IMG/VR virus record: IMGVR_UViG_3300028767_000022
Span: 1-61,450 of that record
Length of the DNA: 61,450 bases
Direction: 5' to 3' (one strand)
From: a virus
Taxonomy: Duplodnaviria; Caudoviricetes
A model generated the notes under the pieces. That model saw nothing but the letters and a program-made list of their open reading frames with translations. It was not told where the DNA came from and did no database searches. Shown in pieces: positions 1-61,450 of this stretch (positions within the stretch are counted from its first letter, which is position 1; every line of letters starts with the position of its first letter). The translations under genes and the position numbers were made by a program.

Positions 1-645
1 CTTAACGAGGCTAGGTCTAATAATATATCGGAGTCTGAATCTCTAAACAGAAAACAAATTGAGCAGTGGATTATCCAATATAGAGCATTCTTAATTAAGC
101 AGGATATTGACAAAGGTAGAGGGCTTAATCAGGACTATATTCAAGAAATTAAGAATATAAAACTTATTCAGTCTAGTATAGTATCCCCTTCTGTATTTGC
201 TAATTCTAGCTATAAAGGACCAGATGCATATAAATTAGTTACGTCTATAACTATACCAAAGACATTAGATTTTAATTCTGTATTTGGATTGACTTCAGTT
301 ACTGATTTATTAGGAAATGATATCCAAATAACTACAGAGGCTAGAAGTAATAAACAAAAGAACAGGAGATACGTTCATAATGATTATGTTGCGTACCAAT
401 CCGAAGATAGAATAAAATTAGACGGTCCCGGGGAATTAGAATACATAAACGTAAAAGGAGTGTTTGTAAATCCGCTAGAAGCTATTCCAAATGCAACTGG
501 AGATGAGAATTATCCAATTCCGGAGAATATGATACCATTATTGAAAGAACTTATATTCGCAAAAGAATTTAAATTCTCAATACCGGTAGATAATTCTAAT
601 AACTCTAAAAATGATACAGAAAATGCGTCAGTCTCTAAAGGATAA
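1..645 (+). CDS. Tail ring/tubular (head-tail connector) protein, 5'-truncated by the window
   Basis: Frame 1 is open from base 1 (LNEARSNNISESESLNRKQIEQWIIQYRAFLIKQDIDKG...), so the 289 start in the track is internal; sequence style and position fit crAss-like ring proteins. Confidence 0.7.
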   Translation, partial: LNEARSNNISESESLNRKQIEQWIIQYRAFLIKQDIDKGRGLNQDYIQEIKNIKLIQSSIVSPSVFANSSYKGPDAYKLVTSITIPKTLDFNSVFGLTSVTDLLGNDIQITTEARSNKQKNRRYVHNDYVAYQSEDRIKLDGPGELEYINVKGVFVNPLEAIPNATGDENYPIPENMIPLLKELIFAKEFKFSIPVDNSNNSKNDTENASVSKG

Positions 646-1081
646 AAAATCATATACGATAATAGATTATTACGAGTCTTATTTAACTAATATTGCAAGT
701 TCTAAATTATATACTGTCAAGTACTCTGTATTTAGATCAATATTGGTAGACTACTTTAAGTTCTTATCAGAAGAGATTATTGACAATTCAAAAGAAGTAA
801 GAATACCCGGTAGAATGGGATTAGTTTATATAGAAAAGAGAAAGCCCATCAAGTATGAGCGATCTAGACTCCATGTAGACTTTAAGGCTACCAAAGAGAG
901 CGATAAGACTATACTTCATTTTAATGAACATAGTAATGGATATTCTTATAGATTCCATTGGGACAAGACAAACATGTTAGTTGGTTTTTACAAGGCATAT
1001 GAGATGGTGTTCACTAGAAGGAATAAGAGATATTTGGCTTCGCTAATAAAAGAAAATAAAAAAGATTATATAGAAAAATAA
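611..1081 (+). CDS. Conserved crAss-like IHF/HU-like basic protein
   Basis: IPGRMGLVYIEK...HFNEHSNGYSYRFHW; located between ring genes as in crAss-like tail modules; start may be ATG at 623. Confidence 0.55.
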   Translation: MIQKMRQSLKDKKSYTIIDYYESYLTNIASSKLYTVKYSVFRSILVDYFKFLSEEIIDNSKEVRIPGRMGLVYIEKRKPIKYERSRLHVDFKATKESDKTILHFNEHSNGYSYRFHWDKTNMLVGFYKAYEMVFTRRNKRYLASLIKENKKDYIEK

Positions 1082-1082
1082 C

Positions 1083-2015
1083 ATGGTATACAAGTTAATA
1101 TCAGCAAAACAGATAGTTGCAAAAGTCTATTCCGACTTAGATCTAGGAGAAGAAGCACAAAGAAATTCAGACTTTATTGAATGGGTTGGAGAAGCGCTGG
1201 AAAAGATAGGCTCAGTAAGACAACTTACTAGAAAAATATCTGGAGAAGACGGATCCGATCTATTGCAAATAAAGGGACATCAAGTGTCGTTGCCTAGCGA
1301 TCTATTTAGATTGAACAGCGTGTCATATTCAGCTACAATTAATGGACCATGGTTTCCAATGAAATTGGCTACTGGATCATTTGATTGTTGGTCTGATGAC
1401 GGCTCTATAGTCTATGATGATAATGGAAGAATAGTTCCAGACGCAGAATTGATAGAGATGACCAAAATCCTATACAATAAATACGTAGAAGATCCAATCT
1501 ATACGTGGTTCAATAAAATGGATTATCAGACAGCATTGGAGATCCTGAATACCAATCAGAACGTAAGAACCTTACTTACTAATCTAGTAAATAAGCATAA
1601 CCATGGTACTGAGGGATATTTAATGCAGTATTCTATTAAGCCTGGATTTATATCTACTTCTCCTAGAATGGGATATGTAAGATTAAGTTATGATGCAATT
1701 CCATTAGATACTGATGGATACCCAATGGTGCCAGATATGATTTCATATATAGAAGCTATCTATTGGTACATAGTAATGAAACTAAAATATCCAGAGTATT
1801 TGTCAGGGAAAATGCAAAGACAGATATATTACGATATAAGAAATTCCTGGAACTTCTATTGTAAACAGGCGTACGGAGAATCATTGATGCCAAATCAAGA
1901 TGAGATGGAGAATATAAAAGACGAATGGAATAAACTGATGCCAGAAATGAATTCGAACATTGATTTTTACTCGTCTGTAGGCAAAAGACAAAACATAAAA
2001 AACTTTAATAGATAA
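1083..2015 (+). CDS. Tail ring/tubular protein
   Basis: IEWVGEALEKIG, LSYDAIPLDTDGYPMVPD, WNFYCKQAYG motifs; directly upstream of the muzzle gene. Confidence 0.75.
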   Translation: MVYKLISAKQIVAKVYSDLDLGEEAQRNSDFIEWVGEALEKIGSVRQLTRKISGEDGSDLLQIKGHQVSLPSDLFRLNSVSYSATINGPWFPMKLATGSFDCWSDDGSIVYDDNGRIVPDAELIEMTKILYNKYVEDPIYTWFNKMDYQTALEILNTNQNVRTLLTNLVNKHNHGTEGYLMQYSIKPGFISTSPRMGYVRLSYDAIPLDTDGYPMVPDMISYIEAIYWYIVMKLKYPEYLSGKMQRQIYYDIRNSWNFYCKQAYGESLMPNQDEMENIKDEWNKLMPEMNSNIDFYSSVGKRQNIKNFNR

Positions 2016-5000
2016 TGGCTAGCACAATAGGAAAAGAGACTATTAATAGTTTTGCCGGCGGTATGGATATGGATTTAGATTTGAGCTTACTTAAGTCTAG
2101 TCAATATCGATACGCCGAGAACGTACATATATCTTCAGATGATATTGGATCTGTTGGAGCTCTATCTCCGGTAGAAGATATATATAATTTAAAATTTGAC
2201 GTAAAGACATATAATCCTACTACTAAACTATATAGTACAATAGTGGATAGTTCTCTAACCGGGGAAGAGGTAATTGCCTCCGCTACTATTAGAGACTTTG
2301 GTGTTTTATTTACTAATGTAATATCTAGTGGAAATACCAAGATATATAGGATAGAGTTTAAACCAGATGGAATAACTCCAATTCTATATAGTCTTATTGG
2401 TATAAATGGAATATCTATGAATATAGATTTAAATACTCCAATAAGTATAGTATCAAGATACGAAGATGACGATAATATTAAGGTATACTGGGCAGATGGA
2501 AAGATCTTTATTAGAAGCATAAATATAGCAAGTTCTAATGATGGAAAAAACTCTATAGTCACTAATTCTTCTATATTCGACATAATCCCTTCTGCATTTC
2601 TAGAGAAACCTACGATTGCATCACTCGGATCTGGTAAACTTAATTCTGGAATAATACAGTATTTCTATCAGTTATATGGTCCATCTGGGACTGAGACCAT
2701 GCTGAGTCCAGGTTCAGCTCCGATTAACCTTTCCGCAAGTGATATTGAAGATAAAAGTATTAAATACCTAGGGACTGGACTTGGCGATGTGTATGGAAAG
2801 CCTACTAGCAAGTCCGTAAGAGTTAAAATAGATCTTCCTTCTGAAAATTTATTTACTAGAATAAAATTAATATCAGTATATTATTTTGACTATGGGAAAC
2901 AGCCTATAATATCTATAGTTAAAGAGTCTAAAATAGATAAAGATATAATTGGGAATTCCGTTTTTATGGAAGATGGCGGTGTGTCTGCGATTGGAGAGCT
3001 AACACAGAATGAATTTAATTTAATTGGAGGTAATTTATTTATACCTAATTATATAGAGTCTAAAGATAATATCCTATTTGCTGCAAATACAAAAGAAGAT
3101 ACTTGGGATATAGATACTTATGATACTAGAAGTTATCAGTTTAAAAGAAATGAGACTGGATCTATAATAAACGTTGTTAGATATACTCCAATAACTAATC
3201 TATACCCAATACAAGTAAATTGGGAAGATTACTTTATGTATGTATATGTAGATGCTGCAGCAAACCAAGACATGCTGATTACGGTTCGCCATGCAGCTAT
3301 TACTCATTCTATTACTACATCTACATTGTTTATACCTGCAGGAGACGTTAGAAGTGATTTCTTGAGAATGGAGTATAGAAATGAATATTTATCTGGAATG
3401 CCAATTGTAGACATAACATGTTCTATTTCCCATGATGGAGTATATGATGAGGTTTATGGTACTTGGAGTAATGTTACTGGTATATATCAGAAAACTACAG
3501 ATGGGGTTCTTAATCCAACAACTCTATCTCTTCCAATGTTATTTGAGGAAACCGTATATGATTACAACTACACTACAAAACTATATAGATCTAATTTAGA
3601 CTCAATTGAATATGATGCGGACTCTTTATCTGCAGTTTTGCCTAGCCATGATGCCATTCACGATGAGATATATAAAAAAGATAGATACTCTGAATTAGAA
3701 TATATATACAATAAGGATGGAAAACTTGGCGGAACTGGATTAAATGTAGATTATTTATTTACAAATACTTATTTTATAGAATCATATGGAGATTTTTGGG
3801 GTTCAAATCCAGGAACGTCTATACCGACTCCAGGTGCAAATAAGTATATAGATGAACGAACTGCTAGAATCGGGGATATTAAAAGAGATTTAAGTTCTAT
3901 CAGGCTATTTAAATCGGATGGAAGTCATCCAGATAGCAATTTGTCTAATTTTGGAATATCAAATCATCAAGGTCCATTAAATTATGCAAATCCATATCTG
4001 GCAAATGTACTTAAATCTTATCAAAGAGATGAGATATATAGATTTGCTGCAGTATTCTATGATGAAAAAGGTAGAAAATCCCCTGCTCATTGGATTGCCG
4101 ACGTAAGATTTCCTGCTGGCTATTATAAGGATAGCTCATGGGAGTCAAGTATATTTGAAATGCCATCCGAATATAGAAGTAATGGATATGATTCGAATAA
4201 TCTACTAAATAAGCAAGAGCTTTTAGTAAAGCCTCTTGGAATATCATTTACTTTTAGGAATCTGAACGTAATTCCTAATGTAAAAAGAATTGAAATAGTC
4301 AGAGCCAAAAGAGATATAAACAATAAAACTATATACGCTCAGGGAGTTACTAAAAAAATCGGAATATATAACGAAAAACATATAGATAGTAATAGTGGGA
4401 AACCTATACTAGATCTTGGGATAGATGGTACATTAAGACCAATGCAATTGATATCTATGGGAAGATTTGGAGTTGCTCCGGTAATGTCATCGGAGGAATG
4501 GATCCCTAATGCGGCTGTTTCTTCTTCTAATATGATAACTGGATTTGAAAATTACGGTTCTACTGGTAACTTATATTATGAACAGCAACTATTTAATGAT
4601 ACGGCAAATTCTGATCCAAAAATAATTTCCTACAACAACTTTATGTTTATAAATCCAGAAACTTCTTATTATGGTGTAGACTTTTCAGAGCAGTTAATCA
4701 ATTTATCAAGTATTAAAATAGCAGATATAGTTGATATAATATATCCAATACAAACTCCACCCCTTTTGAGCGATTGGTCTGTATATTTTGGCAAAAATGA
4801 ACATGATCAATTATCGTTTATACAGGATTCAAAACAATACCCAACGGCTATATATCTAGCCGCAGACATTACTAGAAAAAATAGAGCCAGTAATCTATCC
4901 GAAAGAGTTACTAGTAAATTATTTTTAATGGGACTTGCTGGAATTGAACATTTACAGGTCTTGAGCGACGAAGACATTGATTCTTCTTATAATAATCCAA

Positions 5001-6697
5001 TCGTATCGCTAGGATCAAATGTAACTAGAATATATCCGGATGGAGCTGATGAATATTATTATTATAGAAATGGATTTGAAAGTAGTTCTATAAATGGCGA
5101 AGACGATGATGATCCATCTGTAAAAAATTCTACTATTTTAGAAAATAACTATTTAGGAATTTCATTTAAGTATTTCAATAAATACGCATACAAAGTAGGA
5201 ACTTTCTATAATCTGACCTATAAAGATATAGACGGAGCAGACATAAACGAAATAGGAGAGGACCTTCTAGATGACAATAAATATACATTTACTATTAATT
5301 CTATTGAATATTCTGGCCTATTAGACGGAAGTAAAAATATAAAAGACGTTTCTGCGTCAGAGTATATTAGTATTGGAAATTCCCAATATTTAAATTTTAC
5401 ACAGCCTGTTACCGATGGGGTTCAATCCACTAATAAAAATGGTAAGAGGTCGACCATATCAAAAGGGAAGTCATTTGGTCCTCACGGAGCAGGACTTATT
5501 CTTAATTTTAATATGGAGGAATCACTTCCATCTATTACCGGAATGCGCAATTGGAGAAGTATATATGACGTTGATACAGATTACGCTAGTAGTTACAGAA
5601 ATATAGAGAATAGAACTGCGATGGCACTATCTACATTTGTAGTTAATTTAAAAGAGCTAAATGCTTATATCTACGGTGGATCCTCTTTATTAGATAGGCA
5701 GTTTACTGAGTATATATCAACTGGATTTGAATTAGATTTAAATAATTCAACAGAAACTATTGATGTATTTGGAGGAGATACGTTTATTGGATTGTTCGAT
5801 TACACAATGACATATGCTACAGATCCAATGGTCGATACGTTGGGAAGTACCGATTTAGCTAAAATAAACTTAAATATAGTTTCCCAGGTTAAGAATATTA
5901 ATTCACTAATCCCATTAGAATCTTCTATAAATTTGCATTTGGTTAATTCCAAGTCATATGTAGCTAGTGATTATAATTTTGCTATTAGACCAGAACCTGG
6001 CGTATATTCTCCTGGCAATTCGGTAGGTAATACGTGGAAGTACTCACAAGAGTTGCCACAATATTCATATAATTCTGCTTATTCAAGTGAGCAGACTGGG
6101 ATTGGGTATGTATCTTCCTTATTAATTAATGAGCCAAATAAGAATTTTGATTGCAGAATATATTCATCGGAAGTAAAAACTAATGATGAAATATATGATA
6201 AGTGGGCCACATTTAAAATAGCCAATTATATAGACGTAGACACTCAGTATGGACAAATAACAGGACTTAAGAAATTTAATGATAAGCTGTTCTTCTGGCA
6301 AGAAAATGCATTTGGGACGGTATCAGTAAACGAGAGGTCTTTAATTACAGATAATAATATAAGTTCACTAACATTAGGTACTAGCGGTATATTGACTAGA
6401 TATGACTATATATCAACATCTAACGGATTTAAATATGGAGTAATTGGCGGTATAATAGACTCAGATACCGGACTATACTGGTTTGATCATAATAAAGCTC
6501 AAATAGCAACATACGCTCCTACTTCTACCGGATCTTTAACTACTAGAATGGTATTATCATCCGCGAAGGGAATACAATCAATATTAAATAAGAGCAAAAC
6601 GTCTTTGAATGCTCAGAATAGAATTCCTGCAGTATATGATGATAAGTACGGAGAGATACTTATGACGCTTAATGGTCTTATAAATACTAATGAATAA
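2015..6697 (+). CDS. Muzzle / tail stabilization protein, main part
   Basis: N-terminal NSFAGGMDMD, YQRDEIYRFAAVFY..WIADVRFP, FGGDTFIG, YIDVDTQYGQIT, VNERSLI motifs typical of crAss stabilization proteins. Confidence 0.85.
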   Translation: MASTIGKETINSFAGGMDMDLDLSLLKSSQYRYAENVHISSDDIGSVGALSPVEDIYNLKFDVKTYNPTTKLYSTIVDSSLTGEEVIASATIRDFGVLFTNVISSGNTKIYRIEFKPDGITPILYSLIGINGISMNIDLNTPISIVSRYEDDDNIKVYWADGKIFIRSINIASSNDGKNSIVTNSSIFDIIPSAFLEKPTIASLGSGKLNSGIIQYFYQLYGPSGTETMLSPGSAPINLSASDIEDKSIKYLGTGLGDVYGKPTSKSVRVKIDLPSENLFTRIKLISVYYFDYGKQPIISIVKESKIDKDIIGNSVFMEDGGVSAIGELTQNEFNLIGGNLFIPNYIESKDNILFAANTKEDTWDIDTYDTRSYQFKRNETGSIINVVRYTPITNLYPIQVNWEDYFMYVYVDAAANQDMLITVRHAAITHSITTSTLFIPAGDVRSDFLRMEYRNEYLSGMPIVDITCSISHDGVYDEVYGTWSNVTGIYQKTTDGVLNPTTLSLPMLFEETVYDYNYTTKLYRSNLDSIEYDADSLSAVLPSHDAIHDEIYKKDRYSELEYIYNKDGKLGGTGLNVDYLFTNTYFIESYGDFWGSNPGTSIPTPGANKYIDERTARIGDIKRDLSSIRLFKSDGSHPDSNLSNFGISNHQGPLNYANPYLANVLKSYQRDEIYRFAAVFYDEKGRKSPAHWIADVRFPAGYYKDSSWESSIFEMPSEYRSNGYDSNNLLNKQELLVKPLGISFTFRNLNVIPNVKRIEIVRAKRDINNKTIYAQGVTKKIGIYNEKHIDSNSGKPILDLGIDGTLRPMQLISMGRFGVAPVMSSEEWIPNAAVSSSNMITGFENYGSTGNLYYEQQLFNDTANSDPKIISYNNFMFINPETSYYGVDFSEQLINLSSIKIADIVDIIYPIQTPPLLSDWSVYFGKNEHDQLSFIQDSKQYPTAIYLAADITRKNRASNLSERVTSKLFLMGLAGIEHLQVLSDEDIDSSYNNPIVSLGSNVTRIYPDGADEYYYYRNGFESSSINGEDDDDPSVKNSTILENNYLGISFKYFNKYAYKVGTFYNLTYKDIDGADINEIGEDLLDDNKYTFTINSIEYSGLLDGSKNIKDVSASEYISIGNSQYLNFTQPVTDGVQSTNKNGKRSTISKGKSFGPHGAGLILNFNMEESLPSITGMRNWRSIYDVDTDYASSYRNIENRTAMALSTFVVNLKELNAYIYGGSSLLDRQFTEYISTGFELDLNNSTETIDVFGGDTFIGLFDYTMTYATDPMVDTLGSTDLAKINLNIVSQVKNINSLIPLESSINLHLVNSKSYVASDYNFAIRPEPGVYSPGNSVGNTWKYSQELPQYSYNSAYSSEQTGIGYVSSLLINEPNKNFDCRIYSSEVKTNDEIYDKWATFKIANYIDVDTQYGQITGLKKFNDKLFFWQENAFGTVSVNERSLITDNNISSLTLGTSGILTRYDYISTSNGFKYGVIGGIIDSDTGLYWFDHNKAQIATYAPTSTGSLTTRMVLSSAKGIQSILNKSKTSLNAQNRIPAVYDDKYGEILMTLNGLINTNE

Positions 6698-7226
6698 TAT
6701 GGAAACATTAAACTACTCAGAATCGGCTCAATCATTTTTATCATTCTTATCAACTACTCCAAGATTTTATCTGAAGTTTAAGGATAAGTATTACTCGGTA
6801 GATGCTGATAATAAAATTTACCTACATAATAGCAATAGCTACGTTGTCGAGAATAATTTAACTCCAAATAGCGTATATGAGAGATCCTTTATGAAGCTAA
6901 TAGTCAATGAAGGATACTCTCAAACAAAAGTGTTTGACAACGTTGAATATACAACTGGTCCAACCAATTCCGCTAAATTATCGTTTGCTAGTTATAGTAA
7001 CGATAAGCAGAATAGTTATACTATAACTGGAGACGAAATAATCCCAAGAGAGGGCACATATAAATTTGCAATACCAAGAGCGTCTGGAACTGGAAATATG
7101 TTTCAGGAGAGAATGAGAGGTAAGTATATTATATGTAACTACGAATTTAAAAGAAAGGATATAGCCAGTAATTATTACTTCTCTATACCATATATCAAAA
7201 CTATATATAGATATTCTAAAATATAA
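6690..7226 (+). CDS. Muzzle / tail stabilization protein, C-terminal part as a separate ORF
   Basis: TLNYSE..QSFLSF, TKVFDNVEY, REG.YKFAIPR, RMRGKY match the usual muzzle C-terminus; 8-nt overlap with the previous ORF. Confidence 0.75.
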   Translation: MNNMETLNYSESAQSFLSFLSTTPRFYLKFKDKYYSVDADNKIYLHNSNSYVVENNLTPNSVYERSFMKLIVNEGYSQTKVFDNVEYTTGPTNSAKLSFASYSNDKQNSYTITGDEIIPREGTYKFAIPRASGTGNMFQERMRGKYIICNYEFKRKDIASNYYFSIPYIKTIYRYSKI

Positions 7227-9340
7227 TGAATAATAAAAGAAATAAAAATAAACAGCTTCCTAAATTTGCAAATGGCACATGGAACTTTGCAAGTACTGCT
7301 AAAGATGGACTAACACAAGCCAACTTTGCTGGAGGAGCTAATTTAGCCGGAGGCGTGTTTGATATTGTAGATAATTTGTCTCCAGATCAATCTTCTGCCG
7401 GATCATACGTTGGAAAGATAGGCTCAAACGCCGCTAAATTTGCAGGCATGGGAGCAGCACTAGGTCCATGGGGAGCGGTTGCCGGTGGAGTAATTGGCGC
7501 TGGAGCTGGAGTTTACGAGGCAGTTACTGGAGATCAGGCTAATCAGAATAGAATTAGAACTGAAAAGATAAATACCAATGCTGCTAGAATTATGGATATG
7601 AGCAATGTCGTGCAATCTAAATATGATTTGCGTAATCCAAATAATTATCAAGTTCCAGGAATGGATAAAGGATCTGCTAATTTTAAAGGAGCAAATGCTC
7701 TTGTAGCAAAAGAAGAAGGGATTAAGGATCCAAATACAGGAAGAGTTATGACTGTTCCTGGTAAGTACAATCCAAACAATCCAGACACAGTTCCGGTAAA
7801 TTTACCAGACGGATCATCTATATATAGTGCTAATCCAAAATACAAAATACCTGGAGGAAAAAGTACTCCAGCGGATATAGTTGCAAAATTAGAAAAAATG
7901 CAAAACAATAATGATAAAATACTATCTGGCAAAAGACCTTCTGGTCTGTTAGATAAAAAAACAGCAGAGTTGAATAAAAAGAACATAGATAAGCAAACAG
8001 AATTACTTAATATGAATACTATGATTCAACAGTATATGAAAGGAGCAGCTCAAGGACAATCTTCATTGCCTAAATACGATGAAGGGGTCGCATTTACAGT
8101 CGGAGGAAAAACGTATTATAATACGAATCCTAAAAGTGGAATGTATAAAGCAAATCCATTGTATTATAAGGATAAAAATGGTCAAGAACTATATATTCCT
8201 AAGGCTGATGCTGATGAACTAAGAAATAGTATTCCTCAAGAGTATAACACTGGATTTAAAAATAATGTGCTTGGAAGAGTCACTGTTGATTCAAAGGGAA
8301 ATCCTACTGGGATGGTCGAAAGAACTGCTCCTAATGTAAATGGGATTACAGAGACTGCTACTAAATCAGTAGAGGCTCCTATGGTTCCCGGATATTCATC
8401 TAATGTAATGGGTAATGCTGCAACCAATATTGCTAATACCCCTGCAACCGGCACTACTGTTGGTCCTGCGTCAGTTAAATTAGTTACGCCAGAGAAGACG
8501 ATCTCAAATACAAAAGAGAATAGAATGTCTGAACTATATAAGGATCCGCTACTAGTTGGCAAAAGTACTGATGCAATTAAGAACAATGTAGTTAATGGCC
8601 CAATTTTAGCAAAATCATCTGCTGCTCCGGCTGGCGCTGACACGGAAGATGTTGTCGACAATGGAGGTTCTTTGATGGACAAATTATCGTCTATAGGAAA
8701 TGGATTAATGTCATTAGCTCCAATAGCATTTAATGCTGCTAATGCAACTCCGGAAGTAGTAAGACCTAGATTTAACTCAGTTATAAACCCAATAGAAAGA
8801 GCTGATATTTCAGTTCCATTGGCAGAGGCTAAGAAACAAAGAGTAATATCGAGATTTAATCAATCTGCAACTAATACTGGTACTGGAGCTTCAATGGCTT
8901 ATGGTGCTGACTTATACTCAAGAGGTGCTGAACAAACTGCAAATATTCTTGATTCCGCACAGAAAGCAAATGCTGGGTATAGAAATACATATGCAGACGT
9001 AGCAAATAGAAACTCAGAAATCAATACTAACGAACTTAAACGAGTAGACGATTTGAATTCTAGAAACAGAGCAGCTGCTAGAGGTTATTTGGCCAAGAAT
9101 GCTGAAATGATTAGTCAATATGGACAGGTTAATGAACTGATGAAGAATCAAAAGAACAGCGACTTACTTAATAGTAATGTATGGGCTCAATTTGCAAGTG
9201 CTGTAGACCCAGAAGTTAAAATGACATTAGCAAAACAGATGGCTAGAACTTTAGGAGTTCCAGTATCTGAAATATATAAAATGAAAACTAAAAAACCTGT
9301 ATCTAAGACAGATCAATATCTGAGCGAAGTAGCAGCATAA
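7226..9340 (+). CDS. Virion cargo / ejection protein with glycine-rich hydrophobic segment
   Basis: GMGAALGPWGAVAGGVIGAGAG segment; first gene after the muzzle, as for crAss cargo proteins. Confidence 0.65.
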   Translation: MNNKRNKNKQLPKFANGTWNFASTAKDGLTQANFAGGANLAGGVFDIVDNLSPDQSSAGSYVGKIGSNAAKFAGMGAALGPWGAVAGGVIGAGAGVYEAVTGDQANQNRIRTEKINTNAARIMDMSNVVQSKYDLRNPNNYQVPGMDKGSANFKGANALVAKEEGIKDPNTGRVMTVPGKYNPNNPDTVPVNLPDGSSIYSANPKYKIPGGKSTPADIVAKLEKMQNNNDKILSGKRPSGLLDKKTAELNKKNIDKQTELLNMNTMIQQYMKGAAQGQSSLPKYDEGVAFTVGGKTYYNTNPKSGMYKANPLYYKDKNGQELYIPKADADELRNSIPQEYNTGFKNNVLGRVTVDSKGNPTGMVERTAPNVNGITETATKSVEAPMVPGYSSNVMGNAATNIANTPATGTTVGPASVKLVTPEKTISNTKENRMSELYKDPLLVGKSTDAIKNNVVNGPILAKSSAAPAGADTEDVVDNGGSLMDKLSSIGNGLMSLAPIAFNAANATPEVVRPRFNSVINPIERADISVPLAEAKKQRVISRFNQSATNTGTGASMAYGADLYSRGAEQTANILDSAQKANAGYRNTYADVANRNSEINTNELKRVDDLNSRNRAAARGYLAKNAEMISQYGQVNELMKNQKNSDLLNSNVWAQFASAVDPEVKMTLAKQMARTLGVPVSEIYKMKTKKPVSKTDQYLSEVAA

Positions 9341-9351
9341 ACTAAAATATA

Positions 9352-11340
9352 ATGGGAGTAAATTTATACGATAGTCCTGCTCAGGCACAATTTATCAATA
9401 CATACGTACCAATCCAATTTGAAGGGTTATACAAGATGGCAGATAAGGCTCAGTCTGATATGGACAAAGGAACTGAATTAGTAGATAATCTTAGTGCAAT
9501 GAGTTCATTGGGGTCTCTGTCTAAGGTAGACAATGCTAATTGGACTGCAGATTATGGAGATGTAATATCTAACTTTATAAATGAAAAAGTAAAAAGCAAC
9601 TACGATTTAACTAATCCGGAAGTTCTTAGTGGTTTGGCATCTATCAAAAGGAAGATACAGAATGATCCTAATGCTAAGAATATGCTTGAGTCTAAGGAAA
9701 ATTTAAAACAAGCAGCAGCTAAAGTTGATCCTAAATGGGGTTCTACTTATACTGATATCTTTAACAGCTACGACACTAAGAACACTGGTCAGATATATTC
9801 TGGTAATACCATGGAATACCGTGGATGGGAAGGAGCTGGAGATGCTTATACTAAAGAAATAAAAGCAAGGAAACTTAGAAAAGAAGGTGGATACTTTGTA
9901 ATGGGAGTGGATCCTACTGACGTTAAACACGTAGTAAATGATAAGGCTAATGAGATTTCATCAGATCCAGAGTTAAACTTACTTGTAGATAAAGACATGA
10001 AGGATGGTAAAATTAATCCTAATTCAACTCCTAGTCTATTTAAGAAAGATCCTGCTACTAAACAGCCTGTATTGATACAGAATTGGAGAGGAGAATACGC
10101 TAAGACAATGGTTGCTAATGCTAAGATGGATGCTACAATTGGAAATACTCTTATGTACGATCAAGCTGGAGCGGATGCTAATAGAATGGCTGAGCAGAGA
10201 TTATATCATAATCAGATGTTAGGATTGAAACAAAAAGAAGTTGAAAATGCCAAGGTAATTCAAAATTGGCTCAATGGAAAACAAGAAGATGTTGCATCTT
10301 TCAAGACTACTCATGTAGAGAATAAAACTGCACTACATTTGGCTAAATACACTGATCCTAATGCGAGATTTAATGTGGCTAAGAATATGCTTGGTTCCGC
10401 AGAATCTGCCACATATATAGTTACTAAGATGGATAGAGATGCAATTAAGGAAAAAATAGATAAATTAACATCAGATAAATCTGTAGCACAGGCAGCCGGA
10501 AAACCTGTAGATGATTATACTTCGCAAATATCTAATCTTACTAGTGAATATGACAAAAAGAATGTTATATTAAGAAGCACTTCTAATGCATTTAGACAAT
10601 CTGTTAGTAACGAAGAGGCTAAAGCCATGAGAGGAAAGGGAGAAAGTATATACTTCAATAGACAACAGTTGAATGAACTTAATCTAGTAGATACTCCTGC
10701 TGTAGTTGGTACTGAATTTGCAAAAATAGTATTTGGACCTTCGTCTAAAATGGTATTTGCGGCTGGTCCAAATGCAGAGGGAATAATTGGAAGTAATACT
10801 AAGTTAAAGATAAGAAGCGCCGCCAATGAAAATGATGAAAATCTAGCTATTCGCGATGAAGTCTCTAGAGTACAAAAGAGCGATAGACCTAAAGCTGAAC
10901 TCGGGCTTAGAACATTCACCGCTAAATTGAAATCAGGAGCGTATGACAATAAAGGATTTACAATTCCTGGAGGACAAACTAAGATAGAGGGACAAAATTC
11001 AGAGCTTACTGGAGTGTATTATATTCCTAAAGATGAGCTTTCACAAGAAGAGCAGAATGCTTTGGTTGGATTGTATGGTACGGAAATATTCTCAACAAAA
11101 GATAAAGAAGTTGATCCAAAAACATATTTGAATGTCTCAGTTAAAAAAGAATTTGTAAAAGTACCTATATTTATGCCTGGAACTGGAGCTAGTACTGAAA
11201 TGGAAAATACTGTATATAATCAGAATTTAATGCATAAATTTGGCAAGGATAATTACCAAACTAAAAAAGAAACAAGCGTTACGGCATCAGAGACAAACTC
11301 GGCTTCAGAAGCAGATGCATATACTACAGATGATAACTAA
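9352..11340 (+). CDS. Virion cargo / ejection protein
   Basis: N-terminal NLYDSPAQAQFINTYVPIQF motif; lies between cargo gene and vRNAP. Confidence 0.6.
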   Translation: MGVNLYDSPAQAQFINTYVPIQFEGLYKMADKAQSDMDKGTELVDNLSAMSSLGSLSKVDNANWTADYGDVISNFINEKVKSNYDLTNPEVLSGLASIKRKIQNDPNAKNMLESKENLKQAAAKVDPKWGSTYTDIFNSYDTKNTGQIYSGNTMEYRGWEGAGDAYTKEIKARKLRKEGGYFVMGVDPTDVKHVVNDKANEISSDPELNLLVDKDMKDGKINPNSTPSLFKKDPATKQPVLIQNWRGEYAKTMVANAKMDATIGNTLMYDQAGADANRMAEQRLYHNQMLGLKQKEVENAKVIQNWLNGKQEDVASFKTTHVENKTALHLAKYTDPNARFNVAKNMLGSAESATYIVTKMDRDAIKEKIDKLTSDKSVAQAAGKPVDDYTSQISNLTSEYDKKNVILRSTSNAFRQSVSNEEAKAMRGKGESIYFNRQQLNELNLVDTPAVVGTEFAKIVFGPSSKMVFAAGPNAEGIIGSNTKLKIRSAANENDENLAIRDEVSRVQKSDRPKAELGLRTFTAKLKSGAYDNKGFTIPGGQTKIEGQNSELTGVYYIPKDELSQEEQNALVGLYGTEIFSTKDKEVDPKTYLNVSVKKEFVKVPIFMPGTGASTEMENTVYNQNLMHKFGKDNYQTKKETSVTASETNSASEADAYTTDDN

Positions 11341-11367
11341 TTAAAATATAGTCTTAATTAAACTAAT

Positions 11368-14300
11368 ATGACAAAACAAGAAATTAGGGCCGCGCTGAAT
11401 AGCGGCAGCATGAGATGGTCGGATTTAAATCCGGCCTCTGCTGTTTCTAATCGATCCTATAGAAGACAAGAGCTAGAAGATGAACTACGTAAGAGCGAAC
11501 AAGAATCCGCAGTAGCATCTGAACCTCAAAAACCGACAAAACCAGTACAAAATACTGCAGTTAACCAATCCGAGCAAACGTCTCAGGATGCTGTTTTTAA
11601 CCCCGCTACGGACTCTATAGTTCCAACTGATACAATTAGTCCAGAACTGAGAGAAAAGGCCACCAAGGAGCTTAAAACAAGCGAGAAGGGCATTGTAGCC
11701 CCCAATAATCAGCAGTCAAAAACAAAAAAGGATTATAGCCTATTTGATCTTGCTGGAAACTCGTTTAAGAACTTTGCAGGAGGTGTATATAACACTGGAA
11801 TGACATGGTTTGAAGCCAAAACACTCAACGAAATCACTCCATTATTGGAGGCGAAAGACATATTAAGTGAGTCTGCAAATGATCCAAATACATACAAATT
11901 GATAGATTTATATGCTAAAGGACAGACAAAAAACTTTACTCCATATGTGGCTCCTAGCGATCCAGTTAGAGATAAATTAAACGCAGAGGAAAAATGGAAG
12001 TATGATTTAAATAAGCAACTAGAAAAGAATGCTGTTGATAGTCCTGATTTATTGGACAATGTTGTATCTGCATTTAAGGCTCCATTAAGAGTGTTAGACT
12101 CGTGGGCTAAGAATCCAACAAAAATACTTGGAGATATAGAAAATCCAATTAGAAGTATATTTGGAGATACAGACCAAAACAATAGGATATTTAAGAATAG
12201 TGCTGGAGATATACAAAAAGACCAGAGAGCCGACAGACAAGATAGGTTTGATGTTAGGTCTGGAAAAACTACAATTGGTAGTGATTTATTGGCTGGCGTA
12301 AATGAAGGAGCGTCTAAGACTACTGCTCCTATGTTATTAGGTACGTCATTGATAGATGGAACTATTTTGCCAAAGATAGCACCTTATGCTGCTGCCGCTT
12401 ATGGTGCGTATTCAAATTCTGATGCAGTTAACCAGAATACTGGATGGAGAAGGCTTGATCCTGCTGAGATACCGGATGAGCTTCAAGAAACAAATGCTAG
12501 ACTTGGCAACTCAATAATTGCATTGTCAAAAATGAATGGTAAATTTAGAGATAAATTTCCAAGTATTGACGAAATCGTAGCTGGCAAAAACATAAACAAC
12601 ACTTCTGCCGGAAAAGACTGGAAAGATAAAGCTACTAAGGCCTTATATGAGGACTACAAAGCCAACAAGGATTGGGCTGGAAAATTTCAGTACATGAAAG
12701 ATAGAACTGCAGCTCCCGATGAGGAGATAAATACAGAATACCCAACGCTGGCAAATGTTACGCAGAGTTTAGGGGCTTCTTCTTCTATGATTGTTCCTAT
12801 GATAGTAAATCAGGCGGCTACTGCTGCTGTTTCTGGACTCACAAGAGGTCTTATATCTGCAAATGGTACTAGACCAGTATTAGACTACTTAGTAACAAAA
12901 GGTGGAATTCTATCTGGAGCAATGTCTAATGCATATATGTCTGTGAAATCCAGAGAGTCTGAGGCTTATTCTCAGCTGCTTCCAAGCTATACTAAGAGGT
13001 TTTCAGAGCAACTAGCAAAAGAAAAAGATCCGACTACTGGATTGTCATATGATATTTTCGATGGGAAATCATTTTCTGATAAGAAATTGCTCGAAATTGT
13101 TGACAGAAACAAATCTTTGTCATCTCTAAATTCTAGTGATGTTCAGAAAAATGGTAATATAGGATATTCTAGCGTTTTAAGTAATTACGATAATGCAATT
13201 TCTGAGTTAAATAAGACTGGGGCTTTATCAAAAGAGACTAGAGGCAAATTGCTTAGTGATATCCAATCTGGATTTCTTAAAACTAAGATAGATGATAAGA
13301 TAAACAGCGCCAGAAGTCACGCATTAAGTGGCGTAGACGAATATCTTAGAGAATATATGTCTATGCTTGCTATAGATATGGCTCAGAATTCATATATATC
13401 TGCTCCATTCAATGCAAATAAGATAGCAGCTGTAAATAAATTTGATCAATCATTGTTTGGGTCTATAAATAGGACATCAGAAATGGTTTCTGATTACTTA
13501 GTCAATTCTACTGCCGGGAAGATGGTGAATAAAGTCAATAATTTCTCTTTAGCTGGAGTTCGAGTTGGTGCTGTTCCGGAATTTGTAGGAAGGACTGGAA
13601 AAAGAATGGTTGTCGAAGGACTTTCAGAGGCTTTCTTAGAGGAAAATCCGCAACAGTTGATTCAGTACAAGTACGAAGATGGCAAGTTAAAGGACTCTAA
13701 CAACTTAATGGATGCTATAACTAATACTGCAAATTTTGCTGTATCTGCGCACTTGGCTCAGTGGGGAGTTGGAGAGGATGCTAAATATCAAAAAGGGATA
13801 AATGAGAATTTCGTTATGACCCTTTTGACCACCAGTATACATACTGGGGTTATGGGCTTGCCGGGTACGATAAAAGAAATGTCTAACGCCCAAAAAGAGC
13901 AAAAGGCAAAGGCTTTCGTGAAAGGGAATGTTATAAAAGACATGCAGACTGCCGATAGAGTCAATAAAACGAATGTATATGTTGACGCCGTCACCAAAGG
14001 AAAAGAAGAGTATATAGTAAACTATCTGAATGAGCTAGCTCAAAATCCTCCAGAAGGAATCTCTACTGAGGATATAAAGGATGAGGCTAGAATAGCTCAG
14101 AGGACAATGGCTGTTGCTAATAATAAAAAAATACTTGGATACGCAAATAGAGCTGGAGGAGTTGGGTCAGAAGCCCATAAATTACTTACTGCATTATTTA
14201 TTGACCACGAAGAATCTGCTAATCAGGATAAATTTGAGGCTGTTTCTAATCTATCTGAATTTGAGGCAGTAAAAAGAGATAAATTCAAAGATTCTTCATT

Positions 14301-17300
14301 TAAGGAGTTCTTCGATCAACACAATGAGAATAATCCAGAAAATCCAATATCTACCGCTTCTCAAAATGATATATTCAATGCTATAGCAGAGGCAAAGGTT
14401 TTGAATAGTATATTGTTCGTTAATAAAGCTAAGGACAAAATCTCTCAGACTAAGCTAGATGTTCTTAATAGGTCTTTAAATAAAGAAAGAAACGCAGCTG
14501 TTACTAATCTTCATAATCAATTAATATCTAATGGATTAATCAGCAAAGAAGACGTGTCAGATCCTTCTCTGGATAATCTATTAAGTAAAGTAGACGAATT
14601 GGATATTCCATCTATAGAAAATGACTTCTTGATACCAATGGGTAAATCTAAGATATCATTGATGGGATATGATTATAATAACTACATGAAGAGGGAGTTG
14701 ATGAATAATCCAATCGAAAAGCAGGATAAATTATCTACTCAAGACCATGATATTTATATAGATGAGATTCTTGACGCGTATAGAACTAAAAAGAAAGAGG
14801 AATTAGAAGCCGAAAAAGTAAAGGAAGTTGTAGATGAAGTAAAGTCTGAAGTATCTGAAGAAGAGGAACCTATAGTTCCAACGTATGAGAGTACATCTGA
14901 AGAACTAGAACATGTAGCAGAAGTAGTTCCTGCAGAGGCAGAATCTCCTATTCCAACAGAAACTCCTGATATAATTCCAATAGTAGATACCGAGGCTGGG
15001 GCAGTAGAGGATTTAACTGGAGATGTAGATTCTATGATAGACGAGATGAATTCAGGTATTCAGTCAGATATCGTTGAGCCAGATCAAAATCCAGATAAAC
15101 CAGTCGATATAGAGCCGTCTATAGTTGATAACAATGCAGAGGTATTGGCCGATATCAAAGATAATAACGATTTAGAGGAAGTGTACTCGGAACCTGACAC
15201 TGAAATTATAAATGATCTATCAGATGATATTACTGGGCTTATTTCTACTGAAACTGCCAAACACGATAGAATTAGTAGAACATTATTTGCTGATGTAAAG
15301 ATTCCTATAATACGAGAATTTTTAATGAATCCAGACGCATTTAAGTCTGCAAAGGTTAAAATCGTAGTAAACAGACATAGATCTGGGACTACAAATACAT
15401 ATACTGTACCTGCTTCTGTAAATCAGAACGGAGTAAAGAATACTATAACTGGAGAAGATTATACTGCATTAAATGACTTTGATGTAAACTTACCAGAAAC
15501 ATGGGATAATGCATTCATAAAAGTAGATATCAAATTCCAGGATGGAAAGATCGAAAGAGCATTGATATTTACAATGAAAAATCCAGGAGAAAGGGATATC
15601 GTTGTTGATGACAGCGGTATGAAGAAGTATTCTCCAGAAGAAGTTCAAGCTCTTAGAGACTTCAGAAACTCTATCATATCAGAATATGCAAAAACTATTG
15701 CAGATCCATCTTTAGAATTAAGAATGAAGAATGGATTTGAGAGAGGTATTGCTAAGTATGCATTAAATAGGGATAAGAATGGAAGAGCAGTACAAAGAGC
15801 TCTTAATGAAATTGTTGGACTAATTGACGAAAGCGATGTAAATAAACTTGGCGTACACAATCTTACTGTTGCTTACGGTAGAGGAGAAAGAGGAGGAAAC
15901 TTAGTTGTTTCTTTATTTGAGTCTATGGGTATTTCAAACAGTGAAAACTCTGGTTCTATATTTATTACTAAGCCAGATCCATTAAATTCCAATGAAGAAG
16001 TAAAAATCAAAGTAAATAAAACTAGATTTTCTGATGAGGCTGGAACAGCAGAATTAGTATATAAATTAGCTGTAGATATGAGAGGTAGTACTGCTAAGCA
16101 GATTACAATCTCAGATAAAGGAGAAGTTATAGAGACTACTGATACGTCTCCATATGGACTTACTCCTGCATTGTTATTGTCTAGAATAGTCAATTTTGAT
16201 AGAAAGACAAATGTTTCTGCAGATGGAAAAGACTTCTTAAAGAATAAACAGTTCTATGTAGAGTCTGGCATATTACACTATAGTGAAAATACTATACCAT
16301 TATCATTAATAAAGGAAAATGAAAAGGCAGAAATCCTTAAATTTATAAACGATAATCTTACTTGGATTGTAGACAAAAATGATTTATGGAATTCTGATAA
16401 TAACACTGATAATTTAGTATCTGACTTATTTCCTGGTATAAAATCTTATTTAGATAGAAACTCAGATAAAGGTTCTGTATCATTTGCTCCTGGAGTTACA
16501 TTCTCTAAGGAAGATATGGGTATCACTTGGACTGCGTGGCTGATAAAGAATAAGAAATTAGTATCTGATATTGGCGATGGAGTATTTGAACCACCATTCT
16601 TATTTATGACTGATGTAGTTGCTGTTCCTAGAGGATCTGAAGACATTGTGTCCATAAAGGATGGAGCATATAATACTTCTCCTGTTGCTGAAGTTAAAAG
16701 TTCAGTTGCAGATGATGTTGCTACCGAATATACTCCAGATCCAACGGAAATCGCAGAAGAAACTAAGACTCCTGCTGCAGAAGTGAAACCACTTGATTTC
16801 TTTGATGATTTCATGGGCGGAGTACCGAGCTTGATAGATGTTAATAATCTACCAACAAGTACTTTAGATGCAGAATCTGCAGTTAGATTCCTTAGAGAAA
16901 AACTTGGAGATAACTTTGAAGCGAGCGTAATTGATGATGTCATAGCATTAGCTAATGGTGGATTTGCACAGGGATTGACTGGAAATGATTTAATATTATT
17001 ATCTAGATTAGCTCAAAAAGGTACTGAGTTCCATGAGGCATTCCACAGAGCGTCATTATTGCTTATTCCAAGAAGAAGGAGAATGGCAATATATGATAAT
17101 ATTAGAAATACTAACGAAGAATTTAAAAATGCTACAGACTCTCAAATAGAGGAAATGTTAGCTGAGAAATTTAGAGAAAGAGTATTATCTAATGAGGTTG
17201 ATATTGCGAATGGTACCGTAGTTAATAGGGTGTTTAGAAAGATGTATAACGCTCTTAATGCTTATAATAACTTCAAAGATAGAGACGTTGAAAGACTATT

Positions 17301-20300
17301 CAGAGATATAGAATTAGGTATATTAAAAGGAGCTAGACCATCTAAAGGCAATTTACATGAGTTTGCTAAGAAATACGAAGAAGGAGCTCCTAAGAGATTT
17401 AGAGAGTCTGGATTAACTACTATTAAAACTGTAGAGGCCAAGGATAGAATAGTAAATAGTTTGTCATACTACTTATTTAGAATAAGCGGAATAGAAACTA
17501 TTGATAATATATCTAAGTTGGACTTTAATGGACTAAAAGCCAGTATAGCCAAGCTTGCAGAAAAATATAAAGCAATTCCAGAAAGACAAACTCAATACGA
17601 ACTGTTCACCGAAATACACGACCGATTTGATGATTACTTCTTAAAGGAAATCAAGAAGAGTGTTAAGAACACTGGAATAACAGAACTAACTGACACTAAA
17701 GACGACCTTAATGAAGAAATAGTTAGTAAAGAAGCTGCTTCTCACGATAAGGCTTCGTATGAAATCTCAAAAAGAGATAACATTAGAGCTGAAGTTAAAT
17801 TCTTTATTAGAACTATTCCTGAGTCAGAAATGGTTAATAATACCGCAGCACCTAAGGCAGATCCACTTTCTTTATTGCCCTCGTTTGTTAAGTTTGAATT
17901 AGCATGGAATACCATGATATATGAACTACACAAAGAGAATACAGTACAGAAAATGAAGGACAAAATCTCTTCACTTGCTAACGAAAAGAAGAATCCATTC
18001 TTTATTATGTTAGAAAGAAGACTAGCTACTGTTGATGATAACTTCTTGACTAAATTCTGGAACACAATGTATAGTCATAGACATGATTATATTAATACTG
18101 TTTACAATGCAAATAGCACTAAGGATGGTAATGACTATGAAAAGTCTATTAGAAACATATCAAGTAATATAGATAGAGCCGAAAGGGAATTGCCTATATT
18201 CTGGGGTCAGAACATTTTATCTGGTGGCGTAGTTTATTCTATGACTGAAAATGGTAGAGTATTTAACAAAAAGAATGCAGAAGCAATTGTAGAAGCATAT
18301 AAGGCCTTAGCTAAGTCTGTTCATAAGAATATGACTACAGAAGAGGCTAATAAATCATTAGAAGTATTTACTTCGTTATTGAGTAAATTGTCTATAGATG
18401 TAGACGGTGAGACTATGGACTTTATGATAAATAATAAGTATCCTGGATTCTCAAGAGAACAAGCTATAAATGCAATCATTAATGACTATAAGTCTACTGC
18501 TCAAATATTTACCACTATATTGCCAGACATAATCAAAAAGGATGGTAACAAAGGAAATATAAAATTAAAAGAAGTTACTCCTAAGGTGTTATTCGGCGGA
18601 GAAAGATCTATAAAAGAATACGCGTTAGCTTATGCTAAGGTTCATCCAAACGCAAATGAGACAATGGCTTATGGAGCTGATGGAGCTACTTTGTATCAGA
18701 TATCATCTAGAAATGCAGTTACTGATGTAATTGATAGAGTTTCAGGTGATGCTGCTTATTTAAAGGATGTGCTTTCTGTTCCTATTAATCAAGGATCTAT
18801 ATTATTTAATCAAATAGCAAATGGAACCTCAAAAGGCATATCATTTGGTACTTTCGTTAAGATATATGAAGAAGGCGTAGCTGACCAAGGTAGAGATTAT
18901 TTTGATATATCCCCACTAGAGGACTACACAATTAAGATGACTAACTTACTGTCTGGCAATATAGCATTACCTGCTATGGCAGATAAGAAGACTTATGGAT
19001 TTATATTTGGTATTAAAATGCCAGATATGGTTTCTCGTGGTCGTGGAGTTCAGAGAATGAGCTGGTTCAATAATCAGATATCATATCCAAAAGAGGCTGT
19101 AGATATCTTTGATGGATACTACAAGGCTGAATTTGAGGCTATAAAACAAGCCTGGCAACAAGTAAAAGACGCTAATGGAACAAAAGATCAATTGGTAGAA
19201 AACTATCACTATCAAGGAGCTAAGAGTAATAAATGGGCTGGTGGTCATGGTAATGGATTAAGATTCAGATACATGGACATACTTCATGTAAACTCAACTA
19301 CTCCAGGTGATCAGTTTAATGGAGTATTTGATCTCAATGACTACATAGATAATGTAATTAAAACTAAGGGCCCTCAAATTGGCGAAGTTGCTGCTATGGA
19401 CGAGGCGATTGCTAGATTAGATAAGAAATTCTTTAGTGAGTCGTATGAGAATAGGTCTAAAATGATCAGTTCTACTATTACTTCTTTAGTTAAGAAAGAA
19501 ATTGATTACGCTGCTGAAATTGGGCTTATAACTAAGAATGAGGTCAATTACGTAGCCACAATGGATAATGAAGCTACAGGGGTTAAGATTGGAGACAAAG
19601 TAAATAGCATCTCTTACTTTAACAACGCGATAGATGCCTCTATATTTAATTTCAACTTAGAACAATATAAGAAAGCTGGAATCGATTCTAAAAGCGTCAA
19701 CATGGTTGCTATTACCAATATAATGGCAAACACTACTATAAATAGTATTATATCAGAATTTGAGACTGATAAATTGATCTCAAAGGACTCTGCATTCTAT
19801 TTAAATACTGACGACAAGACCAAGAGGTTATCTTCTGTATTGTCTACTGGTACTGCACTTAGAACTTCATTTCCACAAGGACATGTTCTCCAAGGAATAA
19901 GTTCATTCAATGTAGCTGAAGTTTCTGATAGTATTATAAAGAGTACTGAGCTTGGCACTATAAAGAACATGTCATATGCTGCTCAAGTAAATAGATTAAT
20001 GCAGCAATCTGGAGTAGATGTTATTTCTGATTTGAGTGACATATATTCTGACCCAAATAGAAAAGCAGAATTAGATGAGTTAAAAGGTAAATTCCCTAAG
20101 CAGTTTAATCTTGCTGAGGCGTTAGTAGATGCTCAATCAAAAGAATATGAGAAAGTAAATGTTACTGATGCTACTGCATATATATCACCATATATGTACA
20201 GATCTCTTATGACTAGACTCGGAGAGGACTATTTCACTCCAGAAATGAATGAGATATTTGACATTCTTGAGTCTGATGATTTCTCATGGATGAATGATCC

Positions 20301-23300
20301 TACTAAATATGCAAAAGTAGAAGATCTTGCAATTCACCCGTTAAAGATGGTTTACTTTGGAGAATCATTCCAGAATGGATTGAATATTCCTAAGCTAAAT
20401 AAGATGGCATTATTTATACTGCCTAAATTCTTAGCTACTGGAGATTTGAAAACTCTGTATGACAGAATGAATAATCCTGCAGCCGGTCAACAGAAAGTGG
20501 ATATGGTTGCATTTAGTACTGCTGTTAAGGTTGGTACAGATAAACCTGTATCTATTCATAATGATAAGAATGAACAAGAGTTGTCTGACTTAAGTAAGAT
20601 GAAGGTCGTTCCTCAATCATTTGACTACTTAAGACACCAGTTGCCAACTGAGCCGCATGAAGGTGCAGAAATGTCAATTGCCACTCAGGTTCAGAAAGCA
20701 TCTATGGGAAACATAGTAGCTACTGACATCTATCCAAATATAGAAATTAATGGCAAGAAAGGCGCTACTGGAGCTCAATTAGTTCAAGAATGGAATGGAG
20801 CAATGTCAGAATTATCTGATAGAGGTAAAATTGAGGTTGAAAAACAGTTTGGTATTAAGGTGGATGAAACTACTGGAAACTACTCGTTTAACACTGAGAA
20901 AATGTATAACTTCTTAGCACAGGAAGCAGAGAAGTCTAACATGCCTAGCGACGTTGTTGAGATACTTGGAGAATACGATAAAGAAAATCCAGATGCTAAC
21001 CCATTACAGGCTTTAGTAGATAACGCATTCGTTGAGTCAAAGATACTTTCTAATATACTTAAAAAGACTGTAGATATCAAGGCTCCAGGTGGAATGTTTA
21101 TTCAGATGACTCCATTTGGATTAAAACATATGGATGACTCTAGTGCTGCATATAGGATTAATGGAGGAAAGAAATTAAGGTTCTTAAATAGCGATGGATC
21201 TATGGATTGCGTAGTATCTATTACTTTATTTAAAGACAGACTTCCACAAGAATTAAATACATATGACGAGAAAGTAAATTGGCTTAGAGAAAACAACGTA
21301 ATTGGAGAAAACGCTAATCCTGCTGCAATGGGATATCGTATCCCTACTCAAGGTCTATCATCTGTATCTGGATTAAAGATAGTAGATGTACTTCCAGAAT
21401 TTATGGGAGATACTATTGTATTGCCATATGAATTTACTGCTTTGACTGGATCTGACTTTGACGTTGATAAATTATATATTACTAGGTTAAATTACGAAAC
21501 ATCGTATACTTACGACAAGGACGAAGCTACTGAAAAAGAAAGAGAGGCTGAATATACCACGTATATAAATACTCCCAATTTCTCTCCTAGGGCTAAGAAG
21601 GATATAGTTAGGGCAGAAATACCTAATTTTGACGACGATAGAGCTCGAGTTGAGTTCGCTAACAAAAGAGGCTACTTCTATGACATTAAGAATAGCGCAT
21701 GGGCTACAGTTAGACATGAGGGAGTTGAAAAGACTCAGATGGATGACTCTAAGGCTGATAAATGGAAAGAAAACTCTACCAAGGCTATTCAGAACAGATT
21801 TATAGACGTAATGATGGCTGTGGTTACTAATCCTAACAGCGTCAATGAGACTAGAATTCCGTTGGATGCAATGAAGGGAGAAGTATTAAAAACCCTTGCC
21901 ATAATTGACGAAAAGTCTGGAGGTCAGGTAAAACTGTCTGGTATGGATAAAGCTACTTTATCTTATGAAAGTAAGAAGAAAATAGAATATTCCGGTGGCA
22001 AGCAAGGCATACCTACATTTGCATTGGCTGGAGTACATCATGTATTAACTCAGATAGCCAAATTGAGGTTTAAAAATAATGGTACTGTCAATAAATTTGG
22101 ATTAGCTAATCTTGGTGATATTTACGGCAAAGACGGAGTTAGGATACTGGACTGGTTATCAGCAATGGTAAATGCCCATGTCGATGTCGCAAAGGATCCA
22201 TATATCATTAGAATGGGAGTAAATCAATATACTCACAAAATGACTTCTTTATTACTCAGGACTGGATATGGAGCAAAGACATTTTTATTCTTAAGTCAGC
22301 CTGCATTGAAAGAAGCATATAAGATAATGGATACCAAAGGCAGCGAATATCTATCTGGTGTTAGAAATGCAAAATCAACTACAATTGAAAAGCAGGTAGA
22401 TTTACTGATAGTTCAATATAAGGAGAATGCTAGGAAATCAGCTAAGAATGACTATGACAGAGCTCAGTTTAAGAAACTGTATAAAGAAGGAAAATATGGT
22501 AAAGAAGTAATACAAAATGAAAATGTATTCGATAACCTTAACTTAGTTAATGGATTAGCCAGAAAAGATAAGACATTTGACTATTATTATCACCAATTAA
22601 TTGCGCTTGAAACATTTAAAGAATTAAGTCCGCTGGCTAGTTCACTTGCAGAAGTAGTTAAGTACTCGCAGGTAGATACCAAGAAGGCTGGTAATTCATT
22701 CTCATCTCAACGTCTATTCTTCAATAAAGTAAAAGAACTTATATCAACTAAGTCTTCATTTGCAAATCTTCCTGAGTTGTTCTTAAACACTTTCATTTAT
22801 AAGAAGTTACAGAATAGTGCTGGTCTTGCTGCTAAATTAGGACAAGGAGTATTATTTAGAACTACTAAGTCTGTAGAGATTTCTGCAGATAAAGTATTAG
22901 CAGCAGCTGGTAGATATGGACAGGATAATAGAGAATTAATATCTAAAGTTAATAAGTATATAGACTCTAAGATTAAATCTGAGTTCTTTGACAAATTAGC
23001 TGAGGATAGAGGAGTCAATGTTCCTGGACTGTTCTTTGGCAGTAATACAATTGCAAAGAGATTATTTGCTATTCAGCAGAAATTTCCACAGGAAACGCAG
23101 GATAATGTATTCTTACGTGGAATGTCGGCAGAAATGTATGCTCCATTTGAACAAGAAAGACCAGATCATATTAGACCTAGAAACAACAATACAAATGAAC
23201 CAGGTTTAGTAGAGGAAATTAAACAACACTTTAGTTCATTATTAGATAGCCAGAATGCAGAGATAAAGAAATTTGCAGAAGACTTCATATTGTACCAATT

Positions 23301-25632
23301 TTACAGTACTGGTGACAATCATGCTTCAAATACCGTTAAAATATCTGAATATGATAGACGCGACTTAAGTATACCTACAGAGGATGGTGGCACTATGAGC
23401 TACTACGATTTTGTTAGAAACAAATTAGGTGATTTGTCTAATATGGATGAAGCTTTAACTGATACTGATTTGCAGGACATATTTATAAACAAATGGTATG
23501 ATAAGGACTTAGTTTCTACTGTAGAAAACTTCACTATGGACTCAGATCCAGAAGTTGATGATGGCAAACCATTTAAGGTGCTTATGCCTCAGATAATGTC
23601 TACTAAAGGGATCGATGGAGTGCAATATCCATTATCATTTGTTAATACTAAGTCATGGCCATTATTTGGGAAAGACGAACAAGGAATTGATACTTATTAT
23701 CATGCTCCGTTTGTCAAATTACAATTCTTCCCAGAAGAAGGAAATCCATTCCACGTATTATACAAATGGGTTGGAAATGTTCCTACTGATAGTGAAAAGA
23801 GTCCATATCAACCAATGTATATCGCTATTGACAAAAAAGGTAGTAAGAAAGATGCAGTTTCGGTTGTAGAGCATAACTCTGATAAGTCAATGATTAAGGC
23901 TAATATATTACCTCAGTCATTCAATGGAGTTAATAAAATTACTGGAGCTGAATATGCTCAAGCAAGAGTTTATGCAGAGGAATATAATAGATTACTTAAT
24001 AGTCGTAGAGAGCAGAATGAACTATTCAATTTCGATGATGAAATATACGATCCATATAATTTAGTAGAAGATATATCTAGTACTGAATTAGAATCTGTAA
24101 TTAGTTCTGCCGTCGAAGTGGCAATTATATCTGGAGATTATACTATAGCCAACCTAGAGCAGATGCTTGATACGTATGATAGCGTTCCAAGTGAGGCTAT
24201 GAGACAGGCTAAGTATGAATTCGCTAAACGCATTTTAGAGCGATCTGACGAACTCACTCCTTCGACTGACATAATTAATCAAACTGGAGAAGAAAGTGTC
24301 TTAGAAGCGATTAAAACAAGCGTGGAGGCCTATCTACGACCTATTTTAGAGGCCAACAAAGCAGATGAACGAGAACCTCTGAGTTTGGATTTTGGTGAAA
24401 ATATAAAAACTATTTCTTTATCTAATATTAAATACTCCAGAGATTTAGTAGAGAAAAACCCAAAAACTATTTATGTGTTTACAGATAATACTGATAGAAC
24501 TTCTGGTACTACGCCAAATGTAGGGGGATGGTATGCGAAGAAATACGGAGAAGGATTGTCTTTTGGATCAGTCAATAATCCTACTACAGCTGTAATACGA
24601 GGGGCTAATAACGCATTCCCAATTAGTACTATGAAGTGGTTTTATAAAAATCATAATGTTTCTGTAAATGATGCTAGATGGATAGATTCTGATATTGTTC
24701 AATTTAAATCAACTATAGATGATGAAATAAATCAGATAAAAATAGCTCTATCGACTGGAAATTATGACAATGTTGTAATCCCTAGCGGAGATGGATTTTT
24801 TAATTCTAAAATAGCAGATATATCAAAAACAAGAACACCCGTATTATATGATTATCTAAAGAATGCGTGGTCTAATTTTGAAAATGAAATATCTAGGAAA
24901 GACAATACTAAAAGTGCTGTTTCAAATAAAGAAGCAGTATTAGAAATTACCTCAAAAGATAGAATTATATGGGCTCATCCTGGAATAGGTAAATCATATG
25001 CCAAAGAACAAGGAGAGGATATAATAGTATTGGATGACGATTACAAGGAAGAACATAGGGCTCTTATTAAAATGAAAAGAGATGGTGCTCCTGCTGTTGA
25101 ATATGAACAGGCTCTGTTAGATTATTGGAATAAGGCAAAAGAAGATGCAAAAGAATCTGGTAAACAGCTGTTTGTGTCTGATCTTCCTATACTGAAAAGG
25201 TTCCCAGATGATTTTGACAAGGTATTAAATATGTCTGACGAAACATTTGCTAAACGAAGCGAGCAGAGAGGAGAGGTGTGGGATAATGAAAATGCAAGTT
25301 GGAAAGTCGCTATTAACGATGTAATGGGTACTTTAGACCAAAGTAAAGTAGTTACTACTGACAGATATATGTCTGATATACTAGGAACTAAAGAAAGCAT
25401 ATTGCCAACTCTTGCCCCAGTAGCTCAATCTGAAATAGAAAGAAATGTAAATGACATTGCTAAGTTTAGAGAAGCACAAGGACTAAACGTAAAAACTGTA
25501 GAGGAATTGTGGTCTACTTATAGATTTAAGATAGCAAGGAAAGCTCCTGGAACTACAATGGCTGACATACAAAAAGTGTCCGATGAAATTGGATTAGATA
25601 AATTAGAAGAATATATCAAAAAATGTTATTAA
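11368..25632 (+). CDS. Giant virion-packaged DNA-dependent RNA polymerase polyprotein (two-barrel family) with zincin-like and C-terminal accessory domains
   Basis: YRIPTQG..S followed by catalytic GSDFDVDK (DFDVD at 21454-21468); VDVAKDP; HEAFH at 17032-17046; P-loop AHPGIGKS near 24973. Confidence 0.92.
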   Translation: MTKQEIRAALNSGSMRWSDLNPASAVSNRSYRRQELEDELRKSEQESAVASEPQKPTKPVQNTAVNQSEQTSQDAVFNPATDSIVPTDTISPELREKATKELKTSEKGIVAPNNQQSKTKKDYSLFDLAGNSFKNFAGGVYNTGMTWFEAKTLNEITPLLEAKDILSESANDPNTYKLIDLYAKGQTKNFTPYVAPSDPVRDKLNAEEKWKYDLNKQLEKNAVDSPDLLDNVVSAFKAPLRVLDSWAKNPTKILGDIENPIRSIFGDTDQNNRIFKNSAGDIQKDQRADRQDRFDVRSGKTTIGSDLLAGVNEGASKTTAPMLLGTSLIDGTILPKIAPYAAAAYGAYSNSDAVNQNTGWRRLDPAEIPDELQETNARLGNSIIALSKMNGKFRDKFPSIDEIVAGKNINNTSAGKDWKDKATKALYEDYKANKDWAGKFQYMKDRTAAPDEEINTEYPTLANVTQSLGASSSMIVPMIVNQAATAAVSGLTRGLISANGTRPVLDYLVTKGGILSGAMSNAYMSVKSRESEAYSQLLPSYTKRFSEQLAKEKDPTTGLSYDIFDGKSFSDKKLLEIVDRNKSLSSLNSSDVQKNGNIGYSSVLSNYDNAISELNKTGALSKETRGKLLSDIQSGFLKTKIDDKINSARSHALSGVDEYLREYMSMLAIDMAQNSYISAPFNANKIAAVNKFDQSLFGSINRTSEMVSDYLVNSTAGKMVNKVNNFSLAGVRVGAVPEFVGRTGKRMVVEGLSEAFLEENPQQLIQYKYEDGKLKDSNNLMDAITNTANFAVSAHLAQWGVGEDAKYQKGINENFVMTLLTTSIHTGVMGLPGTIKEMSNAQKEQKAKAFVKGNVIKDMQTADRVNKTNVYVDAVTKGKEEYIVNYLNELAQNPPEGISTEDIKDEARIAQRTMAVANNKKILGYANRAGGVGSEAHKLLTALFIDHEESANQDKFEAVSNLSEFEAVKRDKFKDSSFKEFFDQHNENNPENPISTASQNDIFNAIAEAKVLNSILFVNKAKDKISQTKLDVLNRSLNKERNAAVTNLHNQLISNGLISKEDVSDPSLDNLLSKVDELDIPSIENDFLIPMGKSKISLMGYDYNNYMKRELMNNPIEKQDKLSTQDHDIYIDEILDAYRTKKKEELEAEKVKEVVDEVKSEVSEEEEPIVPTYESTSEELEHVAEVVPAEAESPIPTETPDIIPIVDTEAGAVEDLTGDVDSMIDEMNSGIQSDIVEPDQNPDKPVDIEPSIVDNNAEVLADIKDNNDLEEVYSEPDTEIINDLSDDITGLISTETAKHDRISRTLFADVKIPIIREFLMNPDAFKSAKVKIVVNRHRSGTTNTYTVPASVNQNGVKNTITGEDYTALNDFDVNLPETWDNAFIKVDIKFQDGKIERALIFTMKNPGERDIVVDDSGMKKYSPEEVQALRDFRNSIISEYAKTIADPSLELRMKNGFERGIAKYALNRDKNGRAVQRALNEIVGLIDESDVNKLGVHNLTVAYGRGERGGNLVVSLFESMGISNSENSGSIFITKPDPLNSNEEVKIKVNKTRFSDEAGTAELVYKLAVDMRGSTAKQITISDKGEVIETTDTSPYGLTPALLLSRIVNFDRKTNVSADGKDFLKNKQFYVESGILHYSENTIPLSLIKENEKAEILKFINDNLTWIVDKNDLWNSDNNTDNLVSDLFPGIKSYLDRNSDKGSVSFAPGVTFSKEDMGITWTAWLIKNKKLVSDIGDGVFEPPFLFMTDVVAVPRGSEDIVSIKDGAYNTSPVAEVKSSVADDVATEYTPDPTEIAEETKTPAAEVKPLDFFDDFMGGVPSLIDVNNLPTSTLDAESAVRFLREKLGDNFEASVIDDVIALANGGFAQGLTGNDLILLSRLAQKGTEFHEAFHRASLLLIPRRRRMAIYDNIRNTNEEFKNATDSQIEEMLAEKFRERVLSNEVDIANGTVVNRVFRKMYNALNAYNNFKDRDVERLFRDIELGILKGARPSKGNLHEFAKKYEEGAPKRFRESGLTTIKTVEAKDRIVNSLSYYLFRISGIETIDNISKLDFNGLKASIAKLAEKYKAIPERQTQYELFTEIHDRFDDYFLKEIKKSVKNTGITELTDTKDDLNEEIVSKEAASHDKASYEISKRDNIRAEVKFFIRTIPESEMVNNTAAPKADPLSLLPSFVKFELAWNTMIYELHKENTVQKMKDKISSLANEKKNPFFIMLERRLATVDDNFLTKFWNTMYSHRHDYINTVYNANSTKDGNDYEKSIRNISSNIDRAERELPIFWGQNILSGGVVYSMTENGRVFNKKNAEAIVEAYKALAKSVHKNMTTEEANKSLEVFTSLLSKLSIDVDGETMDFMINNKYPGFSREQAINAIINDYKSTAQIFTTILPDIIKKDGNKGNIKLKEVTPKVLFGGERSIKEYALAYAKVHPNANETMAYGADGATLYQISSRNAVTDVIDRVSGDAAYLKDVLSVPINQGSILFNQIANGTSKGISFGTFVKIYEEGVADQGRDYFDISPLEDYTIKMTNLLSGNIALPAMADKKTYGFIFGIKMPDMVSRGRGVQRMSWFNNQISYPKEAVDIFDGYYKAEFEAIKQAWQQVKDANGTKDQLVENYHYQGAKSNKWAGGHGNGLRFRYMDILHVNSTTPGDQFNGVFDLNDYIDNVIKTKGPQIGEVAAMDEAIARLDKKFFSESYENRSKMISSTITSLVKKEIDYAAEIGLITKNEVNYVATMDNEATGVKIGDKVNSISYFNNAIDASIFNFNLEQYKKAGIDSKSVNMVAITNIMANTTINSIISEFETDKLISKDSAFYLNTDDKTKRLSSVLSTGTALRTSFPQGHVLQGISSFNVAEVSDSIIKSTELGTIKNMSYAAQVNRLMQQSGVDVISDLSDIYSDPNRKAELDELKGKFPKQFNLAEALVDAQSKEYEKVNVTDATAYISPYMYRSLMTRLGEDYFTPEMNEIFDILESDDFSWMNDPTKYAKVEDLAIHPLKMVYFGESFQNGLNIPKLNKMALFILPKFLATGDLKTLYDRMNNPAAGQQKVDMVAFSTAVKVGTDKPVSIHNDKNEQELSDLSKMKVVPQSFDYLRHQLPTEPHEGAEMSIATQVQKASMGNIVATDIYPNIEINGKKGATGAQLVQEWNGAMSELSDRGKIEVEKQFGIKVDETTGNYSFNTEKMYNFLAQEAEKSNMPSDVVEILGEYDKENPDANPLQALVDNAFVESKILSNILKKTVDIKAPGGMFIQMTPFGLKHMDDSSAAYRINGGKKLRFLNSDGSMDCVVSITLFKDRLPQELNTYDEKVNWLRENNVIGENANPAAMGYRIPTQGLSSVSGLKIVDVLPEFMGDTIVLPYEFTALTGSDFDVDKLYITRLNYETSYTYDKDEATEKEREAEYTTYINTPNFSPRAKKDIVRAEIPNFDDDRARVEFANKRGYFYDIKNSAWATVRHEGVEKTQMDDSKADKWKENSTKAIQNRFIDVMMAVVTNPNSVNETRIPLDAMKGEVLKTLAIIDEKSGGQVKLSGMDKATLSYESKKKIEYSGGKQGIPTFALAGVHHVLTQIAKLRFKNNGTVNKFGLANLGDIYGKDGVRILDWLSAMVNAHVDVAKDPYIIRMGVNQYTHKMTSLLLRTGYGAKTFLFLSQPALKEAYKIMDTKGSEYLSGVRNAKSTTIEKQVDLLIVQYKENARKSAKNDYDRAQFKKLYKEGKYGKEVIQNENVFDNLNLVNGLARKDKTFDYYYHQLIALETFKELSPLASSLAEVVKYSQVDTKKAGNSFSSQRLFFNKVKELISTKSSFANLPELFLNTFIYKKLQNSAGLAAKLGQGVLFRTTKSVEISADKVLAAAGRYGQDNRELISKVNKYIDSKIKSEFFDKLAEDRGVNVPGLFFGSNTIAKRLFAIQQKFPQETQDNVFLRGMSAEMYAPFEQERPDHIRPRNNNTNEPGLVEEIKQHFSSLLDSQNAEIKKFAEDFILYQFYSTGDNHASNTVKISEYDRRDLSIPTEDGGTMSYYDFVRNKLGDLSNMDEALTDTDLQDIFINKWYDKDLVSTVENFTMDSDPEVDDGKPFKVLMPQIMSTKGIDGVQYPLSFVNTKSWPLFGKDEQGIDTYYHAPFVKLQFFPEEGNPFHVLYKWVGNVPTDSEKSPYQPMYIAIDKKGSKKDAVSVVEHNSDKSMIKANILPQSFNGVNKITGAEYAQARVYAEEYNRLLNSRREQNELFNFDDEIYDPYNLVEDISSTELESVISSAVEVAIISGDYTIANLEQMLDTYDSVPSEAMRQAKYEFAKRILERSDELTPSTDIINQTGEESVLEAIKTSVEAYLRPILEANKADEREPLSLDFGENIKTISLSNIKYSRDLVEKNPKTIYVFTDNTDRTSGTTPNVGGWYAKKYGEGLSFGSVNNPTTAVIRGANNAFPISTMKWFYKNHNVSVNDARWIDSDIVQFKSTIDDEINQIKIALSTGNYDNVVIPSGDGFFNSKIADISKTRTPVLYDYLKNAWSNFENEISRKDNTKSAVSNKEAVLEITSKDRIIWAHPGIGKSYAKEQGEDIIVLDDDYKEEHRALIKMKRDGAPAVEYEQALLDYWNKAKEDAKESGKQLFVSDLPILKRFPDDFDKVLNMSDETFAKRSEQRGEVWDNENASWKVAINDVMGTLDQSKVVTTDRYMSDILGTKESILPTLAPVAQSEIERNVNDIAKFREAQGLNVKTVEELWSTYRFKIARKAPGTTMADIQKVSDEIGLDKLEEYIKKCY
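24232..24317. repeat. 86-bp helically phased quasi-palindromic element, copy inside the vRNAP gene
   Basis: Its reverse complement aligns without gaps to 46405-46490, sharing TAAGACACTTT, ATCG and terminal TAAAAT at identical offsets. Confidence 0.5.
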
Positions 25633-25653
25633 TAAAATGTTATAAAACGAATT

Positions 25654-28600
25654 ATGAATTGCGTAAACATTAATAGTAAGGACTTTAAAGGTCTTTTAAA
25701 AGAAACAGGACTACCTTCTCTCCTTCTGGAGACGAGGGTAGCTCAGTATCAGGATGAGAATGGGATAGATTCCTGGCCTTCTGCAGATGACGTTAGATCA
25801 TCCAGACTAACTCATACTGATAAAGTACGAAAAGAAATAAATAGTAAACTTCCGTCAGAGGTTGCAAATTCTATAAATATAGTAGATAAAGTTCCAAACG
25901 AGATCCTCGGAAGAGATGATTTATATTTGTCTATTAAAGGTCTACTTGAAGATAAAGGAATTACAGACCCATTACTAATAAATTGGGTTGGAATAAACAA
26001 GGATGTCATAGGGAATATAAAAACTATAAGAGATTCTGAACATTTACAAGAGCTTGTTCAATCCTCATATGACAAAAAATCGAACAAATCTAACTACGAA
26101 GAATTCAAAACTAATAAGGTGGCTTCTGATAGTTTTGACGAATGGGTTGAGGCATTAGAAAAATATCCATTAGTGTTTAGAGATATAATTCTGTCTCATG
26201 CAACAAAATATATTACAAAAGTAGATAGAGAGTCTAAATATGTATTAAGTCTTAGTAAGGTCGCACTTACAAATACATATGGAACTCTAGTAAATAAGCC
26301 TCACGAGGCTAATAGGCTTGGTAAAATATATGATGAAGAGGCCTTAAAGTCTACGTCCGATGCGGTTGATCACGAACCATCTGCAAGTGGTAATGGATAT
26401 TGGGTTCACGTCCCTATGACTCCATCTGATTCTGAAATGGAATTTGAATCATATTCTGATTTGAAGAAAGCCATAGTTGGGCTAGAGGCAAAAGTGAATC
26501 GAATTGAAGAATTAAAGTCTGCTCCTCCTAAATTTTACAAACAAGAGCCTAGCTTGACTGGAGAAGCTGTTAATGAATATGGATTTAATGATTACTCATA
26601 TGTTAGAGTAGAGAGCACTTATAGTAGAAGCGGAAATGGGTATGAGAGTGAATTAGGAAGAGGATACGAAGGGTATTATATTCATGGATACAATACGGAT
26701 AAAAGAAAAAACCTAGATACTAAAATATTGGCTATCTCGAAGGAACAGGCAGAAAAAATATGGTCTGACGAACTAGCTAGATATCCTAATTCTAAATATG
26801 ACGCACATGATAGCAATGAGATTCTCAATTTGCCTGTATTTATTCTAGAATTAAACAATTTAAAGAGATATTTAGCTAATACTAGTGAGGAATCATGGTC
26901 TAAGCGTAATGACATTTTTAATGAAAATGTTTCATTACTTAAAAAACTATCTCCTAGTACTTGGTGTACTTCTGGTTCTATGACCAAACATTATGTTAGA
27001 AACTACGATAATTATCTTTTGATAGTTAATGGAGTAACTGTTGTAGGAATAGAGGCTTCTGATGAGACAAATGAAAATGGCAAGATAAATGTAAATGAAG
27101 TAACTTCTAGAAACAATAACGGCATAGCATCGATAGATCATCTTGACGACACATTAGCATTTTTTGAAAAACACAATCTAGATCCAGATAATAGCACAAT
27201 AAAATCCGCACAAAATAAAAAAGACCTAGGAAAGAACGATAAAGATGTTTCCAGGGATAATGACTACGACGAGAATGATTTTTGGGGAGATCAAGAATTC
27301 AATATGGATCATGATCACAACTATGAACCAGACTACGATCCGGAACAGGAGATGTATGATTATGCTAAATCTAATATAGATAATTTTATACTTGAAAATC
27401 ATATTAATAACGCAAGGGAATTTCTTAACGCCAATCCAAGTCGCGTAATTTTCGAAGGGTTAGTATATTATGCTCCAGAGTATCTTCAAACTAATGACGA
27501 AGTTCAAGCATACGTTGGAGCTACAATTGAACCTCATAATATTATTTATGCTGGAGTAGGAACTGACTATAGGGATAATATAGTTAGGTATATCCTTAAT
27601 AATTATCCAAAGATGTATGAATATCTTGGAGCCGAGGAAAAATTAAATCCAGAATATAAGGATTTATATGATTCATTTTTAGAAAGACAAGAAGCTGCTA
27701 TAGAGGCAGAGAGAGTAAGGGTTGCAAATTTAACTCCAGAGGAGCGAGAAATGGAAAACGTGATTAACAGGAATCTACCATTCTCAAAAACAAATAACAA
27801 CTCTATACAGGGATATTATGATCCGAAGACAGATAAGGTTATAGTTGTAGCAGAGAATACCCCGGTAAATGAATCTAGCAAAGTCGCAATACACGAGGTA
27901 GCTCATAGGGGAATGATTAGAATGGCTAGAGAACTTGGTGGCACCGAAGAATTACACACTGCTCTTATTTCTTCAAAGAAACAACTCATGGAGAAATTGC
28001 CAGATCTATTAAAAAGAACTGGGCATAACACTCTTGATGAGTTAATGACTGATTATGGATTTAACCCAGAATCAAAAGAAGGCGAATTGAAGCTTCTTAT
28101 GGAACTTTCTGCCAGATGGTCGGAAACATTAATAGACAAGCCTAAGCCGTCTTGGTGGAAGAAATTACTTGGATCTATTAAGAATTGGCTTAAAAAATTC
28201 GCAAATATAACATTGTCTGAGTCTCAGGTAGATGAACTTGTTGGTGGATTTGTTAAATATGGATCTAAAGAGAATGTAGAATCAATTAAAGATAGCCAAA
28301 CTATAAATGGAGTTGCTGTATCTAAGTCAATAGATGCTATATATCAAAGAAACTTAAATAAAATTCAAACTGGCGTAGATTCTCTGAATAAAGAATATGA
28401 GAATAAGCCTATATTTCAAAAAGACTATTTAAGACTTTCAAAAGAATATAATGATATTGATGGTAAAAATAGCGTATCTAGAATAGAAATATATAAAGTA
28501 TATAATCCTTCCGCAGAATATGGCAATCCTAGTGATGTTTATGTTCGATTTAAGGCAAAGGACTGGGCAAATAGAGAGGCCTATGATGCTGCTGAAAAGG

Positions 28601-31600
28601 AGTACAAAGACTCAAAGAACGCACCATTTACCGAAGACGCTAAAATTCAAATGACCACCGGAAAGCCAGAGCAGTTAAATCTTGAGTTTCCGGCTAAATT
28701 AGCAGAATCTCAGAAATGGACTAAAAATAGAATGTCCAGATCTACTGTAAATGCAATCGGGTCTATAGCCAATAAAATTAAAAATAGATTTGGTATAGAT
28801 TTCCAAATAGTTTCAATGGAAGAAGGAATTAGATTATATAATCTTAATACTTCTACAAATAAGCAAATTAAGAGAGGTGATTTATTACTTGGATTCTACG
28901 ACCCTCAGAAGAACACTGCATATCTAATAGGTAGTCGATTAAACAGAAATACTACAGTTCATGAAATGTTTGGTCACCCATTCTTGGAGATTATAAAAGC
29001 TACTCCTGAATTGAAGTACATTTACAATCAATTAGCATTAGAGACAGTCCGTCACTACAAAGAGCTGGCTGAAATAAACTCTATTTACAAACAATTTGCA
29101 GATGCTGAAAGATTAGACGAGTCCATTATACATGCATTAGAAGGGAAGATTAGTGAAAAGACTACTCCTCCTGGACTAAGAAGTGCAATTCATGATTTCT
29201 GGAAAGCTATTACAGACTTCTTTAAGAAGTTGTTTAGTAAAAGAGATTTTGTTGAAGAGATTAGACCTGATGCTACATTAGAAAGACTTGCAGATTGGTT
29301 ATTGTATGGTGAAGATCAACTTAGTTTAGTTGGTGGAAAACAAAGAACTATGATGGAATCTGAAATCAATCAGGTTCTGGACAAATTAGATCCTAAGAGA
29401 TTGGGCGAGTTTACTCAAAGAAAGATAACTTTGAATGAAGCTGTCAAATTTAACAATGACGTTACTGGCGAGTTGGCCAGAGAGGCTATGGTTAATGATG
29501 GAGTATACGATATGGAGTATATACGTGCAAATGTATTGTCTAAATTGACCAATGTTAATTTTGGAACTAAATCCATAGAATATGCTAGCGGCAATCAAAT
29601 GGCTACATTCGAGTACAATGATATGGGTAATTCTATACTTATAACTGACATTTCTATAAAAGATAAGTCTAGTAGAGTAGATATACCATTCATAGTTCTG
29701 TCTATTGTTAACTCACTAGATAGAACAAATCACAATGAAGTGCTACTTAGAATTGACAAAGATACTAAAGCATATGAAGCATTGACCCAAGTAATAAAAG
29801 AAGACGCCATATCCTGGAAATCCGTGGATGGAGATAATTATTTAGTATTCAGTCAAGATAATAATAGGATAGCCAACATGGCCGCTCTTGGAAGAAAGTC
29901 TAGACTTAGAAAAGCTGCTGCTTCTATAGTAATACCTGGTGCTACTAGCAAAGAGACTTCAATGCCTACTAGTGATGAGACCATGTTAAGCAATGCTGAA
30001 ACGTTGATGCACGATATTAAGGTTGGTTTGAATGTTCGATTAAAAACTCTTGAGAGAAATAAGAATATAGATGCCAATACGAAGGATGAGATTAGCAGGC
30101 TAGTTAAATCATTGGAGAATAATAACGTAGCCACCAATGCAGTTAACTTTATTAAGTTCGCTAGCATAGATGTTTCTAAATCTGCAGAAAGATTAGAGAA
30201 TATGTTTAATGCCATGAAAAATGGAGAGGACATATCTAACTCTGATGTTAACTATATTGAGAAATACTTCTTGCCATTGTACGAAAAGACAATGACTTCT
30301 ATCCATGAGATATATCAAGCCAAGGACTATGGTATATTTAAAGGATTATCTGCTCATGTTATAAACGACCTCATACACAGAGTTTCTGAGGTAAATAAGA
30401 CTGTTGATGATATGAATAGAATTGTTAATATCATAATTGACAAGAATTCTACTAAATTATTCTCAGATATCGCAGATGATGCAGAATCTCCTACGATGAA
30501 AGACGTACTTATGAGAAGTAGAGAGGTCTCTTCAGACTTACCTGCGCTTGGAGTATTCTTTGGTAGTATGGATGACAAGAAATCTGAGCATTTAAGAGCC
30601 TTAGATAAGCTAGTTGTTGATGTTCAGACTCAAGTTACTAAAATAGTAGCTACTGATGGAACGCTATCGGATCTTGCAAATTCATTTACGCATCTGAAAG
30701 GAATAAACCCAACTACTACTTATAAGGAATTCATGGAGCACGTTGATGGTAAGGCCACTGGATATGCTACTTCTGATTTACTTAGAGGTCAGTTCAATAA
30801 GGACCTTGCTAATTTTAGAAAAGAACTTGCTAAGAAATATGGATTAGTTGGTGAATATACTACTCCTACTGATTTAGCTGAGTATAAGAAATATATAGAG
30901 GAATTAGATGACTGGAAATCAGAACATGCAGAAAGAATGTTTATGCCAGAATATTATGAGGCAAAGAAGGTTCTATCATCTGAAGCTGCTGAAGCCCTGC
31001 ATGAGGCAAAAGAAAATCTAGCTTCATTTGGATTAGCATTTAAAAATGAGGAAGGATTCTTGGATACAAGACTTATGACTCCTGCTGAATTAAATGCATA
31101 TCATGAACTTAGAAGACTAAAGAATAATCTTACTTCTATCGTATATCTGAATGGTGAAGAGAAGATGCCTGGTGGATTAGATAGACAGATTGCTAATGAA
31201 ATATCTGAATTCTATAAGAAAATCAATAAAGGTATTGACTATCAGACTAGAAATGAGTTATTTGATAAGACATATAAAGAAGTATTAAAAAACATGTCTG
31301 CTGAGGATGCTGATCTTTGGTGGAAACAAAATACTAAAATATCATTTGAACAGAAATTCTGGGATCAATTGACCTCAATGGAAAAGAATCCTCAGATACC
31401 TGTATATGACGACTTGTATGAGAAGAGAAAGGCAATTCTAAACTTATATAGAAATCAGGATACTGGTGAGGTTCCAGCTCAATTATTAGAATCTATTAGA
31501 AATACAAAAGGAGAAACTCTTGCAGAGACTGTTAAGAAGCTTGATTTGGCTATGACTAATGCGAGACTTCAATATCCTCCAAAGCCTGGATTAGGGTTCA

Positions 31601-34116
31601 AGGATATAGCTAAGATTGAGCCATCTGACGAATATAAGAAGCTATTGAGATCGGTGGCTAATGAGGCATTAACAAATCCTCAGGCCATGATAGACTTCGA
31701 TAGAAGAACTACATATGTAGATTCTAATGGATATAGACAATTATACTCTCATTGGACTAAGCTTATGCCTAAGGATGCTAGTATGATATTTAGTGAACCT
31801 AATTCTTTGTGGTCTGAAATGGATCCTCAGTCTGAATATATCAATAAGAACTTTGATATAGATGAGTCGGAAGAAGGAATGGTTCCAAGAAGAGACAAGT
31901 ATGACAATTCTCATGCATATAATAGAATGCGTAACAACCCTTCTAAAAGAGATTTCCATGATAAATTGATATCCGCATACGAAAAGGCTAATTCTAACTA
32001 TGACTATATACAAAGACCGTCTAAATACAGACTGGCGCAGATTCCTGGAAAGTTCTTCGAAAGAGTAACTAAAGGAGATAGATTCTTGTCTGGACTTATA
32101 GAAGCATTGAAGGATCAGGTTAGATGGAGACCATATGACTATATAGATGGAGATTACGACACTAAAGGAAACTATGGAGTTGACGGAAGTAAGGTAAGGT
32201 TTGTTCCTACTAAATATAGACAGATGCTTGATGATAGGGATTCAATATCTAGAGATTTACTTGGAGCTTTCGAAGAATATTATAAAGCTGCGGTTAACTT
32301 TAGTGAAATGTCTAAGCATGCAGACGACATAGAGACTATGTTGAGTGCTATTAAGAGACTGTCAGTAAAGGATAGTAAAAATAAAGAGATAAAAGGACCT
32401 GGTCAAAGCAATATATATAATAGAGCTCAGAACTTTGTCTCGAATACTGTTTATGGAGATCAAATGGCTAACCAATATGGAATGAAAGTTCTTAAAGGTA
32501 CTAGGTCTATATCAATGGCTAAACCAGTAAGAGGGTTTGTGAACTATGTAAGGAAGCTTGTATTGTCAATGAACGTCCCTTCTATTGTTGGTAACTTTAC
32601 CGCTTCAGCTGTGAATTTAAAAACAGAGGCTGTATGTGGAATATGGTTGAATAATGGTGGATTAAACAAAGGAATGAGGGAACTAGCATTAGCACTTCCT
32701 AGTTTGGTCACTTCCGATTTGCATTCTTATTCTAACAATAAGCTAATAACGTTCATGAGAGCTCTTGAGGTAACTAAATCTCAGCACAGGGATATGCAGA
32801 ATTTGCATGGACTATCGTTTACAAAGAACTTATTATCCAACTTCCATTACGGACCATATACTGCTGGTGACTTGGCTGTAAAAGGACCTATGATGGTAGG
32901 AGTATTAAGTAACTTTAAAATGTTTGAAGATAAATTCTATTCTAGAGAGCAATTCATAAAAGAAAGGTTCCCAGGAAAGAGATCTGAAGGAGAATTAGTA
33001 TTTGATGCTATGGACAATAATATGTACGATGCATTTGAAGTAAAGGATGGCAATTTGAAGATTAAACAAGCCTATGCGGGAGCCATGGACGAAAGAACAT
33101 GGAATTATGCAGCAAATGTAATTCATAGTTTAGGAAGTAAGTTAGACGGAACATTAACTCATGCAGATAAGAGTGCTTTGCACGCAGATGCATTTGGATC
33201 GGCATTTACCTTAAATAAAGGCTGGATGCAGGTTGCAATTAGACAGAGACTATCTTCTAAAAAATGGAATTATAGACTAAAGCAAATGACTGCTGGTAAT
33301 CTTAGAAATCCAAAAACTTCAACTAAGATCTTAATGAGCTTTTTAGCCGAAAAATTAGGAGAGCTTGGAAAATTTAAATTGCTTCATTTAACTAAAATGA
33401 ATGGAATGCAAGACAGTTTTGAGCCAAATGAATTGTATAACTTTAGAAAAACCTTGACTGACGTATTAATGTTGATTGCAGTATCTGCGGCCACACTATT
33501 TGCTGGAACAATGACTGGCGGTTCGGATGACGACAAAAAAAGGTCTTGGGCTATGTTCCTGTATGTAATGATTATGAGAACGAACATGGAGCTTGGATCT
33601 ACATTATCTGCGGTTGACGCAATAGGCCTGATTCAGAATACCACTACCGTTCAAGGTCCAATCACGGAACTAAAGGAAATATCAGATGGTATATTTGACG
33701 GAACATTGTTTACTCAGGACGTGCAATCTGGTAGATATATGTATATTCCTAAATGGAAGAAATCACTTATTAAACTTACTCCAGGATATAGAAACTATTT
33801 CCAGAATTTTGTTAAGCCAGATTTAAAAGCAAATGCTTATTTTATGAGTAAAAATATGTCGGGTATCTACGATTTAACTCAAGGCGTATGGAATCTTATA
33901 GATCCTGTCAAGAGCAATAAAAATGAGATAAAAGACTTAGAATATCAGAAATTCGAGAACAAAAAAATGATAGACAAGAGTGAAAATACTTATAAACCAC
34001 TTGGATATAAAGAAACTGAGCAAGATAAGAGAGATACTAGAATCAACAAAAGGAAAAAAGCAATGAAGTCTCGCGGAATCAATATGAAGATAAAACATTT
34101 GAAGAAAGAGGAATAA
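25654..34116 (+). CDS. Giant virion cargo / polyvalent protein with two zincin-like motifs
   Basis: 2820-aa ORF after vRNAP; HEVAH (27892-27906), HEMFGH (28960-28977), WCT motif (26962-26970), C-terminal hydrophobic helices. Confidence 0.75.
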   Translation: MNCVNINSKDFKGLLKETGLPSLLLETRVAQYQDENGIDSWPSADDVRSSRLTHTDKVRKEINSKLPSEVANSINIVDKVPNEILGRDDLYLSIKGLLEDKGITDPLLINWVGINKDVIGNIKTIRDSEHLQELVQSSYDKKSNKSNYEEFKTNKVASDSFDEWVEALEKYPLVFRDIILSHATKYITKVDRESKYVLSLSKVALTNTYGTLVNKPHEANRLGKIYDEEALKSTSDAVDHEPSASGNGYWVHVPMTPSDSEMEFESYSDLKKAIVGLEAKVNRIEELKSAPPKFYKQEPSLTGEAVNEYGFNDYSYVRVESTYSRSGNGYESELGRGYEGYYIHGYNTDKRKNLDTKILAISKEQAEKIWSDELARYPNSKYDAHDSNEILNLPVFILELNNLKRYLANTSEESWSKRNDIFNENVSLLKKLSPSTWCTSGSMTKHYVRNYDNYLLIVNGVTVVGIEASDETNENGKINVNEVTSRNNNGIASIDHLDDTLAFFEKHNLDPDNSTIKSAQNKKDLGKNDKDVSRDNDYDENDFWGDQEFNMDHDHNYEPDYDPEQEMYDYAKSNIDNFILENHINNAREFLNANPSRVIFEGLVYYAPEYLQTNDEVQAYVGATIEPHNIIYAGVGTDYRDNIVRYILNNYPKMYEYLGAEEKLNPEYKDLYDSFLERQEAAIEAERVRVANLTPEEREMENVINRNLPFSKTNNNSIQGYYDPKTDKVIVVAENTPVNESSKVAIHEVAHRGMIRMARELGGTEELHTALISSKKQLMEKLPDLLKRTGHNTLDELMTDYGFNPESKEGELKLLMELSARWSETLIDKPKPSWWKKLLGSIKNWLKKFANITLSESQVDELVGGFVKYGSKENVESIKDSQTINGVAVSKSIDAIYQRNLNKIQTGVDSLNKEYENKPIFQKDYLRLSKEYNDIDGKNSVSRIEIYKVYNPSAEYGNPSDVYVRFKAKDWANREAYDAAEKEYKDSKNAPFTEDAKIQMTTGKPEQLNLEFPAKLAESQKWTKNRMSRSTVNAIGSIANKIKNRFGIDFQIVSMEEGIRLYNLNTSTNKQIKRGDLLLGFYDPQKNTAYLIGSRLNRNTTVHEMFGHPFLEIIKATPELKYIYNQLALETVRHYKELAEINSIYKQFADAERLDESIIHALEGKISEKTTPPGLRSAIHDFWKAITDFFKKLFSKRDFVEEIRPDATLERLADWLLYGEDQLSLVGGKQRTMMESEINQVLDKLDPKRLGEFTQRKITLNEAVKFNNDVTGELAREAMVNDGVYDMEYIRANVLSKLTNVNFGTKSIEYASGNQMATFEYNDMGNSILITDISIKDKSSRVDIPFIVLSIVNSLDRTNHNEVLLRIDKDTKAYEALTQVIKEDAISWKSVDGDNYLVFSQDNNRIANMAALGRKSRLRKAAASIVIPGATSKETSMPTSDETMLSNAETLMHDIKVGLNVRLKTLERNKNIDANTKDEISRLVKSLENNNVATNAVNFIKFASIDVSKSAERLENMFNAMKNGEDISNSDVNYIEKYFLPLYEKTMTSIHEIYQAKDYGIFKGLSAHVINDLIHRVSEVNKTVDDMNRIVNIIIDKNSTKLFSDIADDAESPTMKDVLMRSREVSSDLPALGVFFGSMDDKKSEHLRALDKLVVDVQTQVTKIVATDGTLSDLANSFTHLKGINPTTTYKEFMEHVDGKATGYATSDLLRGQFNKDLANFRKELAKKYGLVGEYTTPTDLAEYKKYIEELDDWKSEHAERMFMPEYYEAKKVLSSEAAEALHEAKENLASFGLAFKNEEGFLDTRLMTPAELNAYHELRRLKNNLTSIVYLNGEEKMPGGLDRQIANEISEFYKKINKGIDYQTRNELFDKTYKEVLKNMSAEDADLWWKQNTKISFEQKFWDQLTSMEKNPQIPVYDDLYEKRKAILNLYRNQDTGEVPAQLLESIRNTKGETLAETVKKLDLAMTNARLQYPPKPGLGFKDIAKIEPSDEYKKLLRSVANEALTNPQAMIDFDRRTTYVDSNGYRQLYSHWTKLMPKDASMIFSEPNSLWSEMDPQSEYINKNFDIDESEEGMVPRRDKYDNSHAYNRMRNNPSKRDFHDKLISAYEKANSNYDYIQRPSKYRLAQIPGKFFERVTKGDRFLSGLIEALKDQVRWRPYDYIDGDYDTKGNYGVDGSKVRFVPTKYRQMLDDRDSISRDLLGAFEEYYKAAVNFSEMSKHADDIETMLSAIKRLSVKDSKNKEIKGPGQSNIYNRAQNFVSNTVYGDQMANQYGMKVLKGTRSISMAKPVRGFVNYVRKLVLSMNVPSIVGNFTASAVNLKTEAVCGIWLNNGGLNKGMRELALALPSLVTSDLHSYSNNKLITFMRALEVTKSQHRDMQNLHGLSFTKNLLSNFHYGPYTAGDLAVKGPMMVGVLSNFKMFEDKFYSREQFIKERFPGKRSEGELVFDAMDNNMYDAFEVKDGNLKIKQAYAGAMDERTWNYAANVIHSLGSKLDGTLTHADKSALHADAFGSAFTLNKGWMQVAIRQRLSSKKWNYRLKQMTAGNLRNPKTSTKILMSFLAEKLGELGKFKLLHLTKMNGMQDSFEPNELYNFRKTLTDVLMLIAVSAATLFAGTMTGGSDDDKKRSWAMFLYVMIMRTNMELGSTLSAVDAIGLIQNTTTVQGPITELKEISDGIFDGTLFTQDVQSGRYMYIPKWKKSLIKLTPGYRNYFQNFVKPDLKANAYFMSKNMSGIYDLTQGVWNLIDPVKSNKNEIKDLEYQKFENKKMIDKSENTYKPLGYKETEQDKRDTRINKRKKAMKSRGINMKIKHLKKEE

Positions 34117-34170
34117 TCGTGGTTTATGCTGCAAGGAGTTGAAAGCGAAAGCAAAAAAACAACAAAGTAT

Positions 34171-34208
34171 AAAAGCCGGTGCATATTAATTTATGTATCG
34201 GCTTTTTC
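34171..34208. terminator. Bidirectional intrinsic terminator
   Basis: AAA-AGCCGGTGCATA / TATGTATCGGCT-TTTT hairpin with A and T tracts between the two convergent gene blocks. Confidence 0.85.
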
Positions 34209-34210
34209 TT

Positions 34211-34747
34211 TTAATCCCAATCGCTTCTCAGTGAAAAGTTAGTAACGTATTGCTTTCCTTCTTCTTCGTCCTCTAGGTAATCCTCTTCTGGTAGTATCTC
34301 TTTCGAAATATCCATTTTTGGATTTACATATAGTGTGTCGAATAGGATAGAATTTACAGGCATATCCCAAAACTTCAGTATTTTTACTTTTATTTCTGGC
34401 GCCAAATTGAACGCTTTATTTTTAAGTATTAATTCTAAACTTGAGCTATATTCCTCTGCTATTCTTAAAGCATATGATTTTACATATATTCCTGATAGTT
34501 GGTATGACGAAATCTTTTCGAGCTCTGACTTGTCTTTAATAGTTGCGACTTCTCTTTCCCTAAATAGCAGTGTATCAAATACTATGTGTATATGATTGTC
34601 TAAATAAGGCTTGTTAATGTCGTAATGAAATGCATTTACTAAAGCTTTTGAATATCCTTCTAAATAGTCCTCTGCTCTTTTGTCCTCTATTGATACCAAT
34701 GGCAGCAATAGAAACAAGGATAGATTGTATTCTTCTTTAATATTCAT
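34211..34747 (-). CDS. Hypothetical protein (conserved position after the nuclease)
   Basis: 178-aa ORF overlapping the stop of the upstream gene. Confidence 0.75.
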   Translation of the reverse strand: MNIKEEYNLSLFLLLPLVSIEDKRAEDYLEGYSKALVNAFHYDINKPYLDNHIHIVFDTLLFREREVATIKDKSELEKISSYQLSGIYVKSYALRIAEEYSSSLELILKNKAFNLAPEIKVKILKFWDMPVNSILFDTLYVNPKMDISKEILPEEDYLEDEEEGKQYVTNFSLRSDWD

Positions 34748-35738
34748 TTAGTAATGATTCTACACCATCACCTTCGTAGTATTCTCTCGTGTAATCCCAC
34801 ATATTTTGACTGTTATGCCAATCAATTTCTGCTAAGATTTGTAATATTTGTTCTGATTTGTTAGTAATAACTGAGTCTGGTACGCTAAACACTCTACATG
34901 CACAGTTTCCATTATTTTGAATGGCTACTATGTTTGTTTCATGTTTGTAGTCGAATATATCAATATGTAATTCGTTAGTAAAGTACCAGTAAATTGCAGC
35001 CCAATAGAATGCCATTTGTCTTCCATAGTCGTATTCATTAAATGATTTTGCAAATGCGTTAACATCTGCAGTGGTCTTAATGTCTACTAATTTGACTATT
35101 TTGTTTTCATGGTCTATTATCAGTCTGTCAATTAAGGATTTACATTGTATGGTGTTTCCACTTTTCAATGTTATATCCCAATTTATGTGAAATTCATTAT
35201 GAGCTTCAAACTTCGGTGAATTCCCGTTATTAAATAAGAGTTCGCTTGCCTTCTTATGAAGTTGAACGTTCTCTTTTGTTTTCTTTAATGAATTCAGTGC
35301 CGACCATGTGATTGTAGTTCCAGAGTTGCCCCCGGCTCGTAACCACTTAATATACGACTTCAATTTTAAGGCCATTTCTAGCCCTTTCTTGCCTATCTCT
35401 TCTTCAGGTCTACCATTTGTACTATAACTATCTTTAAATGCCTCAGAAGCCTTTAAAATGGCTGTGGGGGCTATGCTAGCTATGTATTCCTGGCAGAATT
35501 TTTTCTGTTGAGGGGAAGTAGGTGTTTCGAAGTTTAATATCTTATATGTCTTCTTAAATTCATCTGGTTGAAGCAAGTACATATGGGTCATTGTCCCATT
35601 CTCCATTGCTTTCGTTGCTGTGAAGACTTCTTTACCATCTATCATATCCTTGAAGTATCTTGGACTTGCTAAAAACCACCCTAATGAGCTATTGCTCACT
35701 CTGGAATTGTCTTCGTAATATGGTATAGTTATATTCAT
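34737..35738 (-). CDS. PD-(D/E)XK exonuclease (RecE/exonuclease VIII-like)
   Basis: SNSSL..F, GTMTH, CKSLIDRL, VDIKT, YGRQMAFY motifs. Confidence 0.85.
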   Translation of the reverse strand: MNITIPYYEDNSRVSNSSLGWFLASPRYFKDMIDGKEVFTATKAMENGTMTHMYLLQPDEFKKTYKILNFETPTSPQQKKFCQEYIASIAPTAILKASEAFKDSYSTNGRPEEEIGKKGLEMALKLKSYIKWLRAGGNSGTTITWSALNSLKKTKENVQLHKKASELLFNNGNSPKFEAHNEFHINWDITLKSGNTIQCKSLIDRLIIDHENKIVKLVDIKTTADVNAFAKSFNEYDYGRQMAFYWAAIYWYFTNELHIDIFDYKHETNIVAIQNNGNCACRVFSVPDSVITNKSEQILQILAEIDWHNSQNMWDYTREYYEGDGVESLLNEY

Positions 35739-35742
35739 CTTC

Positions 35743-36156
35743 TTATTTAATTATTTCTACTTTATTTCCAAGCTTCGAAGTTAAATCTTCTATGATTTTT
35801 GTCAAACGTTTAATTTCATTCAATCTGCTGTCTGCAATTAATTCTAACGCGATTCGTTTTTCTCCTAATACTGCAGAGGATTCTTTTAGTAATACTTCTT
35901 TGATCTTTAAATCTGCATCAAATACTTGTTTTTTCATATCAAGTTCTTTTTGTAAATTCGAATTTTCAAGTCGAAGTTTTTCTCTTTCTCGTTTCAAATT
36001 ATCTTCGTAGTATATATTGTCTTTGTCTGACCAAAAATTAGTTTTTCTTTTTTCGAATTCTAATTCTTCTGCCTCTCTATTTAATTTGTACTTCAGCTCA
36101 TCTAATTGTTTCTGCAACTTTTTAGATAGGAAATTATATAAAAAATTCTTTTTCAT
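35743..36156 (-). CDS. Coiled-coil hypothetical protein
   Basis: 137-aa L/K/E-rich ORF with A-rich leader; start may be ATG at 36156 as called. Confidence 0.7.
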   Translation of the reverse strand: MKKNFLYNFLSKKLQKQLDELKYKLNREAEELEFEKRKTNFWSDKDNIYYEDNLKREREKLRLENSNLQKELDMKKQVFDADLKIKEVLLKESSAVLGEKRIALELIADSRLNEIKRLTKIIEDLTSKLGNKVEIIK

Positions 36157-36174
36157 GTTCTTTGTTTTTAAATG

Positions 36175-36540
36175 TAAATTATAAAGAGTAAAACCTGTAC
36201 ATTCACATGCATTTTGTAGTACTCTTTATAAAAATGGCTAACCCTTTTTCAACTTAGTATGCCGTACTAAATATTGTAGACTTTCGTCTTAGTTACCTAT
36301 CCGGGACACACTCCCGGTTCACTAATCGCTATGAGGTATTTTATGGACGCTGTAAACAGTTGGTCACTTAGCTCTGTATCATTGCAAGCAAGCATTTATT
36401 GAATATCACACATATTGAAATATGTGATTATTTATCTAATATCTGCATCGCTGCTCAACTATACAATTAGTAGCATTGTCAATGTTGTGCTTAATAGGCT
36501 AGATAATAAAGTTTTAATTTCAAATACTGGATTTGAGTAT
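36175..36540 (-). ncRNA. Candidate structured non-coding RNA or leader
   Basis: ORF-free; 11-bp stem 36180-36190/36220-36230, AGAC-GAAA-GUCU (36278-36289, - strand), CCGGGA/TCCCGG (36301-36317). Confidence 0.45.
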
Positions 36541-36588
36541 TAATGTTCTTCATTATCTAATTCGTCTAGATTCATATGAGTAATATTA

Positions 36589-37809
36589 TTACCCAATGGT
36601 CCAGCTGAATGGTGTTGATTTATTGTTTTCATTGTTATCTCCGTTCTGGAAGATTTGAAATATGTCGGACTTCTTTATTCCGTTCATAGTACTATCATCC
36701 GTAAATAAAGCAAACTTAATATCTATGTTCTTTTCAGCACATAACTTGTATATCATTGCGGCATTTCGGTCTATTGAACCGTCACCATCAGAAATAACAA
36801 GTAGATATTGTTTTGCTTTAGTCTTTTTTAATAATTGTAATTTTTGAATTGTGCTTGTTTCCATATCCGTTCCATTTCCTCTAGGGAAAGAATCAAGGAC
36901 TTTCTCTTTCAAGTCTTTCTTTGATTTAATAGTCTGAGGTCCATAAGATCCTCCTGGATATAAATTTGTATCCCAGAATGTGTTTTCGAACGTAATGTTC
37001 ATTTTTTCACAATCTTCGTAAATTCTTTCAAGTAATAGATTTCTCCATTTATTGAAACTTGACATACTTGGTGAGAAGTCGATTATAGTATTCATAAAGC
37101 GATCCGCGGGGACGCTCTGTTTGCAATAAAGTTCTCTGTTAACTATTTTTTTCATTAATAGTCCTCGAGGTTTCACAAATTCAATTGCCGATACCTTTTG
37201 CAAGTCCGACATCTTTGAAATTGGTTGAAATTTCTTCTTTGTTGCGTCTGAAGTTTTAATCGACTCAAACCATTCTTCTAACTGCTTGTATGCTGATAAT
37301 GCTTGCAATGGATTCTCTGGGCCTTCTGGTGGTTTATGGCCACTTCCGCCTTTCGGTTCTTTCTCTTCCATCTGTTTCTTCATTTCTTTTTCAGTTGGAG
37401 CTTCTATAGTAACATCTTTGTACTGATTGTACATTGAAGTTATAGTTTTGTCCAGTATACTTCCCTCTTCGTATTTGGCACCTTGGGCGATTACGTCCAT
37501 AGCTCTAGATACATCCTTAAGGGTTTCACTTGGTTCTCCATCTGGTCCTTTATGAAAAGACGTTTGAGTTTCATATCCTCCGACATTATTATAAATACTC
37601 GGAAGAACAACTTTATCAAAATTTTGAAGCATAAAATTCGTAGAGGCCTTCTGCGGATTCTTAACTCCTGTTTCTTTTTCTTCGCGAGTCATTCGGTCTA
37701 GTTCCGATTTCATTGCTTTTTTAGTTGAAACTATTTTGAAACATTGTTCTTCTGTGAGATTATATTTTACGTCTGCTAAGCATTGATCATTGTTATGACC
37801 TGCTATCAT
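36589..37809 (-). CDS. vWA (MIDAS) domain protein, ViaA-like partner
   Basis: IIDFSPSM (DxSxS), GNGTD, LVISDG; coupled to a MoxR ATPase. Confidence 0.85.
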   Translation of the reverse strand: MIAGHNNDQCLADVKYNLTEEQCFKIVSTKKAMKSELDRMTREEKETGVKNPQKASTNFMLQNFDKVVLPSIYNNVGGYETQTSFHKGPDGEPSETLKDVSRAMDVIAQGAKYEEGSILDKTITSMYNQYKDVTIEAPTEKEMKKQMEEKEPKGGSGHKPPEGPENPLQALSAYKQLEEWFESIKTSDATKKKFQPISKMSDLQKVSAIEFVKPRGLLMKKIVNRELYCKQSVPADRFMNTIIDFSPSMSSFNKWRNLLLERIYEDCEKMNITFENTFWDTNLYPGGSYGPQTIKSKKDLKEKVLDSFPRGNGTDMETSTIQKLQLLKKTKAKQYLLVISDGDGSIDRNAAMIYKLCAEKNIDIKFALFTDDSTMNGIKKSDIFQIFQNGDNNENNKSTPFSWTIG

Positions 37810-39029
37810 TATGCTGCTTTCTTTAGAAGTAATTGTACAAATTCTTCAATTTCCGAATCTACATTATTTGGAATTTTTGCTCCATTCACAAAAGCATTTC
37901 GCATGATTCCTAAACTGTGATTAATGTCCATGAACGAGTCATAATCTCTTATTTCCTCGGCTTTCACGGCACTCTTCGTAGTTACAATGGATTCAAATAA
38001 TACTTTGTTGTGGTCGATATTCGACTTATTTTTCAAATAATTAATTACGGGTAACATAAAGTTGTTGGTAATCTTCTCATCGTAATTACGAGTCTTGATT
38101 ATCTGCAAATCTTTAATGTATTTTGACATTTCCAATACTTTACGCGGAGTATAGTCTGCCATATCATTGATTGTCTCAACGATTGCTGCAAGTTTTGCTC
38201 CATCAAAATTTGGATAGCGATTCAACACAAGGCTGGCGGTATTCAATTTTGTCATTTTGTACTGTACTTTTAATGAAACTGGAAAACGTTGAGTCAAAGC
38301 TTCTGTAGAGTCATCTTGGATAACTTCTTCATAAGTTTTGTTTGTCAGACCAATGATAATTTTGGTTTTCATTGGAAAGCGTTGGTTTCCGTTTCGGATT
38401 TCTTTCGAAGTCAATGTGTCTTTCAATGCAGCCAAAACACGTGGATTGGCGTCAAATATTTCCTCGAAAATTACGATTTCTTTATTTGCAAAAGAGTTTT
38501 CGCAATTGTATTCGATTACGCCGGTTTCAGTCATTTGTTTAATGTTGATACCGCCGAACAGATCTTCTTCTGTTGTTGCTTCGGAAAGAGATTTAATAAA
38601 TACTCGTTCCTTTAATTCCGGACAACTAAAAAGCATATCCATAAATTCAGATTTACCAAATCCACCTTTGCCATACAATATGAGATTCATATCATTAGCA
38701 AGAGAGTTCTTGATTACTTCTGAAACGCCGGAAGTGTTAATAAACTTCTGACTTAATGTTTCATATACTTTGTTAGTTGTTTTGTACTCGTGTAATCGAA
38801 TATCACCGAATTGTTCGATAATCTGTTTTTTCAATTTTCGGAACTTACGTCCGTCCAATTTTTCTTCTCCCCAAGAACCATCAGTCAGCGATTTACCGCT
38901 ATCTTCAATAATGAATTCCATAGAGTTTTTGTCGATTAAAACAAGTTTGTTGGTTTTGATACCGAAGAAGTTATTAATTTCTTCCGGGGTAATCAAATAT
39001 GTATTTTTGTTATCAGTTTTGATAATCAT
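37809..39029 (-). CDS. MoxR/RavA-like AAA+ ATPase
   Basis: Walker A GKGGFGKS, TTEEDLFGG, Walker B-like IVIFEEIF, EALTQRF. Confidence 0.85.
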   Translation of the reverse strand: MIIKTDNKNTYLITPEEINNFFGIKTNKLVLIDKNSMEFIIEDSGKSLTDGSWGEEKLDGRKFRKLKKQIIEQFGDIRLHEYKTTNKVYETLSQKFINTSGVSEVIKNSLANDMNLILYGKGGFGKSEFMDMLFSCPELKERVFIKSLSEATTEEDLFGGINIKQMTETGVIEYNCENSFANKEIVIFEEIFDANPRVLAALKDTLTSKEIRNGNQRFPMKTKIIIGLTNKTYEEVIQDDSTEALTQRFPVSLKVQYKMTKLNTASLVLNRYPNFDGAKLAAIVETINDMADYTPRKVLEMSKYIKDLQIIKTRNYDEKITNNFMLPVINYLKNKSNIDHNKVLFESIVTTKSAVKAEEIRDYDSFMDINHSLGIMRNAFVNGAKIPNNVDSEIEEFVQLLLKKAA

Positions 39030-39155
39030 TTGATATAATTTGTAAATTTGTTAATAATAATACTTATTTTCTCTGCCCCTATCTAGTCGGGCATACAGGT
39101 CTCGCTCCTGTAACACTATTTCTAATGCTTAACTTCCGAGCTAATGCCCTTCTGT

Positions 39156-40136
39156 TTAATTAATCATTTCTTCAAGGACAGTTAATGCTTTCACATATCC
39201 TATTTTCTTGACTAAATCACTAATGTCCTTTGTTTTGTGTTTCTTATTTATAAAGATCGCATGGAAATTATATTCAGAGCATAACTGCCTTGCAAATTTC
39301 ATTCCTGTTTTATCTCTATCATAAAAAACTAATATTCTTGTGAATCTTGATTTTAAATTGTCTATAACCGCTTTTGGTATGATAGTGCTTTCGCTCGAAG
39401 GAGCAACTGCATTATATCCCAATTCTTTTAGCACCATAATGTCTTTTAAAGACTTAGTAATAATTAATAAGTCTCCAGATTCGGGCAATTGCTCAAATCC
39501 AAATATGTCTAGTGCGCTAAGATTTCCTCTCCACTTGTTTAGCTTCGTTTCATACGGTTTGTAAATTTTAAACTTGTTAAATACTTTATAGCAATACATT
39601 GGGTTATCGTTTTCATATTTGGATTTTACCAAATTGTCAACTAGGTATTTTTGTATAGGGTCTACCTTGTATAATTTCAATGTATCTGCTGTTATACAGA
39701 ACTGTTCCCAGAACTCCTTATCTACTTGCGTAAATGGCTTTCTGACTACAGCTATGTGTTTTTCCTTTGCTTGATAAGTTCTCTTCTTATCTGTCATATT
39801 ATCCGATAAGGACTCTATTGACATATCGTCAAAGACTATCTTTAAGGTCTCACTGTATGTTGATAAGTTTTTGTATTTTTTTACAAAATTAAAAACGTCT
39901 CCACAATCACCACTGGCCATATCTTTGTAAAGTAAGGCCCCGGTCTTGTTGCTAACAAATATTCCAAAAGACGGATTTTTATCGTCTCTTAGAGGACTGT
40001 TATATATATGACCAATCTTGAAATTACCGATATATTTAGCGAAAATGGCATATTCTGTCGTCTTCGATAAGATATCGGTTTTTTCGATTCTGTTTGTTTT
40101 TGGATTAAGTATGACGTTTGTGTTCATACTATTCAA
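39156..40136 (-). CDS. dnaG: DNA primase (TOPRIM)
   Basis: SPLRDDKNPSF, GDCGD, IITKSLKD, FYDRD.TG, KDISD. Confidence 0.88.
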   Translation of the reverse strand: MNSMNTNVILNPKTNRIEKTDILSKTTEYAIFAKYIGNFKIGHIYNSPLRDDKNPSFGIFVSNKTGALLYKDMASGDCGDVFNFVKKYKNLSTYSETLKIVFDDMSIESLSDNMTDKKRTYQAKEKHIAVVRKPFTQVDKEFWEQFCITADTLKLYKVDPIQKYLVDNLVKSKYENDNPMYCYKVFNKFKIYKPYETKLNKWRGNLSALDIFGFEQLPESGDLLIITKSLKDIMVLKELGYNAVAPSSESTIIPKAVIDNLKSRFTRILVFYDRDKTGMKFARQLCSEYNFHAIFINKKHKTKDISDLVKKIGYVKALTVLEEMIN

Positions 40137-40139
40137 TTA

Positions 40140-40742
40140 TTAGAACGGCAAATCGTTATTGGCGACTGTCGGTGTTGCTGTAAATACTTCTGCTGAAGAT
40201 TTTTCTGCATTTTCTTTATCACCTAATACAGGTCTTTCGAATAAATCAATTGCCAACTTCGCGATTTTACTCTTTTCTGTTGGTATTTCCATTGATTCAA
40301 TAAACGTATATACAGAGTATTTAGGTAATGAGGTATAACCATTCTGTCCATAGACAATTTTTAATCTAACTAATTTGGTTTTGTCAACCGCATTCATTAA
40401 ATCAGTTACCCATTTAAAGAAGGCTTCAAATGAATCGTATGAGAAATTACTCAACTGATCCTTTGTATACCATACACTCATTATCTGCAATATTCTTGCG
40501 GCTTGTTTATTTGCTTTTTCAGCAAACTCAGCATCGGTCTGGTCGTTGAATTTTGTAGGGATATATTCGGTCTGTGTTAAAGCAGCGCCATCCTTTACAA
40601 ATTTGAACTCAATGAATAGATTACCGTTTGTTGATTTTTCATTTCTTACTCCAGCGAATTCTACATTCTCATGTATACCAGCGCCCAGAAATGAAACGTC
40701 TTTCGATTTTAAATCAAAAGCGTTATTTGTATTAAATATCAT
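40140..40742 (-). CDS. Single-stranded DNA-binding protein (putative)
   Basis: C-terminal NDLPF tail; lies between AAA ATPase and primase. Confidence 0.7.
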   Translation of the reverse strand: MIFNTNNAFDLKSKDVSFLGAGIHENVEFAGVRNEKSTNGNLFIEFKFVKDGAALTQTEYIPTKFNDQTDAEFAEKANKQAARILQIMSVWYTKDQLSNFSYDSFEAFFKWVTDLMNAVDKTKLVRLKIVYGQNGYTSLPKYSVYTFIESMEIPTEKSKIAKLAIDLFERPVLGDKENAEKSSAEVFTATPTVANNDLPF

Positions 40743-40755
40743 AATTTATATCTTT

Positions 40756-41505
40756 TTAATCGTTACTTGGCAAAAACACTTTATCCCAATAGGTAGTTAT
40801 CTCATTTTCCGTGTTGGAATCTGCGATTACTATTTTCTGTCCTCTTAAGTGTGGCGCTCTTGCTTCTCTAACTGAATTTACTCCTCCTTCAAACGAAATT
40901 AAAGTCTCGTTTGTTTTTCTGTATACATATCCGACTGCGTCTGCTTCTCCGCAAACTATGTCTCCAAGTTTTCCCACTAAATCTATTTGCATTTCTGACA
41001 ATTCTTGTCCGTCTTTCGTTATTAGCGTATCTTTCGTATGCCCAATCAAAATAAAATGATCGGTCAAATTTCTGAATTCGTCTATTATCGTCTTAACGGC
41101 TTCTCTTAAGTAAAGATAACCTGCACCTTTTTCTAATGTTCTCACATCAGTTCCAGTCCAGTTCTTCGCTATAGGATTTTGTTTGTATAAACTAGCGGCA
41201 TATGGCAAGCACATGTCTTCTAATCTGGTAGCATTGTCTATTGCTATATATTTATATGGTTTAGTTCCTGTTTCCACAATTTTTGCTTTGATTGCCTTCA
41301 CAATTTCGCCCAAATCTGCGACGCTTCTAGCCTGAACGGCCATTGCTTCTAGAAATTCCGATCCTCCCTCTAAATCTACGATTAAGCAGTTATCTAGGGT
41401 TGACAATAATGTTGTTTTTCCAGTTTTTGGCTTTCCAAACAAAATTAAGAATCGCGGGTTTAATACTTTAGGTATACTTTTTATTGTAGGTAATTGTATG
41501 CTCAT
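40756..41505 (-). CDS. AAA_24 / Sak4-like NTP-binding recombination protein
   Basis: GKPKTGKTT, VDLEGG, IAIDN, ILIGH motifs; adjacent to SSB. Confidence 0.8.
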   Translation of the reverse strand: MSIQLPTIKSIPKVLNPRFLILFGKPKTGKTTLLSTLDNCLIVDLEGGSEFLEAMAVQARSVADLGEIVKAIKAKIVETGTKPYKYIAIDNATRLEDMCLPYAASLYKQNPIAKNWTGTDVRTLEKGAGYLYLREAVKTIIDEFRNLTDHFILIGHTKDTLITKDGQELSEMQIDLVGKLGDIVCGEADAVGYVYRKTNETLISFEGGVNSVREARAPHLRGQKIVIADSNTENEITTYWDKVFLPSND

Positions 41506-41541
41506 GTGTTATTTGTTTAAATAACACGAAGATATATTTTT

Positions 41542-41565
41542 TCTGATAAAATTTGAAATTATTTG
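41542..41565. promoter_or_regulatory. Repeated 24-bp intergenic motif, copy 1
   Basis: TCTGATAAAATTTGAAATTATTTG; 21/24 identical to 43757-43780. Confidence 0.55.
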
Positions 41566-41600
41566 ATATTGTCTGAAACCTTCATGTCATAATATTACTA

Positions 41601-42182
41601 TTAGAACGCTGATTTAATCGTAACTACGATAGTTTTAATTGTTTCCAATTGATAACTAGTGTATCTACTGAACGTTTCAGGTTTTGCATAGCGTGGAATA
41701 ATCGTGTATCCAACTTTAATGAAATTATCGTAAATTTCAACTAAATTACCGGCTACATACACATAGTTTGCTGGCATGTTGCTTTTGAAACAACTGCAGC
41801 CACTTGAGTATGTTCTGATATATGGATTGTATGATTGTTTTGGCTTGCGAGCTTCAGCGAATGCTTCCAGCTTGTCCATTACTGTGTTCCACTCATTTTT
41901 GAGATCGTGCACAGGAACGTTACCTTGCAGGAAGTTATTGTTTTTAACCCAATTGACGTCGAATGATTTTGAGGTGCCAAACGTAATAGTGTGGCCCGGT
42001 TTTGCATAGTTGATTCCTTTAATCTCTACACCACCTGTGGTATAAAACGGAGCATCCAATCCAGCAACTGTTAATTGTGGATATTTTTCGATCAATTTAT
42101 TGACCAATGCTTGTTTGTAAATAAGATAAGGATCTACGTTTGCTTTCGGAATTGTTACCGCAAAAGATTTATTATATGTCAT
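41601..42182 (-). CDS. Hypothetical protein
   Basis: 193-aa ORF tightly packed after DnaB. Confidence 0.75.
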   Translation of the reverse strand: MTYNKSFAVTIPKANVDPYLIYKQALVNKLIEKYPQLTVAGLDAPFYTTGGVEIKGINYAKPGHTITFGTSKSFDVNWVKNNNFLQGNVPVHDLKNEWNTVMDKLEAFAEARKPKQSYNPYIRTYSSGCSCFKSNMPANYVYVAGNLVEIYDNFIKVGYTIIPRYAKPETFSRYTSYQLETIKTIVVTIKSAF

Positions 42183-42187
42183 GGTTT

Positions 42188-43177
42188 TTATTTTTTAAAT
42201 TCGAGTTGTTGTTGTGATTGTTGGGCTTTTTCCGAATCCTCATCCGGTTCTTTCAAATTGTTAAATTTAAGGTCATTGATAAATTTCAATATTCTTAAAT
42301 CTCCCTCTCTGTTTTTGAGAAAATGTAGATATACGCAATCCTTGACGGGGAGATTGTAAATGCCATACGACATCAAACCGAGTAGTTCAGGCCTGTGTAT
42401 TACAATTACGTAGTCGCTACCTTGGAAAACTGCATCACTAGACGATAAATCGCTTCGTTGAGGATAATGCATTCCCGAGTTGTTCAGCCTTTCGGGCCGT
42501 TCTATTTCTCTATTCATTTGAGAAATTTGTATTATAGAAGTCTTGCCAACTTTCTTTACTTCTATTAATGATTTTTCTAAATCCACTATTATCGCTCTTT
42601 CCGATTCTCCAGAAGACCCACGTATTAATAGTGTATGGTCTATTGTTACTACTAGCCATTTGTTTTTAGCTATAGTTGATTGGAAAAATTTGATTGTGTT
42701 TTCTATTTCCTGCACACTACCCGCAGAGTCCACATAATATATTGGATACTGGGTTATTTGCTGTGCTACCTTTTCAACGCCTGTGAAGTCTTCTTCGGTT
42801 ATTAGGCCTTTGTCTGAGGCGGAATATAATTCTGACGTTGTTTTCTTTAATTTATATGATATCTTTCTACCAACTTGGCGAGAGCTTAACATTTCAAAGG
42901 AAAATGATAGCATTACTACATCTTCTAGTGGATTTAAATCTATTAAATCAGTTTCAAGGGTATTTACAAAGGAAGATTTACCGGAGCCTGATATGCCCGC
43001 TACTGCGTAGATTGCATTTGGCTCGATTCCTCCCATTGCTAGTCGATTAAATTTAGACCATCTCGTTCTTAGTGATCTGACCTTATTCTCTCTTCTATCC
43101 TTTATGTACTTTACAATTTCATTGGTTGCAGAAGAGATATGTCTATAGTTCAGAACTTTAGTCGATTTCTGTTCCAT
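42188..43177 (-). CDS. dnaB: Replicative helicase, DnaB-like C-terminal domain only
   Basis: AGISGSGKS, FSFEM, TIDH, ISQMNR, P.RSDL, LKNREG. Confidence 0.9.
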   Translation of the reverse strand: MEQKSTKVLNYRHISSATNEIVKYIKDRRENKVRSLRTRWSKFNRLAMGGIEPNAIYAVAGISGSGKSSFVNTLETDLIDLNPLEDVVMLSFSFEMLSSRQVGRKISYKLKKTTSELYSASDKGLITEEDFTGVEKVAQQITQYPIYYVDSAGSVQEIENTIKFFQSTIAKNKWLVVTIDHTLLIRGSSGESERAIIVDLEKSLIEVKKVGKTSIIQISQMNREIERPERLNNSGMHYPQRSDLSSSDAVFQGSDYVIVIHRPELLGLMSYGIYNLPVKDCVYLHFLKNREGDLRILKFINDLKFNNLKEPDEDSEKAQQSQQQLEFKK

Positions 43178-43724
43178 ATATTTTCTCTGCTGTATGTTGG
43201 ACTTTTTTGTCCTTTAGAAACTCGTCATATAATAGCCACTCTTCTGCAAGTAGCCATTTAGACATTCGTTTCATATATCCCATCGACCCACTTGATTTTC
43301 GAGTTGTTAATTCGAATTTCAAACAGTCTAAAATGTGTTCGTGTTTTGTTTTACTTTTCCCCACGATCTTTTCGTAGGCTTTTCTGCATCTACTTACATC
43401 TCCTCTCAGATAGTCTTTCATTCCATCTGGTCTGCTTGTCGATATTGGATATGATTCGTAGAACTCGTCAAAGAAGTTCCTGGTTTTGAACTTATTCTCG
43501 AATTCCTCGGTTATCTTTAGACTCGATATGTCCATTTCGTTGTATACCGATTCTTTTGTTAGTATATTTTTGTCTATTAGATTTAAAATGTCTGAATCAA
43601 CTATATTTATTGTGTTTTGGTATGCACTAAAATTGATTTTTTCTACTATAAATTTAATAAGCATAAACTGATTTGTCGTTATTTTGAGGCGTTTGGCCTC
43701 GTCCAAATCTAGTTCTATCAGCAT
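43158..43724 (-). CDS. Putative replication initiator / helicase-associated protein
   Basis: FDEFYESYP and MSKWL...W motifs typical of phage initiator C-termini; overlaps the dnaB start. Confidence 0.55.
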   Translation of the reverse strand: MLIELDLDEAKRLKITTNQFMLIKFIVEKINFSAYQNTINIVDSDILNLIDKNILTKESVYNEMDISSLKITEEFENKFKTRNFFDEFYESYPISTSRPDGMKDYLRGDVSRCRKAYEKIVGKSKTKHEHILDCLKFELTTRKSSGSMGYMKRMSKWLLAEEWLLYDEFLKDKKVQHTAEKIYGTEID

Positions 43725-43756
43725 TTTCTTTTTACTTTAAAGTTTAAATTGATTGC

Positions 43757-43780
43757 TCTGATAAAATCTGATATGATTTG
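43757..43780. promoter_or_regulatory. Repeated 24-bp intergenic motif, copy 2
   Basis: TCTGATAAAATCTGATATGATTTG, 33 bp upstream of the initiator/dnaB genes. Confidence 0.55.
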
Positions 43781-43782
43781 TA

Positions 43783-44241
43783 TTATGCTGCCATTAGAAG
43801 CTCTTCTTCTGGCGGTGATTTGCTTAATAAAACATTATCAAATGCTTTCTGCATATCTGGTGAGATCCTACCTCCATAGTTATACATAAATGTGATAATG
43901 TTGTTTATATGCTCTGGTGTTAACGTAGCAACTAGTCTCGTTTTAGGAGTTTCTAATAATACTTCGTTTTCGTCATACATTGACGTCCAGTATAAACATT
44001 CTTCCGGTGGTAGGCCTTGATCAATTAAGATAGTAGCTTCTTCGGTAACCCATTTTTCAAGCGAGTCTTCGATTAGTCCTAAGTTAATTAATAATTGGCC
44101 AATTCGCTGATCTGGATTTTCCTTCCAGGACTTGCGAATAAACTCCGTATCAATTTCTAATACTGGAATTTTCCATTTTTTCTGTAATTCAGACCAATTT
44201 ACTTTTGCAAGAAAATCGTCTATTCTTTCTTTTGGTCTCAT
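43783..44241 (-). CDS. Hypothetical phage protein (RPxxRID...PDQRIGQL type)
   Basis: 152-aa ORF, A-rich leader, ends in LMAA. Confidence 0.75.
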   Translation of the reverse strand: MRPKERIDDFLAKVNWSELQKKWKIPVLEIDTEFIRKSWKENPDQRIGQLLINLGLIEDSLEKWVTEEATILIDQGLPPEECLYWTSMYDENEVLLETPKTRLVATLTPEHINNIITFMYNYGGRISPDMQKAFDNVLLSKSPPEEELLMAA

Positions 44242-44402
44242 AATTGTTAATTTTAATGAGGACTAGCGGTAGTCTTGGTAATTTTTGTCGGACCCATAGG
44301 CTGACCGTCTTTACCGCTAGTTTTTTGTTAAAGCGAGGGGATTGAACCACTCCTACTAATCTTTCTGTCACTGATTAATATTCTCCATTACTTCCTTTTT
44401 GT

Positions 44403-44831
44403 TTAATTTCCAAATTCAACTGAATTGTTGAAGTTTTCAAGTTGTTTTTCAATTGCCAGAATCATTACATCGATTTCCTGTACTTCGTTTGTCACAAATA
44501 CTGGAGATAAAATAACATTTTTACCTTTGGTTGGCATCATGTTAAGTTTGATTTTTTGTTCTTTTAATTGTTGCAGTGCGTAGATTGAAGGATAAATGCA
44601 TGTTGCAGGTACTTGACTCATTTCGGTGAATCCCATATTTGCGGCCTGTATTTCTACTTTTACGTCTACTAACTTTTTTGAATCACTAATGATTGCTTTG
44701 TACAATCCTTGGATATCGTAATTACGCGGCCCTGAGTCTGCTACGTTTTCAATGCGAATGCGATCCCAATTCTTTTTGATATTGGCAATTAATAATTCGC
44801 GTTCTGTAATAAGTGTTTTTGCTGTTTTCAT
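44403..44831 (-). CDS. Helical hypothetical protein
   Basis: 142-aa ORF with AAAAATCAATTTTATAACA-ATG leader. Confidence 0.75.
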   Translation of the reverse strand: MKTAKTLITERELLIANIKKNWDRIRIENVADSGPRNYDIQGLYKAIISDSKKLVDVKVEIQAANMGFTEMSQVPATCIYPSIYALQQLKEQKIKLNMMPTKGKNVILSPVFVTNEVQEIDVMILAIEKQLENFNNSVEFGN

Positions 44832-44932
44832 TGTTATAAAATTGATTTTTAATTGTTTGACTTTATGATAACTATTCAGCCTGGTACTTCTACCCCGTCA
44901 GTTCAATATCGGAATCACTTCCCTTATTGTAT

Positions 44933-44966
44933 CAAAAGAGGGCTTGCGTTTGACTTCAAGCCCTCT
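44933..44966 (-). terminator. Intrinsic terminator-like hairpin
   Basis: 10-bp stem AGAGGGCTTG/CAAGCCCTCT followed by a short U tract on the - strand. Confidence 0.5.
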
Positions 44967-45086
44967 CTGTATGTGTATTTAAATTTAAGAAACAAATCGG
45001 CATCCTTATGTAATTCGGAGTTACCCTACATAAAGAATATTCGTTTTCCGGAGTTACCCAACTTATATTTGTTTAATGTGTTCTTA

Positions 45087-45611
45087 TCATCCTTCGACCA
45101 CTCCAACAACTGTGTTGCGGTTATTCAAGAATGAAGCAAGTAAATCGGTGTTTAAATTTCCACCTCCCATAAATATTTGCATATTTTTTGGCATTGCTCT
45201 CTGCTCGATTACACGAATGTTCTCAACAACTTCTCTGTTACGAGATTTTGTATTTTGAAAGTTCGGTTGTGATTCTGTAAGGTGAGCCATATACAAGCTA
45301 GTTACAACTTGTTTGCGGTCATTAGTAGATACCAATGCGCCTATGGCTTCGCCACAAAGCCACTGAACGTAAGGTATTTCTCCTTTAGTTTTATGTGCGA
45401 GTAGTTTTGCAATAATAATATGCGAACATGATAGGAAGTCTATTTGATTCCCCGAACGTACAAACCAATCAATGAATGGTCCATACTTATTGAATACAAC
45501 TGTTCCGTCGTTTTTGATTTTGAATGCAGAACTATTTTCTAAGTAGATCTGAATCAATTCAGCAAAACGGTTTTTGTCGAATTCGTCAAAGATTAATTCT
45601 TCCGTATTCAT
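45087..45611 (-). CDS. Hypothetical protein with strong SD
   Basis: GAAAGGAGGCCGCC-ATG; 174 aa. Confidence 0.8.
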   Translation of the reverse strand: MNTEELIFDEFDKNRFAELIQIYLENSSAFKIKNDGTVVFNKYGPFIDWFVRSGNQIDFLSCSHIIIAKLLAHKTKGEIPYVQWLCGEAIGALVSTNDRKQVVTSLYMAHLTESQPNFQNTKSRNREVVENIRVIEQRAMPKNMQIFMGGGNLNTDLLASFLNNRNTVVGVVEG

Positions 45612-45634
45612 GGCGGCCTCCTTTCTGACTGAGA

Positions 45635-46108
45635 TTACTCTCCGTCAAAAGCTTCCACCGACCGGTCGTTTGCTGCGACGATATCCAAAATGGCATCTTT
45701 CTGCGCGGTCAAATCAGCGATAATCGCGTCAATGCGGGCAACTTCACTCAAGTTTAGTGCTTTTGTGATTTCGGTTGGAGTTGCAGCATTTCCGAAGAAA
45801 GTACGCTTCTTTTCCAAGTCGTAGCCAGTTGGTAACTCTTCAGCCTTCATAACCAGTTTTTCTGCCAAGCCGACTGATAATTCTGCCTGACCACCGTTAA
45901 TCACCACAACATCAATATTGCCGGACATTTGTTTATGCGCTACAGTATTAACTTTAATGTGTTTGATCGTGAAGCTATTAACCGGGATTTTAATCCGGAC
46001 TGCTTCGTCTTTTTTTGAGTCTTCCCGGTCTACAGGAACGACTTCGATTACGTGAAGGTGACCGCCAAGGGTGCTTCCGTAAAGTTTTAATGCTTCTTTA
46101 ATTTTCAT
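45635..46108 (-). CDS. Hypothetical protein with strong SD
   Basis: TAAGGAGGAAAAA-ATG; 157 aa; first gene downstream of the 2-kb non-coding region. Confidence 0.85.
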   Translation of the reverse strand: MKIKEALKLYGSTLGGHLHVIEVVPVDREDSKKDEAVRIKIPVNSFTIKHIKVNTVAHKQMSGNIDVVVINGGQAELSVGLAEKLVMKAEELPTGYDLEKKRTFFGNAATPTEITKALNLSEVARIDAIIADLTAQKDAILDIVAANDRSVEAFDGE

Positions 46109-46139
46109 TTTTTCCTCCTTATTTTTGATAATAAATTTA

Positions 46140-48180
46140 ATTTTTTGATAAACACTGGAATTTTTCCTACTTGGTTGGAATGTCCTGCCTAAGCATACTT
46201 AACTCGATCCAACTATACATTTTAAAGAATTCTTCGGATAAGATTTGAAATAATTAATCCTACGTTTTCACACGCTACTCCGGTTTCCAATCTTGTACTA
46301 GGGAGTTGTTAGGATTTTCTGAAAGAAAAACGACTAATTTACGATTAATCTATGGGTTTTGCGCCCACTGCAGTTATTAGTTCGAAATGGTGCCCGTGAA
46401 GGCTATTTAGAGGCGTTTTAAGACACTTTTAGGTACTCTCTGGCAGATTGTTCCCGCAGTTACGCAAGGTCTCTTAAATCGACTTAAAATATGGTTTGTG
46501 GTCATGTTGGGATTTGATCCCCTTCATGATATCCGGGTTTGAAATATTCAGCTTCTTGAACTATTTCTAAAATTTAATTGGAGTTATCCGCCCAATGAAT
46601 GGTATATGCTGCATATTGGCATGTGCATCAAATTAAATTTTATGTAACTAATCTGTGTTTGGTAGACTATATATTTTCTTGTAGTGAAGAAAATAGTAAA
46701 GAACATATGATTTTTTTGTTGCGATCCTCGTATTAGTTCCTATTAATTCATGTCAACGTAATGAGGTTGATTGTCTAAAAATGGTGTTCTAAAGATCCGT
46801 ATTGTGACAGTCCTCGAAAACTGTGCAACTCTGTTATAGTCTGAAATTGTTTGAAAGCGCATTTTCTCCTATCTAGTGACTACATATTATGTTCTCATAA
46901 GCAGGGGACCAACTTTTTCAAATTGGTAGAAAGCTCCAATTCTACCCAGTCGGCTTTGTGTACCCGGTTGGAATGGGCCTGTTCTGAGCCTTTTATCGTG
47001 GACTAAATCTACAACCAGTAACGCTATGTACTGGGTTTCTAGCCGTCAGAGGGGGAGTTACTAATCCTGTTTAGTTGTACAGGAATTCACCACCTTAATT
47101 TATATGGTTTTTGAGTGTTTGACCAATCCACTTTAATTTACAGTTATCTTCTGTCGTATTTAGCACTTAATTTGCCGCTACAGCGTTCTGCGTGACTGGC
47201 AGGCACTGACTTTCATGACCGTTGTTTGCCATGAATATACGAATTTGATCTTAATGTGGCGATATCGATCTAATGATATGAATTGCCCCACATCCGGGTG
47301 TAACGATATAATTCGGCCAATCGTCCTAAAAGCAATTTAATTTTTGCATAGATATTTCCGTATCTCGCCGGGTTCTTGGCAGCTACTACCTTTTGTAACG
47401 ATCCCTGCACTCTGCCAACCGAGTAAATCGAAGTGTTTTCTTTTGTGACCGATTTCACACATAACGGTCTGCATTGTTGCTGCTTTCACGAGTCAAATTG
47501 GCTCGGAGAGTCGCTAACTCTCAATGGATATCGCTGCTAATTAACTATCGGACTTTCACCCCATACATTACTAGCTGGTTTATATATTACATTGATAGTT
47601 AATTTTTTGTAACTTAGTGCTGCTTTTATTGCTGCGACAATAAATATTGCGGTTACTGAATTTACATACTTTGATCTTTCTCCATTTTTATCTGTTACGT
47701 ATCTGTAATGTTATTCTGTAAATTCTACCCATATTCCCTTAGGGCGTGGTCGACTGTTGTCAGAGGCAATCTCTCGACGGTTCTTTTTCTAGGCTACCGC
47801 TTTCCATAGGCACGCTAATGCGTTTGTTCCCCCCTCTATCTTTCAAGGGATCCGCGTGTTTTTAGGCTTTCGCCTTAGTTATCCATTTGGGTTCCAAAGC
47901 CCAAGCCGTCAACTCTACTTCTCTATATCGAACAGAAGCTTAAACCCTACGGAGCGTTTCTTTTAGGCGCTCACCCATAATCACTATTTCGCGTTTCTCC
48001 ATTTAAGGATCGAGGTGTTAGTGAACGTCTTCCCTCCAATTATTTAGTTCATCGTGTCTAATAGGCAGGTTTATCTTAGTCCGTTGTCGTTCTACTGCAC
48101 ACAACACCCTGTTGCACGCCTCAATCTTACGTATTCAGTCCTAACTTAGACTTTAATTGTTAATATTTTATTTAATAATC
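46140..48180 (-). ncRNA. Candidate large (~2 kb) structured non-coding RNA or RNA cluster
   Basis: No credible ORF over ~2.1 kb; many nested stems, GNRA and GUGAAA loops on the - strand, end-to-end complementarity. Confidence 0.6.
46405..46490. repeat. 86-bp helically phased quasi-palindromic element, copy in the non-coding region
   Basis: ATTTAGAGGCGTTTTAAGACACTTT...CTCTTAAATCGACTTAAAAT; see 24232-24317. Confidence 0.5.
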
Positions 48181-48206
48181 TCTGAAAATGCATGCTATCG
48201 GTTTAT

Positions 48207-48629
48207 TTAAATTGGCACATGCCCGACACCAATTTCCTCACTTATAAAGATTTCTGCAAGATTTCTTATTTCGAGAGGAACGTTATCTGCAGATACAATA
48301 TCTCCAGACGACAGGTCTAAGTAATCTGTGTCTATGTCAGCCATAGCGAGATCTACATATCCAGCCTTTAAATCCGATTCCGAGAAATAATCAATAGGCA
48401 AATGCCTTGTTTGATCATATCCGGGTAGTCCTTTCACAATACGTGAAATAATATCCCTTAACATTAGAATTTCAAATTCGATTTCCTGTGTGCTTTTCTT
48501 TAGACTCAGAGTTATGTATGGGTCTTTGACCAATGTTACATTTATTATCTCCGCTATTTGCACTTTAGCCTTTATTAGACTCTTAACTTTTGCTGATATT
48601 GCAATTGCTTTGCTTAATTTGTTATGCAT
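48207..48629 (-). CDS. Hypothetical protein
   Basis: 140-aa ORF in operon-like packing. Confidence 0.7.
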   Translation of the reverse strand: MHNKLSKAIAISAKVKSLIKAKVQIAEIINVTLVKDPYITLSLKKSTQEIEFEILMLRDIISRIVKGLPGYDQTRHLPIDYFSESDLKAGYVDLAMADIDTDYLDLSSGDIVSADNVPLEIRNLAEIFISEEIGVGHVPI

Positions 48630-48640
48630 AATGTCTTTTG

Positions 48641-49066
48641 TTAAATTGGGTTTACTTCAAATTTCGGATAGACGATTTGACGTACCGTTAAGTACACTTG
48701 ACGCGTAGGTATTGGTTTCATTTCGATCCATCTAAAGAAAGTTCTGGGTACTCCTGCATTTATTTTTGCGAAATGCGTCGCTGTTGTTTTTGTATTGTCA
48801 ATGTTCGTTATCACAACTTCTTGTAACATCGGACCTTGATATGCAAAATTGTTTGCATTAGGAGAAAGTTCGGTTATCTTATCATTAAGAAAATTTGCAT
48901 CTTCTTTTATGACTCCAACAATTGGCTTCAGTGAAATTTCTTTCACCTCTGTTATTGCATTCCAATCTGTCTCACTCATTGTTTTAGTGGTTTGAGATAT
49001 CTGCATTCCATATGCAAATCCTAAAACAAATATCATTATTGGTATAATGAATCGTTTCATAATCAA
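48641..49066 (-). CDS. Hypothetical protein with N-terminal membrane anchor/signal
   Basis: KRFIIPIMIFVLGFAYG; ATGA overlap with the upstream gene. Confidence 0.7.
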   Translation of the reverse strand: MIMKRFIIPIMIFVLGFAYGMQISQTTKTMSETDWNAITEVKEISLKPIVGVIKEDANFLNDKITELSPNANNFAYQGPMLQEVVITNIDNTKTTATHFAKINAGVPRTFFRWIEMKPIPTRQVYLTVRQIVYPKFEVNPI

Positions 49067-50040
49067 ATCACTGGATAACCTTTTTCCACATACGGCTTTC
49101 TTTCAAGGATTTTAGCACGTTTTGTAGGCGAACACATGTTCAAAATCGAGGTCAGGTGTTTCATTAATTTGTCTTCCTCTATTTTCTTCCCAACGGGAAT
49201 TCCAAGAATGGACTTAATAATGTCAACATTTCTGTCTATCTCGGCGTAAGCCTTAACATCTGACGGACCTTTTTCAAGGATCATGTCAATTGACATTCTT
49301 GTTGATTCATATTTTCCTGTAGCAACAGTATCCATAGCTTCTTCCAATGCGTTGTGCAGCAGAATGGCGATATCAATATCACTCCAAGTCGGTAAATGTT
49401 TTTGTACCTGATAAAAAGCCTTGATAGGGCCTTCATCGATTAAGTTCTCACGTAAACGTCCATACCATAACGGTAGGTTTTTGTGCACTCCCTTTAAGAG
49501 TTTAGACACTTTGATCCATGCCACGCCATCGGGATCTGTTGAGTTGGTTAACTTACGGAATAAGTCCACTGCAACCGGAATTTGAGCGACGAAATCCTTT
49601 TTGAGAATCTCGTTTAATTGCTCCACCATTGTTGATTCATCAGTAATTTCCGGGCTTGGATTAGCCGGCTTTTCTTCTGGTGCTTCTTCAACGACTTCTG
49701 CTACTTCAAAGTCCATTTCAGTTTGTCCTGGCATCAATGCTTTTGAGGCATCAAAGTTAGGCAATAAAACTTTAATCTCTGCCAAGGTAAACATGTTCAA
49801 ATCAATGCGTATGGTTGGCATTACTGTCTCCATATCATTCATAAGAATACTGTCTAACATGATATCAATTACATCAATTCTTTTACGAATCGATAACGCT
49901 TTTGTTGCTTGTCCAGAATGAACACATTCATATAATTTATCCTTCAACACTACCCGAAGCCCTAATAGCTCAGTTGGTGTCATCGTTGGGGTACTGGGTA
50001 CCCCTGCGGCCGCTGTCTTATTTGACGGCTCATTTTTCAT
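49063..50040 (-). CDS. Hypothetical protein with strong SD
   Basis: AAAAGGAGGTCAAA-ATG; 325 aa. Confidence 0.8.
   Translation of the reverse strand: MKNEPSNKTAAAGVPSTPTMTPTELLGLRVVLKDKLYECVHSGQATKALSIRKRIDVIDIMLDSILMNDMETVMPTIRIDLNMFTLAEIKVLLPNFDASKALMPGQTEMDFEVAEVVEEAPEEKPANPSPEITDESTMVEQLNEILKKDFVAQIPVAVDLFRKLTNSTDPDGVAWIKVSKLLKGVHKNLPLWYGRLRENLIDEGPIKAFYQVQKHLPTWSDIDIAILLHNALEEAMDTVATGKYESTRMSIDMILEKGPSDVKAYAEIDRNVDIIKSILGIPVGKKIEEDKLMKHLTSILNMCSPTKRAKILERKPYVEKGYPVI

Positions 50041-61450: not shown

What the first reader, a model, noticed from the sequence alone, without database searches (positions are those of the whole stretch)
46109..48206. About 2.1 kb ORF-free, hairpin-dense region: candidate very large structured RNA
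Seen: no credible gene in an otherwise tightly packed genome. Stems include 46569-46579/46631-46641 (11 bp), 46672-46680/46687-46695, 47376-47382/47412-47418, 47506-47522, 47539-47549/47594-47604 (11 bp), 47658-47666/47717-47725 and AGGC-GAAA-GCCU (47864-47875). GUGAAA (T-loop-like) occurs on the - strand at 46266, 47453, 47484 and 47554. One stretch near one end (48062-48075) is complementary to two stretches near the other (46184-46191 and 46147-46153), which could close the whole domain; single 7-8 bp matches are expected by chance at this length. Established: known large phage/bacterial ncRNAs such as GOLLD, ROOL and OLE are under about 1 kb. Inference: a larger undescribed RNA, an RNA cluster, or a giant leader for the SD-led gene at 46108.
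Basis: partly seen in the sequence, partly recalled or inferred. Interest (0 to 1): 0.85.

Follow-up and report, generated by a model that had tools for sequence, protein, structure and literature searches.

The report
Conserved non-coding gap in crAss-like phages
A 2.1 kb stretch without genes in a peat crAss-like phage sits where its relatives, including common human-gut phages, also keep a gene-free stretch, and it carries a few conserved RNA hairpins rather than one giant folded RNA.

Summary
The gap at 46109-48206 is real. It has no ORF over 62 aa, stop-codon reassignment does not open it, and no reading frame is conserved. It matches no Rfam family. Folding energies, however, are no better than in the flanking genes.

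New here: the window is a crAss-like phage, and the gap is syntenic. Two environmental relatives (L003, L044) and six RefSeq Suoliviridae from human gut keep a 1.8-2.5 kb ORF-free stretch in the same place, between the sigma-factor gene module and a homologous ~160-180 aa gene. The sequence turns over fast. The gut-type structured core is not detectable in the window.

Within the window's clade only parts are conserved:
- a 54-nt near-invariant two-hairpin element (46332-46385), kept although flanking proteins are only 27-33% identical to L044;
- a covarying hairpin at 46541-46567;
- short blocks near the 5' end.

The middle ~1 kb does not align. One metatranscriptome contig covers 46533-46704.

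Best reading: a conserved non-coding transcription unit giving RNA(s) with local structured modules (0.5). A single 2 kb ornate RNA is not supported (0.12). My searches found no published description.

The parts
46109..48206 (-). ORF-free gap (2098 nt) between the 140-aa gene (48207-48629) and the Shine-Dalgarno-led 157-aa gene (45635-46108). It is syntenic with ORF-free gaps of 1.8-2.5 kb in relatives.
   Evidence: no ORF; L003 gap 1946 nt, L044 gap 1840 nt; six RefSeq Suoliviridae, 2080-2514 nt; flanking genes orthologous
48138..48161 (-). 5' conserved block A1 (AACAATTAAAGTCTAAGTTAGGAC). It is kept in L003 but not in L044. It holds AACAATTAA, a word also found 15-18 nt before two start codons. 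It may mark the start of a transcription unit (inference).
48055..48075 (-). 5' conserved block A2 (GATAAACCTGCCTATTAGACA). It could pair with A1 (GTCTAA/TTAGAC, TAGG/CCTA) around an insert of variable length.
   Evidence: the pairing was read by eye and not tested by covariation
47102..47124 (-). Mid-gap conserved block B (GGTCAAACACTCAAAAACCATAT), kept in L003 and only partly in L044.
46858..46883 (-). Block C (GTAGTCACTAGATAGGAGAAAATGCG). It marks the start of the conserved 3' domain, and its core GTCACTAnATAG is kept in all three genomes.
46723..46797 (-). Helix H3-4 (GATCTTTAG ... CTAATACGAGGATC). It has 9 pairs, all paired in all 3 genomes, and 3 pairs with changes on both sides.
46533..46704 (-). 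Stretch covered by the single contig of metatranscriptome run X24 (172 nt, depth 8.5, 1 mismatch). A contig cannot show the strand.
46541..46567 (-). Hairpin H11. It has 10 pairs, all paired in all 3 genomes, and 6 pairs with compensatory changes. It ends 8 nt before the end of the RNA contig.
46404..46491 (-). Long imperfect hairpin H12 (21 predicted pairs, 78% of cells paired). It also appears as a weak self-inverted match.
46332..46385 (-). Block D, a near-invariant 54-nt element. It has hairpin H15 (GUGGG-CGCAAAA-CCCAU, invariant) and hairpin H16 (7 pairs, all paired, 2 compensatory). It occurs once in the window.
   Evidence: the 19-mer core retrieved L044 from metagenomes
46226..46250 (-). 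Block E (TTTCAAATCTTATCCGAAGAATTCT), a promoter-like motif. Close variants lie 33-40 nt before the starts of genes 41505 and 43724. It is kept in L003.
   Evidence: promoter function is inferred
46109..46189 (-). Leader of the 157-aa gene, with block E2 (46166-46189) and AAGGAGG before the ATG at 46108. It resembles the leaders of other genes in the window.
47539..47604 (-). Perfect 11-bp stem with GGGGUGAAAGUCC in its loop. It lies in the non-conserved middle, so conservation could not be judged.
47658..47725 (-). Perfect 9-bp stem in the non-conserved middle.

Best explanation
The gap is a conserved, non-protein-coding transcription unit of a crAss-like phage. It lies between the sigma-factor gene module and the module that leads into the replication genes. 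It is read in the same direction as its neighbours.

Its product is not one rigid 2-kb RNA. It is RNA with a fast-evolving body and a few constrained structured modules:
- a 3' domain (about 46330-46900) with hairpins H3-4, the CCAAT-loop hairpin and H11;
- the near-invariant two-hairpin block D;
- short conserved blocks at the 5' end that may mark the transcript start.

Most likely a long primary transcript is ended or trimmed at these hairpins into one or more stable small RNAs. The piece at 46533-46704 is a candidate. I think these RNAs act in trans by binding a phage or host factor at the switch to replication-gene expression.

Shown: absence of coding, syntenic conservation, nucleotide conservation above that of the neighbouring genes, compensatory changes in at least two hairpins on the sense strand only, and presence of one piece in an RNA library.

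Inferred: the promoter, the processing, the trans action and the partner.
For: 1. Not coding. Six-frame tblastn of the gap against relatives' gaps gives at most 47 bits, in all six frames alike. The same test on the neighbouring genes gives 187-198 bits in the right frame.

2. Syntenic conservation.
- The order sigma-p128-p325-(p141)-p140-GAP-p157-p174 holds in the window, L003 and L044.
- Of the 22 helicase relatives with 10 kb of upstream sequence, 14 have a contiguous ORF-free gap of at least 1.9 kb. In 3 more the gap is split by one ORF of at least 70 aa. 5 have none.
- 6 of 6 RefSeq Suoliviridae examined, from 4 subfamilies, have an unannotated 2080-2514 nt stretch at 'sigma factor ... 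GAP - ~180 aa gene'. In cr10_1 one 61-aa CDS is annotated inside it.
- 38 of 39 IMG/VR loci with the gut motif and both flanking ORFs have gaps of 1948-2483 nt.
- p157 is homologous to the gut 179-aa gene after the gap (E 3e-5).

3. Constraint at nucleotide level. Window and L044 flanking proteins are 27-33% identical. Yet of a 4.2-kb query that included those genes, only two gap segments matched L044 by blastn (172 nt at 72%, 96 nt at 69%). The block D core is identical in all three.

4. Structure.
- Helices of at least 7 bp, paired in every sequence, with at least 2 compensatory pairs: 2 in the gap's 3' domain on the sense strand (H11, H16), 0 on its antisense strand, and 0 in 4 flanking coding alignments on either strand (0 of 8 tests, 4019 columns).
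- Two-sequence windows with consensus-fold z below -3: 8 of 27 in the gap against 1 of 51 in flanking genes.
- The strongest three-sequence window (z -10.4) lies at about 46450-46720.

5. Strand.
- The mean window z is -2.77 on the sense strand and -1.98 on the antisense strand.
- There are 18 G.U cells against 1 A.C cell in four helices. This count is biased, because the helices were predicted on that strand.

6. Composition. The gap has GC 0.386 against 0.349 for the record, the 97th percentile of 2.1-kb windows.

7. RNA library. Metatranscriptome run X24 holds a 172-nt contig of depth 8.5 at 46533-46704. This shows presence in an RNA library, not proof of transcription.

8. The sister locus in gut phages has a structured core with clear covariation. 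Held-out genomes are found by its covariance model at E 3e-18 and 6e-13.
Against: - Single-sequence folding energies are ordinary. The 172-nt piece has z -2.23 in the window, +0.49 in L003 and -0.97 in L044.
- With three sequences, the share of windows with z below -3 is not higher in the gap (4 of 30) than in flanking genes (1 of 32 and 8 of 41).
- The count of 43 'both-sides-changed' pairs is largely circular. The same RNAalifold procedure on coding alignments gives 4.5-4.9 such pairs per 100 columns, against 5.8 in the gap. Whole-domain alifold energy is the same on both strands (-46.7 against -47.3).
- Only three distinct sequences exist for this clade, so no statistically powered covariation test is possible.
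- About 1 kb in the middle shows no conservation.
- Perfect-stem enrichment is not shared by all relatives. It is denser in the gap than outside in 4 of 7 and absent in 3 of 7.
- There is no sequence or covariance-model link between the gut-type core and the window.
- The RNA evidence is one contig from one run that was chosen because it holds words of this gap, and contigs cannot show strand or ends.
Confidence: 0.5

Rival explanations
1. One very large (about 2 kb) globally folded 'ornate' RNA, a bigger analogue of GOLLD or ROOL, spans the whole gap and is closed by long-range pairing of its ends.
For: - The length is conserved at 1.8-2.5 kb across a phage family.
- Perfect stems are enriched in the window.
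- GNRA-type loops and GUGAAA motifs are present.
- An exact 8-bp end-to-end complementarity exists, and both partners lie in blocks conserved in L003.
- GC is raised.
- Sequence-only alignment may hide conserved structure in the divergent middle.
Against: - The middle ~1 kb is unalignable between the two closest genomes.
- No consensus structure was detected there.
- Folding z-scores are ordinary.
- The closing helix keeps only 5 pairs in L003 (by eye), and its blocks are absent from L044.
- In gut relatives, structure was detected only in the 5' third.
- Nothing matches in Rfam.
Confidence: 0.12
2. A cis-acting untranslated region. It would be a very long leader of the p157 operon, or a trailer of the sigma-factor operon, whose hairpins control read-through, RNA stability or translation of neighbouring genes.
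For: - It has the same orientation as both neighbours.
- No terminator-like site was found on the minus strand inside the gap.
- Conservation is highest in the 800 nt next to the downstream gene.
- The downstream gene family is always the gap's neighbour.
Against: - p157 has its own leader and a motif shared with other gene starts, lying 118-142 nt upstream of its ATG. Most of the gap is therefore not needed as its leader.
- 2 kb is far beyond usual bacterial or phage leaders (established knowledge).
- In gut relatives the conserved core lies at the far end from the downstream gene.
Confidence: 0.15
3. A DNA-level element, such as a replication origin, packaging site or protein-binding control region, with the conserved blocks acting as protein sites on double-stranded DNA.
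For: - It lies at the head of the replication gene block (helicase 42188-43177, primase 39156-40136).
- Block D is invariant and holds a small palindrome, GATTAATC.
- There is a local reversal of GC skew over 46300-47050.
Against: - There are no iterons or repeat arrays; only four 2-copy families of 12-17 nt were found.
- The gap is not AT-rich. It is GC-richer than 97% of same-size windows.
- The skew reversal is local and does not persist.
- H11 and H16 keep pairing through compensatory and G.U changes that work on one strand only. Double-stranded protein sites do not need this.
- The GATTAATC palindrome is not kept in L003 or L044.
Confidence: 0.13
4. Non-functional spacer: remains of decayed genes or of a lost mobile element.
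For: - Stop density and longest open runs look like random sequence.
- The middle of the gap is not conserved.
- 5 of the 22 helicase relatives with full upstream sequence have no such gap within 10 kb.
Against: - A gap of similar length is kept in the same place across genomes whose flanking proteins are down to 27% identical, and across four Suoliviridae subfamilies.
- No frame-specific similarity remains.
- Block D is better conserved than any neighbouring gene.
- Phage genomes are tightly packed (established knowledge).
Confidence: 0.05

Closest known systems
GOLLD and ROOL large non-coding RNAs (phage- and prophage-associated ornate RNAs; sizes recalled as about 800 and 580 nt; I saw only the search listing and abstract of bioRxiv 10.1101/2024.12.08.627333)
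   Same: It is a long non-coding locus in a phage genome with no protein product. It has GNRA-type loops and hairpins, and tRNA genes lie in the same genome region (52217-52291 and 56504-56601).
   Different: It matches no Rfam model, even at E up to 10. It is two to four times longer. Most of its length is not conserved among close relatives, whereas those families are defined by a conserved fold over their full length. It is not adjacent to the tRNAs, which lie about 4 kb away.
The unannotated 2.1-2.5 kb stretch of human-gut Suoliviridae (delta crAss-like phages cr1_1, cr50_1, cr10_1, cr115_1, cr4_1, cr6_1). It has no name and, as far as my searches show, no description.
   Same: It holds the same position (after the sigma-factor module, before a homologous 160-180 aa gene), the same orientation, similar length and the same purine-rich sense strand (A 35-36%). 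It shows the same pattern of small conserved structured modules in a fast-evolving body.
   Different: No similarity was detected by blastn, nhmmer or covariance model. Two marginal blastn hits (E 0.003) were not followed up. The best-conserved module is near the 5' end in gut phages (148-366 nt from the gap start) and near the 3' end in the window's clade.
[quoted passage not shown] 2021, PMC7886860; passage read)
   Same: It is the same order of phages and the same annotation symptom.
   Different: That passage points mainly to the Zeta group and offers no RNA reading. The words non-coding, noncoding, ncRNA and intergenic do not occur in the paper's main text.
Phage-encoded small stable RNAs that bind a phage or host protein, such as phi29 pRNA or 6S-like RNAs (recalled; none was tested beyond the Rfam search)
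   Same: A discrete piece of about 170 nt with conserved hairpins is present in an RNA library. This is the kind of product I propose.
   Different: No Rfam model of any family matches. No partner protein is known. The locus is ten times longer than such RNAs.

Membership tests
Any described RNA family in Rfam 15 (including GOLLD, ROOL, OLE, HEARO, group I and II introns, 6S, tmRNA, RNase P) | A match to the family's covariance model at its gathering score | tested here: not met
   Across the whole window only two tRNAs reach gathering score. With E up to 10 on 45900-48400, there are 3 chance-level hits (E 0.92-8.5, 14-20 bits, against gathering scores of 50-56). The relatives L003, L008, L014 and L029 give only tRNAs.
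Protein-coding gene read by a reassigned stop codon (as in many crAss-like phages) | A long frame opens when TAG, TGA or TAA is read as sense, and that frame is conserved in relatives | tested here: not met
   Six-frame tblastn shows no frame preference. Flanking genes are intact under table 11.
Phage replication origin | An AT-rich unwinding region plus arrays of repeated binding sites (iterons) | tested here: not met
   Gap GC is 0.386 against 0.349 for the record. Only four 2-copy direct repeats of 12-17 nt and two inverted repeats were found.
Syntenic non-coding gap of Suoliviridae-like crAss phages (unnamed; defined here) | An ORF-free stretch of 1.8-2.5 kb, co-oriented, between the sigma-factor module and the p157/179-aa gene family | tested here: met
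Syntenic non-coding gap of Suoliviridae-like crAss phages (unnamed; defined here) | Presence of the gut-type structured 5' core (model R1, with the GAGAACCG..UGG loop) | tested here: not met
   R1 finds the held-out cr115_1 and cr50_1 (104 and 78 bits). It finds nothing at E up to 10 in the window, L003 or L044.
Large ornate structured RNA (GOLLD/ROOL-like class in the wider sense) | A secondary structure conserved, with covariation, over most of the RNA's length | tested here: inconclusive
   Covariation is supported for a few hairpins in the 3' domain. None is detectable in the unalignable middle. Only 3 distinct sequences are available.
Expressed non-coding RNA | A transcript of defined strand and ends | tested here: inconclusive
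   One 172-nt contig of an RNA library lies at 46533-46704. Contigs give neither strand nor ends, and raw reads were not available.

The most novel reading that the evidence does not exclude
Suoliviridae (the largest crAss-like group in the human gut according to Yutin et al. 2021, passage seen) and their environmental relatives all carry a previously undescribed ~2 kb non-coding RNA gene at a fixed genome position. Its sequence turns over rapidly while its length, position and a few structured modules are kept. It would be a new class of giant phage RNA, working as a scaffold or decoy at the early-to-replication switch. The window's copy would be the first environmental member.
Probability: 0.25. 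Interest if true: 0.85.

Novelty: new variant of a known kind. Interest (0 to 1): 0.62.

Why it matters
CrAss-like phages are among the most abundant viruses of the human gut, yet their gene expression programme is poorly known. They give 86.7% of the reads mapped to putative virus genomes in one survey (Yutin et al. 2021, passage seen).

A 2 kb stretch takes about 2% of a ~97 kb genome. Here it encodes no protein, stays at one position from peat to human gut, and holds nucleotide blocks conserved far beyond the neighbouring genes. That implies a function that current annotations leave blank.

If the product is RNA, it would add a new and unusually long member to the small set of large phage non-coding RNAs. 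It also gives precise targets for transcript mapping, structure probing and pull-downs: block D at 46332-46385, H11 at 46541-46567, and the gut core model R1. If it is a DNA element, it would locate a control region or origin in a group where none is known to me.

Hairpin density in one sequence did not translate into a conserved global fold.

Tried and rejected
- Alternative codes and hidden coding were rejected.
- Rfam at permissive thresholds gave nothing.
- blastn of the gap against 50,697 phage records gave no match.
- Flank-protein look-ups in IMG/VR with single proteins:
  - p157 gave only a contig cut inside the gene.
  - p140 and p325 gave none.
- PHROGs and Pfam on nine neighbouring proteins identified only the sigma factor. 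p157 had a sub-threshold dUTPase hit.
- A diversity-generating template/variable-repeat pair or any second copy of gap sequence elsewhere in the window: none found.
- Block D as a repeated promoter: it occurs once in the window.
- nhmmer profile of window plus L003 against all loci matched only L003.
- The gut core model gave no hit in the window's clade.
- The metagenome 19-mer scan returned 8 loci, of which 7 are chance matches and 1 (L044) is real.
- An IMG/VR scan with a block D pattern returned L003 again plus two contigs identical to L044 over the part of the gap they cover, so no new diversity.
- The count of structure pairs result on A4 (0 of 500 shuffles reach it) is not used as strong evidence, because the structure came from the same alignment and coding controls score nearly as high.
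- The six-sequence z-scores were degenerate because the shuffles fold to zero. I replaced them with raw consensus energies.
- The sigma-70 promoter and terminator scan found fewer sites than shuffles give, and it does not cover Bacteroidota-type promoters.
- Read laying: outside 46533-46704 the RNA run X24 gave no cover over 40000-56000. The three DNA runs gave near-identical pieces and no useful variants inside the gap.
- Literature. Searches, and passages of PMC7886860, PMC8375218, PMC12386605, PMC9226505 and PMC8040213, gave no description of this gap. Subscription journals are not in the library.
- I did not check other crAss-like families. The accession I tried for the prototype crAssphage is not in the collection.
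Full report
**What the window is**

The window is a complete IMG/VR virus record of 61,450 bp, linear, estimated 63% complete. Its DNA is held nearly word for word by at least 19 sequencing runs labelled peat metagenome, five of which may be its own source.

Genes run on the plus strand up to 34116 and on the minus strand from 34211 on. The record carries two giant ORFs of 4754 and 2820 aa, a DnaB-like helicase (42188-43177), a primase (39156-40136) and an ECF-type sigma factor (50636-51232).

The helicase retrieves 30 IMG/VR loci. The large group at 58-59% identity is 98.5-98.7% identical in DNA to RefSeq 'CrAssphage cr1_1' and 'cr55_1'. cr1_1 is classified in Crassvirales, Suoliviridae. The window is therefore an environmental crAss-like phage related to Suoliviridae.

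Yes.
- Between 46109 and 48206 the longest ORF is 62 aa.
- Reading TAG, TGA or TAA as sense does not open a frame that fills the gap.
- Stops are spread over all six frames, 37-52 per ~699 codons. The longest open run, 71 codons, is shorter than in most shuffles (mean 96.9).
- Perfect local stems are enriched. Stems of 9 bp or more give 9 start positions (4 distinct stems) against 0.62 in dinucleotide shuffles (0 of 200 reach it). Stems of 7 bp or more give 23 against 9.4. No other 2.1-kb window of the record has as many.
- GUGAAA occurs 4 times against about 1 expected. That is weak, because the hexamer was chosen after seeing it.

Against 'hairpin-dense' in the thermodynamic sense: 150-nt windows give a mean z of about -0.36 on the minus strand (27 windows, my arithmetic on the table), with a lowest value of -2.59. 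Flanking coding windows reach -3.9.

**Not a known RNA and not coding**

Rfam 15 finds only two tRNAs in the window. At E up to 10 it gives three chance-level hits in 45900-48400. The gap has no blastn match among 50,697 phage records.

Six-frame translations of the gap, with stops as X, match the relatives' gaps only where the DNA itself is conserved. They do so equally in all six frames, at no more than 47 bits. The same test on the neighbouring genes gives 187-198 bits in the correct frame. No part of the gap has a second copy elsewhere in the window, so a template/variable-repeat pair is excluded.

**The key new fact: the gap is syntenic**

L003 has 88% helicase identity and lies on a 93.9-kb contig. 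It has an ORF-free stretch of 1946 nt at the same place.

A 19-mer from the best-conserved block retrieved one true further relative from metagenomes, L044, on a 93.1-kb contig. Its gap is 1840 nt. Two IMG/VR contigs carry the same sequence as L044.

In all three genomes the gene order is sigma factor, p128, p325, (p141), p140, GAP, p157, p174.

Of the 22 helicase relatives with a full 10 kb upstream:
- 14 have a contiguous ORF-free stretch of at least 1.9 kb;
- 3 more have it split by a single ORF of at least 70 aa;
- 5 have none.

All six RefSeq Suoliviridae that I opened have an unannotated stretch of 2080-2514 nt. In each it lies after 'sigma factor, one or two small genes, a ~470-aa gene, a ~130-aa gene' and before a ~180-aa gene. 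The six are:
- cr1_1, cr50_1 and cr10_1 (Boorivirinae);
- cr115_1 (Uncouvirinae);
- cr4_1 (Loutivirinae);
- cr6_1 (Bearivirinae).

In cr10_1 a 61-aa CDS is annotated inside the stretch. Among 39 IMG/VR loci that carry the gut motif and both flanking ORFs, 38 have gaps of 1948-2483 nt. The window's p157 is weakly but specifically similar to the gut 179-aa protein that follows the gap (30% over 64 aa from the same N-terminal position, E 3e-5). So position, orientation and length are conserved over a depth at which flanking proteins are barely recognisable.

**Sequence conservation inside the gap**

Window against L003:
- The last ~800 nt are 66% identical, the same level as the flanking genes (58-62%).
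- Short blocks near the 5' end (A1, A2) and one in the middle (B) are kept.
- The rest is unalignable.

Window against L044:
- Flanking proteins are only 27-33% identical, and sigma is 60% identical.
- No flanking DNA aligns. Two gap segments do (172 nt at 72%, 96 nt at 69%).
- Block D (46332-46385) is nearly invariant in all three. It is the most conserved DNA of the neighbourhood.
- Block D occurs once in the window, so it is not a repeated promoter.

The gut gaps are homologous among themselves, with collinear conserved blocks. They show no blastn, nhmmer or covariance-model similarity to the window's clade.

**Is there conserved RNA structure?**

Partly.

With two sequences, windows with a consensus-fold z below -3 number 8 of 27 in the gap and 1 of 51 in flanking genes.

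With three sequences the contrast fades. There are 4 of 30 such windows in the gap, against 1 of 32 and 8 of 41 in flanking genes. Three of the four gap windows are adjacent (z -4.4, -10.4, -4.1) and lie at about 46450-46720. The fourth is at the 5' edge of the alignment.

RNAalifold on the 3' domain predicts 122 pairs, 87.7% of cells paired, and 43 pairs changed on both sides. Shuffled partners give 19.1 such pairs, and slid partners give 4-10. I do not lean on this, because the structure was derived from the same alignment. The same procedure on coding alignments gives nearly as much: 4.5-4.9 both-sided pairs per 100 columns against 5.8, and 82-85% paired against 87.7%.

A stricter, helix-level test does separate the gap. 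The criterion is at least 7 contiguous pairs, every cell paired in all three genomes, and at least 2 compensatory pairs. Results:
- 2 such helices in the 3' domain on the sense strand;
- 0 on its antisense strand;
- 0 in four coding alignments on either strand (8 tests, 4019 columns).

The two helices are:
- H11 (46541-46567), with 10 pairs, 6 of them compensatory;
- H16 (46332-46350), which lies inside block D.

H3-4 (46723-46797, 9 pairs, none broken) and the CCAAT-loop hairpin (46611-46624) behave the same way.

The sense strand is mildly favoured. The mean window z is -2.77 against -1.98. There are 18 G.U cells against 1 A.C cell, a count biased by how the helices were chosen.

I judged that only by eye, and it is absent from their minimum-energy folds.

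**RNA evidence**

One metatranscriptome run (X24, wetland) holds a single 172-nt contig of depth 8.5, with one mismatch, at 46533-46704. It spans the CCAAT hairpin and H11 and ends 8 nt after H11. Contigs cannot show strand or true ends. The run was found through this gap's own words, and an RNA library can hold DNA. This is a hint, not proof.

**The sister locus in gut phages**

A pattern from its 5' core retrieved 78 IMG/VR loci, of which 2 looked like chance hits. In 16 dereplicated sequences, a 7-bp helix shows changes on both sides at 5 of its 7 positions. A hairpin of five pairs (AUGGG/CCCAU) follows it. A loop GAGAACCG..UGG is invariant.

The model R1 finds held-out cr115_1 and cr50_1 at E 3e-18 and 6e-13. 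Consensus structure of -3 kcal/mol or lower occurs in 4 of 39 gap windows and in 0 of 52 windows of flanking genes. With nine dereplicated full gaps, structure is detected only in the 5' third.

The same architecture therefore holds in both clades: a long, fast-evolving, ORF-free body with a small, well-conserved structured module.

**Rival readings**

Origin of replication:
- There are no iterons.
- The gap is GC-richer than 97% of same-size windows.
- The GC-skew reversal is local.
- The hairpins are strand-specific.

Giant leader:
- p157 has its own Shine-Dalgarno leader.
- An upstream motif (46226-46250) has variants 33-40 nt before two other genes.

Junk: excluded in practice by synteny and by block D.

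Single giant ornate RNA: not excluded, because sequence-based alignments may miss structure in the divergent middle. Nothing I could compute supports it, though.

**Verdict**

The locus is best described as a conserved non-coding transcription unit that yields RNA with local structured modules. I give this 0.5. The rivals are:
- cis-acting leader or trailer: 0.15;
- DNA element: 0.13;
- single giant RNA: 0.12;
- junk: 0.05.

I found no description in the papers I could search. Yutin et al. 2021 only remark on regions without recognisable proteins, mainly in the Zeta group.

Noticed in passing
L008:1776-2066 and 76 further IMG/VR loci (L048-L125, leaving out L049 and L103); RefSeq cr1_1 42136-44616: Human-gut Suoliviridae carry, 148-366 nt into their own 2.1-2.5 kb gap, a strongly conserved structured core. 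It has a helix with compensatory changes at 5 of its 7 positions, an AUGGG/CCCAU hairpin and an invariant GAGAACCG..UGG loop. It matches no Rfam family at gathering score. Model R1 was built for it.
   Followed up: partly
L008 gap positions 485-582 and about 2390-2470, through their matches to cr50 gap 2415-2506 and 2427-2501: Two parts of the cr1-type gap, one at 485-582 and one at its 3' end just before the 179-aa gene, both match the 3'-end leader of the cr50_1 gap (66-70% identity). This may mean an internal copy of a promoter or leader.
   Followed up: no
window 56312-56990: This is a second ORF-poor stretch (679 nt with no ORF of 70 aa or more). It holds the tRNA at 56504-56601, which spans 98 nt for a 71-position model and so may have a long variable arm or an insert.
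   Followed up: no
window 11368-25632 and 25654-34116: Two adjacent giant ORFs of 4754 and 2820 aa lie on the plus strand. I recall that crAss-like phages carry very large virion-associated RNA polymerase proteins, but I did not test these ORFs.
   Followed up: no
window 46108, 45611, 50040 (gene starts, minus strand): Three genes have a strong AAGGAGG-type Shine-Dalgarno site. Most other genes of the minus-strand block have A/T-rich leaders without one, such as ...AACAATTAAAATCAATTT... before 54679 and 44831.
   Followed up: partly
window 41534-41558, 43757-43765, 46226-46250: The motif TTTCAAAT(C/T)TTATC(A/C)GA recurs upstream of three genes of the replication-side block. It is a candidate phage promoter element.
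   Followed up: partly
L012, L021, L030: In three cr1-type contigs the gap is split into about 1055 and 1158 nt by one ORF of at least 70 aa, although the DNA is 97-99% identical to gaps without it. The ORF probably arose by loss of a stop codon.
   Followed up: no
L006, L007, L022, L025, L026: Five helicase relatives (55-63% identity) have no long ORF-free stretch within 10 kb upstream of the helicase. The gap is therefore not universal among relatives, or it lies elsewhere in them.
   Followed up: no
window 45635-46108: The 157-aa protein after the gap has a sub-threshold dUTPase hit in Pfam (E 0.0027, 17.9 bits against a cut-off of 22). Its homologues follow the gap in every relative examined.
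   Followed up: no
window 47757-48185, plus strand: With TAG read as Gln, a 142-aa frame opens on the strand opposite to the genes (4 read-throughs). Nothing else supports it, and the flanking genes need no recoding.
   Followed up: partly
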